Of a stretch of DNA of 64,000 nucleotides, positions 1 through 64,000 are shown in pieces. The translations under genes were made by a program, and so were the position numbers. How positions within the stretch are numbered: position 1 is the first letter of the stretch; every line of letters starts with the position of its first letter. The notes beneath the pieces were generated by a model. The model saw only the letters and a list, made by a program, of their open reading frames with translations, searched no databases and was not told the origin of the DNA. The DNA lies in contig CAZVQU010000002.1 of the NCBI GenBank assembly GCA_964629655.1, forward strand, positions 396,878 through 460,877, in the 5' to 3' direction. The DNA is from an uncultured Planctomycetia bacterium (GTDB lineage Bacteria > Omnitrophota > Gorgyraeia > Duberdicusellales > 4484-171).

Positions 1-369
1 CACTATCCCCGGGGCATCTCTAAATACAGGATAAGAATCATCCTCTTTAATCTTTCCTTTTCCGTCAATAGGCTGGCAAAAAGTACCGATTATGCGACCA
101 ATAAATTTTTCTCCTACCGGAACATCTAAAACACCTTCTACGCCATAGATAGGGCCTCCAATCTTGAGTTTAGTCTCATCTCCCAAAACTAAAGCTAAGA
201 TTTCGCCTTTGTTGTAGCCGATTACCATCCCATATAATTCCGGCCCCATCTCGATCAATTGTCCGTTCACGCAAGATTCTAAGCCGCTTATCTGGGCTAT
301 TCCTTTCTTGATCTGGCGAATTACTCCGGTATCCCTTATCTCCAATAGTGGTATTTTTGATTCAGCCAT
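1..369 (-). CDS. atpA: F1 ATP synthase alpha subunit, N-terminal fragment; the gene continues past the window start
   Basis: Reverse-strand translation from the ATG at 369 gives MAESKIPLLEIRDTGVIRQIKKGIAQISGLE...VPVGEKFIGRIIGTFCQPIDGKGKI...APGIV. This is the conserved alpha-subunit N-terminal beta-barrel region. It sits immediately downstream of the b/delta gene, as in atp operons. Confidence 0.8.
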   Translation of the reverse strand, partial: MAESKIPLLEIRDTGVIRQIKKGIAQISGLESCVNGQLIEMGPELYGMVIGYNKGEILALVLGDETKLKIGGPIYGVEGVLDVPVGEKFIGRIIGTFCQPIDGKGKIKEDDSYPVFRDAPGIV

Positions 370-384
370 TTTATACTTCCTTTT

Positions 385-1116
385 TCAAACCTTTGATTCT
401 TCTTTCATCGCCGCCAATATCTTTTTCAGCTTATTTTTAATCGATCCATCGATCACAGATCCCTTTAGCTTAACAATTAAGCCGGCGATTATGCCTTCAT
501 CTTTTTTTTCAGCTAACACAACCTCTCTATTTAGCTTTGAATCCAACACCTTTTTTAGTCTTTTCTTCTGTTCACTGGGCAACGAAAAAGCATAAATAAC
601 TTCTGCTTGATTACCGTCGACTTTTATCTTTTCCGTTTCCATCCCCTCTATCCCAGCAATTACCTCATTAATAAGCTGAACGTGCAAATCTTCCTGGCCC
701 TGGTCGGTAAAAATACTTTTAACCATATCCGTAGCCAAATGCACTGCTTTATTCTGCATCTCCAAGGTAAGTTCGACTTTTTTTCTCTGAGCATCTTTCA
801 CCGCTTCATTAATAAGCCTTTTAGACTCTTTTTTCACTCGGATTAAGACCTCTTGACTATTCTTTTCGGCTTCGATGCTGGCTTGCTCCTTTATGTTTTC
901 AGCTTCGCGCTTGCCTCTCTCGATCTCTCCTTCAATCTCTTTCTTAGCCATCTCCAGTTCTTCTTTCAATGCCTTTCTTTTCTCGATGTTTTCCTGGTTG
1001 AGCTTTTGCAATCTTCTTAAAGCGCAGCCTATGTGAGCATGAAGCAAAAGCCGTAAGAACAAAACAATAAGAATAAATGTCACTACCTGTATCGAAATTA
1101 ACTGCCCAATTAACAT
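385..1116 (-). CDS. atpF: ATP synthase subunit b with a C-terminal delta (OSCP)-like domain, i.e. a b/delta fusion (243 aa)
   Basis: One N-terminal TM helix (LISIQVVTFILIVLFLRLL) is followed by a charged coiled-coil typical of subunit b. The C-terminus IIAGLIVKLKGSVIDGSIKNKLKKI matches the conserved delta/OSCP C-terminal motif (G..v.iGd.viDgSv...L). It is 15 nt upstream of atpA. Confidence 0.6.
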   Translation of the reverse strand: MLIGQLISIQVVTFILIVLFLRLLLHAHIGCALRRLQKLNQENIEKRKALKEELEMAKKEIEGEIERGKREAENIKEQASIEAEKNSQEVLIRVKKESKRLINEAVKDAQRKKVELTLEMQNKAVHLATDMVKSIFTDQGQEDLHVQLINEVIAGIEGMETEKIKVDGNQAEVIYAFSLPSEQKKRLKKVLDSKLNREVVLAEKKDEGIIAGLIVKLKGSVIDGSIKNKLKKILAAMKEESKV

Positions 1117-1189
1117 GGTAACTCCTTTTCCTTACTACACGTTAAGTATCAACTATTGCATTAAAAATCTCTTAGGTACGGTGAACTTA

Positions 1190-1966
1190 TCAATTCAATA
1201 AGCTATCAACCCATACCCTTTCCAAACTTTCTAAATCATCAAACTTGTATGCCTCCAGCAAAGCTCTTTCCCATCTCTCTCCGTCCCGCAAACGGCGGCA
1301 AAAAGCAACAAATGTCTTTCTGCCGAATTCCCGCAAAAGAAAGTCTACCATACTGGCTGATTGACTATAAAAAGTATCCGGCGGAACCCCCTGATAATCT
1401 TCTATCTGAGATAATTCCGCTAACCGGATATATTCCCCCGTATTGACCAATTTTCTGGCCGCCTTCAAATATCCCTGCCTGTTCTTTTCCTGTAATATCG
1501 CTACTGCCTCATCTATCCATAAAGGAAGGCTCTTCTCATATCCAACCACTTCTCTAAATATTATATGCCCCATCTCATGAGGCAGGACATAATTAAGTGA
1601 CTCCTCTTTCCCTACGTAAGTAACAATCTCCTTGCTGATTACATGTACTCTTCCCTCTGACCAAGGAAGAGCACCAGTAGTTAAACGATATTGTGCCCGG
1701 TTGGGATAAAGATAAATTTTACAGCGCTCCTCCCAAGTCCAAAAATTAAACCTTCTAAAACCTAAATAATTAGTAATACTCTTATAATAGTGTTCAGCGT
1801 ACCTTTTTACCTTGCTGATGTATCCCCTGGAAGCCTCTTGGTAGTGGACAATGAAATGTTTACTCTTTTCTATCTTCCAATCACTTGTAGTTGCTAGGGT
1901 ACCGGACTGAGCACTCACCACCCCGGTGAATAAAAGAATAAATACAATTAATACTACGTTCCTCAC
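1190..1966 (-). CDS. secreted hypothetical protein with an HExxH zinc-metallopeptidase motif (258 aa), embedded in the atp gene cluster
   Basis: N-terminal signal peptide (MRNVVLIVFILLFTGVVSAQS). HEMGH at LPHEMGHIIFREVVG, with downstream E/D candidates for a third ligand. No TM helices, so it is not ATP synthase subunit a. Confidence 0.5.
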   Translation of the reverse strand: MRNVVLIVFILLFTGVVSAQSGTLATTSDWKIEKSKHFIVHYQEASRGYISKVKRYAEHYYKSITNYLGFRRFNFWTWEERCKIYLYPNRAQYRLTTGALPWSEGRVHVISKEIVTYVGKEESLNYVLPHEMGHIIFREVVGYEKSLPLWIDEAVAILQEKNRQGYLKAARKLVNTGEYIRLAELSQIEDYQGVPPDTFYSQSASMVDFLLREFGRKTFVAFCRRLRDGERWERALLEAYKFDDLESLERVWVDSLLN

Positions 1967-1977
1967 TCGCAGGTTAA

Positions 1978-2190
1978 TTAGGTTCCGAACAGATTGTAGA
2001 CAATCAGAAGTCCGATTATCGCAATCGCTTCGGCGAAAACAAAAGCAAGAATCATCGAAAGCAATATCTTCGGTGCAGCCGAAGGGTTCCTCCCCAAAGC
2101 CCTAACGCTGGAATAACCAACTGAGGCGATAACCGCTGAAGGCCCTAACGTGCTGATTAACATAATTAAAATAATCGTTAAAGTCTTCAT
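1978..2190 (-). CDS. atpE: F0 ATP synthase subunit c (70 aa)
   Basis: Two-helix hairpin proteolipid. It has the GxSxGxS-like helix 1, the polar loop ALGRNPSAAP, and the carboxylate helix AFVFAEAIAIIGLLIVYNLF. Confidence 0.85.
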   Translation of the reverse strand: MKTLTIILIMLISTLGPSAVIASVGYSSVRALGRNPSAAPKILLSMILAFVFAEAIAIIGLLIVYNLFGT

Positions 2191-2254
2191 AATATAAAAT
2201 CCAACCTCTTTACTGGCTCAAACTCAACAAGCTTAACAGACTAAATAAACTAAC

Positions 2255-3151
2255 TTATTTACCCAGCTTACTATCGTAAACGCAAATCCTATCTCTTCCC
2301 AAGGCCTTAGCTCGATAAAGGGCTTTATCGGCTCTACTAATCAACTCACTCTTTTCCTGAGCATTATCGGGAATAGTAGCTAACCCTAAACTAATCGTTA
2401 TTGGGGTTTGGGTTTTAATCGCTTCCAGGAGCCTAATGCCTACCTTTCGTGCATCCTGCTGTATTGTCCTGGGCATAATTATGGTAAACTCTTCTCCTCC
2501 GTATCTAAAAACTATGTCATCCTCTCTTAGGGTATTAACAAACACTTGAGCGGCACCACGGAGTACTTCATCACCCTTGGGATGCCCGTAAGTATCATTG
2601 TATTTCTTGAAATAATCTATATCAATCATAAAAAGGGATAGCGCTTGAGGAAAACGCCTCATGTTATTGATTTGCTGAGTCAGCGTTTCATGAAAATAAC
2701 GGTGATTATAAACACCGGTCAAGCCGTCTATCGAAGACATATCCTGGTAATATTTTCCTCTCCCGGCTTGTATTGCTAAACAGGTATTTTCTACCATTCT
2801 TGTTACAATTAATCTTACCTCTTCTGCATTTAAAGGCTTCAGGAGATATGTGTAGGCACCGGCATTAAGTGCTTTTATGGCTGTGTCAATAAAAGAATAG
2901 ACGGCAAGAACGCTTACGTTAACCTTCCCGGATATTTTTTTAAGCTTTTTGACCAGCTCAATTCCGCTCATATCCGGAACATATACCTCAGAGAGAATGG
3001 CTATAAAATAAACTTGTTTAATTAGCCTCAGCGCTTCTTTGCCAGTAGTTGCTCTCCAAAGCTTATAGCTGCTTTTTTTAAAAACGCCTTCTAGCTCTCT
3101 AAAGCATTTATCATCATTTTCGACCACCAAAATATTGTATTCGCTTCCCAT
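2255..3151 (-). CDS. response-regulator receiver domain fused to a GGDEF diguanylate cyclase (298 aa)
   Basis: N-terminal REC fold (NILVVENDD...VPDMSG). The C-terminal domain has an intact GGEEF (RYGGEEF) preceded by an RxxD I-site (REDD). The position that aligns to the phospho-acceptor Asp appears to be Glu (ILSEVYVPDMSG). Confidence 0.85.
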   Translation of the reverse strand: MGSEYNILVVENDDKCFRELEGVFKKSSYKLWRATTGKEALRLIKQVYFIAILSEVYVPDMSGIELVKKLKKISGKVNVSVLAVYSFIDTAIKALNAGAYTYLLKPLNAEEVRLIVTRMVENTCLAIQAGRGKYYQDMSSIDGLTGVYNHRYFHETLTQQINNMRRFPQALSLFMIDIDYFKKYNDTYGHPKGDEVLRGAAQVFVNTLREDDIVFRYGGEEFTIIMPRTIQQDARKVGIRLLEAIKTQTPITISLGLATIPDNAQEKSELISRADKALYRAKALGRDRICVYDSKLGK

Positions 3152-3444
3152 TCTTCTCCTTGCTTTCTCTCTTCTTCTTTTAGAAAAGACCTGTCACTAT
3201 TTTTATCATAAAACTACCTTATCTTAACACGATTAGTTAATCAATTCAACATAAAAAAGGCAATTCCACCTTTGTCTTTTTTGAAATAAATAAGTCTAAC
3301 CTAAAAGTATCAACTGTAAAGAAAAGGGGAGAAAAAGTATTTGAAGAATGACAAGCACTGATTCATAACTAATTGGAATATAACTAGTTACGGATTAGAA
3401 TACCATTATCTGAAACTATTGGCTTAGAAGAAAAAATGAAAGTA

Positions 3445-4179
3445 TTATTCTTCGTCGTGTGAGGATTCTTTTGTTTTTTGTTCAATGGCGGCAATTCCTG
3501 CCTGGCGCTGCCAAATAATAAAGAAAACCAGTGAAATCAACCCTAAGGCAACAACTACTCCTAAGATCAAAAACCAAGTTGCCCTAACAGTAACTCTTTT
3601 TCCTGCTCCGCCGGCCGAAAGTTGAATTTCTAAACTCATCTTCTCTAATCTGGCCAGGGCACCTTTAATTCCATCCAGAATCTTGACGTTTTCTCTATAT
3701 ACGGCGATATGAGTCTGGGGCAGGGCATCCAGAGCCGCATTCTGCCTCTCTAAGATTTCAGCAGCTTTATCAACAACATATTCTTCCAAGGCAGCAGCTG
3801 CTTCAGCATAGGTAGTCTCTCTTAATGCCTCTACCAGCTTTCGAGCCCTAGCGATTAGACTATCAAGCTCTCGTTCCGCTATCAACCAAATATCCTTAAT
3901 CTCCAACTGACGGCTAACGCTTTCTCCGGGTGCAAGTTCAAACTGCTTATAGACATAGTAAAGGGCTTTAGTAATATCATAGTCAATCTTTAAATCACCC
4001 AGCTCAACCACATCTGCCGGCGTAGCTTCTTTAGGCAGATAGCCCTTAAGCAGAGCGTTTTGGGTTTTTGTCTTGGAAGGATTAACCACCAGAGTCCTCA
4101 AGACAACGCTACATTCTGCCTGGGCAAGCAAAAAACAAAAAACTACCCCTGTTAAGATGAATACTGTGCATCTTCTCAT
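3445..4179 (-). CDS. hypothetical exported protein with an N-terminal signal peptide and a C-terminal TM anchor (244 aa); probably co-transcribed with the giant gene (20-nt gap)
   Basis: MRRCTVFILTGVVFCFLLAQA signal. Helical, Ala/Glu-rich middle. C-terminal hydrophobic helix WFLILGVVVALGLISLVFFIIW followed by a charged tail. The start lies 20 nt after the giant ORF stop. Confidence 0.7.
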   Translation of the reverse strand: MRRCTVFILTGVVFCFLLAQAECSVVLRTLVVNPSKTKTQNALLKGYLPKEATPADVVELGDLKIDYDITKALYYVYKQFELAPGESVSRQLEIKDIWLIAERELDSLIARARKLVEALRETTYAEAAAALEEYVVDKAAEILERQNAALDALPQTHIAVYRENVKILDGIKGALARLEKMSLEIQLSAGGAGKRVTVRATWFLILGVVVALGLISLVFFIIWQRQAGIAAIEQKTKESSHDEE

Positions 4180-4199
4180 TTTCTTATTTTTCTCCTTGA

Positions 4200-7100
4200 T
4201 TATTGTTCAATATACTCTTCTACAACATCTTCAGTAAGGCCCGGTGTGCCGCCTTGGATAATACCGGGTTCTGGCTCCTCGCTTTCAACAGGTTTTGGCG
4301 TGTTTTCAACAGGTTCTTGTTCCAGGGCTTCCCCGCCTTCGCCACCTGCTGATTCCAACCAACTAGTAACTATCGGCTCATCGCTAGTCCTGGTTAATAT
4401 CTCCTGGCTCACATCAACCAAGGCCTTAATCTCCAAAGTCTTATTCTTGATATAATCCACATTCGTAGACTGACCCGTGGACAGCTCATACATCTTCTCT
4501 ATCTTAACACCCTGGCCCTCGTTTATCGCCTTAAGTTTTTGTGAAGTCACCGCTAATTGATCGTAAATAGCCTTCACAGTTGTATCGGTAAGTTCCTTCA
4601 TTTTTGAACTTAATGACGCCAACTCGCCCATACTGCCCATAATCTCGCTGATAATCGAATTGACACGGTCGACGCTATCGGTAAGCGTCTCCATCTTGGA
4701 GGTGTCGATATTAGTCAACTGAGCCATCGTAGAGGTGGCTGTGTTAGCGATAGACTCAAGGTCTGCGGAGATGACCTCAATATTTATACCGTCAAGAGTA
4801 CCATTTGTCTTTTCCTGACAAACAATGGTATGCTCGCCTCTTCCCCAGGCAAATGTCACATCGTATGCATAAATTCCTGTTCCCGAGGAAATCTCAGTCA
4901 TCGCTGCCTCATTTATCCGTGTTGCATTAGCAGCGTCGTAGACGCTGATAACCGGACTAGTACCAGTGTCGGTCTTATACCTGACGCTCAAGGTGCCGTT
5001 AGAACGAATATGACTCTCCTGATTAAGGATGCGCGAGGTGCTGGTCAGAGAAATCCTGGAAGCAATAGTCTCTCCTGAGCTTAAATCTTCTCCGCCGATT
5101 ATGCTAATCGTATCTGCAACCCCTTCGGTTACGGCATCTTCAATCACCTCGGTCTGAGTGGCTACAAGCTCTGCGGTATCGTTCTTTATCGCGGTAACTG
5201 ATTCAATAAGAGATTCCTGAACGTCCTCGGTTCCGCCAGCAACTGCATTCTCTATTGTGGAAACCGAATCTGTTAATTGTGCGGCTGTGTTAGTAAAGAA
5301 CTCATATTGGAGTATCTCTGAACCTACATCTATGTTGGCACTGGAAGCATAACCATTATCTCTATATTCAATCTCTAACACTGCCGGATAAACATAACCG
5401 GCCTCAAATTCAGTATCGGTTAGTGTAAAGTTATACATACCACTGGCAGAGACACTTGCGGTAACGGTATCTCTGACAGTCTCTCCATCGGTTTCATAGA
5501 TTGTCAAGGATGCAGGCCCTAAGTCTGATCTTTGTTCAGCTGTTGTTCCTACAAGCTTTCCTTTTCTCTGCAACGAACCAATAGCTGACAAAGTATCGAC
5601 AGCCGGACTAAAACTATAGGTCAACACCGACTCCCAAGTAACCTGGGCAGAGGCTTGGTTCTCGAGATAACAGGTGACACTATAAGTACCACCACCGTTG
5701 ACCGGTGCAGTCCAGGTAGCGGTGTTATCAATGTACTCGTTAACTGTAAAGTATGTGGTATAAGTGCTGTAGGGATATGCACTGACCCTTTCTATAGGAG
5801 AGACTAACCCCGCAGCTGACCATCCTGTTGAAGACGGTTCACTGGCCCCCACTTCCGTCAAGTTGCCCAGCGTATCATAATCCAAAACCTTAAATTGGAC
5901 CGTGGCATAACTGATGGTAAATGACTCGTCTGTTTCGTCATTTACCGTTGAGTCATTGACATCCGAAATCCGCACCTTAACCGCACTGTCTGCCTTAGGT
6001 GGGTCTACCGCTATCTTAGGATCAGGCAGAGTCCAATTATATGCATTTAGATTAGGCGTAGCAGCTATGACTGGGTTCCACGTATCACCGTCATCTAAGG
6101 TGTATTCTATTTTGACAGTGGTAATAGTTCCTCTTGTTGTCCAGTTAATTGAATGCGGTGATTTTGCTATCCAATCCTCTCCTCCATTGGGAACAAGAAT
6201 CTCGAATCCTCCCTTGATCCTAAAGAAACCGTCAGTGTCATCCGTAACACTAGTATCACCGGCATCGGTAATGCGTATTGCCAGTGTCTGGCCGGTCAAA
6301 GCAGCTTCAGGAATAGTCCAGTCATAAGAACCATCATTATCCTCGCCAGTAGCAATAATTCTCGAGGTAACAAAGCTATCATTGGAATAACTAATCATTA
6401 GATTGCTGATAGACAAACCCATCCAGCTCCAGGTAATCTCTACAGTATCACCCAAGACATACTCCTCGCCCCCTGCCGGAGCAGTTATTAGGATTATCGG
6501 CTCAGGAATAATCGTAAAATTCTCATCTGTGACATCCAAGACATTAGGCCTGCTCCCGTCAACAATCTTGAACCTTATATACGGTGAAGGGTTATCCGGT
6601 ATCTGCCAGATAGATTCTCCATCATTAGCTTCGCCTGAAGCTTCTGCCGGACTTTCCCAGTTGCTACCACCATCAACAGAATAGTAAAATACCAAATCAT
6701 CACTGACAGCGCCAACAGAAGTCCAGTGAACAATAGCAAAATCGTCAACTGCCCATTCTTCTCCTCCATTAGGCTGAGTAATGGTAATTACCGGTAAAGC
6801 AATAGTAAAGACAGCTCCCGAGGCATCAGTGGTCGAGGAACGATTAGCGTCAGTAATACGTACCAGCGTTTGTGCCTTGGCAGTAAGGAATCCGGCATCA
6901 GAAGGAACGGTCCAATCATATGTGCCATCATTGGCTTCACCGGTGGCTATCTCGACCCAGTTATCTCCATTATCTATGCTGTATTCTAGAGTCAAATTAT
7001 TGCTGATTAAGCCACTGTTATCAGTCCAGGTAATCTCATGGTCTGTACCCATAATCCAACTCTCTCCGCCGTTAGGCGCGGTAATGGTAAGTACCGGCGT

Positions 7101-10100
7101 AGGCAAGATCGAGAAGTTGGCCGCTGACTTAATCGTGCTGGCAGTGCGTCCGGTATCGGTAATCCTCAGTCTCACTGTAGTATAAAGATACTCGGGGATA
7201 GTCCAACTAAGAGTTGTCAGCTCATTATTTACATTATCAGCAATGGTGTGGATGTTCTCCTCGGTAAGAAAGTTATCATTAGAATACTCTATGATCAAAT
7301 CATCTGCCAAAGCACCTTCGCTACTCCAGCTAATCCACTCTGAATCTCCTACTGTCCATGTCTCTCCACCGTTAGGTGCAACCAGCGTAAACGTCGGTGC
7401 AGTAATGGCGAATACACCGGGAGAAACATCCTGTGGCGTATCAGCCCGTCCCATATCGGTAATTCTTATCTTGCAGGTTCCGGCAGCTGCACCGGGATCA
7501 GGAACCTCCCAGGGGTAAACACCGTCATTGTCCTCATTCTGAGTAACCATACTCCAGCTTCCGCCGCCATCAGTACTATATTGGATTCTGATATTGTTGG
7601 CAGCGACTGAACCTACTGATGTCCAAGTAATATCATGGTCAGTGCCCATTCTCCATTGCTCCCCACCGACGGGTGAGGTTACAGTAACGGTCGGTGAGGC
7701 AATAGCTAAGACGGCATCGGAAGTATCTGTTGTCGCTATGCGGTCACCGTCATACACCTTCACCTGCACAGTTTCCGAGGTATCATCAGGAATGGTCCAA
7801 GGATAAACACCATCATTAGCCTGATTCTGAGTAATAGTTGTCCAATCTGTGCCATTCTTAGAATACTTCAGCACAAGACTACCATCATGCACAGAGCCAT
7901 TTGTACCTACCGATGTCCAGGTAATATCATGGGCAGTGCCGACAATCCAAGACTCAGCACCATTAGGTGCGGTCAAAGTAAGAGAAGGTTCAACGATATT
8001 GAACACAGCATCGGAAACATCAGTAGTAGTAGGCCTGAGTGGATCGGTAATCCTGATTAAAGCTGCAGCTGTTGCACTATCCTCAACTGTCCAAGTATAG
8101 GTACCTAAAGCAGCAGTTACTCCAGTAGTAATTTCGGTCCAATCTGTGCCGTTATTAAGAGAGTATTCTATAGTCAATGGATCTACTGCGCCTGTCTTTG
8201 TCCAAGTAATTGCATAATCACCAGTAGCATACCAATCCTCTGCTCCATTAGGTGAGGTTAATGTTACCTCCGGTAACTCAATCTGAAAATAATCAGCAGA
8301 TATTCCTATAACATCTTCATATCCGGACTCATTATCGCTAATCCTAATCTTAGCTGTATTAGTAACATCTTCGGGCACATTAAGCCAATTAAACGAACCA
8401 TCATTAACTGTGTCACTAGTAATACTATTCGTATCGTCGACAAAGTCATCCTTAGAATACTCGATCTTTAATCCATCATCGGCAACTTCATCACCGTCAG
8501 TACTCCATTGAATCTCATAAGCATCAGCAACGGTTACCAGTTCTCCACCGTTAGGCTGAATAATATTAATACGTGGCCGAGAAAGAATAGTAAAGTTATT
8601 GTCAGAGTCATCTGTAACAGCATTCCTTTCATTATCAGTAATACGTACCTTAACTGTTGTTGACTCATCATCAGGTATAGTCCAGGTGTAACTATTTACT
8701 GCTTGTTCAGCTGCCGGAGTGCCGGCTGTCGGCTCTGGGTCAATAAACTTACGTCTCTCATAGTGGGCTGTGATTTCATCAGCACTAAGGGCCCGGTTGT
8801 AGACAGTTAGTCCGTCCAATTTTCCTGCCAGATACGTATCCGAATCACTCCTCTTAAAAGAATATAAAGCCTGTGAGGATGTTGCAATTGGGCTACTCCA
8901 AGCTTCACTAGCGACCTCACTGCCATCCTTGTAGATTTTTGCATACGTGCCATCTGTTACCCAAGCTAAATGAACCCATTGATTAGTTCCAATAGGAGTT
9001 GAAGTTTCTGCTCGCTTGGCTGAATTAATCCAAAACTCTAAATACCCATCAGAAGTTATATCACATGCAATCTGATCTTCACTCGCCCATGCATGCAATG
9101 TGCCTACGTTAGTGCTGCTCGGATATGAGGTAATATAAACCCATTGTGTATTAGTGGTATATGTTTCACCTGAAAAAAGATTATTTGCTACAGTCATATA
9201 ATCACTTGTGCCATCAAAAGAAAGTACGCTACCAGTAGAGAATGTGGTAGGATCAGTGTCTGCATCCCAGGTTGCACCGGTGATGGTACCAGTATTTCCC
9301 TGTCTTGAGGAGTCAGCTGCAGTTGTGCCGCTACCCTCATCCAAGTTCCAGACACCAATTAAGCCGTTTCCAATATCATAGTGTTCTCTTATCTTCTCAG
9401 CTGTAAGCACATTGCTATGCAAACGCAATTCATCGATTCTACCACCGCAATAATCATCATTGGCTTCGCCTACTCTAAGAGCGGTGGTATCAACTCCTGA
9501 ACTTGTAGTCACAGCAACATGATTCCAACCAGCAGATAAGTCTTGTGAGCTTGAATCAGCATTAACGTAGATAGTCGGAGAAGTAAATCCGGTTGCGGTA
9601 ATCGCTCCCGAAGCTATTGATATATATATTGTATCATCGACTAATTCTAAAATTCCATCATCGCTATTATCATTATTCACCCAGAATTCCACTGTCTTTG
9701 TATCTGCGCTGATATCGCCGACATCTGTATAGGCATCGGTATCGTTAAAGACTAATGAACCTCCTAATTTGCCGGTTGACCAGTCTGCTCCTGACACAGG
9801 CGAATCTGTTATATGGTGCTGGGTTGCGTCTGAGTCATTGAACGTTCCGTCGTTACCTTGCCCTGAACTATCTGAAATCACAGTCTGGTCAGTTACATCT
9901 GTTTCGTCAAAGCTATAGAGTGCAACCAAGTCGGTTTCATCACTAAATACTCCATTATAATGCTCAGTTACTTCACTACCACTTAAAGCACGAGTGTAGA
10001 TGCGGACTTCGTCAATGGAGCCGGGAAAAGGTATAGATGGCGGGGCTGTAGTCGCATGCGCCCCTATGACAGCTGAATAGGTGTTACCGGTTACGCTTTG

Positions 10101-13100
10101 CAACCCCTCGGAATCGGTCCCTCTTTGAACCCCATCTATGTATAACGTCCTAGTGGCACCGTCTACTACAGCTACTAAGTGATGCCAATTATCATCATTG
10201 TACCCAGCACCAAGTTTATGTGTCAGCCATGTGTGGCTGCCGCCGGCAGGAGGAGATGTTAAAAATCCTAAATAGCCAAGATCATCGTTATTGCCAGCGT
10301 CAGCATTTATGACTAAGCTCAACAGAGTTTCTGGTGCGGCAGCTCTTTTTAAGCTGAGTACGTACCTACTTACAGCAGATGTATATTTTAACCACATAGA
10401 AACCGTTATAGTCTGTAAATTATCTCCTATAAGATCATTTGTGGAGCCTAAGTCTACATAATCATTCACACCATCAAAAATTAAAGCCGAAGGTGTACCA
10501 CTAATGGTTCCATCGTTCCCCTGACCGGAAGAGTCAGCTGCAGTTAGGCCAGAGGCATCATTAAACAGCCATTCTCCTACCATGCCGCTGGTAGAAAGAG
10601 TACCTTCAGGGTATTTGGTCATAGCATCGTCATAGCTTGAACCACTAGTTGCTGTGGAATTATCATAATACATAAAGACATAGCTGGTTCCGGCAGGAAC
10701 CTCGGGTACCTTAACCCAGATCTCTGTATCAGTGGTATCAATGGTATTCGGAACAAGATAGTAGGAACAGAGATTTGCGGTATCATCCTTAAATCGAATA
10801 TCATCACCGTCAGCTTGCATCTTTCCGGCAGCGATTAAAGCTTCGGTATCCAGGGTAAGCTTAAACTGATAGTTATAAGCCATATTACCGGTATTGGTAA
10901 TAGTAACCTTCTTGCCATAACCATATCCTGGCACAAGACCGGTAGTAGGGATAACTCCATCATATATAGTATGAGTATCACTGGCGAATCCATCCTTAGA
11001 ATACTCTAATAATAAATCATTGCTTACTTTTCCTTCCAATGTCCAGGTAATCTGTTCTTCGTCGCTATAGACCCAGACCTCGTCGCCATTAGGCGCAACA
11101 AGAGTAACCGTAGGCGCAGTAATAGAAAATGGATCTGATACGACCTGCCGTACAGTATTGGTATCTCTATTTGCCGGAACAGCTGACTCCACTATCTTGA
11201 CTTTGGCTTGCGCAGTTTGACTATCAGGGGTTAGCCAGCTATATGTACCGTTATTTGTTACATCCGCCTCTACCAGAGTCCATGTTGAGCCGTTATCCGA
11301 AGAATAAGAAATATCCACTGTGTCATAGAGCCTACCGGTCCTATCCCAGGTAATATCGTAAGTATAACCGATCTTACGCTCATCTCCGGACTCTGGAGAA
11401 GTAATCTCCATAATCGGAATGGCGGCAATTGCAAAGTTGGCATCTGAAATATCATAATATTCGATTCCTGCTTCTATTGCCGAAAGGCTGTAGACTTTTA
11501 TCCTTGCTGTAGTAGAAATATCCGAAGATAACTCGAAGCGATGGTTATATGTTTTTGATGCTGTCTGGCCAGTATCAATAGAGTCCCAATTGTCGCCATC
11601 CCAAGGTTCCTCGTCAACAGTAGTATATTTAACTATAATGTCGTCTGAAACTGACTCATCAGATGCCCAGATAATATTATGACTTGTCCAAAGCTCCCAT
11701 TCATCACCGCCATTAGGCTCACTCAAGGTAAGCGGAGAGGCAACTGTAATGGTATTAGAGGTTACATCGTAAGTGCTATCATCAGCATTAATGGTCAGGG
11801 TTTCTACCGTGTTACTCTTAAGATAGACCGTGGCCTGGCCATCGGCTAGGGTATAAGTAGTGGTTTCAGTAACATAAGTATCATCGGTATAGAAAGTGGC
11901 ATTACCGGTATCAGTTAAAGTAAGCTCGGTGCTTGAGTCAGCAGTAACCACGTGATCCATCTCATCATAGGCAGTAACTGTCTCTGACCAACCGACAGCT
12001 ACTTTCTGGGGAGTGGTAGTGGTAATCGTATAATAAGTTATCGGCCTAGCCAGAATACTAAAGTTATTGTTAGAAGGATCATTAAATATCCGGTCAGCCT
12101 CAACACTATCGGTAAAGCTGAACTTTACTTCATTCAAAGTTGGCGTATAACCTCTATTTCCGGTGCCAAGATAGGCCTTATATTTAAGGTAGCGCTTGCT
12201 ATCTAAAGAAACCGGCATGTCTGTACCTGAGGTAGTAAAATAATCAGTGATTGTACCCTCAGCCCCAATAAAGTTATCCCAGCTTGAACCATCATCGCTG
12301 CCGGCAAGTTGGAATTTAACTTCTTGCCCCGTATACAATAAGAGTATTTCATCAGCAGTCAGGGCACGATCGAAGACAGCAACTTCGTCGATGATACCGT
12401 CGAAATATTCATCTACATCTTGTGTTCCTCGCATTGTGCTTTGATAAAAACCTGCGCCCTTGTCACCATCATGTCCAATTACATTACCTGCACCACCAGT
12501 ATTCCAAGTATATGCCCCTGGATTTGTAGCCACTTCAACACCGTTAATATAAAGTGTCATATCCGACGATGATTTTGAACCGGTTAAATGTACCCATTCT
12601 CCTGGTGTAAGTGCTGATGGCGAAGTAACAGACTCAGAGGTACTTCCTTCTCTTGTTACAAACATGACAGTTCCGTCATTCTTTATGCCTAATACTGCAC
12701 CATTCGAGGCACCTCCAAGTTGATAAATTGCCTGCCAGCTATCCACACTGTCTGGCTTAACCCATGCGGTAATTGAAATGGTTTCTTGGTCGGTAGATTG
12801 AGTAAAGAATCCAGAAGAATACCCGATGTCAACATAATCATCGGTGCCATCAAAGCTCAAGGCCCCACTACCTACTCTGTAATCTGAAGTTTCCCATGTT
12901 GCTCCGGTTATTCCACCATCGTCAGTTCCTTTGCTATCCCCGGCTACCGCTCCACCACCTTCGTCAAGATGCCACAACGATACTAAACCACTCATATCTG
13001 TAGAAATTAGGCCTCCTGCTCCTTCTGACTCGGCCGGAATAGTGGCATTCCAATCTAATGTTCCATATTCTTCGGTACCGAGGGTATCAATTGCCCGGGA

Positions 13101-16100
13101 GGTAAAGGTACCTGAAGAAGAATAAACATCTGATTCTACTCCACTACCACTATTGTAAAGTGTTTGGATTTCTGCCAAAGACAAGGCACGGTTATATATA
13201 AGAACCTCATCGATAGAGCCGGTAAAGTATTCCACGAGAGCGTCATCAGACTGCCTCTTTCCAACTCCCATTGTAACCGCCCGAGTGGTATCACTAGTAT
13301 CAGCACTGTATGCAGATATGTCTGTCGCTGAAGCTACAGCTACTGCATCGAGATAGCCCTGTAATTCATCAGATGCCCGATCTACCACTAAGGCATACTG
13401 ATGCCACCCAGTATCGTAATTATCCCCGAGCTTTTTATTCATAACTTCGGTTCCGCCTAGACCTACAATATACCAAATCTCTCCGCTTGACCTTGGCGAA
13501 ATTCCCCAACCATAAGCACCGCTCCCTACGCAATCTCCTTTATTCACAATTCTTCCTGTTGTTTGTGCACTGCTTTTTGCCCATGCCACAACTGTAAAAC
13601 TGCCAGTACCAAAATCCAAACTCGCACCATTTCCAGAATCCACATAATCATTCCCATCAAAACTTAAAGCCGCAGCACCAAGCTTTTCACTAGCTGTATT
13701 CCAGGTGGCTCCAGTGATTGTCCCGTTATTACTCCCAGAGCTATCGGCCGCTGCTGTGCCAGTGCCCTCATTAAAATGCCAAGCACTAACTAAACCTATA
13801 GACACTCCACCAGCATCACCCAACGTCACCCCAGCATCATTACCTGTCCCAGAAACCTCCGTATCAGAATGGGTACCAAGGCCAAACTGGTCAGCACTGG
13901 TATCAATTAATTCCTGATAAAAAGTATCCTGAACCTTTACCTTGGCTGTAGCTGAAGGATCATAGGGCACTGTCCAGGTATAAGAAGTATTTATATCTTC
14001 ACTACCTAAAACACTGGTTACCTCGGCCGGATCAGGAGGTGTAATCACAGAGCTGTCTGAACTCACCGAATCATTTCCGTAATGCATATAGATAGTAGTG
14101 TCTCCAGTTGGTATCGTGGCCAGCTCAACCCAGACGCTGGTAGAATCGGTATCAATCCCGGACTGGAGCCAGTAAGAAAGCTCTTCGCTTGAGACATTAG
14201 TAAAACGAATATCATCGCCGTCAGCCTGCATCTTACCGGCAGCGATTAAAGCTTCGGTATCAAGAGTAATCTGCACTCCGTAGTCATTAAACACCTGACC
14301 GGCTGCATTAGTCAAGGTAGCCGGACGACGATAACTAAATGTGCCATCGGTAAGCGCATAATCTACACCGTAGTGGTCAATAGCAGTAGCTATAGTATTA
14401 GGATAAGTTGCGCCGCTGTCGGTTGAATAATACAAAGCCAAAAGATTAGAAATAGGCCCGCTATAATCCCAGGTAATACTATATTCTTGTTCAGTATCCA
14501 ACTCAATGGCTGCATCAGAAGGAGTAAGCAGGGTTAAGGTCGGAAGAACCATACTGAATACAGCATCGGAAACATCAAAGATTCCGGTGTCATAACTGTC
14601 TTCTACTCTTACCTTGGCTTCATCAATAATATGTCTGGGCACTGTCCAATCAGCATAAGGACTAGAATTAGCTATTGAATCAGCAATAAGTATTTTCTGC
14701 CAGCTGCCGTCACCGGTTGCTGAACCGACAACTAATGTCGGCTCAGGATCAGCCCGGCCAGATGCAATATCAAGAGTGGCAGTTTCTCGATGGGCATCAA
14801 CACTGCCATAATATAGGTAAATGGTAGTCTCAGCAGCTGAACCCGGCAGACTATCGGCCTCAAACCAGATATCAGTAGTAGCGGTGTTAATACCCGAAGC
14901 AATCCAGTAATTAAGTTTTGCGCTAGCGGCATTAGTAAACCGAATATCAGCTCCGTCTTCCTGCATCTTGCCGGCGTTGATTAAAGTCAAGGTATCAAAA
15001 TCATCTACCATAACTGTATAGTCAGTTAAAGTGCTACCGTTGTTAGTAACAGTAATAGGCACACGATATTGCAAAGAATCCGAGCCTACAGTATAAGGAT
15101 CTTCTGAACCGTCATCTATATCAAGATAATGCAGGTTGACATTGGGAATAACGCCGGTAGTGGTAAAGGTAATGTCGTGGTCGCTACTAACAGTCCACTC
15201 TTCTGTTCCATCAGGCGAAGTCATAGTTAAAATAGAAGGAAGAATAGTAAAGTTAGCATTAGATTCATCATAAGTACCGGAGTCGTTAACGTCTTCTATC
15301 CTGACCTTAACCGTAGTAGAGTCAAGATAGGGTATTGTCCAGCTGTAACTATCATCGTTGGCAGTTGAAGCAATAGCAACATTTTCAAAGGTGCTGCCAT
15401 CAATAGCATATAATAGTTTTACATTAACCACCGGGCCCACATGAGTCCAGGTAATATCATGGGCTGAGCGGGTTCTCCAGCTCTCTGTGCCATTGGGGCT
15501 GACTAAAGTAAGTGTGGCTCCCACAGTAAATGAGCGCACAACTGAGGCTTTACTCCACTCAGCTGAACCGGCAGGGTCAATAGCGTAAGCTTTCCAATAA
15601 TAGGTATCATCCCTGGTTAAATTACTCTGAAGAGTATAAAAAGCATGTGTACCTGAAGAAGAGGTAGTAGCATAAGCTGTATTTGAAGCTGCATCCTGTC
15701 CTGACCATCCAGTCTGAGATGAAGTCTGGTCAAAAGTCTGCAAGCCAGTGGTAAAATCAACATCTTCGGCAAGCAATATTTTAAATTGAGCCGGAGCATC
15801 AATTCCGTGGGTAGTATAGAGCTCAAATATCGGCCTGACCGGCTCATAAGCATAAGTATCAGCAGGTAAAACAAGAGTAGGCGGTGTACAAATATAATCA
15901 ATAGATACGGTACCGTCATTACTACCGGTTGCACCGCTGCCATCATAAGCGGTCATTGTCCCAGCAAATGTTGCCGGTGAACCATCTTCAGCAGTAAGCC
16001 TAATCCTGCCGCCGCCGCCCAAGCCGCCTTCACCAGCAGCAGCACCACCCTCGGCAGTAATAATACCAGCACCATCCAAAGAACCAACAGCAGCATAAAT

Positions 16101-19100
16101 ACTACCACCAGAACCGCCGCCGCCGTCATTGGCAGCATCATCGCCATCACTTGATAAAAAACCATCTACAGTTAAAGTATTCAATATTGCTAATACCATA
16201 GCGCCGCCGCCGGCACCACCATCGTCTGAACCGCCACCGGAACCTAAGTCAACCGGAGCAGTATTTGAGCCGTAAGTAGTACCACCTGTGCCGCCATCGG
16301 TAGAGTCCTCACCAGCACCACCATAGCCGCCGCCAGCACCATAGGTCGATGAACCAGTACCGCCGGCGCCGGTACCAAGATCGTGGATACTTCCCTGGCC
16401 ATTAGCGCTAAGAGAAGCTCCGACACCATCTACACCATAGATATTAATATTATCAGCAACAATCGTACCTGAACCTGTAGTTGTTGTGGTAGTTACAAAT
16501 AAACTATCATTCATCGAATAATAAGAAGCTTTTAACCATGCCGCAGAGCGAGGAGTGCTGGAGATACGGACCTCATCGATTGCCCCCAGAAAAGGATTTT
16601 GGTCATTATTCGCTTGATTCCAATACCCGCCAATAGTTACAAGTGCGTCTGTTTGTCTGAGAGTGCCTCCGGTAGCCCTTGAGCCTACCTGACGGCCTCC
16701 GATATAACTAACAAGGGTATCGGTAGCCCCGTTATATACAGCACTCACATAGTGCCATTGATAAGTCACACTACTACGGGCAAGGCCATAGTTCTCTAAC
16801 AGATAGGCAGTACCAGTGGTATTTCTAACATCATTCCGTAACCGACCATCAGTCCTTATATCCATGAAATAAGACCAGTTAGTGTTAGCATTTGGGGCAC
16901 CTTTGGCAACTATTAATCTGTAATCGCTACTATAATTACGAACATAAATCCAGGCTTCCAAAGTGTATTGGTCTCCGACTAAATCCAGACTAGCACTATC
17001 AGGAATGACTATAGCATCACCTGATCCGTCAAAGTCTAAACAATCGCCAATTTTACCGGATATCAAGCCTTTACCGCTGGAAGTCATTAAACCCCTGGCA
17101 GTACCATCATTGTCATTATCGGTAGAATCAATTATTTGTGAGCTGGTTGGGTCTTGATTCATATGCTGAACCATCACATAATTTGCATCATCCCATACAC
17201 CAGTAATATTCTGCTGGTCGCCAGCTGCCGCATTCTCGTAATACATATAAAAGACAGTATCGACACTACTACTTATCGAAGGAATCTCTACGTGGGCAAT
17301 CAACAGCTCATTTCCGGCAGTATCGATATATTTTTCTATCTCATGGTCTAGCTTGGTCTCACCGTCTGATGCCGTAAATAAGATATCATAACCGGTTGAA
17401 AGGGCGGCACCAAAGACGCTAGAGTTAGAAGAATCAAGCCTAACTAAGACCGGAAAGTCAGCTAAAGTCTCATCAATTAAATCACTATTAATAATGAATT
17501 TCTGCGAAGATAGCCAATCGACGTCATACCAGGCCGGAGGGACAGCATCGGCTAAGTCCAGAGATGCACTTCCCTTGATTAAAATCTGAGCAATATCATA
17601 ATTTGCATTCTCTGTGCCGATATTGACATCACCCTCAACACTTAAGGTATAACCACCTGGTATGCCTAATCTAGCATCATTAGCTACATTAACTACATCA
17701 AAGTTAATAGTCGAAGAGGAACTGTCAAAATTATCCTCGGGTAGATGAGTAGTAACATTGACATTAGTAAGCAAATCATTGTTCTTGATTCGCAGCTCAC
17801 CATAAAGATTGCTATCATCAGTATCATCTAAAAAGATAGTGCCGGCTGCACCATATTCGGCACCATATCCCCATCCACCAAGGCTATTAATACCTCCTGT
17901 GGAAGTATTCTCAGCATAATAAATAGCAATCCTTCCACCGGAACCGCCGCCGCCGTCATTGGTTTGATCATTTCCGCCATTTCCGCCATTAGTTGAAATA
18001 GTACCTGATCCGGTTATGGTGTCAGCTATAAGATAAATACTTCCGCCCGAGCCTCCACCAGCACCATACTGGGAACTTGTGCCTCCGTCAGTTTCTCCAG
18101 CTGATGCATTAGCCGTAATGTTGCCACCAACACTTAAGGTACCACCAGCAGTTAGTTTTACTACTCCACCACCTGTGCCTCCGTATCGGTCATTATAATA
18201 AGTACCTCCGCCTCCTGAACCTAGATCAACCGGCTCAGTAATCGAACCATAGACGTTACCTGCAAGACTATTGTAGGAATCGCCTCCCTTACCGCCATGG
18301 CTTGCTCCGCCACCACAGACAGCCCGGGTACCATCATTACCAGCTCCACCACCGGGGCCGTTACCAGTTCCGGGAACTCCCAAGCCGCCGCGATACCCCC
18401 TGTTATCGACATTAATATATCCACCGACGGGTATGGTAATACCTCCGGTTGTTTTCAAAATCAAAGAGTAGACATGCTCAGCATACTGTGAGTAATGACT
18501 TAAGGTTGCTCCGGCGCTAATGCTGACAGAAGAAAAGGTCGGATCAGTAGTAACATCTTTGTGAATATTCCAGTAACATGTGCTTGATGTAATAGCAAGC
18601 GCGGCTGATGATGTAGCCAAGGTAGCAGCTTTTTCCTGGATATATCTACCTCCAGCATCTAAGGTAAAAGTAGTATCCACTGTTAAAGATCCGGCATTAT
18701 TATCTAATACCCCGTTATTATCAATAGTAAGGTTAGTTGAAGTTAGAGTATCTCCTGCGGAAAGCCTAAGCTTGGCCTTTTTATCAATAGTAATATCATC
18801 AAAGGTATAAGTTCCATCTACTAAATGAGTATCTACATCGGAATTCCAATCGTTATTGCCAATGATTAACTCCCCATTGGTCTGAGCCGGCGTCTTCTTG
18901 TAGACTGTGCCGGCAGCTCCATAATATGTTTTATATCCCCGTCCGCCATAAGAATTAAAGGCTATGCTAGAATTATCAGTAGTATAGTAGATAGCAACTC
19001 TTCCGCCGGAACCGCCGCCACCCCACTGGGTGTCAACTGCACCATCGCCACCATTAGCTGAGATATTACCTGTTCCCTCTAAGGTAGGAGCGATAATATA

Positions 19101-22100
19101 AACACTTCCGCCGGAACCGGCGCCTGAAGAAAACCAAGTAGGATTTCCTCCATTAGCAACTCCGTTTCCTCCAGTGGCTGTAATGTCACCATTAACCGTT
19201 AATGTCCCGCCGACAGTTAGTTTTAGTGCTCCACCGCCTGCACCGCCGGCTCGGCTAGTACTATAAGTACCTCCGCCGGATGAACCTAAATCAACCGGGA
19301 CAGTAATTGAACCATAAACAACATTTCCTACTCCGTAGCTACCGCTACCCATTGCGCCATAGCCGCCATAGCTTGCTCCGGAAGCAGATGCATACTGATT
19401 GCTATCCGTGCCTCTTCCACCACCTGACCCATTGCCGTCTCCGGCAGCAACTCCTGAATAGCCATCCCCATTGACAGCAATAGTTCCTGCTGCGTCCACA
19501 GTTACATCTCCGGTAGCCTCTAAAATTAAAGAATAGGTATGGGTATCAGTATTAGCAGAATGTTTTAGGGTTGCTGCTGATGGAATAGTAATCGCTGAAA
19601 AAACTGGTTCAGAAGAAATATCCTCAGGAACATCAAAATATCCTATACCCGATGAAACAGTAAGTGTCGCTGCTGACACATCCAAAGTAGAGCTGGCACC
19701 ATGGATATATCTACCATCATCAGCTAAGGTGAAAGTATTACCGACAGTTATCGAACCGCCACTATGGTCTAAGACAGCATCTTCTTTTACGGTCAGATTA
19801 TCAAAAACAATAGTTCCGGTTGCATAAGGGGTATACAGTCCGACATTGTTATTGTTGTCCATAGTTAAATCGCCATTAGTCTGGCCGTCATCTTTTTCAT
19901 AGATTGTGCCGGCTCCGGCTCTTTCTCCGGTAGTATAGCCTGAACCGCCAGCAGCACTGAGAGTCCCAGCAAAGGTATTCTCGGTAGAATAAATAGCAAT
20001 TCTTCCGCCTCCTCCGCCACCGCCATCCCAGGTGTCATCGGCAGCATTACCACCATTAGCAGAGATAGTGCCTGATCCGGTTATAGTGTCTGCATCTATC
20101 CAGATACTTCCGCCTGAACCGCCGCCTCCGGTATAAAGACTAGCGTTGCCTCCGTCTCTGATTCCAGCTCCTCCGTTAGCAGTTATAGAACCGGCAACTG
20201 TTAAGGTGCCGGTAACAGTCAACTTAACGGCCCCGCCGCCGTCTCCTCCGTATCGATCATTAAGAACAGTACCGCCGCCTCCTGAACCTAAATCTTCAGG
20301 TTCTTTAATAGAGCCATATATACTTCCTCCTGACAACTCATTAGCCTCAGCATTATAACCATCGCCACCGGGGCCGCCATAGCCACCGCCGGAACCACTT
20401 ACGATGGTAAGGCCACCGTTACCACCACCGCCACCTGCGCCGCCATCGCCTCCTTCACCGGTCCCGGGATTGCCAATACCACCAGCAAAACCTTGGGCGT
20501 TAACGTTAATTGCACCGGTGATCAAAGCATCACCGCTTACAGTAATGTCGAGCCAATAAACCTTGGTATCATCATTAGGTGCATGCCCTAAGGAACCACC
20601 GGCTTCAATCTCAAGATAGTCAGTAGTTAAGGCTCCGTTGTAGTTACTGGCATTTTTTACAACAAATTTATCAAAGTCAGCGACTATAGCATCCATTGCT
20701 GCAGCTTGAGTATAAGTGCTATCTGTTCCTCCTGAATCAAGGATTAATTCTCCAACAGTCTGACCATCAGTATCCTTTTTAAAAATCGTACCTACGCCAC
20801 CCCTTTGACCAGTAAGATATCCTGTTCCGCCACCAGCGCTCAAGGCCCCTGTGTGGGTATCAGCAGTAGTATAATAAATAGCAATTCTTCCGCCTCCTCC
20901 GCCACCGCCATCCCAGGTGTCATCCTGAACTCTACCGCCGTTAGCAGTGATGTCACCTGCTCCGGTTATGGTGTCAGCTGTAAGATAAATACTTCCACCG
21001 GAACCGCCGCCACCGGCATACCAGCTACTTGTTCCTCCATTGTAATACCCATTTCCTCCATTGGCAGTAATGTTACCGGTAACAGTTAAGGTATCGGTTA
21101 CGGTTAGCTTTACTGCCCCGCCGCCGGAACCTCCATATCCAGTACCGGAAGGAGTTGCCCCGCCGCCTGAGCCTAAATCAATAGGTGCGGTATAAGAACC
21201 GTATGTAGAAAGTGACGCGATCGCATTACCATAGCCCCGGCCACCATAACCGCCATAATTTCCTCCACAAGCAGATACGTTAACATTGCCATTAGAACCT
21301 CTTCCACCACCATCACCGACGCCGTGGCCAGGAGTACCTACGGGAGCACCAGAAAAGCCCTGTTCATTAACATCAATATCACCGGTAATTACAGCATCGT
21401 CGGTAACAACAATCTCAAGCGAATAAGCCTTGGCTACCTGGCTAACCTGATGCATCTGATGACCAAAGATAGCACCGGCCTGGACATCCAAATCGGCAGT
21501 GGTCAAAAGTCCATTATAGTTGGTAGCCTGTCGCACAATTACATTATCAAAGGATCCAGCCACAGTACCGGTAGCAGCAGCTAATTGATAAGTACTATCT
21601 ACTCCTCCGCCTTGCAGAATTAACTCGCCATCAGTATGGGATGGGCCTTTTTTATAGATTGTACCTGTGCCTCCTCGCTGAGCATTATCAGTTCCTGCTC
21701 CACCATAAGCAGTGGGCTCTATTGAAGAATTATCAGCAGTAGCATAATGAATAGCAATTCTTCCGCCGCCGCCGCCGCCGCCGTCATCTTCGTAATTACG
21801 TCCATCACCACCATTAGCAGTAATAACGCCATCTCCGGCTAATGTGTCGGTTTCAATCCAAATACTTCCACCGGCTCCGCCGCCTGTACCTTCAGCGTAA
21901 CCGCCTCCATTTCTGCCATTGGCGCTAATCGCACCAGTAACAGTTAATGTGTCAGTTACGATAAGTTTTAATTCTCCGCCGCCTGAACCTGTAGAGAGTT
22001 GACCAGAGTTCCATCTATATTCACTGCACCCGCCACCTGAACCTAAATTAGCCGGCTGGATAGCAGAACCGTAAGTACTGCCTCCTGCTACTGAGCTGCT

Positions 22101-25100
22101 CTCGTTACCCCTGCCACCGATGCCGCCATAGCCACCGCCTGAGCCACCTTTGGTTTGAGTGCTATCCCACTCACCAGAGCCGCCGCCGGGTCCAATACCA
22201 GTACCGGGATTTCCAGTACCATGACTGAAACCCTGATAACTAACATTAAGTTCACCGGTAATTACAGCATCATCAGTAACAGTAATCTCCAGTCTGTAGG
22301 TTTCGGTATCCTCACTTAGCTGATGCATTTGATGGCCAAGGACTGCGTCTGCCTGAATATCTAAATCCACAGTATTCAGAGTTCCGTTGTAGTTGGCAGA
22401 ATTTTTCACAATCACATTATCAAAAGCCTGATCAGTATTTTGCACTCCGCCAGCCTGATTATATACAATGCTGCCTGTTCCTTCACCATATAAAGTCAAA
22501 TCTCCGTTAGTCTGGCCATCAGTATCTTTTTCAAAAATTGTACCTACGCTTCCCGTTTGGGCAGTGTTTCCTCCAGAACCGCCATAAGCAGTGGGAACTA
22601 TTGAAGAATTATCAGTAGCATAATAAATAGCAATTCTTCCGCCAGAACCGCCGCCGCCATCCTGATTAGTATCAAACCCATCACCACCATTAGCAGAAAT
22701 GACACCATCTCCGTCTAATATATCGGTTATAATCCAAATACTCCCGCCGGAACCGCCGCCAGTACCTTCATCATTACCGCCTCCGTCTCCACCGTTAGAA
22801 GTAATTGAACCAGCAACAGTTAGGGTGTCAGTAACGTCCAGTTTTACTACTCCACCACCGGATCCAGGAGTATAATTCTGTCTATAAATATCTCCTCCGC
22901 CGGAACCTAAAGTAATAGGCTCGGTAACAGACCCATAAGGACTGCCTCCTAATTCTGTAGAGTTAAAATAACCCCGTCCGCCATAACCAGCATGGCCGGC
23001 GCCATTACCGCCTCTGTCATAACCTTGGGAATAAGCACCTGCTCCAGCGCCGGTACCAACACCATCTCCAGGGTCGCCAGCGCCGGCAGCAAAACCCCTA
23101 TCATTAACATTAATCTCGCCAGTAATCACTGCATCGTCATCAACCTCAACAGTAAGCCAATAGGTCTTATCAACCTCACTAGGCTGATGGAGCTGATGGC
23201 CAAAGACAGCGCCGGATTCAACATCTAAATCCACAGTAGTCAGAAGCCCGTTGTAGCTAACAGTATTTCTGACATTTACATTATCAAAGAGTTGGACAAT
23301 AGCAGTTACGCCAGGAGCCAGACTGTACGCGGCACCGTTGGCTCCACCATCTAAGATTAAATCTCCGTTAGTCTGAACACCGTCATTCTTATAGATTGTA
23401 CCTACGCCGCCTCTTTGGGCATTGGTCCCTCCAGCACCACCATAGGCAGTAAGATCTCCGTCAAAAGTATCAGTAGTATAGTAAATAGCGATTCTTCCAC
23501 CAGAACCGCCGCCGCCGTCATCCTCCCAGTCGCCCCCATCACCGCCATTAGCAGTGATGCTACCTGATCCTTCTATGGTACCAGCCACTATCCAGAGACT
23601 TCCACCTGAACCGCCGCCGCCACATTCATAGTAAGCCACTCCATTGTCTCCGTCAGCGTTAATCGAACCAGCAACAGTTAAAGTGTCAGTTACGGTGAGT
23701 TTTAATTCTCCGCCGCCTGCACCGCCATTGCCAGGGGTAGCGCTTCCTCTGTAAGTAGAGCCTCCGCCGCCTGAACCTAAATTATTTGGCGTAATAACAG
23801 AACCGTAGCCACTGCCTCCTATGCTATTCTGATCGCCTTGACCGCCAATACCACCATAACCGCCGCCAGAGCCGCCTCTGCAATAACAAGCATCATAGCC
23901 CCCATCGCCAGCACCAGTGCCTATACCGTCTCCGGGATTACCATTGCCGCCAGAAAAACCCTGGCCATAGACACCAATATCGCCAGTAATTACGGCATCA
24001 TCTGTAACGGTAATATTAAGAAAATAGGTCTCCTCAATTTCAGAGCGTTGATGAACCTGATGGCCAAGGGATCCGCTGGCCTGAACATCTAAATCCACAG
24101 TAGTCAGGGCTCCATTGTAATTAATATAATTTTTGACAATCACATTATCAAAAGTCTCACTCAACTCACCCACACCAGAAGCCCGTTTGTAAGCAATGCC
24201 TGTTCCTCCACCATCTAAGATTAAATCTCCATTAGCCTGGACACCATTGTCTTTGTAGATAGTGCCTGCACTTCCTCTTTGTGAAAGGCTTCGGCCGGAA
24301 CCGCCATAAGCACCTACCGTCCCTTCAAAACTATCAGTAGTATAATAGATGGCAATCCTTCCACCGCTTCCTCCAGCGCCATCACGATTATCATCACCTC
24401 CGGAGCCACCATCAGCCTTAATATTTCCGGTTCCAATTAATACCCCCGCATCTATCCAAAGACTTCCGCCGGAGCCGCCGCCGCCGGACATATAGCTACT
24501 GTGGCCTCCGTTGATTGAGCCATTTCCTCCACCAGCAGTAATATCACCGGTAACAGTTAAAGTACCACCAACGATAAGTTTTACTACTCCACCACCGTCT
24601 CCTCCCCAGATATTAGGAGAGCGGACTCCGCCACCACCAGAGCCTAAATCAACAGGCTCAGTCACCGAACCGTAGCTTGTGCCTCCTGCGGTTACGTTAG
24701 CAGCATAGTAACCGTTAGATATACCGCCACCGCCGCCATAACCTGCTCCACCTCCACCTTCATCGTAGTCGCCATTGCTACCGTAACCTGCTCCAGTACC
24801 AAATCCTTCACCTGTCTGATTAGCCAACGATCCATTAGTGTCGCCATAACCTCCGCGAAAACCACGACTACTAACATCGATATATGCCCCGTTGTTTATG
24901 ATCAAATCATTGGTTGTTTCCAGGATTAAAGAGTAGGTATGGCTATCGCTAGTGGTATGGTCATAATGAGTTAAGGTTGCCCCCTGTGCTATGCCTCCGG
25001 ACGAAAAAAGAGGTTCGGTTCCAACATCTTTTGAAATGTCCCAGTAGGTTATACCTGAGGTAGCATTAAGGGTAGCTGACGAGCCATCAAAGGTAGCATC

Positions 25101-28100
25101 AGTAGATTGAATGTATCTCCCACCAGCTAAGGTACAAGCAGCATTAATAGTTAAAGTGGCGTCATTATTATCTAAGAGCACATCGGTATCAAGGGCAAGG
25201 TTAGCAGTAGTTATTGTATCACTTGCTGAAAGTATTACCTGAGCGTTGTCTTTTATGTCGAAATCCTTAAAGGTATAGGTTGCATCGGGAATAGGCGTAT
25301 CCGCCGAACTAGCGCTACCGGTATTATTGGCAACAGTTAAATCTCCATCCTGGGCAGCATCCTTTTGATAGATTGTGCCGGCTCCGCCAATTTGTGAGCC
25401 AACAATCCCTGAACCGCCATAAGCAGTGGGCGTTATCGTAGAATCGTCAGTAGTGTAATAAATAGCAATTCTTCCACCGGCTCCGCCGGCTCCATCGTAA
25501 GTATCATCTGCGCCATCGCCGCCATTAGCAGTGACAGCGCCTGCACCTTCTAAAACATCAGCATCTATCCAGATACTTCCACCCGAGCCGCCGCCTGCGG
25601 ATATCTGTGAGCCATAGCCTCCATTCATTTCACCATCTTCTCCATTGGCAGTAATATCACCAGTAACAGTCAAGGTACCTCCGACAGTAAGTTTTATTGC
25701 TCCGCCGCCGTCTCCTCCCCAGCGATTAGTAGCGCGACTTCCGCCGCCGCCTGAGCCTAAATCAACCGGGGCAGTGATAGAGCCATAAGCTATACCGCCA
25801 GCACCCGTATAACCAGAACGACCAGCCGTTATTCCACCTTCACCGCCATAACCTCCTCCGCCGCCGCCGCGCTGATATTCACCGTCAGGGCCGTAACCAC
25901 CGCCAGTACCAAAACCCGAGCCTGTATTGCCGGTCACCGATCCCTCAACGTCACCGTAACCTCCGCTATAACCAAGATTATTAACATTGATATAGGCTGT
26001 GCTGGCTAAGGTAAGGTCTCCGGTTGTCTCAAGAATTAAGGAGTAAAGATGAGTGCCAGTGCTGACATGATCAGAATGAGTCAAGGTTGCTCCGGCTGAA
26101 ATACTGCCGGAAGTAAATATAGGATCACTAGCGACATCCTTAGAGATATCCCAGTAGTTTGTGCCTGAGGTAAAGCTAATGGTAGCTGCTGAGCCATCAA
26201 AGGTAGCATCAGTAGATTGAATATGTCTACTACCCGCCATAGTGTAAGCAGTATTAACAGTTAATGAACCGTCATTATTCTCTACGGTAGCATCGCTAAT
26301 GGTAAAATTGTCAGTAGTTACTGTATCACTTGCCGAAAGTGTTATATGAGCGTCTTCTTGTACAGTAATGCTATCAAAGGTATAAGTACCATCTACAAAA
26401 GGAGTGTCTCTGCCGGAATTATTATTGTTAGAGGTAGTTAGGTCACCGTTAGTCTGTCCATCATCTTTTTTAAAGATTGTGCCGGAGCCTGCCCTTTCAG
26501 CATTGTCTCGGCCTGAACCACCATAAGTACTGAGAGTAGCTAAAGAAGAAGTATCTGCAGTGTAATAAATAGCAATTCTTCCGCCGCCGCCACCGCCGCC
26601 ATCCCAGTTGTCATTTCCACCATCGCCACCATTAGAAATAACCGAACCTGTCCCATCTAAGGCACCGGCATCTATCCAGATACTTCCGCCAGAACCGCCG
26701 CCAGTAGCCCTCTGGCTACTAGCACCTCCATTGTTAGTTCCTGCTACGCCATTGGCAGTAATCGAACCGTTGAGAGTGAAGGTGTCTAAAACTACTATCT
26801 TTAATGAACCGCCACCTGCGCCACCAAGTCGGTTATTACTATAAGTGCCTCCACCACCTGAGCCTAAATCTGTAGGTTCCTTAATAGAACCATAGGGCTT
26901 GCCGTATTCCGGTTCGATGCCACTATAACCCTTGCCACCCTTACCACCATAGCCTCCTCCCGAACCAGAAATAAGAGCTGAGCCATTATTACCTCTTCCT
27001 TCGCCCTCCCCGGGTCCATAACCATTTCCGTTGTCTGTGTCTGAGAAGCCACCGGGATAACCAGTACCATTTGCTGAAATAACTGCACCGGCATCAAGGG
27101 TAAGATTGGTGGCGATAATTGTAATCTGTCCGGCACCACCGGCTTTATTATATGAATCAACAGTTAAAGTAGTTCCGCTAATAGTTAGGTCTCTATAAAC
27201 AGTATCATCGGTTAAAGTAATCGGAGCGCTGATAGTAGTAGAACTTGTATCATCGGTCATGCTAATATTAACATCAGCAGCTACATCGGATAGATACTGT
27301 ACTATATAATCAGAGGCACTATGAATACGAGAACAATTGTACTCTGAACCTTGAGTTTTTGCAGTTCCGTCTACTGATAGTTGAATCATCTTGATGGGGT
27401 CACCATAAGCAGTCTGAACTTGAGGTGTAGAGGCTGATGAAGTAATATAGACCTCATCGATTAGGCCTTCAAAGTTATTGGTACCAGAAGCATCTTTGGC
27501 AGAGAAGAAGATATTAGTGGCTAAACTGGGAGCGGTTAAGGATGCGGTTTCTGAGCCCTGCTCCCGGCCGTCAACATATATTTTATAGACATCATTGGTA
27601 TAATCCCATGTAAGCCTTACATGGTGCCACTCGCTATCATAATAATCACCGGTAGTCTCAATATCGTTATTGCCCTCTAATTCAAAGACCAAGTTACCCT
27701 GGTTATCAAAACTCAAGGCAAGATTGTCATTGTTATAAAAAATATACTGGGCCGCAGGAGAAGAATCACTGCTCTTTAACCAAAGGCTTAAGCTTCCGGT
27801 AGCAGCAACAATATTTGAAGCCGAGGCAACTTGCACATATTCATCGGACGCATCGTTTAGAAAACCATTTCCCACTAAGGCTGAGGCAAATGAACCACTG
27901 CTGGTTACACTGCCAGTACCGGCTCCTGAATACTGTATTCCGCTGCCATCACCATTCCAATATAAGGTTAAATCCGAATGAGGTTTGGCATAGCTACCGG
28001 CAAAATCAGAGTGGTAAGCGCCAAAGGGAAGAATTGCGGCATTATAAATATATATCTCATCAAATATACCTTCGGCATTATCAGTTCCGCTAGTCTTATA

Positions 28101-31100
28101 ATCACCGAAGAAAAAGCTAGTTCCCAGCACAGTCAGTGCTGAAGTAGTATCAGTATGGGTCTGGGTGACATACTGGCCATTGTAGTAGATACGGCAAACA
28201 TCAGTTGCTGTATCATCCCAGGTAAATCTTAAGTGGACCCAGCCATTAGCCTTCCAAAGAGAATCATCAGTCTCGGTAATAGTGACTGAAGACTGATTGC
28301 CTGCTCCTTTGATGCCGAATTCCAAAGTGGCCTCATCTGTATCATCATAGACCCTGGCCCAGATGGCATTGGCTGTACCTGAAGCAGCTGAGCCAAAGAG
28401 ATATTTGGCCTCGGTCTGGGCAGCGGCAAAATCATAATTAGGTCGGTACCAAAATTCGATTGTCCCCTTAGACCAGTCAGACATAATATTAGCTGAAGTT
28501 ATAGCCAAGTTCTCAGCGTCATCCTTAAGGTTAAAGCCGGTGCCGCGCTGGGCAGTTGCAGTAGTGATATTAGTCTCAACTGCTTCTGAAGCTGTAGCAT
28601 CTCTATTAGCTGTACCTTGGGCGTTATCTACTGTTGTGCCAGTTGTCTCATCCAAACGATAATGAGCTAAGATGTGATTTGCCGATGCGCTACTTGGATA
28701 GGCCTCACGAGCCATAAATATTGGTTTATACTTAGTCTGCCCTGAGCCGTCTAAACCAAATAAAAACTTATTATCCTGAGTACGAACCCGGACTTCATAA
28801 GAACCCTCTCCTTCATTAAAACCATCGGCATCGGCATCGCCGCGGGCTGCAGTCTCAACAGTACCAGTAACTATAGATACGGTACCGGGATCCTGATAAT
28901 CAGTGATTTCTCCGGTAGCAGTTGCAATCAGCTCAATAAGCTGAGTATCGTAATAGGTGGCGGTACTTCTTCCTGCCGCCGGAGTTGAAGGATGATACCC
29001 GCTCATGCCGGTAGCCACGTAATCGGTTGCATCATCATCAACGCTACGGGCTTCGGTGCCGGCCAGCAGCTTCTCATATTTTATCCGTTTGATAATCTTA
29101 CCAGTTGAGTAAATAGTCCACTCCTCAGTTACAGTGGCCTCACTGGCAAGAGAAAATTTATTCTCAACCCTGGCCCGGGTAGAATTAGCCTCTAAGAGTT
29201 TTAAGACAGATGACGAATCAACCTGCAGGGCTGAATCCTGGTCTAATTCGGTTAAAAGTTCTGTGGCTGAGCCGTAGTTTGTACTCCAGGCGCTGCCGGT
29301 TCCTTTGTAAAACTCAGAAACACCAGCGTCAGCTTCTTTAAAGACCAGCTTAAAATCTGAAGTGGTTAGCCCGGCGGTTTGAATAGTAATCGTTCCTGAA
29401 GCCTGGGTTGCTGATAAAACCGGATCAATAACGATATCGCCTGCTTTTCCGTCTTCATAGAACCAGACCCGGCAGGTAGAAGCCTTGTGAGGATTGTTTT
29501 CATTAGTGCCGGTTAAGCGCTGAGCCCTGGTTTTTTTCCTTTTTTTGCTTCTTTCGCTCTTCTTAAAATCTTTCCAATCTATTAAGACATTATCAAACTT
29601 TTCTCTGGAAACTTCTCCCTCAACGATTTCTTGTTTCGCGGCGCGTAAGAATCTCTTTACCTTTCTCTTGATCCGACGACGGACATTAGCATTGTCCTTC
29701 TTAATCAAGCCTTTTTTGTTAAAAACCGTATCCCAACGCACACGCTTCTTTGCTGAGCCTAAAGCTTGGTTATCACCTTCAACTGAGAACTTATTGTAGT
29801 ATTTTTCTCCGTCAAAACCTAATTGTGCAGTTACAGTGCCCTGAGACGATTTATTGTAAATGGTAACCGTTCCGTTATCATTTTCGCTATAGGATAATTT
29901 GCCTTTCTTAGGTTCTACATCTTCCCACTGCCAGGGGAACGTACCCATTTTCTGTATATAAAACCAGGAGTTTTTGACCTTTTTCTGGAAACCGTTTCCT
30001 GCATCCTCAAGCAAAGCAATACCCTTTCTAGTAAAGACATATTTCTGGACACCGTTTAATGATTTTAATGAAACCTCGTAACGCCTAGGAGAGACTTCTT
30101 CGAATATATAAGGGACAAATTTTCCTGCCTCGTTTTTAAGATAAAAATCCTCAGGTGCGCTCTGGGAATTATATACAATCACGCCAAAACCCTGAGCTGA
30201 GGCTACTCCCGGCTCAAAATCAGGCTGAGTTACTGATTCTTCAAGAACTCCTTCTTGGCTGACTACATCTTCCGGGCTGATTGCTTCTTGATCTGTGCCC
30301 TCTTCTGTCTCTGCCAGAGCTGCTGCTTGATCTGGTATAGTATTAACAATAAGGATATGCCCGTCTTTAGTGGTTATGCCGCAACGGTTTGTAGCCGTGA
30401 CAAAGATATTTGCGGTTACATCTACATCCTCAGGTATTTTATACTCAACAGCATAAATGTCATCACCGTCGTCATCATACATTGGAGTTACACCCTCGCC
30501 GCCAAAAGGTGCAAAGTTACAGCTAACTGAAACAATATCGGAATTATTATCGCCATCAGCCGAATTATCCCATTTGATTACCATTGAATCTCCGGCTATG
30601 TATACCCCCTGAGTGCCTGTGGCTCCGGAACAATCGACCTTAACCGAGCTCACCTTTGGAGCTATGGAATACTCTAATTTAAGTTCCTCAAGCTTAGGGG
30701 TGGCAGTAGTGTTACCGGTAGAAAGATTGACCCGCAGTGACAATTCTTTACCAACACTAAAATCATCCATCCCGGTATAGGTCATACCACTTTCACAACT
30801 TTCTTTCCAGTTCAATCCTCCGTCTGCTGAGATATCCATACTTATGGCTTGCGACTTACTCGCACTCTTAAGAGTATCACTTGCCAGTTTTATTGTCGGA
30901 GTAATTGCTGTAATATTACAGGCAGTAGAAATAGGCTCAGTGGTATATCTGCCTAATGAGGAATAGGCACCTTCAGTTGCTTTTAATACCACATCTCCAT
31001 TATCGGAAACTATAGTTTCAAAAAACTCTGCTAATCTAATATTTTCTTGATCTGCTGATGAGCTGACATAAGGCTCGGTTTCAACATATTTGCGCACTCT

Positions 31101-32459
31101 TAAGAAATCATAATAAGCAACACTGCCTTCCCCAGCCTCTAAGCCAACATATCCCTGTTTTAATCCGTCTTTGTTGGTGTAACTTATTTCTGCTTCGGAG
31201 ACCGAGGCTTCTGAATATCGTTCAAACTTTAAGTCATCTTCTTTAGCACTGACTTTATAGTTATATACAGTTCTGGCTGAAATAGGCTTAGCTTGGTTTA
31301 CCTTTACAATGCCACCTATTGCCAGACAGTGTTCAGCGCCTTCATAAACTGAGGAATAAGCAACTTGCTCAAGGCCTAGGTCATCGTCTCTGATAATCAG
31401 CTGGTTCTCAAAACCAATCTCGGATTTTGCCTGGTATTCGATTATGCCGTCTTTAAACTGATAGTCTTTAGATCTAATCACTGTTCCGTTCAGCATTAAT
31501 TGGGAATTAAGGAGTTCATAACCTCCGCCTAAGCCTATATCGGCTTGCCAAACTTCCTGGTCCAATTCATCCTGGGAAAAATCATCAAAGAAATCAAAGA
31601 CATCTTTGCCGCTGGATAAACTTTTAGCTACGGAATTGCCATAATACATATATATAGGTAAGCCCTTAACAGGTATCTGGGGAAGCTTTACCCAAAAAGA
31701 AGCTACTTGGTTTGGACTTTTGCCGGTAACGCCCTCTAAAAGATAAGGCAGAATGGTCTCTCCGTCAGCGGCAGTAAAACGAATATCTCCGAAATCAGCC
31801 TTAGCCTCACCTTGACAACCGACCTCGGCTCCGGAAGTATTAGCTGATTGGCCAACTGATATAGGTATTTGATAGTTAAATAATTCTTCTTCTGAAGGAT
31901 TGGTAATACGAAGAAATTTTCTAAATTTAAATCCTGAAAGTTCTGGCTCGCCAAAACTTCCGCCGGCTCCGGATACATCGGTATAGGCAACTTTGATCTC
32001 AAAAAGTTGACTATCCAGACCAAGGGTTACCCGCCATTTAAGTCGCTTCCCGCTCTTGACTAAATCAAAAGGTACTCCATAGACCATTTGGGAATAACTC
32101 TTCCCGTTGTCAGTACTAAGCTCTAAGGTTACTTGGCCCTTAAATTCCCATGTAGCAGTAAGGCTTTTTATCTTGCTAGCAGTCCTAACAGCCTTAATGA
32201 GTTCATGGATACCATCTGCGGAAAGTTCAGGTAAAGAATAATCCCCTTTCCCATCTGTACGCCAAACCAAAGGAGATTTATGAGTAACTACCTCGGTTGT
32301 CTGTTGCTCAGAAGAACTAGCACTGCCAATAGCAAGAGACAAAGAAAGCCCTACTAAAAGAGAAAGAGTAACCAGCAGGGCTACTCTCCTTTTCGTTTTA
32401 CTTTGCTTTCTTTGTTTTGCTTTTTCGTAATTCACTTTACACCTTTTTTTAAACTCCAA
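4200..32459 (-). CDS. giant multidomain secreted or surface protein, 9,419 aa, encoded by a single 28,260-nt ORF. The exact start is uncertain: the track start corresponds to TTG, and an in-frame GTG with an AGGTG-like motif lies about 8 codons in.
   Basis: No stop codon occurs in one frame for 28.26 kb, which is impossible by chance at this AT content. N-terminal basic stretch plus hydrophobic helix (RRVALLVTLSLLVGLSLSLAIGSASS). DUF2341-like, LamG-like, glycine-rich repeat and Ig-like domain signatures recur throughout. Confidence 0.9.
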   Translation of the reverse strand: MEFKKRCKVNYEKAKQRKQSKTKRRVALLVTLSLLVGLSLSLAIGSASSSEQQTTEVVTHKSPLVWRTDGKGDYSLPELSADGIHELIKAVRTASKIKSLTATWEFKGQVTLELSTDNGKSYSQMVYGVPFDLVKSGKRLKWRVTLGLDSQLFEIKVAYTDVSGAGGSFGEPELSGFKFRKFLRITNPSEEELFNYQIPISVGQSANTSGAEVGCQGEAKADFGDIRFTAADGETILPYLLEGVTGKSPNQVASFWVKLPQIPVKGLPIYMYYGNSVAKSLSSGKDVFDFFDDFSQDELDQEVWQADIGLGGGYELLNSQLMLNGTVIRSKDYQFKDGIIEYQAKSEIGFENQLIIRDDDLGLEQVAYSSVYEGAEHCLAIGGIVKVNQAKPISARTVYNYKVSAKEDDLKFERYSEASVSEAEISYTNKDGLKQGYVGLEAGEGSVAYYDFLRVRKYVETEPYVSSSADQENIRLAEFFETIVSDNGDVVLKATEGAYSSLGRYTTEPISTACNITAITPTIKLASDTLKSASKSQAISMDISADGGLNWKESCESGMTYTGMDDFSVGKELSLRVNLSTGNTTATPKLEELKLEYSIAPKVSSVKVDCSGATGTQGVYIAGDSMVIKWDNSADGDNNSDIVSVSCNFAPFGGEGVTPMYDDDGDDIYAVEYKIPEDVDVTANIFVTATNRCGITTKDGHILIVNTIPDQAAALAETEEGTDQEAISPEDVVSQEGVLEESVTQPDFEPGVASAQGFGVIVYNSQSAPEDFYLKNEAGKFVPYIFEEVSPRRYEVSLKSLNGVQKYVFTRKGIALLEDAGNGFQKKVKNSWFYIQKMGTFPWQWEDVEPKKGKLSYSENDNGTVTIYNKSSQGTVTAQLGFDGEKYYNKFSVEGDNQALGSAKKRVRWDTVFNKKGLIKKDNANVRRRIKRKVKRFLRAAKQEIVEGEVSREKFDNVLIDWKDFKKSERSKKRKKTRAQRLTGTNENNPHKASTCRVWFYEDGKAGDIVIDPVLSATQASGTITIQTAGLTTSDFKLVFKEADAGVSEFYKGTGSAWSTNYGSATELLTELDQDSALQVDSSSVLKLLEANSTRARVENKFSLASEATVTEEWTIYSTGKIIKRIKYEKLLAGTEARSVDDDATDYVATGMSGYHPSTPAAGRSTATYYDTQLIELIATATGEITDYQDPGTVSIVTGTVETAARGDADADGFNEGEGSYEVRVRTQDNKFLFGLDGSGQTKYKPIFMAREAYPSSASANHILAHYRLDETTGTTVDNAQGTANRDATASEAVETNITTATAQRGTGFNLKDDAENLAITSANIMSDWSKGTIEFWYRPNYDFAAAQTEAKYLFGSAASGTANAIWARVYDDTDEATLEFGIKGAGNQSSVTITETDDSLWKANGWVHLRFTWDDTATDVCRIYYNGQYVTQTHTDTTSALTVLGTSFFFGDYKTSGTDNAEGIFDEIYIYNAAILPFGAYHSDFAGSYAKPHSDLTLYWNGDGSGIQYSGAGTGSVTSSGSFASALVGNGFLNDASDEYVQVASASNIVAATGSLSLWLKSSDSSPAAQYIFYNNDNLALSFDNQGNLVFELEGNNDIETTGDYYDSEWHHVRLTWDYTNDVYKIYVDGREQGSETASLTAPSLATNIFFSAKDASGTNNFEGLIDEVYITSSASTPQVQTAYGDPIKMIQLSVDGTAKTQGSEYNCSRIHSASDYIVQYLSDVAADVNISMTDDTSSTTISAPITLTDDTVYRDLTISGTTLTVDSYNKAGGAGQITIIATNLTLDAGAVISANGTGYPGGFSDTDNGNGYGPGEGEGRGNNGSALISGSGGGYGGKGGKGYSGIEPEYGKPYGSIKEPTDLGSGGGGTYSNNRLGGAGGGSLKIVVLDTFTLNGSITANGVAGTNNGGASSQRATGGGSGGSIWIDAGALDGTGSVISNGGDGGNDNWDGGGGGGGRIAIYYTADTSSLATLSTYGGSGRDNAERAGSGTIFKKDDGQTNGDLTTSNNNNSGRDTPFVDGTYTFDSITVQEDAHITLSASDTVTTDNFTISDATVENNDGSLTVNTAYTMAGSRHIQSTDATFDGSAATISFTSGTNYWDISKDVASDPIFTSGSISAGATLTHSDHVSTGTHLYSLILETTGDLTLASTAYINVNNLGYSGGYGDVEGSVTGNTGSGFGTGGGYGPDGEYQRGGGGGGYGGEGGITAGRSGYTGAGGIAYGSITAPVDLGSGGGGSRATNRWGGDGGGAIKLTVGGTLTVTGDITANGEDGEMNGGYGSQISAGGGSGGSIWIDADVLEGAGAVTANGGDGADDTYDGAGGAGGRIAIYYTTDDSTITPTAYGGSGIVGSQIGGAGTIYQKDAAQDGDLTVANNTGSASSADTPIPDATYTFKDFDIKDNAQVILSASDTITTANLALDTDVLLDNNDATLTINAACTLAGGRYIQSTDATFDGSSATLNATSGITYWDISKDVGTEPLFSSGGIAQGATLTHYDHTTSDSHTYSLILETTNDLIINNGAYIDVSSRGFRGGYGDTNGSLANQTGEGFGTGAGYGSNGDYDEGGGGAGYGGGGGISNGYYAANVTAGGTSYGSVTEPVDLGSGGGGVRSPNIWGGDGGGVVKLIVGGTLTVTGDITAGGGNGSINGGHSSYMSGGGGSGGSLWIDAGVLIGTGNIKADGGSGGDDNRDGAGGSGGRIAIYYTTDSFEGTVGAYGGSGRSLSQRGSAGTIYKDNGVQANGDLILDGGGTGIAYKRASGVGELSETFDNVIVKNYINYNGALTTVDLDVQASGSLGHQVHQRSEIEETYFLNITVTDDAVITGDIGVYGQGFSGGNGNPGDGIGTGAGDGGYDACYCRGGSGGGYGGIGGQGDQNSIGGSGYGSVITPNNLGSGGGGSTYRGSATPGNGGAGGGELKLTVTDTLTVAGSINADGDNGVAYYECGGGGSGGSLWIVAGTIEGSGSITANGGDGGDWEDDGGGGSGGRIAIYYTTDTFDGDLTAYGGAGGTNAQRGGVGTIYKNDGVQTNGDLILDGGANGAAYSLAPGVTAIVQLFDNVNVRNTVSYNGLLTTVDLDVESGAVFGHQLHQPSEVDKTYWLTVEVDDDAVITGEINVNDRGFAAGAGDPGDGVGTGAGAGAYSQGYDRGGNGAGHAGYGGRGYFNSTELGGSPYGSVTEPITLGSGGGDIYRQNYTPGSGGGVVKLDVTDTLTVAGSITSNGGDGGGNDEGTGGGSGGSIWIITDILDGDGVISANGGDGFDTNQDGGGGSGGRIAIYYATDNSSIVPTAYGGSGGNTAQTGSVGTIFEKDTDGQTNGDLTLYGEGTGSIVYNQAGGVQNTDQAFDNVIVKNSANYNGTLNTVDLDIQADAVLGHQMHQLSEDTETYRLEITVTDDAVITGELNVSYQGFSHGTGNPGTGIGPGGGSGEWDSTQTKGGSGGGYGGIGGRGNESSSVAGGSTYGSAIQPANLGSGGGCSEYRWNSGQLSTGSGGGELKLIVTDTLTVTGAISANGRNGGGYAEGTGGGAGGSIWIETDTLAGDGVITANGGDGRNYEDDGGGGGGGRIAIHYATADNSSIEPTAYGGAGTDNAQRGGTGTIYKKGPSHTDGELILQGGGVDSTYQLAAATGTVAGSFDNVIVRQATNYNGLLTTADLDVQAGAIFGHQMHQVSQVAKAYSLEIVVTDDAVITGDIDVNEQGFSGAPVGTPGHGVGDGGGRGSNGNVNVSACGGNYGGYGGRGYGNAIASLSTYGSYTAPIDLGSGGGATPSGTGYGGSGGGAVKLTVTDTLTVTGNITANGGNGYYNGGTSSWYAGGGGSGGSIYLTADTITGAGDITANGGRVQDDTWDGGGGGGGRIAIYYTTADTHTGALSAGGGTGYLTGQRGGVGTIFKKDTDGQTVGELILDSGGTDSTYTQAAAMDAIVADFDKFVVKNASNYNGALTTDYLEIEAGGSLGHAPNDDTKVYWLDITVSGDALITGAINVNAQGFAGGIGNPGTGEGGDGGAGGGGGNGGLTIVSGSGGGYGGPGGDGYNAEANELSGGSIYGSIKEPEDLGSGGGGTVLNDRYGGDGGGAVKLTVTGTLTVAGSITANGGAGIRDGGNASLYTGGGGSGGSIWIDADTITGSGTISANGGNAADDTWDGGGGGGGRIAIYSTENTFAGTLSAAGGSGYTTGERAGAGTIYEKDDGQTNGDLTMDNNNNVGLYTPYATGTIVFDNLTVKEDAVLDHSGGSITVGNTFTLADDGRYIHGASSTLDVSAATLTVSSGIGYFDVPEDISSEPVFSAITIPSAATLKHSANTDTHTYSLILEATGDVTVDAAGTIAVNGDGYSGVAAGDGNGSGGGRGTDSNQYASASGASYGGYGAMGSGSYGVGNVVYGSITVPVDLGSSGGGTYSTSRAGGAGGGALKLTVGGTLTVNGDITATGGNGVANGGNPTWFSSGAGSGGSVYIIAPTLEGTGNISANGGDGAVDTQWGGGGSGGRVAIYYTTDNSSIAFNSYGGRGYKTYYGAAGTVYKKTPAQTNGELIIGNNDWNSDVDTHLVDGTYTFDDITIDKKAKLRLSAGDTLTSTNLTIDNNGVLDNNAGSLTVDTTFTLDAGGRYIQEKAATLATSSAALAITSSTCYWNIHKDVTTDPTFSSVSISAGATLSHYSQYAEHVYSLILKTTGGITIPVGGYINVDNRGYRGGLGVPGTGNGPGGGAGNDGTRAVCGGGASHGGKGGDSYNSLAGNVYGSITEPVDLGSGGGGTYYNDRYGGTGGGVVKLTAGGTLSVGGNITANASAGETDGGTSSQYGAGGGSGGSIYLIADTITGSGTISTNGGNGGNDQTNDGGGGSGGRIAIYYAENTSTGGINSLGGWGYGAEYGAAGTIFLDDTDDSNLYGELRIKNNDLLTNVNVTTHLPEDNFDSSSSTINFDVVNVANDARLGIPGGYTLSVEGDVNIGTENANYDIAQILIKGSASLDLADAVPPAWYDVDWLSSQKFIINSDLIDETLADFPVLVRLDSSNSSVFGAALSTGYDILFTASDGETKLDHEIEKYIDTAGNELLIAHVEIPSISSSVDTVFYMYYENAAAGDQQNITGVWDDANYVMVQHMNQDPTSSQIIDSTDNDNDGTARGLMTSSGKGLISGKIGDCLDFDGSGDAIVIPDSASLDLVGDQYTLEAWIYVRNYSSDYRLIVAKGAPNANTNWSYFMDIRTDGRLRNDVRNTTGTAYLLENYGLARSSVTYQWHYVSAVYNGATDTLVSYIGGRQVGSRATGGTLRQTDALVTIGGYWNQANNDQNPFLGAIDEVRISSTPRSAAWLKASYYSMNDSLFVTTTTTTGSGTIVADNINIYGVDGVGASLSANGQGSIHDLGTGAGGTGSSTYGAGGGYGGAGEDSTDGGTGGTTYGSNTAPVDLGSGGGSDDGGAGGGAMVLAILNTLTVDGFLSSDGDDAANDGGGGSGGSIYAAVGSLDGAGIITAEGGAAAGEGGLGGGGRIRLTAEDGSPATFAGTMTAYDGSGATGSNDGTVSIDYICTPPTLVLPADTYAYEPVRPIFELYTTHGIDAPAQFKILLAEDVDFTTGLQTFDQTSSQTGWSGQDAASNTAYATTSSSGTHAFYTLQSNLTRDDTYYWKAYAIDPAGSAEWSKASVVRSFTVGATLTLVSPNGTESWRTRSAHDITWTHVGPVVNVKLLYAIDGSTFENVAIASTANDDSYSWTIPYLDSTTVKVRIEDVNDSGTYDESNANFTILPSILTMTSPDGTEEWTVSSDHDITFTTTGVIPNVNLHYLDIDDGSEDPYTVGSDSLQYRVPITVTNNGSTLTDYTVMVDDFDTLTLINAGKMQEDGADIRFTNAASAKLNYWIASGINTATTDIWFEADSLPGSAAETTIYLYYGSVDAHRETATLDIASGRADPEPTLVVGSATGDGSWQKILIADSIANSSPYADWTVPRHIIDEAKVRVEDSYDTGIFDVSDAVFSMVLPTLTLLTPSDAAIELDTEQEYSITWDYSGPISNLLALYYSTDSGATYPNTIATAIDHYGVDYALTDGTFSYRRPATLTNAAGQVFNDYGVQITLDTEALIAAGKMQADGDDIRFTNVSSEELSYWLQSGIDTDSTSVWVELATIPTGDTTIYMHYGNDSVSSDSSVITPPDPAEVTSVLGSEDINTSYTWTVPYDPSATAKVKVQDTFYQELIDTSADQFGLGTHSDTEVSGTGNDAGVTLGDAGGVSIGLVSAWHFNEGTGTAAADSSGSNNGTITGATWNTASEKLGAAALSFDGNDYVDSGNGASLDFGTGSFTVVAWAKSSAQTTGRIVNKGDCVGSGAYGWGISPRSSGEIWYIVGLGGTEVMNKKLGDNYDTGWHQYALVVDRASDELQGYLDAVAVASATDISAYSADTSDTTRAVTMGVGKRQSDDALVEYFTGSIDEVLIYNRALSLAEIQTLYNSGSGVESDVYSSSGTFTSRAIDTLGTEEYGTLDWNATIPAESEGAGGLISTDMSGLVSLWHLDEGGGAVAGDSKGTDDGGITGATWETSDYRVGSGALSFDGTDDYVDIGYSSGFFTQSTDQETISITAWVKPDSVDSWQAIYQLGGASNGAVLGIKNDGTVMFVTREGSTSESVTSPSALTPGEWVHLTGSKSSSDMTLYINGVEVATNPGAYTWNTGGAGNVIGHDGDKGAGFYQSTMRGTQDVDEYFDGIIDEVAVFDRALTADEILLLYTGQEVKFQLAGSDDGSSWDNFIGAEGTITDYFTTSGTDMPVSLDSKRYLKYKAYLGTGNRGYTPTLNEVKFSFTDSVEADRIFNDPSNNNFSILARPITYYTITTTTPQKVAVGWSETVTAYDEMDHVVTADSSTELTLTDTGNATFYTDDTYVTETTTYTLADGQATVYLKSNTVETLTINADDSTYDVTSNTITVASPLTLSEPNGGDEWELWTSHNIIWASDESVSDDIIVKYTTVDEEPWDGDNWDSIDTGQTASKTYNHRFELSSDISTTARIKVYSLSAIEAGIEYYDISDANFAIAAIPIMEITSPESGDERKIGYTYDITWDRTGRLYDTVDISYSSDNGSTWTLVEADVTNNGTYSWLTPDSQTAQAKVKIVESAVPANRDTNTVRQVVSDPFSITAPTVTLVAPNGDEVWVYSDEEQITWTLEGKVSNDLLLEYSKDGFASDTHTIYDGVIPTTGLVPGYGYGKKVTITNTGNMAYNYQFKLTLDTEALIAAGKMQADGDDIRFKDDTANLCSYYLVPNTIDTTDTEIWVKVPEVPAGTSYVFMYYDNSTATSGSSYDDAMTKYPEGTLSTSGMVGEWLFNDASGLTAADSSGQGNDGTISGTPSALIFDGVNDYVDLGSTNDLIGDNLQTITVSMWLKYTSAVSRYVLSLKRAAAPETLLSLVINADAGNNDDLGYLGFLTSPPAGGSHTWLTHKLGAGYNDDNWHHLVAVVDGATRTLYIDGVQRGTDSEGLQSVTGNTYSAVIGAHATTAPPSIPFPGSIDEVRIYTRALSGSEVTEHYNGVFSDETDLVALYSFDETDVTDQTVISDSSGQGNDGTFNDSDATQHHITDSPVSGADWSTGKLGGSLVFNDTDAYTDVGDISADTKTVEFWVNNDNSDDGILELVDDTIYISIASGAITATGFTSPTIYVNADSSSQDLSAGWNHVAVTTSSGVDTTALRVGEANDDYCGGRIDELRLHSNVLTAEKIREHYDIGNGLIGVWNLDEGSGTTAADSSRQGNTGTITGATWDADTDPTTFSTGSVLSFDGTSDYMTVANNLFSGETYTTNTQWVYITSYPSSTNVGTLHAWASEDQIACDITSDGYLEFWINSAKRAETSTPIGTNQWVHLAWVTDGTYAKIYKDGSEVASEAWSSPIATSSQALYSFKRSDSDTYLAGKLDGLTVYNRALSADEITAHYERRKFIDPEPTAGTPAAEQAVNSYTWTIPDDESTTVKVRITDNERNAVTDDSDNNFTILSRPRINIIQPNGGELVTVADAYEIQWSTDGDEVADDGLKIEYSKDDFVDDTNSITSDTVNDGSFNWLNVPEDVTNTAKIRISDNESGYEDVIGISADYFQIELPEVTLTSPNGAEDWYATGDYAITWTKTGAVDPLTIEYSLNNGTDWTEITTGVTAALGTYTWTVEDSATAAALIRITDPLRPTTTDVSDAVFNIVEPSLTLTAPNGAESWIVGTAHDITWTSVGTNGSVHDGSLVLKYSKNGTDWTTITQNQANDGVYPWTIPDDTSETVQVKVYDGDRIATTDTSDAVLAIASPTVTVTSPVGGEQWRMGTDHDITWTSVGSVAANNIRIQYSTDGGGSWSMVTQNEDNDGVYPWEVPDPGAAAGTCKIRITDMGRADTPQDVSPGVFAITAPTFTLVAPNGGETWTVGDSEWISWSSEGALADDLIIEYSNDNFLTEENIHTIADNVNNELTTLSWTIPEYLYTTVRLRITDTGRTASTIKSAANFSILPTPVLTITAPNGGESWIMGTDHEITWTDNSGLISNNLTLEYSIDNGDNWVEIATGEANDGTYDWTVPSDAGFLTAKAQTLVRITDANRSSTTDASGAVFTIALPVITITQPNGGEEWAVDDFAIVHWTSVGAVSDDLVFYYSVDGGSNWESPAEASGEANDGESIWQIPDNPSPYIRFKIVDGSRPNVLDVTDENFTIIPEPIILITAPAGGEEYVLGDTVEITWSWMGLSISNLMISYSNDSFVTSRIIATGEDNDGSYDWTIPEAALTGQTLAIRITDAGDTSVTDDTDGFFRIKGGFEILVPNGGEDWIAKSPHSINWTTRGTITTVKIEYTLDDGDTWNPVIAATPNLNAYNWTLPDPKIAVDPPKADSAVKVRISDVNDSTVNDETDESFTISYATVQFKVLDYDTLGNLTEVGASEPSSTGWSAAGLVSPIERVSAYPYSTYTTYFTVNEYIDNTATWTAPVNGGGTYSVTCYLENQASAQVTWESVLTYSFSPAVDTLSAIGSLQRKGKLVGTTAEQRSDLGPASLTIYETDGETVRDTVTASVSASGMYNFTLTDTEFEAGYVYPAVLEIEYRDNGYASSANIDVGSEILQYEFFTNTAAQLTDSVSTIENAVAGGTEDVQESLIESVTAIKNDTAELVATQTEVIEDAVTEGVADTISIIGGEDLSSGETIASRISLTSTSRILNQESHIRSNGTLSVRYKTDTGTSPVISVYDAANATRINEAAMTEISSGTGIYAYDVTFAWGRGEHTIVCQEKTNGTLDGINIEVISADLESIANTATSTMAQLTNIDTSKMETLTDSVDRVNSIISEIMGSMGELASLSSKMKELTDTTVKAIYDQLAVTSQKLKAINEGQGVKIEKMYELSTGQSTNVDYIKNKTLEIKALVDVSQEILTRTSDEPIVTSWLESAGGEGGEALEQEPVENTPKPVESEEPEPGIIQGGTPGLTEDVVEEYIEQ
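5950..8700 (-). repeat. tandem array of about 12-13 Ig-like beta-sandwich domains of about 90 aa in the giant protein (Kre9/KNH-like or similar; family assignment tentative)
   Basis: Repeated pattern P(N/V)GGE.W..G..H.ITW...G....L.(I/L)(E/Q)YS.DgG..W..I......NDG.Y.WT(I/V)PD.....A.(V/I)RI(T/S)D......D.SD..F.I. Plus-strand shadow ORFs 5914-8100 all show the mirrored QVISWSVPI..SPPLGA periodicity. Confidence 0.7.
8760..10600 (-). repeat. three consecutive LamG/concanavalin-A-like lectin-fold domains of about 200 aa each in the giant protein. Further LamG-like domains lie at about 27400-28600 (x2), 16540-17050 and 12330-13850 (x2).
   Basis: Each unit starts LVxxWxxDEGSGTTAADSSGQGNDGTI.GATW, has a central FDG.DDYV motif, and ends G.IDEV(R/A)(I/V)(Y/F).RALSA.EI..HY. 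This is the classic Laminin_G_3 termination motif. Confidence 0.65.
10790..15050 (-). repeat. region containing three DUF2341-like modules (about 10790-10900, 14180-14300, 14860-15050) interleaved with Ig-like and LamG domains. Additional DUF2341-like modules lie at about 31560-31950 and 17220-17620.
   Basis: Motifs (F/Y)..L.LDTEALIAAGKMQ(A/E)DG(D/A)DIRFT............W...(V/I)P......T.IY(M/L)YYGN. The nucleotide stretches 10800-10862 and 14205-14270 are almost identical (atcatc.ccgtcagc.tgcatctt.ccggcagcgattaaagcttcggtatc), and 14945-15000 is a more diverged third copy. Confidence 0.6.
17650..27150 (-). repeat. array of about 10 glycine-rich repeat units of 290-400 aa within the giant gene (predicted parallel beta-helix-like)
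   Basis: Recurring blocks LGSGGGG...GGDGGGAIKLTVGGTLTVTGDITANG...GGGSGGSIWIDA...ANGGDG..D..DGGGG.GGRIAIYY(T/A)TD...AYGGSG....GTIYKKD..QTNGDL. Five central units carry an HQ(M/L/V)HQ motif spaced 858-872 nt apart (about nt 21450, 22322, 23180, 24045). The outer units are longer. DNA identity between units is only partial. Confidence 0.8.
29520..29800 (-). other. lysine/arginine-rich low-complexity segment of about 90 aa inside the giant protein (about aa 890-980)
   Basis: Translation KKRVRWDTVFNKKGLIKKDNANVRRRIKRKVKRFLRAAKQEIVEGEVSREKFDNVLIDWKDFKKSERSKKRKKTRAQRL. The F/L-rich plus-strand shadow ORF 29545-29799 mirrors it. Confidence 0.7.
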
Positions 32460-32640
32460 ATTGAATCGGATAAAAGCTTTATTTACCTTTACCCTTTTTT
32501 ATCTCTCTCCTCCTATTTTCTACTATAAATATAACCTATATTAGGATTATTGCCTAGATGCAAAACTACTCTATTTCCTTGCACAATCTACTCTATCCCA
32601 ATTTAGCCTCTAGAAAACGCTTATTATGTAAACGTTATCA

Positions 32641-33294
32641 CTAATATTCGTCAATATCTACAAGTTTATGCTTAATAGCGTATTTAATCAGATCGCTGCT
32701 CCGGCGTAGGCTAAGTTTCTTTAACAGGGCACTTTTATAGTTTTCGACTGTCCTGGGACTGATAAACAAGACATCAGCTATCTGTTTAGCTGTTTTCCCC
32801 TCAACCACCAAACGCAAGATTTCCTCCTCCCTGGAAGTCAAAAGGCTTTCTTTAGCCGGCTGTTTGGGCTTACTATCAATTGCTTTATCTACCAGATAGG
32901 AAGAAACAGTCGAACTCAAATAGGTTTCCCCGCGGGCAATTTTGCCAAGGGCCACCAAAAGGTCCTCTCCGGCATTTTCTTTATGGAGATAGCCCTTTGC
33001 CCCAGCTTTAAACGCTTTCATTATATAAGTATGGGCCTTATGCACAGTAATGATTAAAATCTTGGTTTTCGGTGAGATATAGTGAACCTGCTCAATTACT
33101 TCAAGGCCGCTTATTTTAGGCATCGAAATATCTAGAAGAAGGATATCCGGTTTAAGTTTCTTGACCACCGCCACTACCTCTTCTCCGTCTGCAGCTTCTC
33201 CAACTACCTCATAGTCAAGACTGTCACGAAGGATATTTTTTATCCCTTCGCGAATGATATCGTGATCATCGGAAATTACAATCGAAATAGCCAT
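32641..33294 (-). CDS. NarL/FixJ-family response regulator (REC + LuxR-type HTH), 217 aa
   Basis: REC motifs (IVISDDH...DILLLDISMP...) and a C-terminal LuxR HTH (LTSREEEILRLVVEGKTAKQIADVLFISPRTVENYKSALLKKL). It starts 4 nt after the kinase stop. Confidence 0.9.
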   Translation of the reverse strand: MAISIVISDDHDIIREGIKNILRDSLDYEVVGEAADGEEVVAVVKKLKPDILLLDISMPKISGLEVIEQVHYISPKTKILIITVHKAHTYIMKAFKAGAKGYLHKENAGEDLLVALGKIARGETYLSSTVSSYLVDKAIDSKPKQPAKESLLTSREEEILRLVVEGKTAKQIADVLFISPRTVENYKSALLKKLSLRRSSDLIKYAIKHKLVDIDEY

Positions 33295-33297
33295 AAT

Positions 33298-34698
33298 TTA
33301 AAGAATAGAAACATCCCCTTTGTCTTTTACCGGCAGCTTTACGATTAATTTTGTCCCACGACCAGGCGAAGTATCCACAGTCATTTTTCCGCCTAATAAT
33401 TCTGTTCTTTCACGCAAACCCAAAAGGCCCAATTTGAGTTTATCCTCTTTGCGCCGACGGGCAAACGGTTGTCTATAGTCAAACCCTATACCATCATCAG
33501 CAACAGTAAGGCAAACCGTATCGCCCTTTTTCTCTAAGGAAATCTTTGCTTTCTTAGCCTGTGAATGTTTAACGATATTGGTTAAACCCTCCTGAGCTAC
33601 CCGATAAAGAATAAGCGAATATTCACCGGGCAAATTTAAAGGCTTGGCTGGTAAACTTGAACTAAATTTAATCGAAGATATCGGTTTGTATTGAAAAATA
33701 AGACCGGCGATTGTATCGATTAATCCTACTTCTTCTAAGGCCGGCGGACGAAGAAGCTCAGCAATATTGTGACTTTTGTCTATTAAACCGGAGAGAATTT
33801 TTTTGCTTTGAGCAATGTCTTTCTTTGCTTCCTTATTTGAAGGAGTGAGTTTCTTATCAATAATGTCTGCATAAATCATTAAAGCACTTAGATCCTGACC
33901 CATCTGATCATGAACTTGAAAAGAAAGATTCTGGCGCTCTAACTCCTCGGCTCTAATCATCTTCTGAACTAGCTTTTTCCGCCTTTCCTGTCCGCTCTTA
34001 TGGTTACGATAGATGACCCAAGCGGTTTCACCGCCAAGGCCTAAGCCTAAAATTAAAGACCAGATTAAAAGCTTTATTGCCCGTTTCTTAGCCAGCTCGG
34101 CTAAGCGCAACTGCTCTTCCACAGCCTCTAGGTTAGTCTTCTGAATATTGCCGTCAATAAATTCATCGATTTTATACAACTTGTTTTCAAAGACCATCAC
34201 CAACTTATTTATAGTATCTTCTATCTTTTCCCTTTTTGGCCCTTTGGTATTCTCTAGGCGGTCAGCTGAATTAATAATCTTTTCCCCGATACCATACAGC
34301 TCTTGCTCCAGCTTCCTAACCTGTTCAATCCACTGACGCTCAATTGCTGTACGGGCAAAAGAAGTATAGCTAACTAACTGGTGTTGGAAATCAATCCTGG
34401 CAGTACTAATTGCTTCCCGGTTTGCCGCACCTTTGACAGCCCCAAGATATCTGGCGCTACGCCAAAAGATATAATTACGGACACCCCTCGCGTATGAGCT
34501 ATTATCTATACGCATCTCCAAGGCAGCCTTTTGAAGAGGAAAATAGTGCTTTCCTAGATCCTCTACACTTTTACTCAAAAATTGAATTTGAAAAATTCCG
34601 ATACAGCCAATGGCCACCATGAGAAAAAGCAACGCACTAAATCCACCGACTAATCTCCAATCAACTAGGTATCTCTTCATAAAACCTGGGTATAGCAC
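33298..34698 (-). CDS. sensor histidine kinase, HisKA_3/NarX-like, with an extracytoplasmic sensor domain between two TM helices (466 aa)
   Basis: TM1 (GGFSALLFLMVAIGCIGIF), a sensor domain of about 170 aa, and TM2 (LLIWSLILGLGLGG). H-box HDQMGQDLSAL. HATPase_c N/G boxes (LTNIVKHSQA...DDGIGFD...GLLGLRERTELLGG). Confidence 0.85.
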   Translation of the reverse strand: MLYPGFMKRYLVDWRLVGGFSALLFLMVAIGCIGIFQIQFLSKSVEDLGKHYFPLQKAALEMRIDNSSYARGVRNYIFWRSARYLGAVKGAANREAISTARIDFQHQLVSYTSFARTAIERQWIEQVRKLEQELYGIGEKIINSADRLENTKGPKREKIEDTINKLVMVFENKLYKIDEFIDGNIQKTNLEAVEEQLRLAELAKKRAIKLLIWSLILGLGLGGETAWVIYRNHKSGQERRKKLVQKMIRAEELERQNLSFQVHDQMGQDLSALMIYADIIDKKLTPSNKEAKKDIAQSKKILSGLIDKSHNIAELLRPPALEEVGLIDTIAGLIFQYKPISSIKFSSSLPAKPLNLPGEYSLILYRVAQEGLTNIVKHSQAKKAKISLEKKGDTVCLTVADDGIGFDYRQPFARRRKEDKLKLGLLGLRERTELLGGKMTVDTSPGRGTKLIVKLPVKDKGDVSIL

Positions 34699-34755
34699 AA
34701 TAACTGAAAATTAAAATGGTTTTATCTTCTAATGTCAAACGTACAGGGGAAGGCT

Positions 34756-35682
34756 TTATTTAGTTTTACTTTCCCAATCCAATACCTTCCTGGCTTCAAC
34801 AATCCAGTACTCCACTCTCACTGCATCTTTGGCATCGGGACGAACTTCAAGGTAAGCCTGATAATGCTCAATGGCTTTTCTTTTATTAATCAGATGCTCA
34901 TCATAAAGAATAGCCAAGTTATAGTGGACGTCGGCATCGTTCGGCGCCGCCTCTAAGGCCTTTTTGTATTCGATTAATGCCTTTTTGTATTTCAAATCTT
35001 GGTCGTAGGCAAGGGCCTTATTGTAATGATGTTTTAAAGCTTGTTTCCGAAACTTCTCGTCTTCCAAGCTTACCGAATCTAGCTGATCACTTCCCTTGCC
35101 CCCGGCAATCTTGAATTCAACAATTGTCTGGCTGCTTTCATCTAATTTTTCTAGGAGTTCTTTATTCTTTTCTATTGATTCTTCTAACTTTACCTCAGCA
35201 TTCTTCACCTGTTCCTCTAGCGCCTTTTTGTCAATAATAAATTCCACCATTTTTGAGTCGGCTTTTTTCTTAAAATCTTTCTCTCTGGATTCAACTTTAA
35301 GCTCATATAGCTTAATCTGCTTCTGATGTAATTTTTTTATCTCGGCTAAGGCGTCTTCTAAATCTTCTTTTCCGGCGGCTAAGGCCTCTTGCTGCTTCAC
35401 GAGGCTTTCTTTGGTCCGGATAATTTCTGCGATTTGTTCTTTCTGCAAAGCCATCTTGCTATTCAAACTTTCTTTTTCGGTAACAAAAAGAATATTCTTC
35501 TGATTCGCTTCAAGAAGCTCAATCTTTGCATCCTCTAGGCCCCGGCTTTTATCTTTTAGGTCTTGCTCTAAGAGCTTCACTTCGTCTACTAACTTGTTGT
35601 TAGCCATATAGACACTAACAACCAGCCCTGCGCATATTACCACTAATCCAATTCCTATACCTAGCCACTTGTTTTTATTCAT
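34756..35682 (-). CDS. membrane-anchored coiled-coil protein with a C-terminal TPR (308 aa); short paralog of the 2,263-aa protein
   Basis: N-terminal TM (WLGIGIGLVVICAGLVVSVYMA) and a long heptad-rich helical segment. The C-terminal TPR (ALAYDQDLKYKKALIEYKKALEAAPNDADVHYNLAILYDEHLINKRKAIEHYQAYLEVRP) is nearly the same as the C-terminus of the ORF at 38534-45325. It overlaps the secretin stop by 4 nt. Confidence 0.75.
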   Translation of the reverse strand: MNKNKWLGIGIGLVVICAGLVVSVYMANNKLVDEVKLLEQDLKDKSRGLEDAKIELLEANQKNILFVTEKESLNSKMALQKEQIAEIIRTKESLVKQQEALAAGKEDLEDALAEIKKLHQKQIKLYELKVESREKDFKKKADSKMVEFIIDKKALEEQVKNAEVKLEESIEKNKELLEKLDESSQTIVEFKIAGGKGSDQLDSVSLEDEKFRKQALKHHYNKALAYDQDLKYKKALIEYKKALEAAPNDADVHYNLAILYDEHLINKRKAIEHYQAYLEVRPDAKDAVRVEYWIVEARKVLDWESKTK

Positions 35683-37406
35683 TCTTTCTCCGGTTTCCTT
35701 GTTTTTCCATGGTTTTTCAAATAAAGCAGCTCTTCTTTTCCGGTTATAATATGCGGAGTGAGAAATACTACTAATTCCTTCATCTCCTTGGTGTTATATC
35801 TAGATTTAAAAGCGTTTCCCAAAACCGGAATATCGCTTAAAAAAGGTATCCTACTTTCAGAATCACTTATAGATTCCTTAATCATTCCGGCAATAATTAT
35901 CGTCTTCCCGTCTTGGATCAAGACAGTTGTCTCAGCATTAGATGTGTCTACCTCGGGCAGGCTAATTTGTGCTACTCCATCTTCATCCAATATCTCAAAC
36001 CAATCTATTAGTGTGCTAACTTCAGGTTTAATATGCATCTTTACTAAATCATCTTGATAAATCGTAGGCGTAACAGCAAGGGTTACGCCGACATCCACGA
36101 ATTCTGCAGTCCAGGAAGTAGTAGCTGTAGTTTCACTCTGAGAAACTGTGCTGGTAGCATAAGGCTGGCGCGTACCGACCATAATCGTAGCCTCTTCATT
36201 ATTACAAACAGCAATATGAGGAGAAGAAACAATTTTAACCTCACCGACCTCTTTTAAAAAAGTAAGAATCTGTTGAGTCCTGGTAGGGTCTAATCCTCCA
36301 GAATTCCAAGCTTCTGAAGTTGTCCCTTCGCCGGTATAAAATCCCTCTCGCCATTGCCCTACAGAAACCCTGCCATAAGAACTTGTTATCCCCGAAGCCG
36401 GGAAAGCACCTACAAGCTTTATATTCTTATCTGTAGTAGTAAACAGTGACTCCCAATTTACGCCAAAAGAATAATCATCACTTAAGGTTATCTCGACAAT
36501 CTTTGCTTCAATAAATATTTCTTTTGGCGGAGTATCGAAAGTAACAATCATCTCTGTAATCTCTTCAATCTTATTAGGCAAATCATTTACAATTATTTTA
36601 TTTGTCCTCTCATCGGCGCGAGCAGAGCCAAAACCTTCGGTCAAGACTGCAGTTACCTTTATTAGGATATCCGCAGCCTTAGAATACTTTAGCTCAAACA
36701 CTTTGGTAGTCGTAGGCGATGTTTTTTTAATAATACCTTCATCGAGACTAAACGCAGCTTTTTCCATTTCTCTTATCTTCTCCGGCGTATCTATTAAGAT
36801 AAGGCTGCCGGTAGCGTCGTCCATAATAATCTTACCGATAGAACTTTTAATGTTTGTCAAAGCCTCTCCGGCTTTTGTCGGCTTTATATACTTTAACTTC
36901 AAAGTCTTAACTTCTCCCTTGTTGGTATATTTCTCCCCATAGAGCGCTTCATACTCTGCCTCAGTCAATATGGTAATAATGTTTTTCTTTTTTTCACAAG
37001 CCAGTTTATTAGTAAGCAAGATTACATCCAGTGTGTCAGCGATAGTTACATCTTTTAGAAACAGGGTTATCCTTCCAGAAACATTTTTACTGGTAACAAT
37101 ATTCAAACCGCCTTTCAGTGATAAAAACTTAATAGTATCAACTATATCCATACCCCGTAAATCCAGCGATATTTTCTTAGCCAGGCCTTCTTCCATAGTA
37201 AGAGGGACTTTCTCAATATCCGAAGACTTATCGGTTAAGTCTTCTCCGGTGATAAGAGAGGTTTCGAGATCCAAAGACTCCTCAGTAGGTGAAACCGTCT
37301 CTTTAGAAGCAGCTGAAGTAGTCTCCTCAAGAGATTGAGCCTGTCCTGCTCCAGCGACTAAGCCAACAACAACCAATATTAACACTATCCAATTTATCTT
37401 TCTCAT
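35679..37406 (-). CDS. secretin, GspD/PilQ family (575 aa), copy 1
   Basis: Signal peptide, two Secretin_N-like domains (…TNKIIVNDLPNKIEEITEMI…), and a C-terminal secretin domain (VSSPHIAVCNNEEATIMVGTRQPY…GVTLAVTPTI…ETTVLIQDGKTIIIAGMI…IPFLSDIPVLGNAFKS…ELVVFLTPHII). Confidence 0.85.
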   Translation of the reverse strand: MRKINWIVLILVVVGLVAGAGQAQSLEETTSAASKETVSPTEESLDLETSLITGEDLTDKSSDIEKVPLTMEEGLAKKISLDLRGMDIVDTIKFLSLKGGLNIVTSKNVSGRITLFLKDVTIADTLDVILLTNKLACEKKKNIITILTEAEYEALYGEKYTNKGEVKTLKLKYIKPTKAGEALTNIKSSIGKIIMDDATGSLILIDTPEKIREMEKAAFSLDEGIIKKTSPTTTKVFELKYSKAADILIKVTAVLTEGFGSARADERTNKIIVNDLPNKIEEITEMIVTFDTPPKEIFIEAKIVEITLSDDYSFGVNWESLFTTTDKNIKLVGAFPASGITSSYGRVSVGQWREGFYTGEGTTSEAWNSGGLDPTRTQQILTFLKEVGEVKIVSSPHIAVCNNEEATIMVGTRQPYATSTVSQSETTATTSWTAEFVDVGVTLAVTPTIYQDDLVKMHIKPEVSTLIDWFEILDEDGVAQISLPEVDTSNAETTVLIQDGKTIIIAGMIKESISDSESRIPFLSDIPVLGNAFKSRYNTKEMKELVVFLTPHIITGKEELLYLKNHGKTRKPEKE

Positions 37407-38056
37407 ATCAGTTCGATCTCCCCTCCCTCAAAGCTCAAAATAACTCGATCTTTTAAAATATCTTCTATCTTAAACTTATTGATCTTCATACCTTTCTTAA
37501 GAAAGTATGTTTTCTTAGTCTTGCTATCCTCAATCATTGCCACTGGATCTTTGCTCCAAGATATGCCTACTAAGTCTAATTCTCCGATCATTTCCTGCAA
37601 CTGTTTTTTTTTAACTTCCTTATTACTTTTAGTTTCCTTGAGCGCTATCGGACTAAAGATGTTCCTACGGTTAACCATTTCGAAATAATGTAAGAACGGA
37701 CGGGCCTCGGATACCTCCTTCTGCTCAGACTGCCTCCATTTCATCAACCGGCTCTTTTCGTAAACTGCTTTTATATCGGGACGGCCGAAAACAAAAGCCA
37801 CTACTGCATAGCCTAGAAGAACCACCGATAGAACAAAAAAAACTCTGTTTAAAGTCTTCAAGTTAGGGTCTCTCAAACCCTTGATTAATCTTGTCAAGGG
37901 CCGGCTTATGCCTTTGGTCAAAAAACGCCAGAAACCTTTTAGGCCGCTGAAATTTAAAAACAGCTTCTTTTTCTGTCTGAATTTTGCGACTTCGTCGCCT
38001 TTGTCTATCAGCCTTAATAGCTGTTCTTCAGGAGTAAATCCTTGTTTTGCCATCAT
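37403..38056 (-). CDS. hypothetical single-pass membrane protein (217 aa), possibly a secretin-associated inner-membrane component (PilP/GspC-like C-terminal beta domain, tentative)
   Basis: Central TM (VFFVLSVVLLGYAVVAFVF). The C-terminal KKTYFLKKGMKINKFKIEDILKDRVILSFEGGEIELI is beta-rich. 4-nt overlap with the secretin start. It is absent from the paralogous copy-2 module. Confidence 0.5.
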   Translation of the reverse strand: MMAKQGFTPEEQLLRLIDKGDEVAKFRQKKKLFLNFSGLKGFWRFLTKGISRPLTRLIKGLRDPNLKTLNRVFFVLSVVLLGYAVVAFVFGRPDIKAVYEKSRLMKWRQSEQKEVSEARPFLHYFEMVNRRNIFSPIALKETKSNKEVKKKQLQEMIGELDLVGISWSKDPVAMIEDSKTKKTYFLKKGMKINKFKIEDILKDRVILSFEGGEIELI

Positions 38057-38150
38057 AATTTTGCCCTAGAGTTAACGATTTCTCCTATGATTTTTTTATC
38101 CCCAACAGATTCATTTTCCTTATCTAAACCAAAAATCTGATAGTAACCCA

Positions 38151-38378
38151 TCAAATGCCCTCTAACTGTTTTCTAATTAAACGTAAAGGATAACCTTCAT
38201 TCATAAGCCGGGTTATCTTAGCCAACCTTCTTCTGACCTCAGCCTGATTATACATCCGCACATTGCCTTTTTTGGTTGCTATGCGCAAAAGGCCGAAATT
38301 AGTGTAGTGATTAACAGTCTGGTAAGTAATGCGGTACTTTTTTGTAATCTCCTGGGCTGATATTAGCTTACCATCCAT
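38151..38378 (-). CDS. small MerR-like (BldC/excisionase-type) HTH DNA-binding protein, 75 aa, copy 1
   Basis: ISAQEITKKYRITYQTVNHYTNFGLLRI..KKGNVRMYNQAEVRRRLAKITRLMNEGYPLRLIRKQL matches the MerR N-terminal HTH-wing. There is no effector domain. The DNA is 100% identical to the copy at 47268-47495. Confidence 0.7.
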   Translation of the reverse strand: MDGKLISAQEITKKYRITYQTVNHYTNFGLLRIATKKGNVRMYNQAEVRRRLAKITRLMNEGYPLRLIRKQLEGI

Positions 38379-38533
38379 ATTAGCTTTTCCGTACTTTCTT
38401 AGGTATTAATATACTTATGGTAACTACAATAGATATGGTTATCATTGTATATACTACAACCTTCTTATATTACCACAGCCTTTCGCTTATTCTCTCCGTG
38501 GTGTTTATCGCTTAGACCGAATCTAGACAATGA

Positions 38534-41500
38534 TTAATCCCAAGAATCCCACTCTAAGGCTTGGCGGGCCTTAATTATCCAACCAGCCACTTGCGACTCA
38601 TCTTCAGCAACAGGCTTGAGATCAAGGTATTCCTGATAATGCTGGATAGCCTTTCTTTTCTCATTTAGATGGTCATCATAGATAAGAGCTAAATTGTAGT
38701 GGGCATCAGCATCGTTAGGGTTAATTTTCAACACCTCTTCATATTCCATGGCAGCTTCGTGATACCTTTCGTTGTAGTCGAGTTCGAAAGCCTGGTAATA
38801 GTGTTGGCTGAGAAGATTCTCATCTATCTCTTCCTCCTTTTTGAAAACTTTTTCTTTGATCATCCGAGCTTGAGACAAATTCTTCCACTGCCTCGTCTTC
38901 TTTCTCTTCTCAGATAATATTTCCTTCATTTCTTGGTTAGCCCGGGCAGCATCTCGTTCGGCCTTTTCTATTTTGGCAAACTCCTTTTTCCTCTTAGCTT
39001 CCAACACTTCCATCTCAAGTCCCCACTTTTCTTCACCCCAATCACTAAATTTCTTATGCAAAATTGTAAAAGAGGTTTTAAGATTTCCGAATGCTGTGTT
39101 TACTAGAGTCTCCTGATCTTTGATATCTTTAAGGTTTTTCTGTGCAACTTCTAAATCATTCTGGATAGGAATTATCTCTTTTTCAACATCTTCAAGACTT
39201 TTGCGGATCTTCGGCAACTTCACTTGAAGTGATTTTTCTTTTTCGTTAAGTTTTTCTAATCCTGTTTCTTCTTCCTCCAGGGATTTACCCAAATTAATTA
39301 TTCTCTTTTGCGATCCATCAATTTCTGCCTTTTTTTCTGAAATTTCAAATTCCAATTGTTCCTGCTTTCTACCTAATCTTGCTACTTTCGTCTCTTGGTC
39401 TTCAGTCAGTTTATTGAACTCATAGATATCTACCTTAATTACCTCTCTTTCTCTTACAAATTGGTCAGCCTTTCTTTTAAAATCTCTCTTTTGAATCGTA
39501 AGTTCTCCCAACCGGCTGGTAGAACCAGCTAGGCGCACAGCCACCTCTTCTATTTCCTTTTGAATTACCCTCTCATCTTTCTTCAAGTTATCGAGCTCAA
39601 TCTTAAAAGCCTTCTCCTGCCTACCTAGCTGCTCTTCCTGAACCCAGGTTTTATCGATAAGGCGATTTATCATAGTTATTTTTTGTTGGGATCCCCGACG
39701 CCGGGAGGTTATCTCAGAGAGTTTGTTTTCCTGAATCTGTTCATCCTTGTCTAGAAAAATGAGCTTTTCTTCAGCTTCAGCTAAAGAAGCGGTGGCCTCA
39801 ATTATCTGGTTGGCCAAAAACTCTTTTTCAGTATTAAAGCTCTGAAATTCCTTATTGATCCGGGCTTGTTCACGGACAAATCCATCTTGTTTCTTTTTCT
39901 CCTGATCGATCCGGGAGGATATCTGGGAGATGCTCAGATCGAATCCCAGGGTTGCATTCTTGAATTCATCCTTCTGCCGGGATATTTCTTCTTCCCTATT
40001 AAGCTTCTCTTGGGCCAAGTCTTTTTGAAACCGACTTATCTTAACTTGTGACTCTTTCTGGAAAACTAATATCTGATTAAGTTCGGATTTAAGGGCTTGC
40101 TGTTTTTGGATTAGCTCACTAATTTTTACCGTATAACCTTTTAACCCTTTTTCTCCGGCCTCGATAGCGCCTTTTAAATCTTGTTGTTGAGTAGTTAGGG
40201 TTATGATCTCTTCGGTCAAGGCGTTCTTTTCTAAAGATAGTTTATTTTGGAAGGATTTTTCTTGGTTGAAGGAACGAGATGTTTTCTCTATTTCGGCCTG
40301 GATATCTTCTCTGCTTTTTACCACCGAATCCATCTCAGCCTGAAGAAGTTTCTCCTGTCTACTTAGCCGCTCTCCGGCCTGCTTATTCTTTTTTAAACCA
40401 GTGAGCTTTTCTTTAGCTCTAGCTAAAGAAGCGATGGCATCAGTTATCTGTTTGGCCAAAATCTCTTTGTCAGCCTTAAAGCTATTGAATTCCTCATTGA
40501 TTCGGGGCTGTCGGCGGATAAGCTCATCTTGTTTCTTTTTCGCCTGGTTAATCCGGGATGATATCTGAGGAATATCCATACCAATAAGTTCTATATTCTT
40601 TTCTATCCCTGATAGAGTAACGATAAAAGCTTTTTCCCTTTCTAAAGATTGGGATTGCTCTTGCTCTGCCTGCTCTTTTTGAACTAAAAAGTCTTCGCTC
40701 TTGTTTTTAAGAATTTGTAATTCTTTTTGCAATAACTCAAGACGACTGGTCAGCTTTTTCTCTTCGGATACAATCTCAGCTTCCTCAACCTGAGCTTTAT
40801 CGATAAGATCACTTAGCATAATTATCTTTTGTTGGTATTCCTGACTCTGGGAGGCTATCTGGGAAAGTTTATCTTTCTGAACTTGTTGATCCTTTTTAAA
40901 ACCAGTGAGTTTTTCTTTGGCTTTAGCTAAAGAAGCAGTGGCATCAGTTATCTGTTTGGCCAAAATCTTTTTGTCAGCCTTAGAGTTATGAGATTCCTCA
41001 TTGATCCGGGTTTGATTCCTAGTAAGCTCATCTTGTTTCTTTTTCGCCTGGTCGATCCAGGAGGATGTCTGGGAAATATCTATGCCAATAAATTCTATAT
41101 TCTTCTCTATCTCTGATAAGGTAATGACAGAAGCTTTCTCTCTTTCTAAAGATTGGGGTTGCTCTTTTTCAGCCAAGAAGTCTTTATTCCTGTTTTTAAA
41201 AGTTTTTAATTCTTTTTGTAATAACCCAAGCCGCCTGGTCAGCTTTTTCTCTTCGGATACAATCTCAGCTTCCTCAACCTGAGCTTTATCGATAAGATGA
41301 CTTAGCATAACTATTTTTTGTTGGTATTCCTGACTCTGGGAGGCTATCTGGGAAAGTTTATTTTTCCGAGCCTGTTGATCATTCTTTAAAACAGTGAGTC
41401 TTTCTTTAGCTTTAGCTAAAGAAGCAACGCCTTCAGTTATCTGTTTGGCCAAAATCTCTTTGTCAGCCTTAGAGCTATGAAATTCTTCATTGATTCGGTT

Positions 41501-44500
41501 TTGATTCCTAGTAAGCTCATCTTGTTTCTTTTTCGCCTGGTTGAACCGGGAGGATATCTGGGAAATATCTATGCCAATGAGTTCTATGTTCTTTTCTATC
41601 CCTGATAGAGTAACGATAAAAGCTTTTTCTCTTTCTAAAGATTGGGAAGCCTGAATTTTTTTATCATCAATGTCATTAAGGATATCTACTATTTCCCTCT
41701 GTATAGCTTCCCTATCAGTAGTAAGTTTTGTAAGAGCGACTCTTTTATCAACTTCTTTTTCAGGGCTAAGTTTAGAAATTTTATCCTGCATTTTTCGTTC
41801 TTGAATAACAATCTTTCTTTCAGCACTCTTTTTTGTTTTTAAAAGGGAACTCAACCTTTTCATTTCATCCTTGCCTACTTTTCCTAAAATAAGAAGCACC
41901 TCAGCTAGTCCTGCTTCTGAAGTTTCTCTATTGCCAATTAATACCTGCCTTGCATTTCTCTTTTCTTCCAACAGCGCCTTCAATTTTAACAGCTTAATAT
42001 TGTTGTCTTTAATCTCTGACTTTATACTGGAAATTTTTAGCTTAGTAGAATCTTGATACGCAGAAATATCTTTATTAGCAGCTTGATGGATTTTTAATGT
42101 TTTATTCGCTTCGTCGATTTGACTTTTAATATTTTTTTCCGTACGAGTTAATCTTATCTCTTTTATTTTTAAAGAATCTTTAGTAATACTTAACTCACCG
42201 TAGGTATCTTTAGCTTCGGCAAAAAGATCTTTTAGCCTAACGATTTCGGCCTGGATATCTTCTCTGCTTTTTACCACCGAATCCATCTCAGCCTGAAGAA
42301 GTTTCTCCTGTTTACTTAGCCCCTCTCCGACCTGCTTATTCTTTTTTAAAACAGCGAGCTTCTTCTCAGCCTCAGCTATCTGTTTGGCCAAGTCCTCCTT
42401 CTCACCATCGATGTCATAAAGCTCCTCACTAATTCGAGGTTGTCGACGGATAAGCTCATCTTGCTTATTTCTTGCCTGGCTGATCCGAGAGGATATCTGG
42501 GAAATATCCATGCCAATGAGTTCCATATTCTTTTCTATCCCTGATAGAGTAACGATAACAGCTTTTTCTCCTTCTAAAGATTGGGATTGCTCTTGCTCTA
42601 CTTGCTCTTTTTGAACCAAGAAGTCTTTGCTCTTGTTTTTAAGAGTTTGTAATTCTTTTTGGAATAACTCAATCCGGCTAGTCAGCTTTTTCTCTTCGGA
42701 TACAGTCTCGTCTTCCTGAACTTGGGTTTTATGGATAAGGCGCTCTAGCATAGTTACTTTTTGTTGGTGTTCCTGACTCTGGGAGGCTATCTCGGAAAGT
42801 TTATCTTTCTGAACTTGTTGATCCTTTTTAAAAACAGTGAGTTTTTCTTTAGCTTTAGCTAAGGAAGCAGTAGCTTCAATTATCTGGCTGGCTAAAATCT
42901 CTTTATTGGTATTAAAACTATGGAATTCCTCACTAATACGGGGTTGTCTCCGGATAAGCCTATCTTGTTTCTTTTTCGCCTGGTTGAGCCGGGAGGATAT
43001 CTGGGAGACGTCCATATCAATGATTTCTATATTCTTCTCTATCCCCGATAAGGTAACGATAACAGCTTTTTCTCCTTCTAAAGATTGGGATTGCTCTTGC
43101 TCTACTTGCTCTTTTTGAACCAAGAAGTCTTTGCTCTTGTTTTTAAGAGTTTGTAATTCTTTTTGCAATAACTCAAGCCGGCTGGCCAGCTTCTTCTCTT
43201 CAGATACAATCCTAGACTCCCGAACCTGGGTTTTATAGATAAGGCGGTCTAGCATAGTTACTTTTTGTTGGGATTCCTGGCTCCGGGAGGTTACCTGGGA
43301 AAGTTTATCTTTCTGAACCTGTTGATCATTTTTTAAAACAGTGAGTTTTTCTTTGGCCTCGGCTAAAAAGGTAGTACCCTCAATTATCTGGTTGGTCAAA
43401 TCCTTTTTCTCAGCATCGATGTCATAAAGCTCCTCGTCAATCCGGGTTTGTTGCCGAGTAAGCTCAGCCTGTTTCTTTTTCTCCTGGTTGAGCAGGGAGG
43501 ATATCGGAGAGATGCTCAGATCGAATTCCAGGGTTGCATTCTTAAAATGCTCATCCTGCCAGGATATTTCTTTTTCCTTATTAAACTTCTCTTGGACCAA
43601 GTCATCTTGAAACCGTCTTATCTTAGCTTGTGATTCTTTCTGAAAAGTTAATATATGCTTCAGGCCGGATTCAAGGGATTTTTTCTTTTCCTTAATTAAA
43701 ATATTTCCTTTAGCTTGCTCTTTAGCTAAAACATTTATCTCTTCCTTTATCTCACCTATTCGCAGCTTGATATTTTCCTTTTCCTGTCCAAGAGAAACAA
43801 GGACTTCCTGAGTATTTTTATAGCCTTTAGAAATATTTTCTAGATGTGACTCCTCATCCTCTAACAAATCTTCTTGTTCTAATATCTCGCTTTTTAAAGC
43901 AGCTTTTTTACTGTCCACTATTGAAAGCTCGGCTAAAACCTCTCTTTGTTCTTTTAAAACCTTTTCTTTTTCCTGATTTTTTCCACTTATGTCGCTTTTT
44001 AGACTCTCTATCTCTTTCTGGATAATTCTTTCCTTTGAAAATATTTTTAGAGACACATGGCCTTTTTTTTCTTTGGTTTTAAGGATATTTTGTTGTTTAT
44101 CAAAAAATTCATTTTCAAGAAGCTTGACTGTTTTCTTAATATCTCTTATTCGTTTTCCTAAATCTGCAATTTCAGAATTAACCCTTAAAAGCTCTAACCC
44201 TGCTGGCTTTGCTCTTTCCTCCAACCTTGTCAAGAGTTGCCTTTCTTTTTCTAAGGAATTCTTAACATTCAATATGTTGGTTTCTGTATTTCTCTGCTCA
44301 GTAATATTTTTCGATATCTCTGCTACTGTTTCACTTTCTTGCCACAAGAGGTTTTGCTTAACTTTTTCTTTCTCGCCTAAAGCAGAATAAATATCTTCAA
44401 CCACGTCTCCAGCTAATTCTTTATCTCTCTCAATACCCATTAATTGTAGTGTCAGTTCTTTCTCCTGTTCATCCAATTCTTTTTCCTTCAAAGACCCTTC

Positions 44501-45325
44501 TGCTAAAAGTTGGTCTAATCTCTCAATTTTTGTTTGGAAACCCTCTGGCTTAGAAGAACTAAATTTCCCAACCTTAGCTCTAACTTCAGCTACTTCTCGT
44601 TCAACTTGTACCTCGATTTTTCTTTGTATTCTCTTGTGGAATTTTTCATCTTTTTTAGCTTCTTTCGCGGCTCGAGCTTCTATTTTTTGGGCACCTAGTT
44701 CAATTGCTTTTTCCTCCTTCTTGTGGATTTTTTCAGCTTTCCTAGCTTCCTTCGCAGCTAGAGCTTCTATTCTTTGGGCGCCTAGTTCAATTGCTTTTTC
44801 CTCCTTCTTCCGGATTTTTTCAGCTCTCCTAGCTTCCTTTTCAGCCTGAGCTACTTCTCGCTTAACTTGCACCTCGACTTCTCTTTGTATTTGCTTGCGG
44901 ATTTTTTCAGCTTTCTTAGCTTCCTTCGCGGCTAGAGCTTTTTTTCTTTGAGCAGCTAGTTCAGCTGCCCTCTGTTCCTTTTTGCGGAGTTTTTCAGCTT
45001 TCTTAGCTTCCTTCGCGGCTTTAGCCTTCTCTCTTTGAGCAGCTAGTATAGCTGCCCTTTGTTCCTTTTTGCGGAGCTTTTCAGCTTTCTTAGCTTCCTT
45101 CGCGGCTTTAGCCTTCTCTCTTTGAGTAGCTAGTTCAGCTGCCCTTTGTTCCTGCTTATTGAGTTCTTCAACTTGTTTATCCTTTTCATTTTCAGAGTCA
45201 ATAAGAAGAATCTCTTTAGAGTATTCTTCTAAATCGCTGTCCTTTGCTGATGCTACAAAGTCATTTACAAAAAAGACAGTTAAAAGCAGGGCCAATATAG
45301 GGATGTAATTTTTCTTTAACATCAT
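38534..45325 (-). CDS. giant secreted coiled-coil protein with internal tandem repeats and a C-terminal TPR (2,263 aa)
   Basis: Signal peptide MMLKKNYIPILALLLTVFFVNDFVASA. About 6 K/A/E-rich repeats of 25-28 aa (KEQRAAELAAQREKAKAAKEAKKAEKLRKK). About 7 copies of a roughly 160-aa unit (SLE(G/R)EKA.IVTLSGIEKNIE.IG.DISQISSR.NQAKKKQDEL.R.Q.RI.EE…). C-terminal TPR (YNERYHEAAMEYEEVLKINPNDADAHYNLALIYDDHLNEKRKAIQHYQEYLDLKP). Confidence 0.85.
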   Translation of the reverse strand: MMLKKNYIPILALLLTVFFVNDFVASAKDSDLEEYSKEILLIDSENEKDKQVEELNKQEQRAAELATQREKAKAAKEAKKAEKLRKKEQRAAILAAQREKAKAAKEAKKAEKLRKKEQRAAELAAQRKKALAAKEAKKAEKIRKQIQREVEVQVKREVAQAEKEARRAEKIRKKEEKAIELGAQRIEALAAKEARKAEKIHKKEEKAIELGAQKIEARAAKEAKKDEKFHKRIQRKIEVQVEREVAEVRAKVGKFSSSKPEGFQTKIERLDQLLAEGSLKEKELDEQEKELTLQLMGIERDKELAGDVVEDIYSALGEKEKVKQNLLWQESETVAEISKNITEQRNTETNILNVKNSLEKERQLLTRLEERAKPAGLELLRVNSEIADLGKRIRDIKKTVKLLENEFFDKQQNILKTKEKKGHVSLKIFSKERIIQKEIESLKSDISGKNQEKEKVLKEQREVLAELSIVDSKKAALKSEILEQEDLLEDEESHLENISKGYKNTQEVLVSLGQEKENIKLRIGEIKEEINVLAKEQAKGNILIKEKKKSLESGLKHILTFQKESQAKIRRFQDDLVQEKFNKEKEISWQDEHFKNATLEFDLSISPISSLLNQEKKKQAELTRQQTRIDEELYDIDAEKKDLTNQIIEGTTFLAEAKEKLTVLKNDQQVQKDKLSQVTSRSQESQQKVTMLDRLIYKTQVRESRIVSEEKKLASRLELLQKELQTLKNKSKDFLVQKEQVEQEQSQSLEGEKAVIVTLSGIEKNIEIIDMDVSQISSRLNQAKKKQDRLIRRQPRISEEFHSFNTNKEILASQIIEATASLAKAKEKLTVFKKDQQVQKDKLSEIASQSQEHQQKVTMLERLIHKTQVQEDETVSEEKKLTSRIELFQKELQTLKNKSKDFLVQKEQVEQEQSQSLEGEKAVIVTLSGIEKNMELIGMDISQISSRISQARNKQDELIRRQPRISEELYDIDGEKEDLAKQIAEAEKKLAVLKKNKQVGEGLSKQEKLLQAEMDSVVKSREDIQAEIVRLKDLFAEAKDTYGELSITKDSLKIKEIRLTRTEKNIKSQIDEANKTLKIHQAANKDISAYQDSTKLKISSIKSEIKDNNIKLLKLKALLEEKRNARQVLIGNRETSEAGLAEVLLILGKVGKDEMKRLSSLLKTKKSAERKIVIQERKMQDKISKLSPEKEVDKRVALTKLTTDREAIQREIVDILNDIDDKKIQASQSLEREKAFIVTLSGIEKNIELIGIDISQISSRFNQAKKKQDELTRNQNRINEEFHSSKADKEILAKQITEGVASLAKAKERLTVLKNDQQARKNKLSQIASQSQEYQQKIVMLSHLIDKAQVEEAEIVSEEKKLTRRLGLLQKELKTFKNRNKDFLAEKEQPQSLEREKASVITLSEIEKNIEFIGIDISQTSSWIDQAKKKQDELTRNQTRINEESHNSKADKKILAKQITDATASLAKAKEKLTGFKKDQQVQKDKLSQIASQSQEYQQKIIMLSDLIDKAQVEEAEIVSEEKKLTSRLELLQKELQILKNKSEDFLVQKEQAEQEQSQSLEREKAFIVTLSGIEKNIELIGMDIPQISSRINQAKKKQDELIRRQPRINEEFNSFKADKEILAKQITDAIASLARAKEKLTGLKKNKQAGERLSRQEKLLQAEMDSVVKSREDIQAEIEKTSRSFNQEKSFQNKLSLEKNALTEEIITLTTQQQDLKGAIEAGEKGLKGYTVKISELIQKQQALKSELNQILVFQKESQVKISRFQKDLAQEKLNREEEISRQKDEFKNATLGFDLSISQISSRIDQEKKKQDGFVREQARINKEFQSFNTEKEFLANQIIEATASLAEAEEKLIFLDKDEQIQENKLSEITSRRRGSQQKITMINRLIDKTWVQEEQLGRQEKAFKIELDNLKKDERVIQKEIEEVAVRLAGSTSRLGELTIQKRDFKRKADQFVREREVIKVDIYEFNKLTEDQETKVARLGRKQEQLEFEISEKKAEIDGSQKRIINLGKSLEEEETGLEKLNEKEKSLQVKLPKIRKSLEDVEKEIIPIQNDLEVAQKNLKDIKDQETLVNTAFGNLKTSFTILHKKFSDWGEEKWGLEMEVLEAKRKKEFAKIEKAERDAARANQEMKEILSEKRKKTRQWKNLSQARMIKEKVFKKEEEIDENLLSQHYYQAFELDYNERYHEAAMEYEEVLKINPNDADAHYNLALIYDDHLNEKRKAIQHYQEYLDLKPVAEDESQVAGWIIKARQALEWDSWD
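39600..43700 (-). repeat. tandem units of about 480-660 nt inside the coiled-coil gene (about 7 copies at 70-90% nucleotide identity)
   Basis: The recurring nucleotide block ggaaagtttatctttctgaac(t/c)tgttgatc…agtgagtttttctttggctttagctaaagaagcagtggcatcagttatctgtttggccaaaatc has copies near 39720, 40380, 40860, 41343, 42340, 42797 and 43299. Confidence 0.8.
44620..45150 (-). repeat. short tandem repeats of about 80-110 nt encoding the K/A/E-rich N-terminal repeat region of the coiled-coil protein
   Basis: Repeated tttttcagctttcttagcttccttcgcggct(a/t)gagc…ttgagcagctagttcagctgccc(t/c)ttgttcctttttgcgga. The shadow ORF 44634-44849 shows the periodic FWAPSSIAFSSF. Confidence 0.75.
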
Positions 45326-45335
45326 TTTTTTATTC

Positions 45336-47198
45336 CTATAATGCTTCTGTGCGAATTTTGCGCCTTGGCGGCTTCCGCCGCTTTTTTCCTTCCCTATAGT
45401 ATTTTGAATTTTTCTTTGTTTTATCTATCTGCTCCACGTATAAAATATCTTTATCCCCGGATATAATACGTGGAGTGAGAAATATTACTAATTCCTTCAT
45501 CTCCTTGGTATTATAGGTAGACTTGAACATTTTTCCCAAAAAAGGAATATCGCCTAGAAAGGGAGTCTTTTTTTCGGATTCAGTCATGGTTTCCCTAATC
45601 ATCCCGGCAATAATCACAGTTTTCCCGTCTTGAATCAAAGCAGTTGTCTCAGCATTAGATGTATCTACCTCCGGCAGGAGAATTTGGCTTGTTCCGGCTT
45701 CATCCTGTATCTCAAACCAATCTATCAACGTACTCACTTCGGGCTTAATATGCATCTTTACAAAATCCCCTTGATAAATCGTAGGGGTAACCGTAAGGGT
45801 TACGCCGACATCTACGAATTCTGCGCTCCAGGAGGTAGAAGATGCAGTATCGGTGTTAGAAATTGTGCTGGTAGCATAAGGCTGACGCGTACCGACCATA
45901 ATCTTAGCCTCTTCATTGTTGCAAACAACAATATGAGGAGAAGAAACAATTTTAACTTTACCCACTTCGTTTAAGAAGGTAAGAATCTGCTGCGCTTGGG
46001 TAGGGTCTAATCCTCCGGGATTCCAAGCTTCTGAAGTTGTCCCCTCGCCGGTATAAAATCCCTCTCGCCATCGTCCTAGAGAAATCCGGCCGTAAGAACT
46101 TGTTATCCCCGAAGCCGGGAAGTCACCTGTAATCCTTATATTCTTCCTTGATGAAGCCTTGAACATTGTCTCCCAGTCCACGCCAAAAGAAAAATCATCA
46201 CTTAAAGTTATCTCAACAATCTTTGCTTCAATAAATATTTCTTTTGACTGGGTATCAAAAGTAGCAATCATCTCTGTAATCTCTTCAATCTTATTAGGCA
46301 AATCATTTACAATTATTTTATTTGTCCTCTCATCGGCGCGAGCAGAGCCAAAACCTTCGGTCAAAGCCTCAGTCACCTTTAGTACAAGATCTTCAGCTTG
46401 GGAATACTTTAACTCAAACACTTTGGTAATCGTCGGCGGCATCTTTTCGATAATACCTTCATCAAGCCGTAGCGCAGAGCTTTCCATTTCTCTTATCTTC
46501 TCCGGTGTATCTATTAAGATAAGACTGCCGGTAGCATCATCCATAATAATCTTACCAATAGAACTTTTAATGCTTGCTAAAGCCTCTCCGGCTTTTGTGG
46601 ACTGAATATACTTTAGCTTCAAAGTTTTAATTTCTCTTTTTTCGGTGTATTTCTCTCCATAGAGCGCTTCATACTCTACCTCAGTCAATATGGTAATAAT
46701 GTTTTTCTTTTTTTCACAAGCCAGTTTATTAGTAAGCAAGATTACATCCAGTGTGTCAGCGATAGTTACATCTTTTAGAAACAGGGTTATCCTTCCAGAA
46801 ACATTTTTACTGGTAACAATATTCAAACCGCCTTTCAGTGATAAAAACTTAATAGTATCAACTATATCCATACCCCGTAAATCCAGCGATATTTTCTTAG
46901 CCAGGCCTTCTTCCATAGTAAGAGGGACTTTCTCAATATCCGAAGATTCATCGGCAGACGAAGCCGTTTCTTTAGAGGCAGCTGCATCAATCTCTTCAAG
47001 TAACTGAACCTGCCCTATCGCATCAGTTAAGTCTTCTTCGGTGATAAGAGAGGTTTCGAGATCCAAAGATTCCTCAGTAGGCGAAACCGTCTCTTTAGAG
47101 ACAGCTGAGGTAGTCTCCTCAAGAGATTTAGCCTGTTCTGCTCCAGCGACTAAACCAACAACAACCAATATTAACACTATCCAATTTATCTTTCTCAT
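45336..47198 (-). CDS. secretin, GspD/PilQ family (620 aa), copy 2; paralog of 35679-37406 with a 45-aa N-terminal insertion
   Basis: Same N-terminus (MRKINWIVLILVVVGLVAGA) and same secretin C-domain. 276 nt (46681-46956) and about 100 nt (46271-46374) are identical to copy 1. The extra segment ITEEDLTDAIGQVQLLEEIDAAASKETASSADESSD is itself an internal duplication. Confidence 0.85.
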   Translation of the reverse strand: MRKINWIVLILVVVGLVAGAEQAKSLEETTSAVSKETVSPTEESLDLETSLITEEDLTDAIGQVQLLEEIDAAASKETASSADESSDIEKVPLTMEEGLAKKISLDLRGMDIVDTIKFLSLKGGLNIVTSKNVSGRITLFLKDVTIADTLDVILLTNKLACEKKKNIITILTEVEYEALYGEKYTEKREIKTLKLKYIQSTKAGEALASIKSSIGKIIMDDATGSLILIDTPEKIREMESSALRLDEGIIEKMPPTITKVFELKYSQAEDLVLKVTEALTEGFGSARADERTNKIIVNDLPNKIEEITEMIATFDTQSKEIFIEAKIVEITLSDDFSFGVDWETMFKASSRKNIRITGDFPASGITSSYGRISLGRWREGFYTGEGTTSEAWNPGGLDPTQAQQILTFLNEVGKVKIVSSPHIVVCNNEEAKIMVGTRQPYATSTISNTDTASSTSWSAEFVDVGVTLTVTPTIYQGDFVKMHIKPEVSTLIDWFEIQDEAGTSQILLPEVDTSNAETTALIQDGKTVIIAGMIRETMTESEKKTPFLGDIPFLGKMFKSTYNTKEMKELVIFLTPRIISGDKDILYVEQIDKTKKNSKYYREGKKRRKPPRRKIRTEAL

Positions 47199-47267
47199 AT
47201 CAGTTCAATCTTCTTCGTCATCAACCGACCTTTTCCTTATCTAAACCAAAAATCTGATAGTAACCCA

Positions 47268-47495
47268 TCAAATGCCCTCTAACTGTTTTCTAATTAAACG
47301 TAAAGGATAACCTTCATTCATAAGCCGGGTTATCTTAGCCAACCTTCTTCTGACCTCAGCCTGATTATACATCCGCACATTGCCTTTTTTGGTTGCTATG
47401 CGCAAAAGGCCGAAATTAGTGTAGTGATTAACAGTCTGGTAAGTAATGCGGTACTTTTTTGTAATCTCCTGGGCTGATATTAGCTTACCATCCAT
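47268..47495 (-). CDS. small MerR-like HTH DNA-binding protein, copy 2. The track ORF extends to 47522 through an alternative upstream ATG, but the copy-1 homology starts at MDGKL.
   Basis: The coding sequence and about 50 nt of 3' flank are nucleotide-identical to 38100-38392. The two copies diverge 12 nt upstream of the ATG. Confidence 0.65.
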   Translation of the reverse strand: MDGKLISAQEITKKYRITYQTVNHYTNFGLLRIATKKGNVRMYNQAEVRRRLAKITRLMNEGYPLRLIRKQLEGI

Positions 47496-47796
47496 ATTAG
47501 CTTTTCCGTTTACTGCCGCCATTTGTATAGTACCTTAATACTCCACTGTGATCTAGACATTAATTAGTCAACTTATGATACCTACCATAAGTATGACTCT
47601 TATTGAACCTATCATAAAAAGACTTTGTTGCCAAGAAACATCTAAAGATGACAATCCGTACAATTGATATCAAGTTATTGTGGTAAATACAATAACTATA
47701 GTTATTATTGAATTTATCACAAAACCAATAACTTGTCAATATTTTGTTAAATATTATAAAAATGAGGAGCCGGAGCTGAATATATTAGCAAAAATG

Positions 47797-48555
47797 CTAA
47801 TAAATCACCTTATATAGGTATAGCCCTGAGGCCGGAGCGGATTCATTAGTATATTTGATTCTTTTAGATAAAATTAATGAGATATTTTTAAAAGCTAGGT
47901 CTTTTCTACCTATTTTCACTAAAAAGGAAACTATATTCCGTACCATAGAACGCAAGAATCCATTTGCTTCTATATCAATATATATAAAAGAACTCTTCCT
48001 TTTAATTGATATGACTCCTACATCTCTTATGCAATCTTTGTAGTTCTTGGCTTTTTTGGCAAAAACAGAAAAATCTCTTTTGCCTTTAATCTTTCTAGAA
48101 GCCTTCTCCATTAACTCTATATCCAAATTTCCATCTACATGCCAGGCTAAATTATGCCAAAATACAGAAGGTTCTTTTGTGTTTAAAATTACGTAGCGGT
48201 ATATCTTGGATTTTGCTGAAAACCGGGCATGAAAATTATCGGAGACTTTTTTTACTTTCTTTACTCTTAAATCAGAAGGTAATAAATTGTTTAAGGCTGA
48301 TTTTATATTTTCAAAAGGTATTTTCGTATCAACTTTAAAATTTATCACTTGAGCCCTAGCATGGGCTCCCCTATCGGTTCTGCCAGAAGCTATTACTCTT
48401 ATTTTCTCCCTGAAGAGCTTAGCCAGAGTTTCCTCTAAGGCCCCCTGGATAGTAGCTTGATTCCTCCCCTGGGATTTTTGAGTTTGGAAACCAAAATAGT
48501 TACTCCCAATGTACTCTAATTCTAGGAGAATATTATTGGCATTGATACTCATCAA
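47797..48555 (-). CDS. truA: tRNA pseudouridine(38-40) synthase
   Basis: TruA family. Catalytic region IASGRTDRGAHARAQVINF. Typical 250-aa length. Confidence 0.85.
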   Translation of the reverse strand: MMSINANNILLELEYIGSNYFGFQTQKSQGRNQATIQGALEETLAKLFREKIRVIASGRTDRGAHARAQVINFKVDTKIPFENIKSALNNLLPSDLRVKKVKKVSDNFHARFSAKSKIYRYVILNTKEPSVFWHNLAWHVDGNLDIELMEKASRKIKGKRDFSVFAKKAKNYKDCIRDVGVISIKRKSSFIYIDIEANGFLRSMVRNIVSFLVKIGRKDLAFKNISLILSKRIKYTNESAPASGLYLYKVIY

Positions 48556-48657
48556 TTAAGCACTGTTTTTTACGCCGACAACAGTCAAAAGCAAGTAACT
48601 GGAACTAATAGGTTTATTTAGGAAATGTGACGGATATGAGCAGACCAAAAGCAGTAT

Positions 48658-49677
48658 TTATGAAATTAGCTCTTCAGCTATCTGGATAGCGTTTAAGGCT
48701 GCTCCCTTCCTTAAGTTATCAGAAACACACCATAGCCAGAAAGAATTCTCGCAAGTTGTATCAGCGCGCAGACGACTCACAAAAACCTCATTCTTACCTT
48801 CAGCATCAACAGGCAAGCTTAGATCTTTAGGTTGATACTCTACGCCCGGTGTTTTTTTCAAAACCTCTTCTAGCTCAACGACAGTAGCTTTATTTCTGGT
48901 AGTAAAGTAAATCGCTTCACTATGAGAGGTAAAAACAGGTACCCTAACGCAAGTAGCTGAAATTTTTATTGAATCATCCCCGAAGATCTTACGAGATTCA
49001 TGGACTACCTTCATCTCTTCGCTGGTATAGCCAGCATCGTTGAAACCGCCAATCTCGGGAATAACATTAAAAGCAATCTGACGGCTAAAACACTCCGGCT
49101 TTTGTTTTATCCTCTTATCAAGATTATCAAAATCTTTATTCTTATTATTCTCAACTAAGGCCTTAGTCTCATTCCAAAGGCTAACTGCTGAGGCCTTACC
49201 TGCTCCAGAAGTTGCCTGAAAACTAGTGAGAATAAACTGGCTTAAACCAAACTTTTTAAAAATACCGCCTAAAGCAGTAACCGCCTGGATAGTAGTACAA
49301 TTAGGATTAGCGATTATTCCCTTGTGGGTAGAAACCTTATCTTTGTTTACTTCGGGAACCACCAAGGGTACGTCATCGTTTAAACGAAAATCATTGCCAT
49401 TATCAACTACTACCGCGCCTTTTTCTATAAACTTCTCGGCATAAAGAGCACTTGCTCCTTTACTGCCTTCAGTTCCGGCAAAGAGAGCAATATCAATACC
49501 GGAAAAATCACTATTTTCTATAGCTTCAACATTATAAGGCAGACCATCTACCTTTATTTCCCTTGCTGTCCTAGCAAATACTCTCAAACTATTAATCGGA
49601 AAATTTCTCTGCCTTAAAGTTCTGAGAATCTCCGAGCCTACTGCCCCTACTCCAATTACAGCTACATTTCTCTTCAT
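48658..49677 (-). CDS. asd: aspartate-semialdehyde dehydrogenase
   Basis: N-terminal NAD fold VAVIGVGAVGSE. Active-site region IIANPNCTTI. C-terminal CVRVPVFTSHSE motif. Confidence 0.85.
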   Translation of the reverse strand: MKRNVAVIGVGAVGSEILRTLRQRNFPINSLRVFARTAREIKVDGLPYNVEAIENSDFSGIDIALFAGTEGSKGASALYAEKFIEKGAVVVDNGNDFRLNDDVPLVVPEVNKDKVSTHKGIIANPNCTTIQAVTALGGIFKKFGLSQFILTSFQATSGAGKASAVSLWNETKALVENNKNKDFDNLDKRIKQKPECFSRQIAFNVIPEIGGFNDAGYTSEEMKVVHESRKIFGDDSIKISATCVRVPVFTSHSEAIYFTTRNKATVVELEEVLKKTPGVEYQPKDLSLPVDAEGKNEVFVSRLRADTTCENSFWLWCVSDNLRKGAALNAIQIAEELIS

Positions 49678-49700
49678 TTCTTCCCCTTAAACTTATCTAT

Positions 49701-50759
49701 TTAACTAATATTTTTAACTACTAGATCACCCACCTCGGTAGTGGAATAACCCATCTTCCCGGCACCAAGGCTCTTTAGCTTATCTCTAGCTACCTTAATA
49801 GCTGAATTCTCTACTGCCTGGGCAGCTTCACTCTCGCCTAATTGCTCAAGCATCATAGCTAGAGCACAAATTGCCGCTAAGGGATTTATTACATTCTTGC
49901 CTGTGTACTTAGGCGCGCTTCCGCCAATCGGCTCAAACATTGAAACTCCGCTGGGGTTAATATTACCTCCGGCGGCAATGCCCATGCCTCCCTGAATCAT
50001 TGCTCCTAAGTCAGTAATAATATCACCAAACATATTATCAGTAACTATTACATCAAACCACTCGGGATTCTTAACCATCCACATACAAGTGGCATCAACA
50101 TGGGCATAATCAGTCTTTATATCGGGATAGTCTTTAGCTACCTGATAAAAAGTCCTCTCCCATAGATCAAAAGCATAAGTTAAAACATTGGTCTTACCGC
50201 AAAGAGTAAGAGTTTTTTTCTTATTTCTCTTGCCGGTATACTCAAAAGCATAGCGTAGACAACGTTCAATACCTTCGCGGGTATTATAAGAAGTCTGGAT
50301 AGCTACTTCATCTGGAGTCCCTTTATCCTTAAACTCACCTAACCCTTTATAAAGGCCTTCGGTATTTTCCCTAACTACTACGAAATCTACATCCTCAGGC
50401 TTCTTTTCCTTCAAGGGGCAGAACCGGCTATCATAGAGCTTCACCGGTCTTAAATTTATATACTGCTCAAAAGAAAAACGTAGAGTTAATAATATTCCTT
50501 TCTCTAAAATACCGGGTTTAACATCAGGATGGCCAATTGCGCCCAAGTAAATGCTATCAAAATTAGCTAACTCTTTTATTACCGAAGGAGGTAAGACCTC
50601 ACCGGTCTTTAGATACCTATCGCCACCCAAATCATAATTAGTGCTTTCATATTTAAAATTATACTTAGAAGCTACTGTTTCTAACACCTTTAACCCTTCT
50701 CTTACTACTTCTGGACCTGTACCATCACCGGGAATTACTGCGATTTTATAACTATTCAT
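49701..50759 (-). CDS. leuB: 3-isopropylmalate dehydrogenase. The start is chosen at [18 protein letters not shown], which forms an ATGA overlap with the leuD stop; the track gives an alternative start at 50783.
   Basis: IPMDH/IDH family motifs ([29 protein letters not shown]-like [19 protein letters not shown]). Confidence 0.85.
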
Positions 50760-51247
50760 CTCCGCTCCTTTTTCTTCAACCACTTTATCAACCCCCCGGC
50801 TTTAATAATACCCTGCATAAAAGGAGGAAAAGCCTCAGAGGTAAATTCCTTGTTTAGATTTATATCTCTTATTATACCTTTATTTAAAATAACTTCTAAT
50901 TTATCGTCAGCTTTGATTTTCTTTGCCTGCTTGCAAATTAAAATCGGTAGCCCGACATTTATAGCGTTACGATAAAAAATACGGGCAAAACTCTCAGCAA
51001 TGACCAGGGAAATTCCACATCCTTTAATAGCCCAGGGAGCATGCTCCCGGCTGGAACCGCACCCAAAATTTTTACCGGCAACTATTATATCACTTTTTTT
51101 CACCCTTTGTGAAAATCCTCGATCTATATTCTCCATACATTTTGAGCCCAAGAAAACCTCATCGTAAGAATCAAGGTATTTAGCAGCAATAATATCGTCG
51201 GTATTTATATTACTTCCTAATCTATGCACTTTACCCTTAATAATCAT
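50756..51247 (-). CDS. leuD: 3-isopropylmalate dehydratase small subunit (short LeuD type)
   Basis: Aconitase swivel-domain motifs ([16 protein letters not shown]). It pairs with the upstream large subunit. Confidence 0.85.
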
Positions 51248-51248
51248 C

Positions 51249-52511
51249 TTATACCACTTCAGTTGGGTTAGTAATCCTGCCGGTAATCGAACTTGCTGCT
51301 GCTACTGCCGGCGATGAGAGATAAACAAAACTCTTGGGATGCCCCATCCTACCAATAAAATTCCTGTTAGTAGTAGCCAAGGCGACTTCACCTTGATCTA
51401 GGATTCCAGTATGCCCGCCCAGACAAGGCCCACAAGTAGGCGATGAAACTATAAACCCAGCCTTATGAAAAATCTCTAAATACTTTCTTCTTTCAGCCTC
51501 CTGATAAATCTTAGGGGTAGCCGGAATAACAATTGCTCTCAAACCCTTTTTCACTCTCTTACCTTTTAATATCTTAGCCGAAACTTCTAAATCACTTATT
51601 CTGCCATTGGTGCAGGAACCAATTACGATTTGATCTATCTTAACCTTCCTACACTTATCTACACTGCTTACATTACTGGGAAGATGCGGGCAAGCAACCT
51701 GAGGCTTTAACTTACTGATATCAATATCAATAATCTTGCTATACCTAGCATCAGGATCGCTTTTTTCAATCTTTATATTCCTCAGCTTAGGATTAGCTTT
51801 TCTTGCGTAATCAAAGGTCTTTTTATCCGGCTCAATAACTCCGCCCTTGCCCCCGGCCTCAATGGCCATATTGCACATTGCAAACCGGTCGTCAATCTTT
51901 AAATTTCTAATTGCCGGTCCGGAAAACTCCATGACCTTATATAAAGCTCCATCTACCCCGATCTTACCAATAGTATGCAGCATAAGGTCTTTACCGCCTA
52001 CCCAGGCTGGAAATTTCCCATGGTAAATAAATTTTATGGTCTCAGGAACCTTAAACCAACACTTACCGGTAGCAATAGCTGCAGCTAAATCAGTTGAGCC
52101 AACACCAAAGCTTGCTGCTCCCAAAGCACCGTAAGTGCAAGTATGAGAATCTGCTCCAATTACTAAATCCATCGGCTTCACTAAACCAGTCTCAGGTAAA
52201 AAAGCATGTTCTACCCCACACTTATCAATATCATAGAAGTGCTTTATCTTAAAAGTTTGAGCAAATTTTCTTAAACCCTTTACGTTATTGGCAGCTTTTA
52301 AGTCTCGGGCTGGAGTAAAGTGGTCACAGATAAGCCCAATCTTTGATCTGTCAAATACCTTTTTAAAACCAGCCCGCCTAAACTCCTTAACTGCCAAGGG
52401 CGCAGTTATATCATTGCCGAAGCAGAAATCTACCTTAGCATAGATAAAGTCTTCCAGCTTACCGGATAAAGAGTGCTTAAGAAGAATTTTTTCAATTAAA
52501 GTTAAACCCAT
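51249..52511 (-). CDS. leuC: 3-isopropylmalate dehydratase large subunit (short, 420-aa type)
   Basis: Aconitase-family Fe-S cysteine ligands (…GSCTNGR…, …SPTCGPCLG…). Confidence 0.85.
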   Translation of the reverse strand: MGLTLIEKILLKHSLSGKLEDFIYAKVDFCFGNDITAPLAVKEFRRAGFKKVFDRSKIGLICDHFTPARDLKAANNVKGLRKFAQTFKIKHFYDIDKCGVEHAFLPETGLVKPMDLVIGADSHTCTYGALGAASFGVGSTDLAAAIATGKCWFKVPETIKFIYHGKFPAWVGGKDLMLHTIGKIGVDGALYKVMEFSGPAIRNLKIDDRFAMCNMAIEAGGKGGVIEPDKKTFDYARKANPKLRNIKIEKSDPDARYSKIIDIDISKLKPQVACPHLPSNVSSVDKCRKVKIDQIVIGSCTNGRISDLEVSAKILKGKRVKKGLRAIVIPATPKIYQEAERRKYLEIFHKAGFIVSSPTCGPCLGGHTGILDQGEVALATTNRNFIGRMGHPKSFVYLSSPAVAAASSITGRITNPTEVV

Positions 52512-52543
52512 ATTTAAATAGTTGCAATTGGAAAATTTATAAC

Positions 52544-53779
52544 TTACTTGAGTTTTTTTACCAAGAGAGTGGCGTTATGACCTCCGAACCCTAAAGAATT
52601 AGACATGACGACTTTTACATCTTCGGCCTTAGCTTCGTTAGGTGTATAATTCAAATCACATTCAGGATCAGGATTTTCATAATTTATTGTAGGAGGAATA
52701 ATCTTATTTTTAAGAGCTAAACAACAAGCAATAAATTCAATGGCACCGGCAGCACCTAAGGTATGGCCAGTCATTGATTTTGTAGAACTGATTAAGACTT
52801 CTTTAGCATAAGAACCAAAGGTGCTCTTTACAGCTTTGGTTTCCATGACATCATTTAACTTTGTACTGGTTCCATGAGCATTGAGATAAATTTTCTGATC
52901 CTTTGATACACCAGCCTCATCCAAGGCAAGGGACATTGCTTTTGAAGCTGCGCCACCTTCAGGATCAGGCGCTGTTATATGAAAAGCATCACAAGTTGCT
53001 CCGTATCCGGATAATTCTCCATAGATAAAAGCACCTCTGGCCTTAGCATGCTCTAATTCCTCAAGAACAACAACTCCTGCTCCCTCAGCCATAACAAACC
53101 CATTTCTCTCTAGGTCAAAAGGCCGACTTGCTCTTTGCGGCTCATCATTGCGCTTGGAGAGTGCTTTTAAGGCACAAAAACCGCCTACCCCTAAAGAGCA
53201 TACACAAGCCTCTGTTCCTCCACAGACCATAAGAGTAGCTTTGCCTCCCTTTATTGCCCGATAGCCCTCACCAATAGCATGAGCCCCAGAAGCACAAGCA
53301 GTAACCGTGCAGAAATTAACACCCTTGAGTTTAAACCGTATAGCTATATGCCCGGCAGCTTCATTGGTAATTAACATCGGAATCATAAACGGAGAAAGCC
53401 TTTTTGGCCCTTTCTCAAGAAGAGTTTTATGCTCTCTCTCGATTGTCTCCAAGCTTCCCACACCTGACCCGATAATTACGCCTATTTGATAGGGGTCAAC
53501 TCCCTCTAAATTTAGGCCACAGTCTTCCATAGCTTCTTCTGCAGCTTTAAGAGCAAATTGGACAAAACGCGGGGTTTTTCTCTCGTCTTTGGAAGAAAAA
53601 TTAGAGGGAAGTATGAAATCTTTTACCTCTCCGGCAATTCTAGAATCAAACTCTGTTGCATCGAACTGAGTAATGTCTCCTACACCGCTTTTACCATTAG
53701 TCAAGGAATCCCAAAAAGAATCCTTTCGGTTCCCAACGGGAGAAATAACACCACACCCGGTTACAACTACTCGTTTCAT
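52544..53779 (-). CDS. fabF: beta-ketoacyl-ACP synthase II
   Basis: KAS II fold. Active-site Cys in CTVTACASGAHAIG. HGTST and GHTLGAAG motifs. Confidence 0.9.
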   Translation of the reverse strand: MKRVVVTGCGVISPVGNRKDSFWDSLTNGKSGVGDITQFDATEFDSRIAGEVKDFILPSNFSSKDERKTPRFVQFALKAAEEAMEDCGLNLEGVDPYQIGVIIGSGVGSLETIEREHKTLLEKGPKRLSPFMIPMLITNEAAGHIAIRFKLKGVNFCTVTACASGAHAIGEGYRAIKGGKATLMVCGGTEACVCSLGVGGFCALKALSKRNDEPQRASRPFDLERNGFVMAEGAGVVVLEELEHAKARGAFIYGELSGYGATCDAFHITAPDPEGGAASKAMSLALDEAGVSKDQKIYLNAHGTSTKLNDVMETKAVKSTFGSYAKEVLISSTKSMTGHTLGAAGAIEFIACCLALKNKIIPPTINYENPDPECDLNYTPNEAKAEDVKVVMSNSLGFGGHNATLLVKKLK

Positions 53780-53791
53780 CTTTTCAAAAAA

Positions 53792-54037
53792 CTAGGCTTC
53801 TTTCTTATTAATCTTTTCGTCGATATACTTAACCGCATCACCAACAGTAGTAATCTTTTCAGCATCTTCATCAGGAATCTCTATTCCGAATTCCTCTTCT
53901 AAAGCCATAACCACTTCTACTGTATCTAGAGAATCTGCTCCTAGATCATCAATAAAGGAACTCTCTGGCTTAATTTCTTCTTTTTTTACTCCTAGCTGTT
54001 CGGAAATAATGCCCTTTACCTTTTCGTCAACACTCAT
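53792..54037 (-). CDS. acpP: acyl carrier protein
   Basis: [21 protein letters not shown] phosphopantetheine-attachment motif. 81 aa. Confidence 0.9.
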
Positions 54038-54061
54038 CTTTAAACCTCCTTTTGAATTTGC

Positions 54062-54796
54062 TTAAATCATTCCGCCATCAACTACCAAGACTTGACCAGT
54101 TATATAGTCAGTCTCCTCTGAGGCTAAAAACAATACTGCCCTAGCTACATCATCTGGTGTACCAAATCTATTTAAAGGTATTCTCTTTAACATCTCCTCT
54201 TTGACCTTATCCGATAAAACATCGGTCATCTTGGTCTGGATATAGCCCGGGGCAACAGCATTAACGCAAATATTCCTTGAACCCAGCTCCTTAGCAAAAG
54301 TCTTGGTTAACCCGATTAGACCAGCCTTGGATGCTGAATAATTTGCCTGCCCAGGATTACCAATTATCCCGATAATTGAAGAGATATTAATTATCTTGCC
54401 CTGGCGCTGTCTTACCATATATTTTGCGCAGAGCTTGGAGCACAAAAATGCCCCCTTTAAATTCACTGTAATTACCTTATCCCAATCACTTTCAGAGAGC
54501 CTCAGGGCCAAATTATCCCTGGTTATGCCTGCATTGTTAATTAATATATCAATCTTTGAGGAGTTGTCAATAATTTTGTTTAAGGCTTCCTCAACTCCTT
54601 TGCTATCAGCGACATTGACAACATAATATAAGCACTCACTATGGCTGGAAAGCTCCTTTTGGGCTTGTTTTAGGGTTTCCTCAACCAGGTCTAAAATCAC
54701 TACCTTAGCCTTAAGCTTAGCAAAATTTAGGGCAATCTGCCGGCCTATGCCCTGGGCAGCTCCGGTAACTACAACAACTTTGCCTTCAAAATTCAT
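54062..54796 (-). CDS. fabG: 3-oxoacyl-ACP reductase
   Basis: SDR motifs: TGAAQGIGRQIA near the N-terminus and the YSASKAG catalytic tetrad. Confidence 0.9.
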   Translation of the reverse strand: MNFEGKVVVVTGAAQGIGRQIALNFAKLKAKVVILDLVEETLKQAQKELSSHSECLYYVVNVADSKGVEEALNKIIDNSSKIDILINNAGITRDNLALRLSESDWDKVITVNLKGAFLCSKLCAKYMVRQRQGKIINISSIIGIIGNPGQANYSASKAGLIGLTKTFAKELGSRNICVNAVAPGYIQTKMTDVLSDKVKEEMLKRIPLNRFGTPDDVARAVLFLASEETDYITGQVLVVDGGMI

Positions 54797-54814
54797 ATAT
54801 CCTCCTTAAAAGTT

Positions 54815-55720
54815 CTAGCCCAGGGACAAACTCTCTAAATCCTGGCTTTCTCCGAGGTTAACAACCTTAACCTGGCGGTCTATCTTTCTGATTAGACCAC
54901 GTAAGACCTTTGACGGACCAATCTCGAAAAATAGATCTACTCCGGCTTTTACCATAAAGCCTACGCAATCATTCCATAAAACCGGTGATGTTAATTGTTC
55001 TAAGAGATTTTTCTTAATTTCTTCGGCATTAGTATGGCCTTTAGCTGTAAAATTACTAACAATAGGAACTTCAGCGTCAGAAAACTTCATCTGGGAGATA
55101 ACGCTTGCTAAATGCTCCTTGGCCGAACTCATAAACGGTGAATGAAAACCGCCACTGACTACTAACTCGATAACTCTTGCTCCAGCAGCTTCTAAAACTT
55201 TTAATATCTCATCTTTCCTTGATTTTTCTAAAGAAATGACTATCTGCTGAGGTGAATTTATGTTAGCGATATAAAAATTTTCTTTTTTCGCTATATCCTC
55301 TGCTGTCTCTCTCTCAAGGCCGATAACTGCAAACATAGTAGAGGGGTTGGCTATGGCTGAGTTATGCATTGCCCCAGCTCGCTCGCGCACTAAGATTACT
55401 AAGTCTTCTAAGCTTAAAACTCCAGCGGCATATAAACAGCTATACTCACCTAAACTTAATCCTGATAAATAATCTACTTTTGACTCTTTTTGCTTAAAGA
55501 CCTCAAAAGCGGATAAACTAACTGCTAAAATAGCCAACTGCTGGGTTGATGTTTCTTTAAGTTCAGATTCTTGGCCATGGAAACACTTCTTAGATAAAGA
55601 AAACCCTAAAATCCTGTCTATCGAGGAAAAAATACTCTTAGCTTGAGAAAAATTCTCACAGAGACTCCTGCCCATTCCTACATATTGAGCGCCTTGACCA
55701 GGAAAGATTACTGCTTGCAT
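54815..55720 (-). CDS. fabD: malonyl-CoA:ACP transacylase. The start is chosen at MQAVIFPGQGAQ; the track ORF extends to 55738.
   Basis: FPGQGAQ and GLSLGEYS active-site serine motif. Confidence 0.85.
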   Translation of the reverse strand: MQAVIFPGQGAQYVGMGRSLCENFSQAKSIFSSIDRILGFSLSKKCFHGQESELKETSTQQLAILAVSLSAFEVFKQKESKVDYLSGLSLGEYSCLYAAGVLSLEDLVILVRERAGAMHNSAIANPSTMFAVIGLERETAEDIAKKENFYIANINSPQQIVISLEKSRKDEILKVLEAAGARVIELVVSGGFHSPFMSSAKEHLASVISQMKFSDAEVPIVSNFTAKGHTNAEEIKKNLLEQLTSPVLWNDCVGFMVKAGVDLFFEIGPSKVLRGLIRKIDRQVKVVNLGESQDLESLSLG

Positions 55721-55728
55721 CTTTTTGT

Positions 55729-56709
55729 TTAAACCCACCTAATTACGCAACTACCCCAGACTAGCCCCCCGCCAAAAGCATCCAAAACTACGATATCATT
55801 CTTGTTAATCTTTTTCTCTTCCCAGGCCTCGCATAAAGCTACGGCACTGGAAGCAGAAGACATGTTTCCGTAACGGGCAATATTTAAATAAATCTTATCT
55901 TGAGGAATATGAAGGCGTTGTGCTACCGCAGTTATTATTCTCTCATTAGCTTGGTGAGGGATAAACAGATCTACATCACTCTTGTTTAAATCAGCCTGGG
56001 CTAAAGCCTTATCTGCTGCGTGAACCATTATTCTAACAGCAAACCGAAAAAGCTCATTACCTTTCATCTTCATGTAATGAAGCCTTTTTTCTATAATTTC
56101 AGAAGAAATTGGATTACGCGAACCTCCTCCAGGCATATTTAAAATTTCGGCCTGAGAACCATCTGAGCCTAAGTAAGCGCTTAGAAAACCCTCACTTTCA
56201 CTTTCAGTTAGGACTGCAGCTCCGGCTCCGTCTCCGAATAAAACGCAAGTAGAACGATCTTCCCAATCAGTTATTGTAGAAAGAACTTCGCTTCCGACTA
56301 CCAAGGCATTCCTGTATAAACCACCCTTTATAAACTGCCAGGCGCTGGCTAAACCATATACAAAACCGGCACAAGCAGCAGAGACATCAAAACAAGCAGC
56401 TTTCTTAGCCTTTAAATGGTTTTGGAGATGACAAGCAGTAGAAGGAAATTGAGTGTCAGGAGTAATTGTAGCAACAATAATTAGATCCAAATCTTTAGGA
56501 TCTATCCCTGCACGCTCTAAAGCAATTTTTGAAGCTTGGTGAGCTAGGCCAGAAGCCCCTATCCCTTTTTCGGCAATTCTCCTCTCCTTTATACCAGTGC
56601 GAGTAGTAATCCACTGATCAGAGGTATCAACCATCTTCTCTAAATCGGAATTGAGCAGACGTTTAGGCGGCAAGTACTTGCCTAATCCCACTATCTTGGC
56701 AGACTTCAT
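55729..56709 (-). CDS. fabH: beta-ketoacyl-ACP synthase III
   Basis: Catalytic Cys at FDVSAACAGFVYGL. His/Asn region HQAN…, GNMSSAS. Confidence 0.85.
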   Translation of the reverse strand: MKSAKIVGLGKYLPPKRLLNSDLEKMVDTSDQWITTRTGIKERRIAEKGIGASGLAHQASKIALERAGIDPKDLDLIIVATITPDTQFPSTACHLQNHLKAKKAACFDVSAACAGFVYGLASAWQFIKGGLYRNALVVGSEVLSTITDWEDRSTCVLFGDGAGAAVLTESESEGFLSAYLGSDGSQAEILNMPGGGSRNPISSEIIEKRLHYMKMKGNELFRFAVRIMVHAADKALAQADLNKSDVDLFIPHQANERIITAVAQRLHIPQDKIYLNIARYGNMSSASSAVALCEAWEEKKINKNDIVVLDAFGGGLVWGSCVIRWV

Positions 56710-57694
56710 TAATTCTCCTATTAATCGTTGCAGTTAAATCTTGGGATAGCTCGCGAACAGCCGCTTTAATAGCATTCTTAACTGCTAAACTATTAGAACG
56801 GCCGTGGCCGATGATTACGATTCCATCTACCCCTAAAAGAGGCGCTCCTCCATGTTCAGCATAATCAATGGTGCTCTTAAATTCTTGGAGGCTCTTCTTG
56901 GCTAATAAAAGACTGATTTTACCTAGAATTCCTTTTTTCATAGCTTTAACGAGAAGTCTACCTACGGTCTCAACGCTTCCCTCAGCAACCTTTAGGGCAA
57001 TATTGCCCACAAAACCATCACAGACTATGCAATCGCACTTGCCAGAAAAGATTTCGCGGGCTTCCATATTCCCGGTAAAATTTAAAGGTGAAAGTGAGAG
57101 AAGTCTATGTACCTGCTTTAGGATACCTAATCCCTTTGAAGCTTCTTCGCCAATATTAAGTAATCCTACACTAGGATTTTCCTTATTTAGTACTAGATCA
57201 TAGTAGACTGACGCCATTATCCCATATTGCAAGAGATGAAGGGGCTTGCAATCAATATTAGCACCGACATCAATGATTAAAGATACACCTTTTTTTGTAG
57301 GAAGGGTTAAGGCAATACCCGGACGCTCCACTCCTTTGATTAAACCTAATCTTAAGGTAGAAGCACAGACTACTGCTCCGGTATTTCCGCAGGAGACAAA
57401 AGCATCTATTTTTTTATCTTTAAGAAGGCTAGTGCCGATTACAATTGATGAATTCTTCTTTTTACGTATCGAACTAACCGGCGGTTCAGCCATTCCAATC
57501 TTCTCCGGTGCATCGACAATCATAAAACCATCGGCGCAAGCTTTGTTGAGCGCTAGCTGTTCTCTGATCTCTTTCTCATCGCCGATTAAAACAATATCCT
57601 CAACTAGCTCTTTTTTAGCTAGCAAAGCTCCTTTGATGATTTCTCCCGGTGCAGAATCTCCGCCAGATATATCTATACCGATTTTATAACTCAT
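56663..57694 (-). CDS. plsX: phosphate acyltransferase PlsX
   Basis: PlsX family: KIGIDISGGDSAPGEIIKGALLA and conserved downstream blocks. Synteny: rpmF-plsX-fabH. Confidence 0.85.
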   Translation of the reverse strand: MSYKIGIDISGGDSAPGEIIKGALLAKKELVEDIVLIGDEKEIREQLALNKACADGFMIVDAPEKIGMAEPPVSSIRKKKNSSIVIGTSLLKDKKIDAFVSCGNTGAVVCASTLRLGLIKGVERPGIALTLPTKKGVSLIIDVGANIDCKPLHLLQYGIMASVYYDLVLNKENPSVGLLNIGEEASKGLGILKQVHRLLSLSPLNFTGNMEAREIFSGKCDCIVCDGFVGNIALKVAEGSVETVGRLLVKAMKKGILGKISLLLAKKSLQEFKSTIDYAEHGGAPLLGVDGIVIIGHGRSNSLAVKNAIKAAVRELSQDLTATINRRINEVCQDSGIRQVLAA

Positions 57695-57897
57695 CTACCT
57701 TTCTTTTTCTTCTTTTCTTTTTTCTCAACTTTAATAATTTCTCTATTAGCATAGTACCCACAAAAAGGACAGATCATGTGGGCTGGTTTAGGCTGCCGAC
57801 ATTGTTTGCAATCCACTAATGAAGGAGAAGATAATTTCTGGTGGGTTCTTCTTTTCCCTCTTCGAGAAGAAGAGTGCTTTCTTTTAGGATGTGCCAT
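57691..57897 (-). CDS. rpmF: 50S ribosomal protein L32 (zinc-ribbon form)
   Basis: MAHPKRKHSSSRRGKRRTHQKL N-terminus. C..C…CPFCG zinc ribbon. Confidence 0.85.
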   Translation of the reverse strand: MAHPKRKHSSSRRGKRRTHQKLSSPSLVDCKQCRQPKPAHMICPFCGYYANREIIKVEKKEKKKKKGR

Positions 57898-57954
57898 TTA
57901 TTTACCTCCTTTAAGGCGATGTATCTTAAATCTCATTTTCTATATCTTTATCTA

Positions 57955-58362
57955 TTACTGACAATTACACTCTTGGTGATTTAGATCTAACCCACAGCGA
58001 GAGCATACCCCTTTGCAATCCCCGCTGCATAAAGCTTGCATCGGGAAATTAAGCAGTATATCCTCCCGGATATCTTCATTAATCTCAAGGCACTCTCCAA
58101 CTTCACTATCCTTGTAGGCTTTAGTAAAGCTCTGCTCTACGGCCTGACGGGTTTTTTGCAAGCAGCGTGCACAAACAACATCCCTATGGGTAGTTACCAA
58201 AGTCTCGGCTACTATCTCATCCCCAACTCTAAAGAATTTACATTTAAGGTGGATAGAATCTACAAAGGCAATATCAGAAGAGTCTAGCTCCCAGGAAGAA
58301 GCTGGTATCTCCTCCTCTATCTCGATTGCTTTATCTCTTATTTTTTCTACTTTTATCTTCAT
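57955..58362 (-). CDS. yceD: YceD/DUF177 family protein (large-subunit rRNA accumulation protein)
   Basis: Conserved position directly upstream of rpmF. C-terminal CARC…C..C cysteine cluster. Confidence 0.7.
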   Translation of the reverse strand: MKIKVEKIRDKAIEIEEEIPASSWELDSSDIAFVDSIHLKCKFFRVGDEIVAETLVTTHRDVVCARCLQKTRQAVEQSFTKAYKDSEVGECLEINEDIREDILLNFPMQALCSGDCKGVCSRCGLDLNHQECNCQ

Positions 58363-58834
58363 TTAACTTATTTTTTAAAGCCTTTACTACTACCGGAGGT
58401 AAAAACTTTTTCAAATCAGCTCCCAAGCAAGCCGCCTCTTTTATAAGACGCGAAGAAATAAAGGAGTACTCGGGATGCGGCATAAGAAAGATCGTCTCTA
58501 CTCCCGGAGCAAGGTTACGATTGGTCAAGGCCATCTGAAACTCGTACTCAAAGTCCGAGATCATCCTTAGCCCTCTTACTATGACCTTAGCCTTTCTCTT
58601 GTTAGCAAAATCTACTACTAGCCCGTTAAAACCCTCTACTTTAACGCCTTTTATCTTTTCTGTTGCTTCTTTAACTAGCTTAATCCTCTCACTAACAGAG
58701 AATAAAGCATCTTTCGAAGATACCTTTACTACCGAGATTAATACCTCGCCAAAGATAGAGACAGCTCTTTGAATAATATCAATATGCCCATTAGTAATTG
58801 GGTCAAATGTTCCAGGGTAAATAGCTCTATTCAT
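58331..58834 (-). CDS. coaD: phosphopantetheine adenylyltransferase
   Basis: AIYPGTFDPITNGHIDII nucleotidyltransferase H/T-x-G-H motif. 167 aa. Confidence 0.85.
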   Translation of the reverse strand: MNRAIYPGTFDPITNGHIDIIQRAVSIFGEVLISVVKVSSKDALFSVSERIKLVKEATEKIKGVKVEGFNGLVVDFANKRKAKVIVRGLRMISDFEYEFQMALTNRNLAPGVETIFLMPHPEYSFISSRLIKEAACLGADLKKFLPPVVVKALKNKLNEDKSRKNKR

Positions 58835-59375
58835 CTCGCCTATATATCAAGAAAAGGGTCTGGCCGTATTTTTTCTCCACAATAAGAGAAAATCCTCTCC
58901 TAGCCTGAACAAAATCGTTCTTTGTATAGCAAAAAGTTACTATATAACCAGAAGGAGCTACTATATCATAGTCCTCTAGCAGTTGCAAGGTTTTTGTCAA
59001 TAAACCACTATGATAAGGCGGGTCTAAGAAAATAATATCAAAACTCTCCTTGTAGGTAAAAAAATCCTTAATCCCTGAGGCTACGTCCTTTAGGACTACC
59101 TTTTGCTGAGGGTTCAAGCCTAAAGAGGTAAGATTCTTCCTTATGGCATATACGCAACGCCGGTCTGAATCGAGAAATATAGCTTCTCCTGCCCCTTGAG
59201 ACAGGGCTTCTATGCCTAAAGAGCCTGAACCGCCAAAGAGATCCAGGACTCTCTTGCCTTGGATTTCTCCTCTTAAGATGTCGAAACAAGACTTCTTGAC
59301 CCTTAAAGCCACCGGCCGGATGCCCAAAGGAGCAGCTATGTTTCTTCCTTTAAATTTTCCGCCTAAAATCTTCAT
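58827..59375 (-). CDS. rsmD: 16S rRNA (guanine966-N2)-methyltransferase RsmD
   Basis: DLFGGSGSLGIEALSQGA SAM-binding motif. FLDPPY substrate motif. Confidence 0.8.
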   Translation of the reverse strand: MKILGGKFKGRNIAAPLGIRPVALRVKKSCFDILRGEIQGKRVLDLFGGSGSLGIEALSQGAGEAIFLDSDRRCVYAIRKNLTSLGLNPQQKVVLKDVASGIKDFFTYKESFDIIFLDPPYHSGLLTKTLQLLEDYDIVAPSGYIVTFCYTKNDFVQARRGFSLIVEKKYGQTLFLIYRRDE

Positions 59376-59401
59376 TTAATCTATTCCCTCCTAAAAATAG
59401 C

Positions 59402-61492
59402 TCATTTTTCATAAAATAAGCTAAAATCAATATGTCCTCTAAGACAACGGTGACGCGGCTGACTTAGTTGAGGATCTTTCTTTATCACCCTATAAGCCCA
59501 AAAACGGGCTTCTTTTAATACCTCTAAATCCTCTATGGGGTTAGCTACTTTTAAATCCGGTAAACCATGTTGTAAATTGCCAAAGAAATCTCCCGGGCCT
59601 CTCAATCTAAGATCTTCCTCGGCGATTTTGAATCCTGAAGGCTCCTTAGAAATTATCTCAAGACGTCGATGAGCCTCTGGGCTAAGTTTGTCTCTGCTAA
59701 TAAGAATAAAGTAAGGTTGATATTGGGAACGCTGTATTCTGCCACGAAGCTGATGCAGTTGAGCTAAGCCAAACCTTTCGGGATTCTCAACTAGCATAGT
59801 AGTAGCGTTTTCTATATTTAAACCTACCTCAACTACAGTAGTAGAAACTAAGATGTCTGCTTTCTTGTTCTTGAAAGCCTCTATCGTCCTTATTTTTTCT
59901 TCTGCCTTCATCCGGCCATGGAAAATCTTAGCTTTAAATTCAGGAAATTCTTCAACTATTTTCTTATACATTATCTTTAAAGACTTTAAATCTTCATCGC
60001 CGCTTTCTTCAATAACCGGATAAATAATATAAACCTGGCGGCCTTGGTTCAATATTTTTCTCAAAAATCCATAGACCTCCATCCTGCTTTTTTCTTTTAC
60101 CCAACGGGTCACGGCAACCTTCCGGCCTTTAGGCATCTGATTTATCACTGAAGAATCAAGATCACCATATAGGGAAAGCGCTAAGCTTCTTGGAATCGGA
60201 GTAGCGCTCATGACCAAGCAATGAGGGGCAATCTCTCCTTTCTTAGAAAGAAGTGCCCTTTGGGCAACTCCAAATCTATGTTGCTCATCGATTACAACTA
60301 AACCTAATTTCTTAAACTTCACTTTTTTCTGGATAAGAGAATGGGTACCAACGATTACCTTAATTGTTCCGTTTTTTAATCCCTTGTAGATATCCTCTAT
60401 TTCGCTCTTGCTAAGAGATGAAGAGATAACTTTAATTGCTTGGTTTGGGTCGATTTTGGCGAGAAATTTCAATCCCTTCAGGCTCTTAGCTAAAGTCTCT
60501 CTATGCTGAAAGGCTAAGACCTCAGTGGGGACCATGAGAGCAGCCTGAAAACCACAATCAGCACAAATGCCAATAACAAATGTAGCTATTGCGGTCTTGC
60601 CACAGCCGACATCCCCTTGCAAAATTCGATGCATCGGGAAAGGTTTTTCTAAGTCACCTAAAATTTGGGTTAAGGATTTTTCCTGAGACGCGGTTAATTT
60701 AAAACCTAAGTTTTTTCTTATTGTCTCTAATGTAGTCTTTGAAATCTTAAATTTAGCTCCTTGCTGAAAAACCCTCTTAGCTTTGCGAAGATAGACTAAG
60801 ATTTGAGAAAAGAATAGCTCTTCAAAGATAAACCGCTCCCGGACAGCCTGGGCTTGCTCCCAAGAAGCAGGAGAATGCATCTCTTCTAAACTCTTGGCTA
60901 TGTTAGGGATATTTTTCCTTCTTCTTAAATAATAAGGCAAGGGGTCAGAATATTTAGGCAGGTAATTTCTTAGGGCAGAAGAAACTGCTTTTCTCATAAA
61001 CTTCTGGGTAAACCCAGATGGCAATCTATAGATACCGATTATCTTTCCGATTCCTAAAGCTTCCTCATCTTCTTCAACTGCATATTCAGGGGCGATAATT
61101 TGACGGCCGCTGGAGCCAACTCTTAGTTTTCCATAGATAACCAAACCAACACCGGCTTTAATTGTTTCGGATAAATAAGCTTGGTTAAACCAAGTGCAAC
61201 GAATGCTTCCAGTCTCATCCTCGAGAATTGCCTCAAATACACTCCTTATGTTTTTAAGTTTTGGGCGCAAAAAATAAGGGAATTTCTTTAAATTGGTGGT
61301 ACGGACATTCCCCTTAATGCTTGAGAATTCATCAATTTTAAGGCCTTCTATTTTTTTAAAGTTTCTCCTGTCTTGATAACGAAAAGGAAAATAATAAAGG
61401 AGGTCTTTAATACTCCTTACCCCTAAATTATTAAAGAGAACTTCCCGGCGGGGGCCAATGCCCTTAAGGTAACGTAAAGGAGTCTGATTCAT
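59402..61492 (-). CDS. recG: ATP-dependent DNA helicase RecG
   Basis: Wedge/OB N-terminal region. Walker A GDVGCGKTAIA. DEQHRFG (DEAH-type). Motif VI QLHQLRGRIQR. 696 aa. Confidence 0.85.
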   Translation of the reverse strand: MNQTPLRYLKGIGPRREVLFNNLGVRSIKDLLYYFPFRYQDRRNFKKIEGLKIDEFSSIKGNVRTTNLKKFPYFLRPKLKNIRSVFEAILEDETGSIRCTWFNQAYLSETIKAGVGLVIYGKLRVGSSGRQIIAPEYAVEEDEEALGIGKIIGIYRLPSGFTQKFMRKAVSSALRNYLPKYSDPLPYYLRRRKNIPNIAKSLEEMHSPASWEQAQAVRERFIFEELFFSQILVYLRKAKRVFQQGAKFKISKTTLETIRKNLGFKLTASQEKSLTQILGDLEKPFPMHRILQGDVGCGKTAIATFVIGICADCGFQAALMVPTEVLAFQHRETLAKSLKGLKFLAKIDPNQAIKVISSSLSKSEIEDIYKGLKNGTIKVIVGTHSLIQKKVKFKKLGLVVIDEQHRFGVAQRALLSKKGEIAPHCLVMSATPIPRSLALSLYGDLDSSVINQMPKGRKVAVTRWVKEKSRMEVYGFLRKILNQGRQVYIIYPVIEESGDEDLKSLKIMYKKIVEEFPEFKAKIFHGRMKAEEKIRTIEAFKNKKADILVSTTVVEVGLNIENATTMLVENPERFGLAQLHQLRGRIQRSQYQPYFILISRDKLSPEAHRRLEIISKEPSGFKIAEEDLRLRGPGDFFGNLQHGLPDLKVANPIEDLEVLKEARFWAYRVIKKDPQLSQPRHRCLRGHIDFSLFYEK

Positions 61493-62431
61493 TTACTTTG
61501 TCTTGGATTGAATATAATCTTCTATCACCTTTCGGTGGTCAAAAGCTATTTTCCCCGGCAAGGAATCTAATCTAAAAACTCCTGAGTCCTTAGCATCAGA
61601 ATCTGCTCTTAGGTTCCCCTTACCTTCACCGATAAACACAACTGAAGTAGTATGAAAACGCGGGTCCCTATCACCTTGGGAGTAAACTTTAAACTGTTTG
61701 AAATTTTCAAAATTAAGGCTAGTCTCTTCCTTAACCTCTCTGGCTACTGCCGCCTCGACGCTCTCGCCATAGTCAACGAACCCTCCCGGTAAAGCCCAGC
61801 CTAGGGGAGGATTACTGCGCTCAATCATTACAATTCCTCCTCTGTATTCAACTATCCCATCTACGGTAAGAAAAGGACCGGCACTTATCTTCTTACTTAT
61901 ATATTCAAGATAGCTAATTACATTCTTCTCGAAAACCTTAAAGGATTTATCCGAATTTAAAACAAATATTATTTTCTCTAAAGTCGGCTCCTTAACCTGC
62001 CAAAGATATCTAAATACTTCTTGAGCCATTATCTTTGAAGCAGCCTGGAGACTAAACCTTCCCGTTCCACAACCTAAGGCACAGAAAGCAATTGAGCTAA
62101 GCTTATTTTCTTGAGCGCAGATTAAGGACGAATAAGTAGCTCGGCGTATAATCTCCTCGTCAGTCTTAAAATCCATCTTCATTGTGGCAGCATGGACTAC
62201 ATATTTAGCTTTTAAACTCCCGGCTGAGGTTATAATTGCTTGCCCAAGGTTAACCGGACCCTTTTTCATAGCTTCTTGTTCAATTATTCTTCCGCCGGCT
62301 GCCTTTATTGCTCCAGCCACACCTCCGCCCATACGAAATTCATTGTTGGCAGCATTTACTACTGCCTCAGTAGAGCTTTCAGTAATGTCACCCTTAACTA
62401 TCAGAATCTCGGTATTGTTTAATTTCATCAA
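61493..62431 (-). CDS. macro domain (ADP-ribose binding/processing) fused to a NUDIX hydrolase (312 aa)
   Basis: N-terminal macro motifs (ILIVKGDITESSTEAVVNAANNEFRMGGGVAGAI). C-terminal Nudix box (LPGGFVDYGESVEAAVAREVKEETSL). Confidence 0.75.
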   Translation of the reverse strand: MMKLNNTEILIVKGDITESSTEAVVNAANNEFRMGGGVAGAIKAAGGRIIEQEAMKKGPVNLGQAIITSAGSLKAKYVVHAATMKMDFKTDEEIIRRATYSSLICAQENKLSSIAFCALGCGTGRFSLQAASKIMAQEVFRYLWQVKEPTLEKIIFVLNSDKSFKVFEKNVISYLEYISKKISAGPFLTVDGIVEYRGGIVMIERSNPPLGWALPGGFVDYGESVEAAVAREVKEETSLNFENFKQFKVYSQGDRDPRFHTTSVVFIGEGKGNLRADSDAKDSGVFRLDSLPGKIAFDHRKVIEDYIQSKTK

Positions 62432-62442
62432 TGATTCTTCCC

Positions 62443-63873
62443 TTATCCGGCTTTGCTTATAATCTCTCTTGCTCTCTTTAAGGCCTCTTGTTTTGTGGAA
62501 ATCTTGCCTAAAACCTGTTCTTCTTTTACTTTTTGCAAAATTACTCCGACCAAAAGGCCGGATGGAATTTTAAACTTCCTCATAATATTATGCCCATCTA
62601 TTAACCTCGGTAAAGGTTTCTTTTTCTTATCCCCAAAGTACTTATCTACTAAATCCAGCATGATTTCCTCATGCCTTTTCCTCTTTTTGGCATCAGTAAG
62701 AGGCCCCCGGGTTGCCCGCCAATCTGAGAGCGAAAGAATTATTACAGCCGGCCCTTGCTCTTGGGTATCTCGGAAAAACCGGTAAATTGCCCGCTGGGAA
62801 GGATTAACCTGATCAGCTAAATAGCCCGGCCGAAGATGCCAGAAGATTAACTTCATCAGGAGACTCTTCTCTCTTAAAGATAAACGTAAGTTATCAGCTA
62901 TTTTTCCAGCCAGATCCCGGCCTATTTTTTCATGGGCATAAAAAATGGTTTTCTTATTTAGCCTCTTTTTAGCCTTAGGTTTACCGATATCATGCAGGAG
63001 ACAAGCTAATTTTATAATTTGGATTCTTCTTCTCTGGCTGGCTAACTCCTGATTAAGATAAGCTGCTATTTCTTCATTCTTTGCTAACCTCTTAGAAAAG
63101 AAAAGCTCAAATTGTCGTAGAGCCTCCAGAGAGTGCTTCCAGACATCAAGGTGATGGTATGCTCCCTGACCAACACCGCGCATCTTTACAATTTCAGGGA
63201 TAAACTCATCGATTATCTTTAACTTATCGATTACCTTAATAACCTCATAAGAGTTATTGGAAGCAAGTATTTTGAATAGCTCTTGGTTTATTCTCTCTTT
63301 TGAGACCTTTTTGATTAAGCTCTTATGCTTAACCATTAATTTTAAAGTCTTAGCATTAATTCGAAAACCATAATTAGCAACAAATGAAAAACCCCTTAAA
63401 ATCCTTAAAGGATCTCCAGCTATAACTTCATCTTTTACCACCTTGATTACCTTGGCTCCTATATCCTTGCGGGCCTGGAAGTAATCGATAAGTTCTGGCC
63501 TCTTCGCCGATAAAGAGATCGCTAAGGTATTGATGGCGAAATCCCTTAAAGCTAAATCTTCTTTTATGGTTTCACCACGCATAGCGGTAAAATCATAAGT
63601 ATAGATTTTACCTCTCTTCTTTAAAACTACCCGGAAAGACTCCTGAGTCTTATCAAGAGTAATGAATTTAGAAGAGACACTCTTAGCAAATTCCTTTACA
63701 AGGGCTAAGGTTTCTTTCTCAACACAGAAATCAAAATCTACCAACTCTTTCTTTATTCTAAGGTAAGTGTCGCGTAAGACTCCTCCTACCAACCAGATAC
63801 TTAGATTGCGACCTCGGGCAATACGAGAAATTACGGAAAGGTAAGGAATGTTTTTTAAAAGGGAGGAAAACAA
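62443..63873 (-). CDS. cca: CCA tRNA nucleotidyltransferase / poly(A) polymerase-family protein with an HD domain
   Basis: Pol-beta head motif (GGVLRD…DFDF), RNA-binding neck, and an HD domain (LHDIGKP…, H…D). Confidence 0.8.
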   Translation of the reverse strand: MFSSLLKNIPYLSVISRIARGRNLSIWLVGGVLRDTYLRIKKELVDFDFCVEKETLALVKEFAKSVSSKFITLDKTQESFRVVLKKRGKIYTYDFTAMRGETIKEDLALRDFAINTLAISLSAKRPELIDYFQARKDIGAKVIKVVKDEVIAGDPLRILRGFSFVANYGFRINAKTLKLMVKHKSLIKKVSKERINQELFKILASNNSYEVIKVIDKLKIIDEFIPEIVKMRGVGQGAYHHLDVWKHSLEALRQFELFFSKRLAKNEEIAAYLNQELASQRRRIQIIKLACLLHDIGKPKAKKRLNKKTIFYAHEKIGRDLAGKIADNLRLSLREKSLLMKLIFWHLRPGYLADQVNPSQRAIYRFFRDTQEQGPAVIILSLSDWRATRGPLTDAKKRKRHEEIMLDLVDKYFGDKKKKPLPRLIDGHNIMRKFKIPSGLLVGVILQKVKEEQVLGKISTKQEALKRAREIISKAG

Positions 63874-63888
63874 TTTTTCTTTTAACTC

Positions 63889-64000
63889 CTAAGATAATTT
63901 TTCTAAGACTTGCTCTTCTACGAAGATAGGAGATTTACTCCTTACAGCTAGTGCGATGCTGTCTGAAGGACGGGCATCAACCACTTTAGGTTTTTTTTCG
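63889..64000 (-). CDS. 3' end of an unidentified ORF that continues past the window end
   Basis: The reverse frame reads …[36 protein letters not shown] with its stop at 63889-63891. No recognisable motif in the 37 visible residues. Confidence 0.3.

Follow-up and report, generated by a model that had tools for sequence, protein, structure and literature searches.

Tandem secretin modules of an Omnitrophota genome: support for gene conversion and a probable role in a T2SS-like machine

The 64-kb stretch of DNA analysed here (the window) contains two gene modules, A and B, which are probably tandem paralogs of an Omnitrophota-wide cassette building the outer-membrane end of a T2SS-like (type IV filament) machine. 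This reading is built on domain identities, conserved synteny, mosaic identity between the copies and contiguity with T2SS-like genes, all of which were observed directly.

Results and Discussion

Composition of the modules

All genes of both modules are located on the minus strand (Table 1). Module A, the second copy of an earlier sequence-only reading, comprises genes of a MerR_1 HTH protein, a secretin and a long coiled-coil/TPR protein. Module B, its first copy, contains genes of the same regulator, a GspC/PilP-like protein, a secretin and a short coiled-coil/TPR protein; the GspC-like gene, present only here, had been overlooked. Profile searches (Pfam, NCBIfam) bore out the two tandem modules with the proposed domain content, and Pfam detected Secretin (E 2e-47 and 3e-48), Secretin_N (twice), MerR_1 and TPR. 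The duplication is real and required only small corrections of boundaries.

Table 1. Coordinates of features in the window
Feature	Position	Strand	Evidence or remark
MerR_1 HTH-only protein, copy 2 (module A)	47268-47495	-	Pfam MerR_1 36.8 bits, cutoff 21.6
Secretin A, 620 aa (module A)	45336-47198	-	Pfam Secretin E 1.9e-47, Secretin_N E 2.5e-18
Long coiled-coil protein, 2263 aa, C-terminal TPR (module A)	38534-45325	-	TPR_11/TPR_17 at 2182-2238; SMC-type coiled-coil matches
MerR_1 HTH-only protein, copy 1, 75 aa (module B)	38151-38378	-	Pfam MerR_1 37.3 bits, cutoff 21.6
GspA/ExeA-like AAA_22 ATPase gene, 3' end relic	38017-38115	-	tblastn with L003 AAA_22 residues 255-287: 45%, E 2e-4
GspC/PilP-like bitopic protein, 217 aa (module B)	37403-38056	-	Pfam T2SSC E 1.6e-4, 22 bits, cutoff 27
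Secretin B, 575 aa (module B)	35679-37406	-	Pfam Secretin E 3.1e-48
Short coiled-coil/TPR protein, 308 aa (module B)	34756-35682	-	TPR matches; weak Tgl/PilW matches
Palindrome, 18 bp, CAATAACTATAGTTATTA	47690-47707	.	Upstream of MerR copy 2; overlaps promoter-like site
Identical tract, 279 nt	47231-47509 = 38114-38392	.	MerR gene, 14 nt upstream and 37 nt downstream; 100% identity in assembly sequence
Identical tract, 268 nt	46679-46946 = 36959-37226	.	Encodes N0 domain of both secretins; 100% identity in assembly sequence
Identical tract, 100 nt	36545-36644 = 46265-46364	.	Within last N-domain, codons 255-288
Histidine kinase (HisKA_3, HATPase_c)	33298-34698	-	Pfam; conserved 3' of cassette
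NarL/LuxR-type response regulator	32641-33294	-	
Giant ORF, 9419 aa	4200-32459	-	Sec-type N-terminal hydrophobic segment; DUF2341 and Laminin_G_3 domains
Response regulator-GGDEF diguanylate cyclase	2255-3151	-	
F-ATPase c subunit	1978-2190		
ATP synthase b/delta gene	385-1116	-	In F-ATPase operon running off the window

Secretin A is composed of a Sec signal peptide, N0, two Secretin_N domains, the secretin domain and a basic C-terminal tail; it shares 83% of amino acids with secretin B and has an insertion of 24 codons. In the AlphaFold model of secretin B (mean pLDDT 70) N0 occupies residues 78-156 and is followed by alpha/beta N-domains (165-228 and 233-290) and the secretin barrel. The 268-nt tract was assigned to N0 because the N0 of PilQ (PDB 4ar0) aligns with residues 76-151 of secretin B.

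The partner proteins are less alike. The long one is predicted to be exported with a signal peptide that looks cleavable, has internal repeats of 29 aa and ~163 aa, and is represented by orthologs of 1057 and 1603 aa at the same position in the related loci L001 and L002, while the short one begins with a signal-anchor helix. Their ends, taken previously for the same TPR, are indeed homologous but only 50% identical over 90 aa (E 7e-30). In P0051, P0053, P0065, L013, L041, L051 and L056 the C-terminus of the secretin is extended by a fused TPR unit homologous to that of the short protein. Since a lipobox was found in neither translation, the supposed pilotin- or PilF-like partners are not canonical lipoprotein pilotins of the PilF/PilW/Tgl type.

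The two MerR proteins are 100% identical, and an alternative start at 47522 would extend copy 2 to 84 aa. Their proposed likeness to BldC was reproduced, as the best PDB matches, albeit weak (E 0.008), are BldC structures 6ama and 6amk. A promoter scan revealed the site TTGTGA-16-TATAGT (47722-47695) upstream of copy 2. The palindrome overlapping it is unique in the window even when 3 mismatches are allowed (0.03 occurrences expected); elsewhere it precedes MerR genes of L009 and, twice, of L002. In 18 of 34 loci the MerR genes have a conserved promoter-like TTGACA-17-TATAGT in front of them. The palindrome with the promoter-like site is a candidate operator/promoter of module A.

The cassette was found in ~60 species-level loci of Omnitrophota, in the order BldC-like MerR HTH, GspA/ExeA-like ATPase, GspC/PilP-like protein, secretin and coiled-coil/TPR protein, usually followed at the 3' side by a histidine kinase (22 homologs at the equivalent position in related loci), a response regulator and a giant ORF. 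The AAA_22 ATPase gene, intact in relatives, is deleted in the window genome, and its relic adjoins the end of the 279-nt tract. The AAA_22 protein scores 170 bits with TIGR03015, a PEP-CTERM-associated ATPase family, which we take, from its TIGRFAM description, to be akin to GspA and MshM. The GspC-like gene is the sole copy in the locus; in its family of 48 members T2SSC is matched by 34 (best E 1.4e-8) and T2SSB by 10, and the family profile matches both PilP (3jc8, E 4.4e-5) and GspC-HR (3oss_C, E 5.1e-5).

Mosaic identity of the copies

Limits of the identical tracts were set by maximal extension of exact identity. The MerR tract, previously begun at 38100, is completely identical only from 38114, because the first 14 nt hold 11 mismatches; the secretin tract, reported as 276 nt, has an identical core of 268 nt and 4 mismatches at the end, and the 100-nt tract had escaped notice. 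Elsewhere in the secretin genes identity is 87.5% (1498 nt compared), in agreement with the earlier estimate of about 85-90%. The longest identical run (268 nt) greatly exceeds the mean of 42 and the maximum of 91 obtained when the 225 differences were permuted 3000 times, and 96 codons in a row lack third-position differences against a permuted maximum of 58 (20,000 permutations). Along the gene dS takes values of 0, 0.18, 0.45 and 0.62 (omega ~0.3), being 0 inside the tract versus 0.45-0.62 elsewhere. Over the first 75 residues the paralogs are 94-96% identical, while orthologs mostly share 14-42%, with values reaching 66% in residues 51-100; over the last 100 residues identity of the paralogs (60-70%) is lower than that to some orthologs.

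The identical tracts might be products of metagenome assembly, and so might the whole duplication, if paralogous reads collapsed or were cross-polished; 268-279 nt is the size at which short-read assemblers can merge near-identical paths. We consider this very unlikely, since the identity gradient (dS 0-0.62) continues far outside the perfect tracts and the same two-module order recurs in independent assemblies of L001, L002, L007, L060 and L061. Moreover, Logan contigs from four sequencing runs match the window at 100% (36525-26193 and its sub-ranges). Three of them stop precisely at 36525, where a 31-nt repeat shared exactly by the two copies has its edge; a true repeat would make them do so, and this is expected if both copies were present in those samples.

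The duplication is old and common to L001, L002 and L007, relatives sharing the two-module synteny, and is not peculiar to the window genome. In the secretin tree copies A and B pair within the window genome and likewise within L002, as would result from a tandem duplication that arose recently within a lineage and then diverged unevenly, with no conversion between the copies. However, L001, with the same synteny, has its two secretins in different clades: L001_A joins the clade of the window and L002, while L001_B joins that of L003 and L007; its MerR types are, in addition, swapped relative to the secretin types. One gene spanning dS from 0 to 0.62, secretin 3' ends resembling orthologs more than each other, and partners so different (2263 aa versus 308 aa, 50% identical in the last 90 residues) make a recent duplication most improbable, and independent deletions (the AAA_22 relic and GspC-like relics) also mark the modules as old. 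Permutations, dS and the tree with relatives of the same synteny thus bear out the earlier suggestion of gene conversion between diverged paralogs, and these comparisons support the modules being old paralogs that undergo homogenisation. The duplication would then predate the split from L001 and L002, and non-reciprocal recombination may repeatedly overwrite the 5' parts, namely all of the MerR gene and the stretch of the secretin gene that encodes N0.

The machine probably served by the secretins

That ATPase, platform and pseudopilin genes of a T2SS or T4P are missing from the window had been stated earlier and is true; however, a search beyond its edge revealed gspE, gspF and gspG in a cluster that begins, with gspE, ~3.4 kb past window coordinate 1. 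An independent Logan contig, L071/L075, matches window positions 11116-1 with 100% identity and then runs past the edge in the order atpA-G-D, gspE, atpC, gspF, G, I, J, K, pilMN, pilO, a lipoprotein and housekeeping genes. Hence gspE, embedded in the F-ATPase operon on the same strand, is followed by genes of GspF, GspG, I/J/K-like minor pseudopilins, PilMN and a PilO/GspM-like protein. NCBIfam scores were 557 bits for GspE (534 for PilB), 357 for GspF, 112 for GspG (cutoff 88.85) and 102 for GspK; the minor pilin-like proteins match best GspI, GspJ and GspK, and GspE carries an MshE-type c-di-GMP motif (59.9 bits, cutoff 38). One contig of 598,929 bp is on record as carrying this exact GspE protein together with both secretins. 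The inner-membrane/pseudopilus genes lie ~39 kb downstream of the modules on the same strand, and the histidine kinase with its response regulator, the giant gene (9,419 aa), the GGDEF regulator and the F-type ATPase operon come in between.

No secretin or GspC gene was found in the gspE cluster of L071/L075, and therefore the most likely role of the window secretins, judged by gene content, is that of D component in this machine rather than of free-standing portals. About 96 kb of the contig of at least 599 kb were examined, so a further secretin, GspC or GspA gene could lie elsewhere. The sequence-only reading had suggested portals dedicated to the giant or the long coiled-coil protein and working without a T2SS/T4P motor, and in fact ATPase, platform and pilin genes are absent from the window and from up to 10 kb around most cassettes, which have their own regulator and promoter-like region. 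This arrangement became quite unlikely once the secretin-free cluster was located on the same contig. Furthermore, homologous GspC-like/secretin pairs adjoin gspE-type genes in the distant relatives L062 (gspE-F-G-K-pilMN-pilO, then directly GspC-like and secretin) and L053 (gspE to K, then AAA_22, GspC-like and secretin), and a GspC/PilP-like partner implies docking on an inner-membrane platform. In L033 secretin and TPR genes are directly followed by p244, GGDEF, F-ATPase and gspE.

In the T2SS-like machine the GspC/PilP-like inner-membrane protein would dock on the N0 domain of the secretin, as GspC-HR contacts GspD-N0 and PilP contacts PilQ-N0 (PMC3169554, PMC3441751). Because recombination overwrites the 5' parts, both secretins would show an identical N0 face to the lone GspC-like protein, with the C-terminal ends of the barrels and the TPR partners remaining different; we infer that both serve the gspE-cluster machine and that N0 identity is important for this docking. 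The coiled-coil protein, membrane-anchored or exported and ending in the TPR unit, may cooperate with the secretin, and the GGDEF cyclase possibly feeds the c-di-GMP-binding MshEN domain of GspE. The supposed link to the giant gene gained support, since 20 of 32 species have large ORFs downstream of the cassette, against 3 of 31 with such ORFs upstream (Fisher p = 1.6e-5). The DUF2341/LamG protein, which is probably Sec-exported, is placed as a candidate cargo of the machine or its surface-displayed product, though a substrate of ~1 MDa is, to our knowledge, far beyond known T2SS cargo.

Comparison with type IVa pili and type II secretion

F-ATPase/T4aP loci have been described across Omnitrophota, and comparable loci were called T4aP (Seymour et al., PMC10066038). 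If this applies here, the machine may assemble a pilus instead of secreting a protein; the secretins would be PilQ-type portals of pili that serve in attaching to host cells or moving on them, with the giant gene as a mere neighbour. Alignment-platform genes of PilM/PilN/PilO type and the closeness of the PilB and GspE scores agree with a pilus. We regard it as possible but rather doubtful, since the major pilin-like protein exceeds the GspG equivalog cutoff and the minor ones match GspI, GspJ and GspK best, Pfam finds no AMIN domain in the secretins, a PilT-type retraction ATPase was not found in the ~96 kb examined, and the giant ORF is placed 3' of the cassette non-randomly. Both secretins stay under the equivalog/subfamily cutoffs of PilQ (257 bits, cutoff 284) and GspD (236-242 bits, cutoff 351), and the window GspC-like protein is under its Pfam cutoff, which counts against the T2SS-like assignment. 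By sequence the secretins are closest to PilQ, both in NCBIfam and in the PDB (6ve2, 120 bits), whereas in the structural search (Foldseek) PulD of the PulD/PulS/PulC-HR complex (6hcg, E 1.5e-22) matches the secretin B model best.

Organization of the locus

Two consecutive modules sharing identical tracts were noticed in the sequence-only reading, and this observation as a whole is confirmed. Every gene of the region is carried by the minus strand, and the Secretin, Secretin_N, MerR_1 and TPR domains proposed before any search were all found in the two modules by Pfam scan. As for the interpretation offered then, the duplication, the domain identities and the gene conversion stood, while the idea of orphan portals and the pilotin label did not.

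Genes of the twin secretin modules and their neighbours
Feature	Position	Strand	Remark
truA	47797-48555	-	first in transcription order
MerR_1 HTH	47268-47495	-	module A; after truA
Secretin A, 620 aa	45336-47198	-	module A; Pfam Secretin
Coiled-coil/TPR protein, 2263 aa	38534-45325	-	module A
MerR_1 HTH, 75 aa	38151-38378	-	module B; Pfam MerR_1
GspC-like protein, 217 aa	37403-38056	-	module B
Secretin B, 575 aa	35679-37406	-	module B; Pfam Secretin
Coiled-coil/TPR protein, 308 aa	34756-35682	-	module B
HisKA_3 histidine kinase and LuxR-type response regulator		-	between the 308-aa TPR protein and the giant ORF
Giant ORF, 9419 aa	4200-32459	-	DUF2341 and Laminin_G_3 (domain search)

Both secretins exceed the PF00263 cutoff of 27.5 bits (161.5 and 164 bits), which places them in the superfamily; the AlphaFold model shows a secretin barrel, and Foldseek matches it to secretins at E = 1e-22. 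The scores stay below the equivalog cutoff for GspD (TIGR02517, 236 and 242 bits against 351) and the subfamily cutoff for PilQ (TIGR02515, 257-258 bits against 284), and no AMIN domain was found by Pfam at E ≤ 0.01. According to Pfam and the model the N-terminal part consists of three domains, N0 and two of the Secretin_N type, with residues 19-67 predicted by the model to be disordered. Foldseek aligns this part with N0-N1-N2 of XcpQ/GspD, and in structure the secretin comes closest to PulD of the Klebsiella T2SS (6hcg). An origin from a phage or mobile element, with a filamentous-phage pIV protein and an excisionase-like HTH, was considered and rejected in view of the chromosomal housekeeping context and the phylum-wide occurrence of the cassette; the weak pIV match of the secretin (56 bits) disfavours it as well.

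Exact-protein look-ups gave matches for GspE, for the short TPR protein and for ATP synthase b/delta, but none for either secretin, P0001, truA or asd. No family reached the gathering score in the Rfam scan of the window, so that no c-di-GMP riboswitch is present there.

Identical tracts and gene conversion

Three pairs of tracts are exactly identical in the assembly: 38114-38392 and 47231-47509 (279 nt), 36959-37226 and 46679-46946 (268 nt), and 36545-36644 and 46265-46364 (100 nt). The third had been missed before, and the first two had been drawn a few mismatched bases too long around cores that are indeed identical. Outside the tracts the secretin DNA is 87.5% identical between the copies, and the ends of the two coiled-coil proteins, taken earlier for the same TPR, share only 50% protein identity. 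When the 225 nucleotide differences were permuted, the longest identical run did not exceed 91 nt, as compared with the 268 nt observed; 96 codons in a row have no third-position change, as compared with at most 58 in 20,000 permutations. Tracts of zero dS are thus present beyond chance expectation. Along the gene dS between the copies is 0.18 for codons 1-60, 0 for codons 61-150, 0.45 for codons 151-575 and 0.62 for the last 100. The 268-nt tract encodes residues 61-150, that is the N0 domain (PilQ N0, PDB 4ar0, aligns to residues 76-151), and since synonymous sites are also identical there, constraint at the protein level is excluded as the cause. An omega of about 0.3 between secretins A and B indicates purifying selection on both genes. 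Between the window paralogs the identity over signal peptide and linker is 94-96%, as compared with mostly 14-42% against orthologs (up to 66% for residues 51-100), and the last 100 residues are 60-70% identical between the paralogs, lower than against some orthologs.

Loci of relatives bear on whether the duplication is real and old. The order MerR, secretin, long coiled-coil/TPR protein, MerR, (GspC-like), secretin, short TPR protein, kinase, regulator is common to L001, L002 and partly L007, three loci from assemblies independent of that of the window, and the two-module order is found also in the more distant L060 and L061. In a secretin tree, which is neighbour-joining and purely distance-based and was accompanied by an identity matrix, the upstream secretin of L001 falls with the clade of the window and L002, and its downstream one with single-copy L003 and L007; the two secretins of the window pair together, and those of L002 do likewise. 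By this tree and the conserved synteny the duplication is older than the separation of the species, although paralogs group genome by genome, as in concerted evolution. MerR types of L001 are swapped relative to its secretin types. A 33-codon remnant of the AAA_22 ATPase gene persists at window positions 38017-38115, and L001 and L002 retain 3' remnants of the GspC-like gene upstream of their secretin A; these relics indicate that the modules decayed independently.

The gene conversion between diverged paralogs supposed at first sight is thus borne out by the course of dS (0-0.62), by the permutations and by the within-genome pairing in the tree. As read from the sequences, the pattern bears the mark of gene conversion acting repeatedly, and with a 5' bias, upon an old duplication. 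In a literature search no relevant precedent for gene conversion of secretins was found. Four Logan assemblies match the window at 100%, and three of them stop at 36525, where a 31-nt repeat shared by the two copies has its edge.

Several other features of these loci were registered. The 279-nt direct repeats flank a 9.1-kb segment containing secretin A and the long coiled-coil gene, and the population may be heterogeneous, since recombination between the repeats would delete or re-duplicate module A. In L001 two unrelated ORFs are inserted at the former site of the GspC-like gene of module A, and positions 63-3047 of this locus encode RtcB with an intein (Intein_splicing domain). Another Omnitrophota clade (L040, L041, L044, L045, L046, L051, L055 and L056) has two adjacent secretin genes of about 510-540 and 630-850 aa, the longer being C-terminally fused to TPR in L041, L051 and L056. 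In these three loci upstream and downstream secretins form separate orthologous clades with no visible concerted evolution; a similar split of copies is seen in L044, L045 and L040, and within-genome pairing of both in L046 and L055.

Recurrent cassette and its components

The scan of species-representative genomes gave 60 loci, the record titles of which are mostly Omnitrophota, with some Planctomycetia/Planctomycetales and a few other taxa. The recurrent cassette, defined by ORF calling and phmmer, begins with a MerR_1 protein of 65-107 aa; an AAA_22 ATPase of about 288 aa and a bitopic protein of about 217 aa come next, and then the secretin and a coiled-coil/TPR protein starting with an N-terminal hydrophobic segment. 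The pair of kinase and regulator, a DUF2341 protein and a very large ORF commonly follow. The ATPase of the relatives scores 170 bits to TIGR03015, which we take to be a family related to GspA and MshM. Its gene is represented by 41 ORFs in related loci, and in the window only by the 33-codon relic.

The GspC-like protein of the window reaches 22 bits against the T2SSC cutoff of 27. In its family, T2SSC is matched by 34 of 48 members (best E = 1.4e-8) and T2SSB by 10, and in PDB the family profile matches PilP of Myxococcus and the HR domain of GspC at about 5e-5. Residues 73-91 form a visible transmembrane segment, and the HR-like domain ends the protein at residue 217, no PDZ match being found in it. 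The single-sequence AlphaFold model (mean pLDDT 51.6, C-terminal domain below 50) was too poor for use.

The MerR-like proteins exceed the MerR_1 cutoff of 21.6 bits (36.8 and 37.3 bits), which assigns them a MerR-type winged HTH. Of the 75 residues, 9-73 form this HTH, and neither a dimerisation coiled coil nor an effector domain is present. BldC is the best PDB match, although a weak one (E = 0.008), and such an HTH-only protein would fit, if loosely, the BldC-type subgroup. A conserved promoter-like region (TTGACA-17-TATAGT) precedes the MerR-like genes in 18 of 34 loci. Window positions 47690-47707, likewise upstream of a MerR-like gene, form a perfect palindrome of 18 bp, CAATAACTATAGTTATTG. 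The palindrome recurs at L002:1473-1484 and 8547-8558 and at L009:176-187, and module B has only a degenerate version near 38408-38428. It may be considered a candidate operator for the BldC-like protein. Promoter-like sites in the window (18 against 26 in shuffled sequence) and terminator-like ones (11 against 11) are not above expectation, and the single promoter-like site of note coincides with the conserved palindrome. In one clade (L022-L034; in L029 at 13592-15087) two further genes lie between the cassette and the giant ORF, a second MerR_1 gene and, after it, one for a 330-aa protein that has an IS200/REP-associated tyrosine-transposase-like domain.

The TPR partners had been likened to pilotins. 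TPR_11, TPR_17 and TPR_1 are present with weak matches to Tgl (E = 3e-8) and PilW (3.5e-7), and no lipobox (L-x-G/A-C) was found at the N-terminus of either protein; lacking the lipobox cysteine, neither deserves the pilotin label. The short protein begins with a signal anchor and the long one with a Sec signal peptide ending VASA|K, and the same distinction holds among relatives, where short partners start with a signal-anchor helix and long ones (window, L001, L002) with a cleavable-looking signal peptide. In several Omnitrophota the TPR unit is fused to the C-terminus of the secretin, a Rosetta-stone fusion from which one can assume that the two act together. A putative FimV-like reading of these coiled-coil/TPR proteins was considered and not adopted. 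The 2263-aa gene is composed of repeats, about six copies of a unit of about 490-500 nt (73-88% identical) along with six to seven copies of a shorter unit of 87 nt (29 aa); orthologs of 1057 aa (L001) and 1603 aa (L002) indicate that the length of this gene evolves fast.

T2SS-like motor beyond the window edge

That the window contains no ATPase, platform or pseudopilin genes remained true within its limits: regular expressions for the prepilin motif (G-F/M-T-L-I-E) and the GspE Walker A in six frames of the window found neither, and no T2SSF was found inside it. The motor genes, however, start 3.4 kb past the edge of the window, which is a caution for window-based scans, and the free-standing portals proposed before are an artefact of this edge. 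The look-up by the exact ATP synthase b/delta protein led to a 39-kb Logan contig (L075), 100% identical to window positions 11116-1 and continuing past coordinate 1 with atpA, atpG, atpD, gspE, atpC, gspF, gspG, GspI-, J- and K-like genes, a PilM-PilN fusion, a PilO/GspM-like gene, a 160-aa lipoprotein and housekeeping genes. GspG is above its equivalog cutoff, and in GspE (L075:10001-11743) an MshE-type motif for binding c-di-GMP scores 59.9 bits, the cutoff being 38. Neither a secretin nor GspC is among the genes of this gspE-M cluster, and the 598,929-bp contig on which the secretins are recorded also has the identical GspE. GspH and a GspO prepilin peptidase were not seen among the contig genes examined, nor PilT in about 96 kb; a 135-aa PilMN fragment used as homolog query gave no matches.

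The expectation that a secretin serves the gspC, E, F, G, H-M set agrees with this same-contig cluster lacking a secretin and with relatives in which the two parts are contiguous. In L062 the GspC-like/secretin pair follows directly after gspE-F-G-K-pilMN-pilO, and in L053 gspE..K is followed by AAA_22 and then by this pair; in L033 the secretin/TPR pair directly precedes the 244-aa protein gene, GGDEF, the F-ATPase and gspE with no giant gene between. Because the motor cluster has no secretin of its own and relatives show such synteny, the modules of the window are best read as the C/D part of a T2SS-like machine, to which synteny would tie them.

Some neighbours of the motor deserve mention. 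GspE is embedded in an F-type ATPase operon (L075:6234-11992) between atpD (beta) and atpC (epsilon); the operon starts in the window (385-1116 and 1978-2190), a Peptidase_MA_2 protein (1190-1966) stands between its c and b/delta genes, its atpA scores 547 bits against the ordinary atpA cutoff of 484, and an a-subunit gene is not recognisable in it. The 160-aa lipoprotein closing the gspE-M cluster (L075:17906-18388, lipobox LSSTSG|C) has no family match and could be the true pilotin. A response regulator-GGDEF gene (2255-3151) lies directly downstream of the giant gene and, together with the GspE motif, suggests that the machine may be gated by c-di-GMP. Window positions 3445-4179 encode the 244-aa protein, which has a signal peptide, a C-terminal transmembrane segment and no family match in Pfam or NCBIfam; it is conserved in L033 (E = 2e-63), where it likewise stands between the GGDEF gene and the secretin/TPR pair.

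Association with giant genes

ORFs of 1000 aa or more were counted in species representatives having a flank of 6 kb or longer. Such an ORF lies downstream of the cassette in 20 of 32 and upstream in only 3 of 31 (Fisher p = 1.6e-5), and most of these ORFs extend past the edge of the locus. Homology to the giant protein of the window is detectable for ten downstream ORFs, including an 843-aa DUF2341 protein (L006/L012). The N-terminus of the giant protein has a Sec-type hydrophobic segment and no prepilin motif, and from synteny we infer that it may be exported through the secretins.

Discussion

Giant genes beside T2SS/T4P-like genes are known in Omnitrophota (West-Roberts 2023, 10.1101/2023.11.21.568195; Seymour 2023, PMC10066038; 10.64898/2026.06.07.730766), and these papers bear out the colocalisation mentioned in the sequence-only reading. 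In the locus published in them, which has over 10 subunits, the giants are preceded by gspD/E/F, rcpC and a PPIase; loci that combine T4aP-type genes and an F-type ATPase, as well as giant ORFs of Omnitrophia with Laminin_G_3, are mentioned by Seymour 2023 (PMC10066038). Term searches through the full text of West-Roberts 2023 and of the 2026 preprint found neither MerR nor those ExeA/GspA, DUF2341/Laminin and gene-conversion terms that were applied to each paper, the terms for Seymour 2023 being others. The cassette, the twin secretins and the split layout of C/D and E-M parts appear to be undescribed in those texts. What is new lies in the architecture and its evolution, the families of the components being known.

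The N0 domain of secretins is bound by GspC-HR (PMC3169554) and by PilP (PMC3441751). Since N0 is identical in both secretins and a single GspC-like gene is left, we infer that both can dock on the same adaptor and platform. Divergent barrel ends and unlike TPR partners would then suggest two specialised portals. The position of the BldC-like gene by the conserved promoter and palindrome suggests local transcriptional control. The complete scheme is speculative and, in our estimation, rather unlikely: in Omnitrophota two interchangeable or mixed secretin portals would share one GspC/PilP-like adaptor, conversion keeping their N0 identical; one portal would be paired with an anchored coiled-coil/TPR strut spanning the periplasm and the other with an exported coiled-coil/TPR fibre, about 300 nm long if it is a continuous coiled coil (an estimate from about 2100 residues of about 0.15 nm); and the apparatus, under the control of the BldC-like protein, the two-component system and c-di-GMP, would export or display an adhesin of about 1 MDa with DUF2341 and LamG domains for use on host cells.

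Giant proteins of Omnitrophota are thought to act in host-cell attachment or attack. The locus offers a concrete candidate route to the surface for proteins of about 1 MDa, recurring across the phylum and based on a conserved secretin cassette immediately upstream of giant genes and on a motor linked by synteny. The twin secretins may be regarded as a natural experiment: conversion is limited to the MerR gene and N0 while barrel ends and TPR partners diverge, a pattern pointing to surfaces that must stay compatible as against those free to specialise.

Comparison with known systems

BldC of Streptomyces (6ama/6amk) is likewise a MerR-type HTH of about 70 aa with no effector domain, and the window gene heads each module next to the conserved promoter and palindrome. 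The match is weak, DNA binding and its target are putative, and a role as lead gene of a secretin cassette is unrelated to Streptomyces development. With the secretin-assembly factors ExeA/ExeB (GspA/GspB) the relatives share an ATPase of the AAA_22 ExeA/MshM type and a bitopic GspB/C-like protein immediately before the secretin, with TPR after it; their ATPase, however, of only about 288 aa, lacks both a transmembrane and a peptidoglycan-binding part, and of its gene the window genome keeps only the relic. The gene content of MSHA (MshL-MshM-MshN) is presumably comparable, but the gene order differs from that of msh.

In the type IVa pilus system of Pseudomonas, Neisseria and Myxococcus, PilQ is the top sequence match of the secretins and PilP the top PDB match of the GspC-like family (PilQ-PilP, PMC3441751). 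Platform genes of the PilM/N/O type and a TPR protein beside the secretin (PilF/PilW/Tgl, the latter two matched weakly here) are also shared. The window differs in secretins without AMIN, in TPR partners having a signal anchor or signal peptide and 190 to about 2100 residues of coiled coil instead of a lipobox, and in a pilin set that is GspG/I/J/K-like, with no PilT seen.

From the T2SS pair GspC-GspD (Klebsiella PulC/PulD/PulS, 6hcg; ETEC GspC-HR with GspD N0-N1, PMC3169554) the window departs in several respects. Its secretins appear to have three N-domains instead of the four of GspD and score under the GspD cutoff; its GspC-like protein has neither PDZ nor a coiled-coil C-terminal domain; two secretins are present, and the C/D part lies about 39 kb from E-M with the giant gene and the F-ATPase operon between; a TPR partner stands where the GspS/AspS pilotin is expected, and the lipoprotein ends the E-M cluster. 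Nevertheless, the secretin plan of N0, ring-building N-domains and barrel is the same, a bitopic partner with a putative periplasmic domain of HR type (sub-cutoff in the window) is encoded beside secretin B, and the gspE/F/G/I/J/K/L-M-like set is present on the contig, PulD being the closest structure.

Follow-up and report, generated by a model that had tools for sequence, protein, structure and literature searches.

The open reading frame at 38534..45325 on the reverse strand of the window, the 64,000-nucleotide stretch of DNA analysed here, encodes a real coiled-coil protein of 2,263 residues that is predicted to be exported. Judged by its sequence, this long protein belongs to a family of secretin companions that has not been described before, and it far exceeds the 290–560 aa usual for members. 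We assign a probability of about 0.6 to the explanation that it is a length-variable tether from this family, docked on the secretin encoded by the preceding gene (secretin A), and we rate it as a variant of the TPR-type secretin accessories, the variant itself being new.

Almost all work on secretins concerns their place in pilus, type II, and type III machines, where small pilotins assist them. The cassette described here is compact and self-contained, combining a regulator, GspA/B-like factors, a secretin, a coiled-coil–TPR protein, and a two-component system, and its TPR component occurs in some lineages as a fusion with the secretin, while in another it has been lengthened five- to seven-fold. 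It offers testable handles on how TPR accessories contact secretins, on the role of an orphan secretin in an uncultured predatory or parasitic nanobacterium, and on a cell-length envelope coiled coil as a surface tether or periplasmic skeleton.

Two tandem cassettes and a family of secretin companions

The window carries two tandem cassettes, A with the long partner and B with a short paralog, and all features given below lie on the reverse strand. Cassette A is headed by a small MerR-like HTH protein (47268..47522; Pfam MerR_1, 4.3e-09), and genes of this kind also head the cassettes at L006, L007, L010, and L011. Next is secretin A (45336..47198; Pfam Secretin, 1.9e-47), a 620-aa MshL/GspD/PilQ-like protein that matches the NCBIfam PilQ, GspD, and MshL models, all under their cut-offs (secretins score 180–187 bits versus 250 for MshL). 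It ends in an extra 20-aa basic tail with a net charge of +10; such a tail is found in all four of the secretins that precede a long partner (net +9 to +13) and is absent before short partners. After the secretin A stop codon, a gap of 10 bp leads to the start of the long coiled-coil–TPR gene, where an AGGA lies ~11 nt 5' of the ATG and the frame is open across 2,263 codons plus the stop (ORF list and translation). Promoter and terminator scans gave results no better than chance.

Cassette B begins with a 75-aa MerR-like HTH protein (38151..38378, read from the sequence), whose gene belongs to a 279-bp stretch that is 100% identical to positions 47231–47509 (blastn of A versus B). It is followed by a 217-aa GspB/GspC-HR-like inner-membrane protein that occurs in cassette B only (37403..38056), with weak matches to T2SSC and GspC (22 bits versus a cut-off of 27, and 23.4 bits). 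Counterparts by position (218–226 aa) are found at L007, L010, L011, and the P0256 locus, coming after an AAA_22 ATPase in all of these except L007, while an N-terminal TPEE.LLR.I motif is common to the 217-aa protein and a 345-aa protein of L008. Secretin B (35679..37406; Pfam/NCBIfam and alignment) is 575 aa long and 79% identical to secretin A, with the greatest divergence in the C-terminal tail (40% identity). Its gene overlaps by 4 bp that of the 308-aa short paralog (34756..35682), for which AlphaFold2 (AF2) and alignment indicate a TM anchor, a ~165-aa helix (~24.5 nm), a Gly-rich linker, and a TPR module. The AF2 model (pLDDT 84.7) contains one helix over aa 4–191 (188 residues), the linker at 192–199, and the TPR helices at 200–307; the TPR module has a pLDDT above 90 and superposes on the designed protein CTPR2 (1na3) with an rmsd of 1.6 Å over 86 columns. 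The cassette is closed by a HisKA_3 histidine kinase (33298–34698) and a LuxR-type response regulator (32641–33294), together spanning 32641..34698 (Pfam, NCBIfam), and the same pair closes the cassette at L006, L007, L010, L011, L014, and L016. Neither cassette contains an AAA_22 ATPase by Pfam or NCBIfam, and the 64-kb window encodes neither a pilin or platform protein nor an ATPase of a pilus or pseudopilus. A protein of 9,419 aa with many Laminin_G_3 and DUF2341 domains belongs to the same gene string. At L012, what follows the response regulator is a gene unrelated to it, and thus the giant gene is not a conserved part of the cassette.

A profile search with the TPR module recovers proteins of 290–562 aa with a single or double C-terminal match, an N-terminal TM segment or signal peptide, and a coiled coil. 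The exhaustive form of this search gave 111,751 hits, mostly generic multi-TPR proteins, from which family members were chosen by eye as those with a single or double C-terminal full-profile match, while a word-indexed search with the TPR module gave seven proteins only. The resulting family plan consists of an N-terminal anchor or signal peptide, a coiled coil, and one or two C-terminal TPR modules with the signature HYNLA..YDD...KAI.HY..YL..P.A.DA..V..W. Family alignments (A2, A4, and A5) have 18–23 invariant columns, and the long protein carries both the signature and the layout. Several members of ~500 aa also have signal peptides. The tandem duplication of the cassette, the 290–560-aa family, and an Omnitrophota nanobacterium as host all go beyond what the preliminary description had drawn from the sequence. 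The host is placed in Candidatus Omnitrophota by the source names of the secretin and TPR homologues.

In every context read, namely the two cassettes of the window, L006, L007, L010, the P0256 locus, L008, L014, L015, and L016, the family gene lies directly 3' of an MshL/GspD-like secretin. The fullest cassette consists of a MerR-like protein, an AAA_22 ATPase (GspA/ExeA/MshM-like), a GspB/GspC-HR-like protein, a secretin, a coiled-coil–TPR protein, a histidine kinase, and a response regulator, with the ATPase present at L010, L011, L008, and the P0256 locus. This arrangement is kept across the Omnitrophota and also in at least one further lineage, which is GC-rich, and JGI labels the homologous secretins MshL. 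Some Omnitrophota instead have a homologous TPR module as part of the secretin: five homologous secretins (P0058, P0059, P0068, P0127, and P0042) end in an acidic linker and a TPR module, and at the loci of P0059 (L011 and L012), no separate TPR gene precedes the kinase and regulator. The fused and family modules are 35% identical over 74 aa (E = 5e-11; hhalign probability 96.6%). Within double-module members, the fused module is closer to the first than to the terminal module, the long protein having the terminal type. The tie to the adjacent secretin suggested in the preliminary description, along with the expectation that homologs with the same C-terminal TPR would be found beside secretins, is thus borne out by both the adjacency and the fusions. 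This secretin link is the strongest result of our analysis.

Because the TPR–secretin fusions replace the separate gene and the adjacency is conserved, the TPR end would be the part that docks on its secretin. As read from the sequences, the module most likely docks on the cognate secretin at its periplasmic, outer-membrane-proximal face. Several observations count against the tether explanation: the fused module is closer to the first than to the terminal module, the window cassettes have no AAA_22 ATPase, the window encodes no pilus components, and the charge match of TPR modules to secretin tails is inconsistent across pairs. PDB sequence and fold searches with the TPR module returned generic or designed TPRs only, no filament genes were found at any cassette locus in the ~20 kb read around each, and a scan of genome contigs with the secretin alignment, for which the peptide patterns were poor, gave one irrelevant Elusimicrobium secretin.

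Architecture of the long protein

The long protein consists of a signal peptide, basic 29-aa repeats, a heptad rod (aa 257–2103), and a C-terminal TPR module. It is rich in Lys (14.4%), Glu (13.7%), Leu (10.2%), and Gln (8.4%), with 0.6% Pro and no Cys. The predicted Sec signal peptide (aa 1–27; 45245..45325) was assigned by rule from its short h-region and the A-S-A at residues 25–27, and reads MMLKKN-YIPILALLLTVFFV-NDFVASA before the cleavage point, with KD after it. The same rule-based inspection finds the A-S-A cleavage-type site kept in the L006 and L007 orthologs. The long form and these two orthologs have an h-region of ~14 aa followed by a conserved A-x-A at residues 25–27, whereas the short form and its orthologs have an uncharged span of 24–26 aa and the conserved A-x-A is absent, consistent with the earlier proposal of a cleavable signal in the long form and a membrane anchor in the short one.

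The Ala/Lys/Glu-rich repeats (aa 51–250; 44576..45175) have a net charge of +26 and occur in ~6–8 copies, with TRF resolving 87 bp × 6.0 and 261 bp × 2.0 and blastn giving self-shifts of 29, 58, and 87 aa at 75–81%. About six short repeats of 25–28 aa had been described here; the copy number agrees with ours, while the period by TRF is 29 aa. The Leu/Ile heptad score of this region is weak, and AF2 predicts a single helix over aa 60–246 at a pLDDT of 60–70.

The rod (aa 257–2103; 39017..44557) would be ~274 nm long if fully extended. Its heptad character was assessed by in-house Fourier analysis and register tracking, which are distinct from COILS, Marcoil, and DeepCoil. The hydrophobicity of the long protein has a Fourier peak at a period of 3.5 that is 65 times the median, with a harmonic at 2.33, and hydrophobic residues occupy 59% of a and 77% of d positions versus 14–25% of b, c, e, f, and g. 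Over aa 257–2103, the register breaks 9 times versus 28 in a shuffled control, and unbroken heptad runs extend up to 414, 333, 246, 204, and 178 aa. These features confirm the heptad coiled coil proposed earlier. Where it had been called continuous, the heptad rod holds and strict continuity does not, given the ~9 register breaks.

Within the rod, seven units of 157–168 aa begin at aa 562, 721, 889, 1206, 1370, 1533, and 1756 of the assembled sequence and cover aa 562–1045, 1206–1695, and 1756–1914 (39584..43642; self-comparison and TRF). Their subtypes are arranged as one beta, five alpha, and one beta, and they have in common the core motif [LI]S.SQISSR.NQ.KKKQDEL. Unit identity is 36–77% in protein and 72–90.5% in DNA, and TRF gives 489 bp × 2.5 at 85%. 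The repeats were mapped by chunked searches, as BLASTP of the whole protein against itself gave the diagonal alone. The seven units correspond to the roughly seven copies of a ~160-aa unit noted before, and the DNA identities to the whole-unit duplications of 70–90% noted with them. The two repeat classes, described as nested, instead sit in series; nesting holds within each, as an 87-aa super-period in the 29-aa repeats and a higher-order duplication of ~644–649 aa in the long units.

The C-terminal signature TPR module (aa 2171–2263; 38537..38815; Pfam TPR_11 and TPR_17) consists of two TPRs and a cap helix and has a net charge of −12. As anticipated, it is common to the 308-aa paralog, with 45 of 90 residues identical (50%; E = 7e-30). 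Across all 2,263 aa, Pfam matches TPR models only, and no S-layer, SLH, LPXTG, autotransporter barrel, or T1SS/RTX domain is found. Matches of the rod to NCBIfam SMC and Mycoplasma helix-rich models were rejected as compositional coiled-coil similarity, phmmer searches of the repeat regions against PDB sequences gave no match, and no record turned up in exact-sequence look-ups of the long protein, of secretin A, or of P0008 and P0009, while FabF matched short Logan contigs only, which carry no taxonomy. An AF2 model of aa 1–1200, made with no alignment, has low confidence (pLDDT 52), and its secondary-structure outline alone was used, cautiously.

Length variation and the placement of the rod

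Complete long orthologs have 1,455 and 1,603 aa. Their ends are collinear with those of the window protein and the number of units varies, with seven in the 2,263-aa, four in the 1,603-aa, and three in the 1,455-aa protein. Between L016 and L006, the secretins are 97% identical and the long proteins differ by clean indels of 183 and 35 aa. Such whole-unit differences between near-identical populations (1,455 versus 1,603 aa) argue against a molecular ruler of fixed length, one of the roles raised in the preliminary description; another, an S-layer-like surface structure, finds no support in Pfam, where no S-layer or anchoring domain was matched. Elsewhere, the orthologous gene contains a scaffold gap (L007) or runs off the end of its contig within the repeats (L013, L014, and L015, and the fragments P0001, P0171, P0277, and P0278). 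Long genes of this type are systematically broken by short-read assembly in this way, and the family is therefore under-counted in databases.

In the tether explanation, the TPR module would serve as an assembly, stabilising, or positioning factor, comparable to MshN, TadD, and PilF/PilW/Tgl. The stalk of ordinary members, like the ~24-nm helix of the 308-aa paralog, would bridge the inner membrane to the secretin. The cassette was tandemly duplicated in this lineage, and its first copy would then have been altered in three respects: the TM anchor would have given way to a cleavable signal peptide, the secretin would have gained its 20-aa basic tail, and the stalk would have become a segmented rod of ~270–310 nm with a strongly basic N-terminal end, growing by amplification of the 29-aa and heptad-phased long units. 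The free basic end would then most likely reach far past the inner-to-outer-membrane distance, and a straight rod would be ~270–310 nm long, about equal to the width of a tiny cell. A rod of ~300 nm is too long for a simple strut, and the family-level mechanism leaves such a length unexplained. Within the tether explanation, we lean slightly toward a periplasmic scaffold over a fibre threaded through secretin A.

As an explanation in its own right, the scaffold is tentative, with about one chance in three by our estimate. Here, the rod would stay in the periplasm, parallel to the membranes or folded at non-helical segments, and connect secretin A complexes with each other, with peptidoglycan, or with membranes as a mesh or spacer in a cell of very small size. 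Topology places the family in the periplasm, and in the fusions the module sits at the secretin C-terminus. Conservation, both among the units and relative to the L006 ortholog, is highest in a once-per-unit motif (0.82–0.86 versus 0.45–0.6 elsewhere) that could be a periodic binding site. The low-confidence AF2 outline has a non-helical segment of ~25 aa once in each long unit, and anionic polymers of the envelope could be bound by the basic repeats near the N-terminus. However, the heptad register carries across units, a 168-aa unit being exactly 24 heptads, which argues for a straight rather than a folded rod. Pfam also detects no peptidoglycan-binding or lipid-anchor domain in the long protein, and whole-unit length variation between strains is left unexplained.

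Somewhat less probable is a secretin-anchored surface fibre, in which a coiled-coil dimer or oligomer would be threaded N-terminus-first through secretin A and tethered by its TPR module, giving a flexible fibre of ~300 nm whose basic, sticky tip contacts prey or host. In three orthologs, the inner-membrane anchor is replaced by a signal peptide with the conserved A-x-A, and the long form has a dedicated paralogous secretin with its own conserved basic tail. Close relatives differ in length by whole units, a variation typical of exposed fibrillar stalks. The Cys-free composition, the net charge of +26 over the N-terminal 200 aa, a rod length close to the cell width, and the giant Laminin_G_3/DUF2341 protein in the same gene string are also in keeping with a fibre, as is the host: most Omnitrophota are small enough to pass 0.45-µm filters, and a predatory or parasitic life that relies on pili is predicted for them (PMC10066038). 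Against this, the fusions indicate that the TPR module sits at the periplasmic face of the secretin, genes for a piston, a pilus, or an ATPase are absent nearby, and signal peptides in ~500-aa members that are not long indicate that anchor loss is not specific to a fibre. Moreover, the threading of a coiled coil through a secretin has, as far as we know, no precedent. A narrower form, to which we give about one chance in four, is that the duplicated secretin is dedicated to displaying its own accessory, with the coiled coil threaded out and plugged by the TPR module as a ~300-nm fibre that matches the cell in length and is adjusted as 24-heptad units are gained or lost. If true, this would amount to a novel type of surface appendage that depends on a secretin and needs neither pilins nor an ATPase, with a polycationic tip that catches prey or hosts.

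The length could also be mere repeat runaway, in which the protein does the same job as members of 300–560 aa and the extra ~1,700 residues are tolerated products of slippage or unequal crossover in a coiled coil of low complexity. The lower identity of the units in protein than in DNA, the differing copy numbers in relatives, and the fact that units within the window protein are closer to one another than to L006 units all point this way. We nonetheless regard it as improbable: the 6.8-kb frame is intact here, the long orthologs keep frames of 4.4–4.8 kb with collinear end regions merely ~57–65% identical, and the unit length preserves heptad phase. Furthermore, the long form occurs beside the short form in every relative with a duplicated cassette, and the signal peptide, secretin tail, and basic tip change together with it. 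Finally, an origin of the repeat number or of the whole long frame in mis-assembly, to which the broken orthologs (the L007 gap and the contig ends within repeats) and the 279-bp identity between cassettes might point, is very improbable, as the longest exact internal repeat of the gene is ≤113 bp and assembler collapse of short reads is thus not forced, the units differ by 10–28% in DNA over an intact 6.8-kb frame, the secretin is matched at 100% identity by the record P0008, which comes from an NCBI contig of 598,929 bp, and the complete 1,455- and 1,603-aa orthologs come from independent contigs, one of 181 kb.

Relation to known systems

PilF, PilW, and Tgl are TPR proteins on which secretins depend to multimerise and to reach the outer membrane; these pilotins are outer-membrane lipoproteins of ~250 aa with about six TPRs and no coiled coil. 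The family TPR profile matches PDB PilF weakly and at the TPR level (E = 2.4e-05), and the 308-aa paralog scores 33.4 against a Tgl cut-off of 225 (NF033762) and 30.0 against a PilW cut-off of 154 (TIGR02521), while the long protein matches neither NCBIfam model. These scores are far below the cut-offs, and, unlike pilotins, the proteins have two TPRs plus a cap only and no lipobox: the signal of the long protein ends in A-S-A followed by K, and the sole N-terminal Cys of the paralog sits in VVIC.

MshM is an ExeA homologue and MshN a TPR protein (PMC4624765), and MshN is in turn a homologue of TadD, which the Tad secretin needs in order to assemble (PMC6668835). The likeness to MshN/TadD lies in gene content, in that a TPR protein is encoded beside an MshL-type secretin and an ExeA/MshM-like ATPase in relatives (L010, L008, L011, and the P0256 locus). 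Unlike these, the long protein has just two TPRs, which follow a long coiled coil; pilus genes are absent nearby, and the window cassettes are without the ATPase. TadD is also a lipoprotein, whereas the long protein has no lipobox. Searches of the long protein and paralog with Pfam and NCBIfam matched generic TPR models only and no MshN/TadD-specific model. In V. cholerae, deletion of mshM or mshN does not reduce MSHA pilus production (PMC4624765), and hence the nearest named analogue has no proven assembly role.

The GspA–GspB (ExeA–ExeB) systems resemble the cassette in having an AAA_22 ATPase and then a bitopic, weakly GspC-HR-like protein of ~220 aa directly 5' of the secretin, such that the secretin is packaged with its own assembly factors. 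The counterparts, however, are other genes of the cassette rather than the coiled-coil–TPR protein, and we know of no coiled-coil–TPR partner in GspA–GspB systems. Streptococcal M proteins, golgins (giantin), and SMC arms likewise have a heptad rod of hundreds of residues that bears a binding module at one of its ends and varies in length with the number of repeats, but the long protein has no LPXTG or cell-wall anchor, and these comparators are not coupled to a secretin. The NCBIfam SMC matches are confined to the rod and to coiled-coil positions of the models (70.1 bits versus 567 for TIGR02168 and 39.9 versus 729 for TIGR02169), and an SMC identity was rejected on these scores, far below cut-off, with neither an ATPase head nor a hinge.

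With TolA and Thermotoga Omp-alpha, the family has in common an envelope-bound long helix that spans the periplasm to an outer-membrane partner, a description that the 308-aa paralog (~24 nm) fits. No sequence relationship to either was found, with no TolA C-terminal or SLH domain; there are no tolQR genes in the 64-kb window, and the long protein has no TolA domain match in Pfam or NCBIfam. Where TolA has an N-terminal anchor, the long protein has what is predicted to be a cleavable signal. To our knowledge, the long protein is 6–10 times longer than any known periplasm-spanning rod. Its Ala/Lys/Glu-rich 29-aa repeats resemble TolA domain II in composition.

A heptad rod with a two-TPR end

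The long gene (38534..45325, minus strand) starts 10 bp after the stop codon of secretin A, with an AGGA about 11 nt 5' of its ATG, and its frame is open over 2,263 codons, in agreement with the preliminary description of a long secreted protein. The product is rich in K (14.4%), E (13.7%), L (10.2%) and Q (8.4%), with 0.6% P and no Cys. The heptad-like helix originally claimed for it is borne out by our own Fourier analysis and a simple register tracker: over aa 31-2170, the positions of Leu/Ile/Val/Met/Phe/Tyr give a peak at a period of 3.5 with 65 times the median power, accompanied by the 7/3 harmonic, and apolar occupancy is 59% at a and 77% at d versus 14-25% at the other heptad positions. 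Between aa 257 and 2103, the register changes 9 times, compared to 28 times in a shuffled control, and the longest unbroken heptad runs in the protein cover 414, 333, 246, 204 and 178 residues. If fully extended, aa 257-2103 would form a rod of ~274 nm, or up to ~314 nm with the N-terminal helix, which is the span of hundreds of nanometres first proposed.

Short repeats are present at the N-terminus as described, but with a period of 29 aa rather than 25-28 aa: TRF detects 87 bp × 6.0 with a super-period of 261 bp, and the repeats continue in degenerate form across aa 51-250. They are Ala/Lys/Glu-rich, carry a net charge of +26, and score poorly for Leu/Ile heptads, and aa 60-246 are modelled by AF2 at low confidence as a single helix. 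The roughly seven copies of a ~160-aa unit that had been noted are found as seven units of 157-168 aa (starting at aa 562, 721, 889, 1206, 1370, 1533 and 1756), with pairwise identities of 36-77% in protein and 72-90.5% in DNA, the latter matching the earlier reading of 70-90%. A 168-aa unit corresponds to exactly 24 heptads, and the register continues from one unit into the next. The units are of two subtypes, ordered beta, alpha ×5, beta in the window protein and beta, alpha, beta, alpha in one ortholog. The most conserved stretch over units and orthologs, [LI]S.SQISSR.NQ.KKKQDEL (column conservation 0.82-0.86 vs 0.45-0.6 elsewhere), adjoins, once per unit, a ~25-aa Val/Ile/Gly-containing segment that is non-helical in a low-confidence AF2 model.

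At the C-terminal end, aa 2171-2263 match TPR_11 and TPR_17. This end is indeed common to the 308-aa paralog (34756..35682, minus strand), with 50% identity over 90 aa (E = 7e-30). An AF2 model of the paralog (pLDDT 84.7, from an 11-sequence family alignment) consists of one helix at aa 4-191, comprising a TM segment and ~165 periplasmic residues over ~24.5 nm, followed by a Gly-rich linker (aa 192-199) and five helices that superpose on designed two-repeat TPR proteins (1na3, rmsd 1.6 Å, 86 columns). The two forms also differ at the N-terminus. In the long form and its orthologs, a ~14-residue h-region precedes N-D/G and an A-x-A conserved at residues 25-27, whereas in the short form and its orthologs, a span of 24-26 uncharged residues is not accompanied by a conserved A-x-A. 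Read by rule, these N-termini fit cleavage of the signal from the long form and its retention as an inner-membrane signal-anchor in the short form, as was suggested at the outset. In two orthologs (L006 and L016), a TPR-like segment, …LCGESYEKGDYPKVKECAKEIFLIDSNNREVKQYLYKI…, follows the signal peptide, and the window protein keeps a mere remnant of it, …EEYSKEILLIDSENEKDKQ…, at aa 28-45 (45190-45244); the ancestor thus probably had TPR elements at both ends.

Two tandem secretin cassettes

The secretin/coiled-coil-TPR cassette is duplicated in the window. The housekeeping genes fab, leu, asd and truA are followed by two cassettes in tandem, all on the minus strand. Cassette A consists of a MerR-like gene (47268-47522), secretin A (45336-47198) and the long gene. 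Cassette B opens with a second MerR-like gene (38151-38378), followed by the gene for a 217-aa bitopic protein that weakly resembles GspC-HR (37403-38056), by secretin B (35679-37406; it shares 79% identity with secretin A) and by the 308-aa paralog, which overlaps the secretin B gene by 4 bp; it closes with a HisKA_3 kinase and a LuxR-type regulator. The GspB/GspC-HR-like 217-aa gene occurs only in cassette B, and at the matching place in cassette A there is a 70-bp gap (47199-47267). The 64-kb window encodes neither a pilus or type II ATPase nor a platform protein or pilin.

Both MerR genes fall within a stretch of 279 bp over which the cassettes show 100% identity (47231-47509 vs 38114-38392). 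Over their first ~520 bp, the secretin genes are 95-99% identical, third codon positions included, and ~74-86% identical further on. This 5'-to-3' gradient suggests gene conversion in the 5' part. Such a gradient could also confuse assemblers.

A conserved secretin-adjacent family

A profile of the C-terminal module was searched against 1.84 billion representatives. The matches are swamped by generic TPR proteins, but the search also recovers proteins of 292-562 aa with a single or double C-terminal match spanning the whole profile, all of which begin with a TM segment or signal peptide and continue into a coiled coil. In every context read, this coiled-coil-TPR (CC-TPR) gene lies 3' of a secretin gene, so the adjacency that the preliminary description proposed to look for is found throughout, and the long protein belongs to a conserved secretin-adjacent family. 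One related locus (L010) has the order MerR, AAA_22, 218 aa, secretin, 328-aa CC-TPR, kinase, regulator; that of P0256 reads AAA_22, 221 aa, secretin, 409-aa CC-TPR; and a GC-rich, non-Omnitrophota-like locus (L008) reads AAA_22, 345 aa, secretin, 499-aa CC-TPR, kinase, regulator. The succession of an AAA_22 protein and a ~220-aa bitopic protein is reminiscent of GspA/GspB (ExeA/ExeB) and MshM. The AAA_22 (GspA/MshM-like) ATPase of L010, L011 and L008 is absent from both window cassettes. Almost all secretin homologues with source names are from Candidatus Omnitrophota/Omnitrophica; one secretin record (P0008), from an NCBI contig of 598,929 bp, matches secretin A at 100% identity, and one long-form ortholog fragment carries the name 'Candidatus Omnitrophica bacterium'. 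As a side observation, L010 encodes a 485-aa RtcB with a LAGLIDADG gene nearby, and the 994-aa RtcB of L007 (63-3047) contains an intein (Intein_splicing).

Five homologous secretins (P0058, P0059, P0068, P0127 and P0042) end in an acidic linker and a TPR module. The fused module matches the family module with 35% identity over 74 aa (E = 5e-11, hhalign probability 96.6%). At both loci of the P0059 fusion (L011 8001-10091 and L012 1539-3629), there is no separate TPR gene before the kinase, and the fusion takes the place of the downstream CC-TPR gene. In established secretin structures, the C-terminus faces the periplasm close to the outer membrane. Together with the fusions, this places the likely site of action of the TPR module there and suggests that the module docks on the secretin.

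Stalk growth and proposed function

Relatives repeat the tandem arrangement, with a long form in the first cassette and a ~305-aa form in the second. The long form has 1,603 aa in L006, where another long copy lies upstream, and 1,455 aa in L016, on a 181-kb contig; in L007 the gene contains a scaffold gap, in L013-L015 it is cut within repeats at contig ends, and the remaining matches are fragments. At both ends, the long orthologs align collinearly with the window protein, with 57-65% identity. The middles differ, with seven long units in the window protein and four and three in the others, and the 29-aa repeats are more numerous in the window. The stalk of the first cassette copy has therefore been amplified in a lineage-specific manner. 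The upstream copy in L006 (2-1402) is cut by the contig start, leaving the C-terminal 466 aa, and precedes the set of MerR, secretin and 1,603-aa genes; this relative may thus carry three cassettes in tandem.

An extra 20-aa basic stretch (…GKKRRKPPRRKIRTEAL, net +9 to +13) is conserved at the end of all four secretins encoded before a long partner, those of the window, L006, L007 and L016; secretins before short partners lack it and end in a 24-aa near-neutral tail. The C-terminal tail (45336-45470 in secretin A, minus strand) is the most divergent part between secretins A and B. The basic tail may be the partner-specific contact.

Gene order and the fusions suggest that the TPR end would dock on its own secretin as an accessory. 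In ordinary members, a ~24-nm stalk would then bridge the inner membrane to the secretin. The extended rod of the long form would be of about the same length as the cell diameter, which makes a simple strut impossible; released from the inner membrane, the long form would instead be a tether docked on secretin A. Two placements of the rod carry roughly equal weight: it may stay in the periplasm as a scaffold, or it may be a fibre threaded out through a dedicated secretin A with its polycationic N-terminal end distal. Neutral repeat runaway is a less likely explanation: the gene retains its frame and the repeats their heptad phase, a long form stands beside a short form in every relative with a duplicated cassette, and correlated changes accompany it. 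The existence of the long gene is unlikely to be an assembly artefact, while its exact unit count possibly is one. The longest exact DNA repeat inside it is 113 bp. Between L016 and L006, whose secretins are 97% identical, the long proteins differ by clean indels of 183 aa and 35 aa, reflecting either real variation in copy number or a collapse during assembly of one of the two.

The long protein would work most like the TPR-type secretin accessories, its TPR end being comparable to MshN, TadD or pilotins. MshM has been equated with ExeA and MshN described as a TPR protein (PMC4624765); TadD and MshN have been reported to be homologues, and TadD is needed for assembly of the Tad secretin (PMC6668835). 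Assignment to PilF/PilW/Tgl failed: a lipobox is lacking, there are two TPRs instead of about six, and the scores fall far short of the cut-offs. Its matches to SMC proteins are compositional only. In the searchable literature, we found neither this cassette described nor any secretin partner whose coiled coil is this long, and we classify the long protein as a variant among TPR-type secretin accessories, within a CC-TPR family undescribed in that literature. It is of interest for its unusual geometry and for a secretin-partner link that is clean and can be tested.

Omnitrophota are for the most part nano-sized, with a predicted predatory or parasitic lifestyle relying on pili (PMC10066038), and type II-like loci have been noted near their giant genes, with no mention of a coiled-coil-TPR partner (bioRxiv 10.1101/2023.11.21.568195, 10.64898/2026.06.07.730766). 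Directly after the kinase and regulator pair of cassette B lies a 9,419-aa ORF (4200-32459, minus strand; its TTG start is a mechanical listing), which is rich in G, T, S and D and has at least four DUF2341 and seven Laminin_G_3 stretches. Giant proteins for the cell surface or adhesion have been reported for Omnitrophota, and this ORF probably encodes one of that type; the gene at the matching position in L012 is unrelated. The 9,419-aa ORF is followed on the same strand by a 244-aa protein without Pfam matches (3445-4179), which has a signal-like N-terminus and a TM segment at its C-terminus, and then by a receiver-GGDEF diguanylate cyclase (2255-3151). Also on the minus strand, a single 243-aa ORF (385-1116) matches both the B/B' and delta (OSCP) Pfam models, an ATP synthase b-delta fusion.
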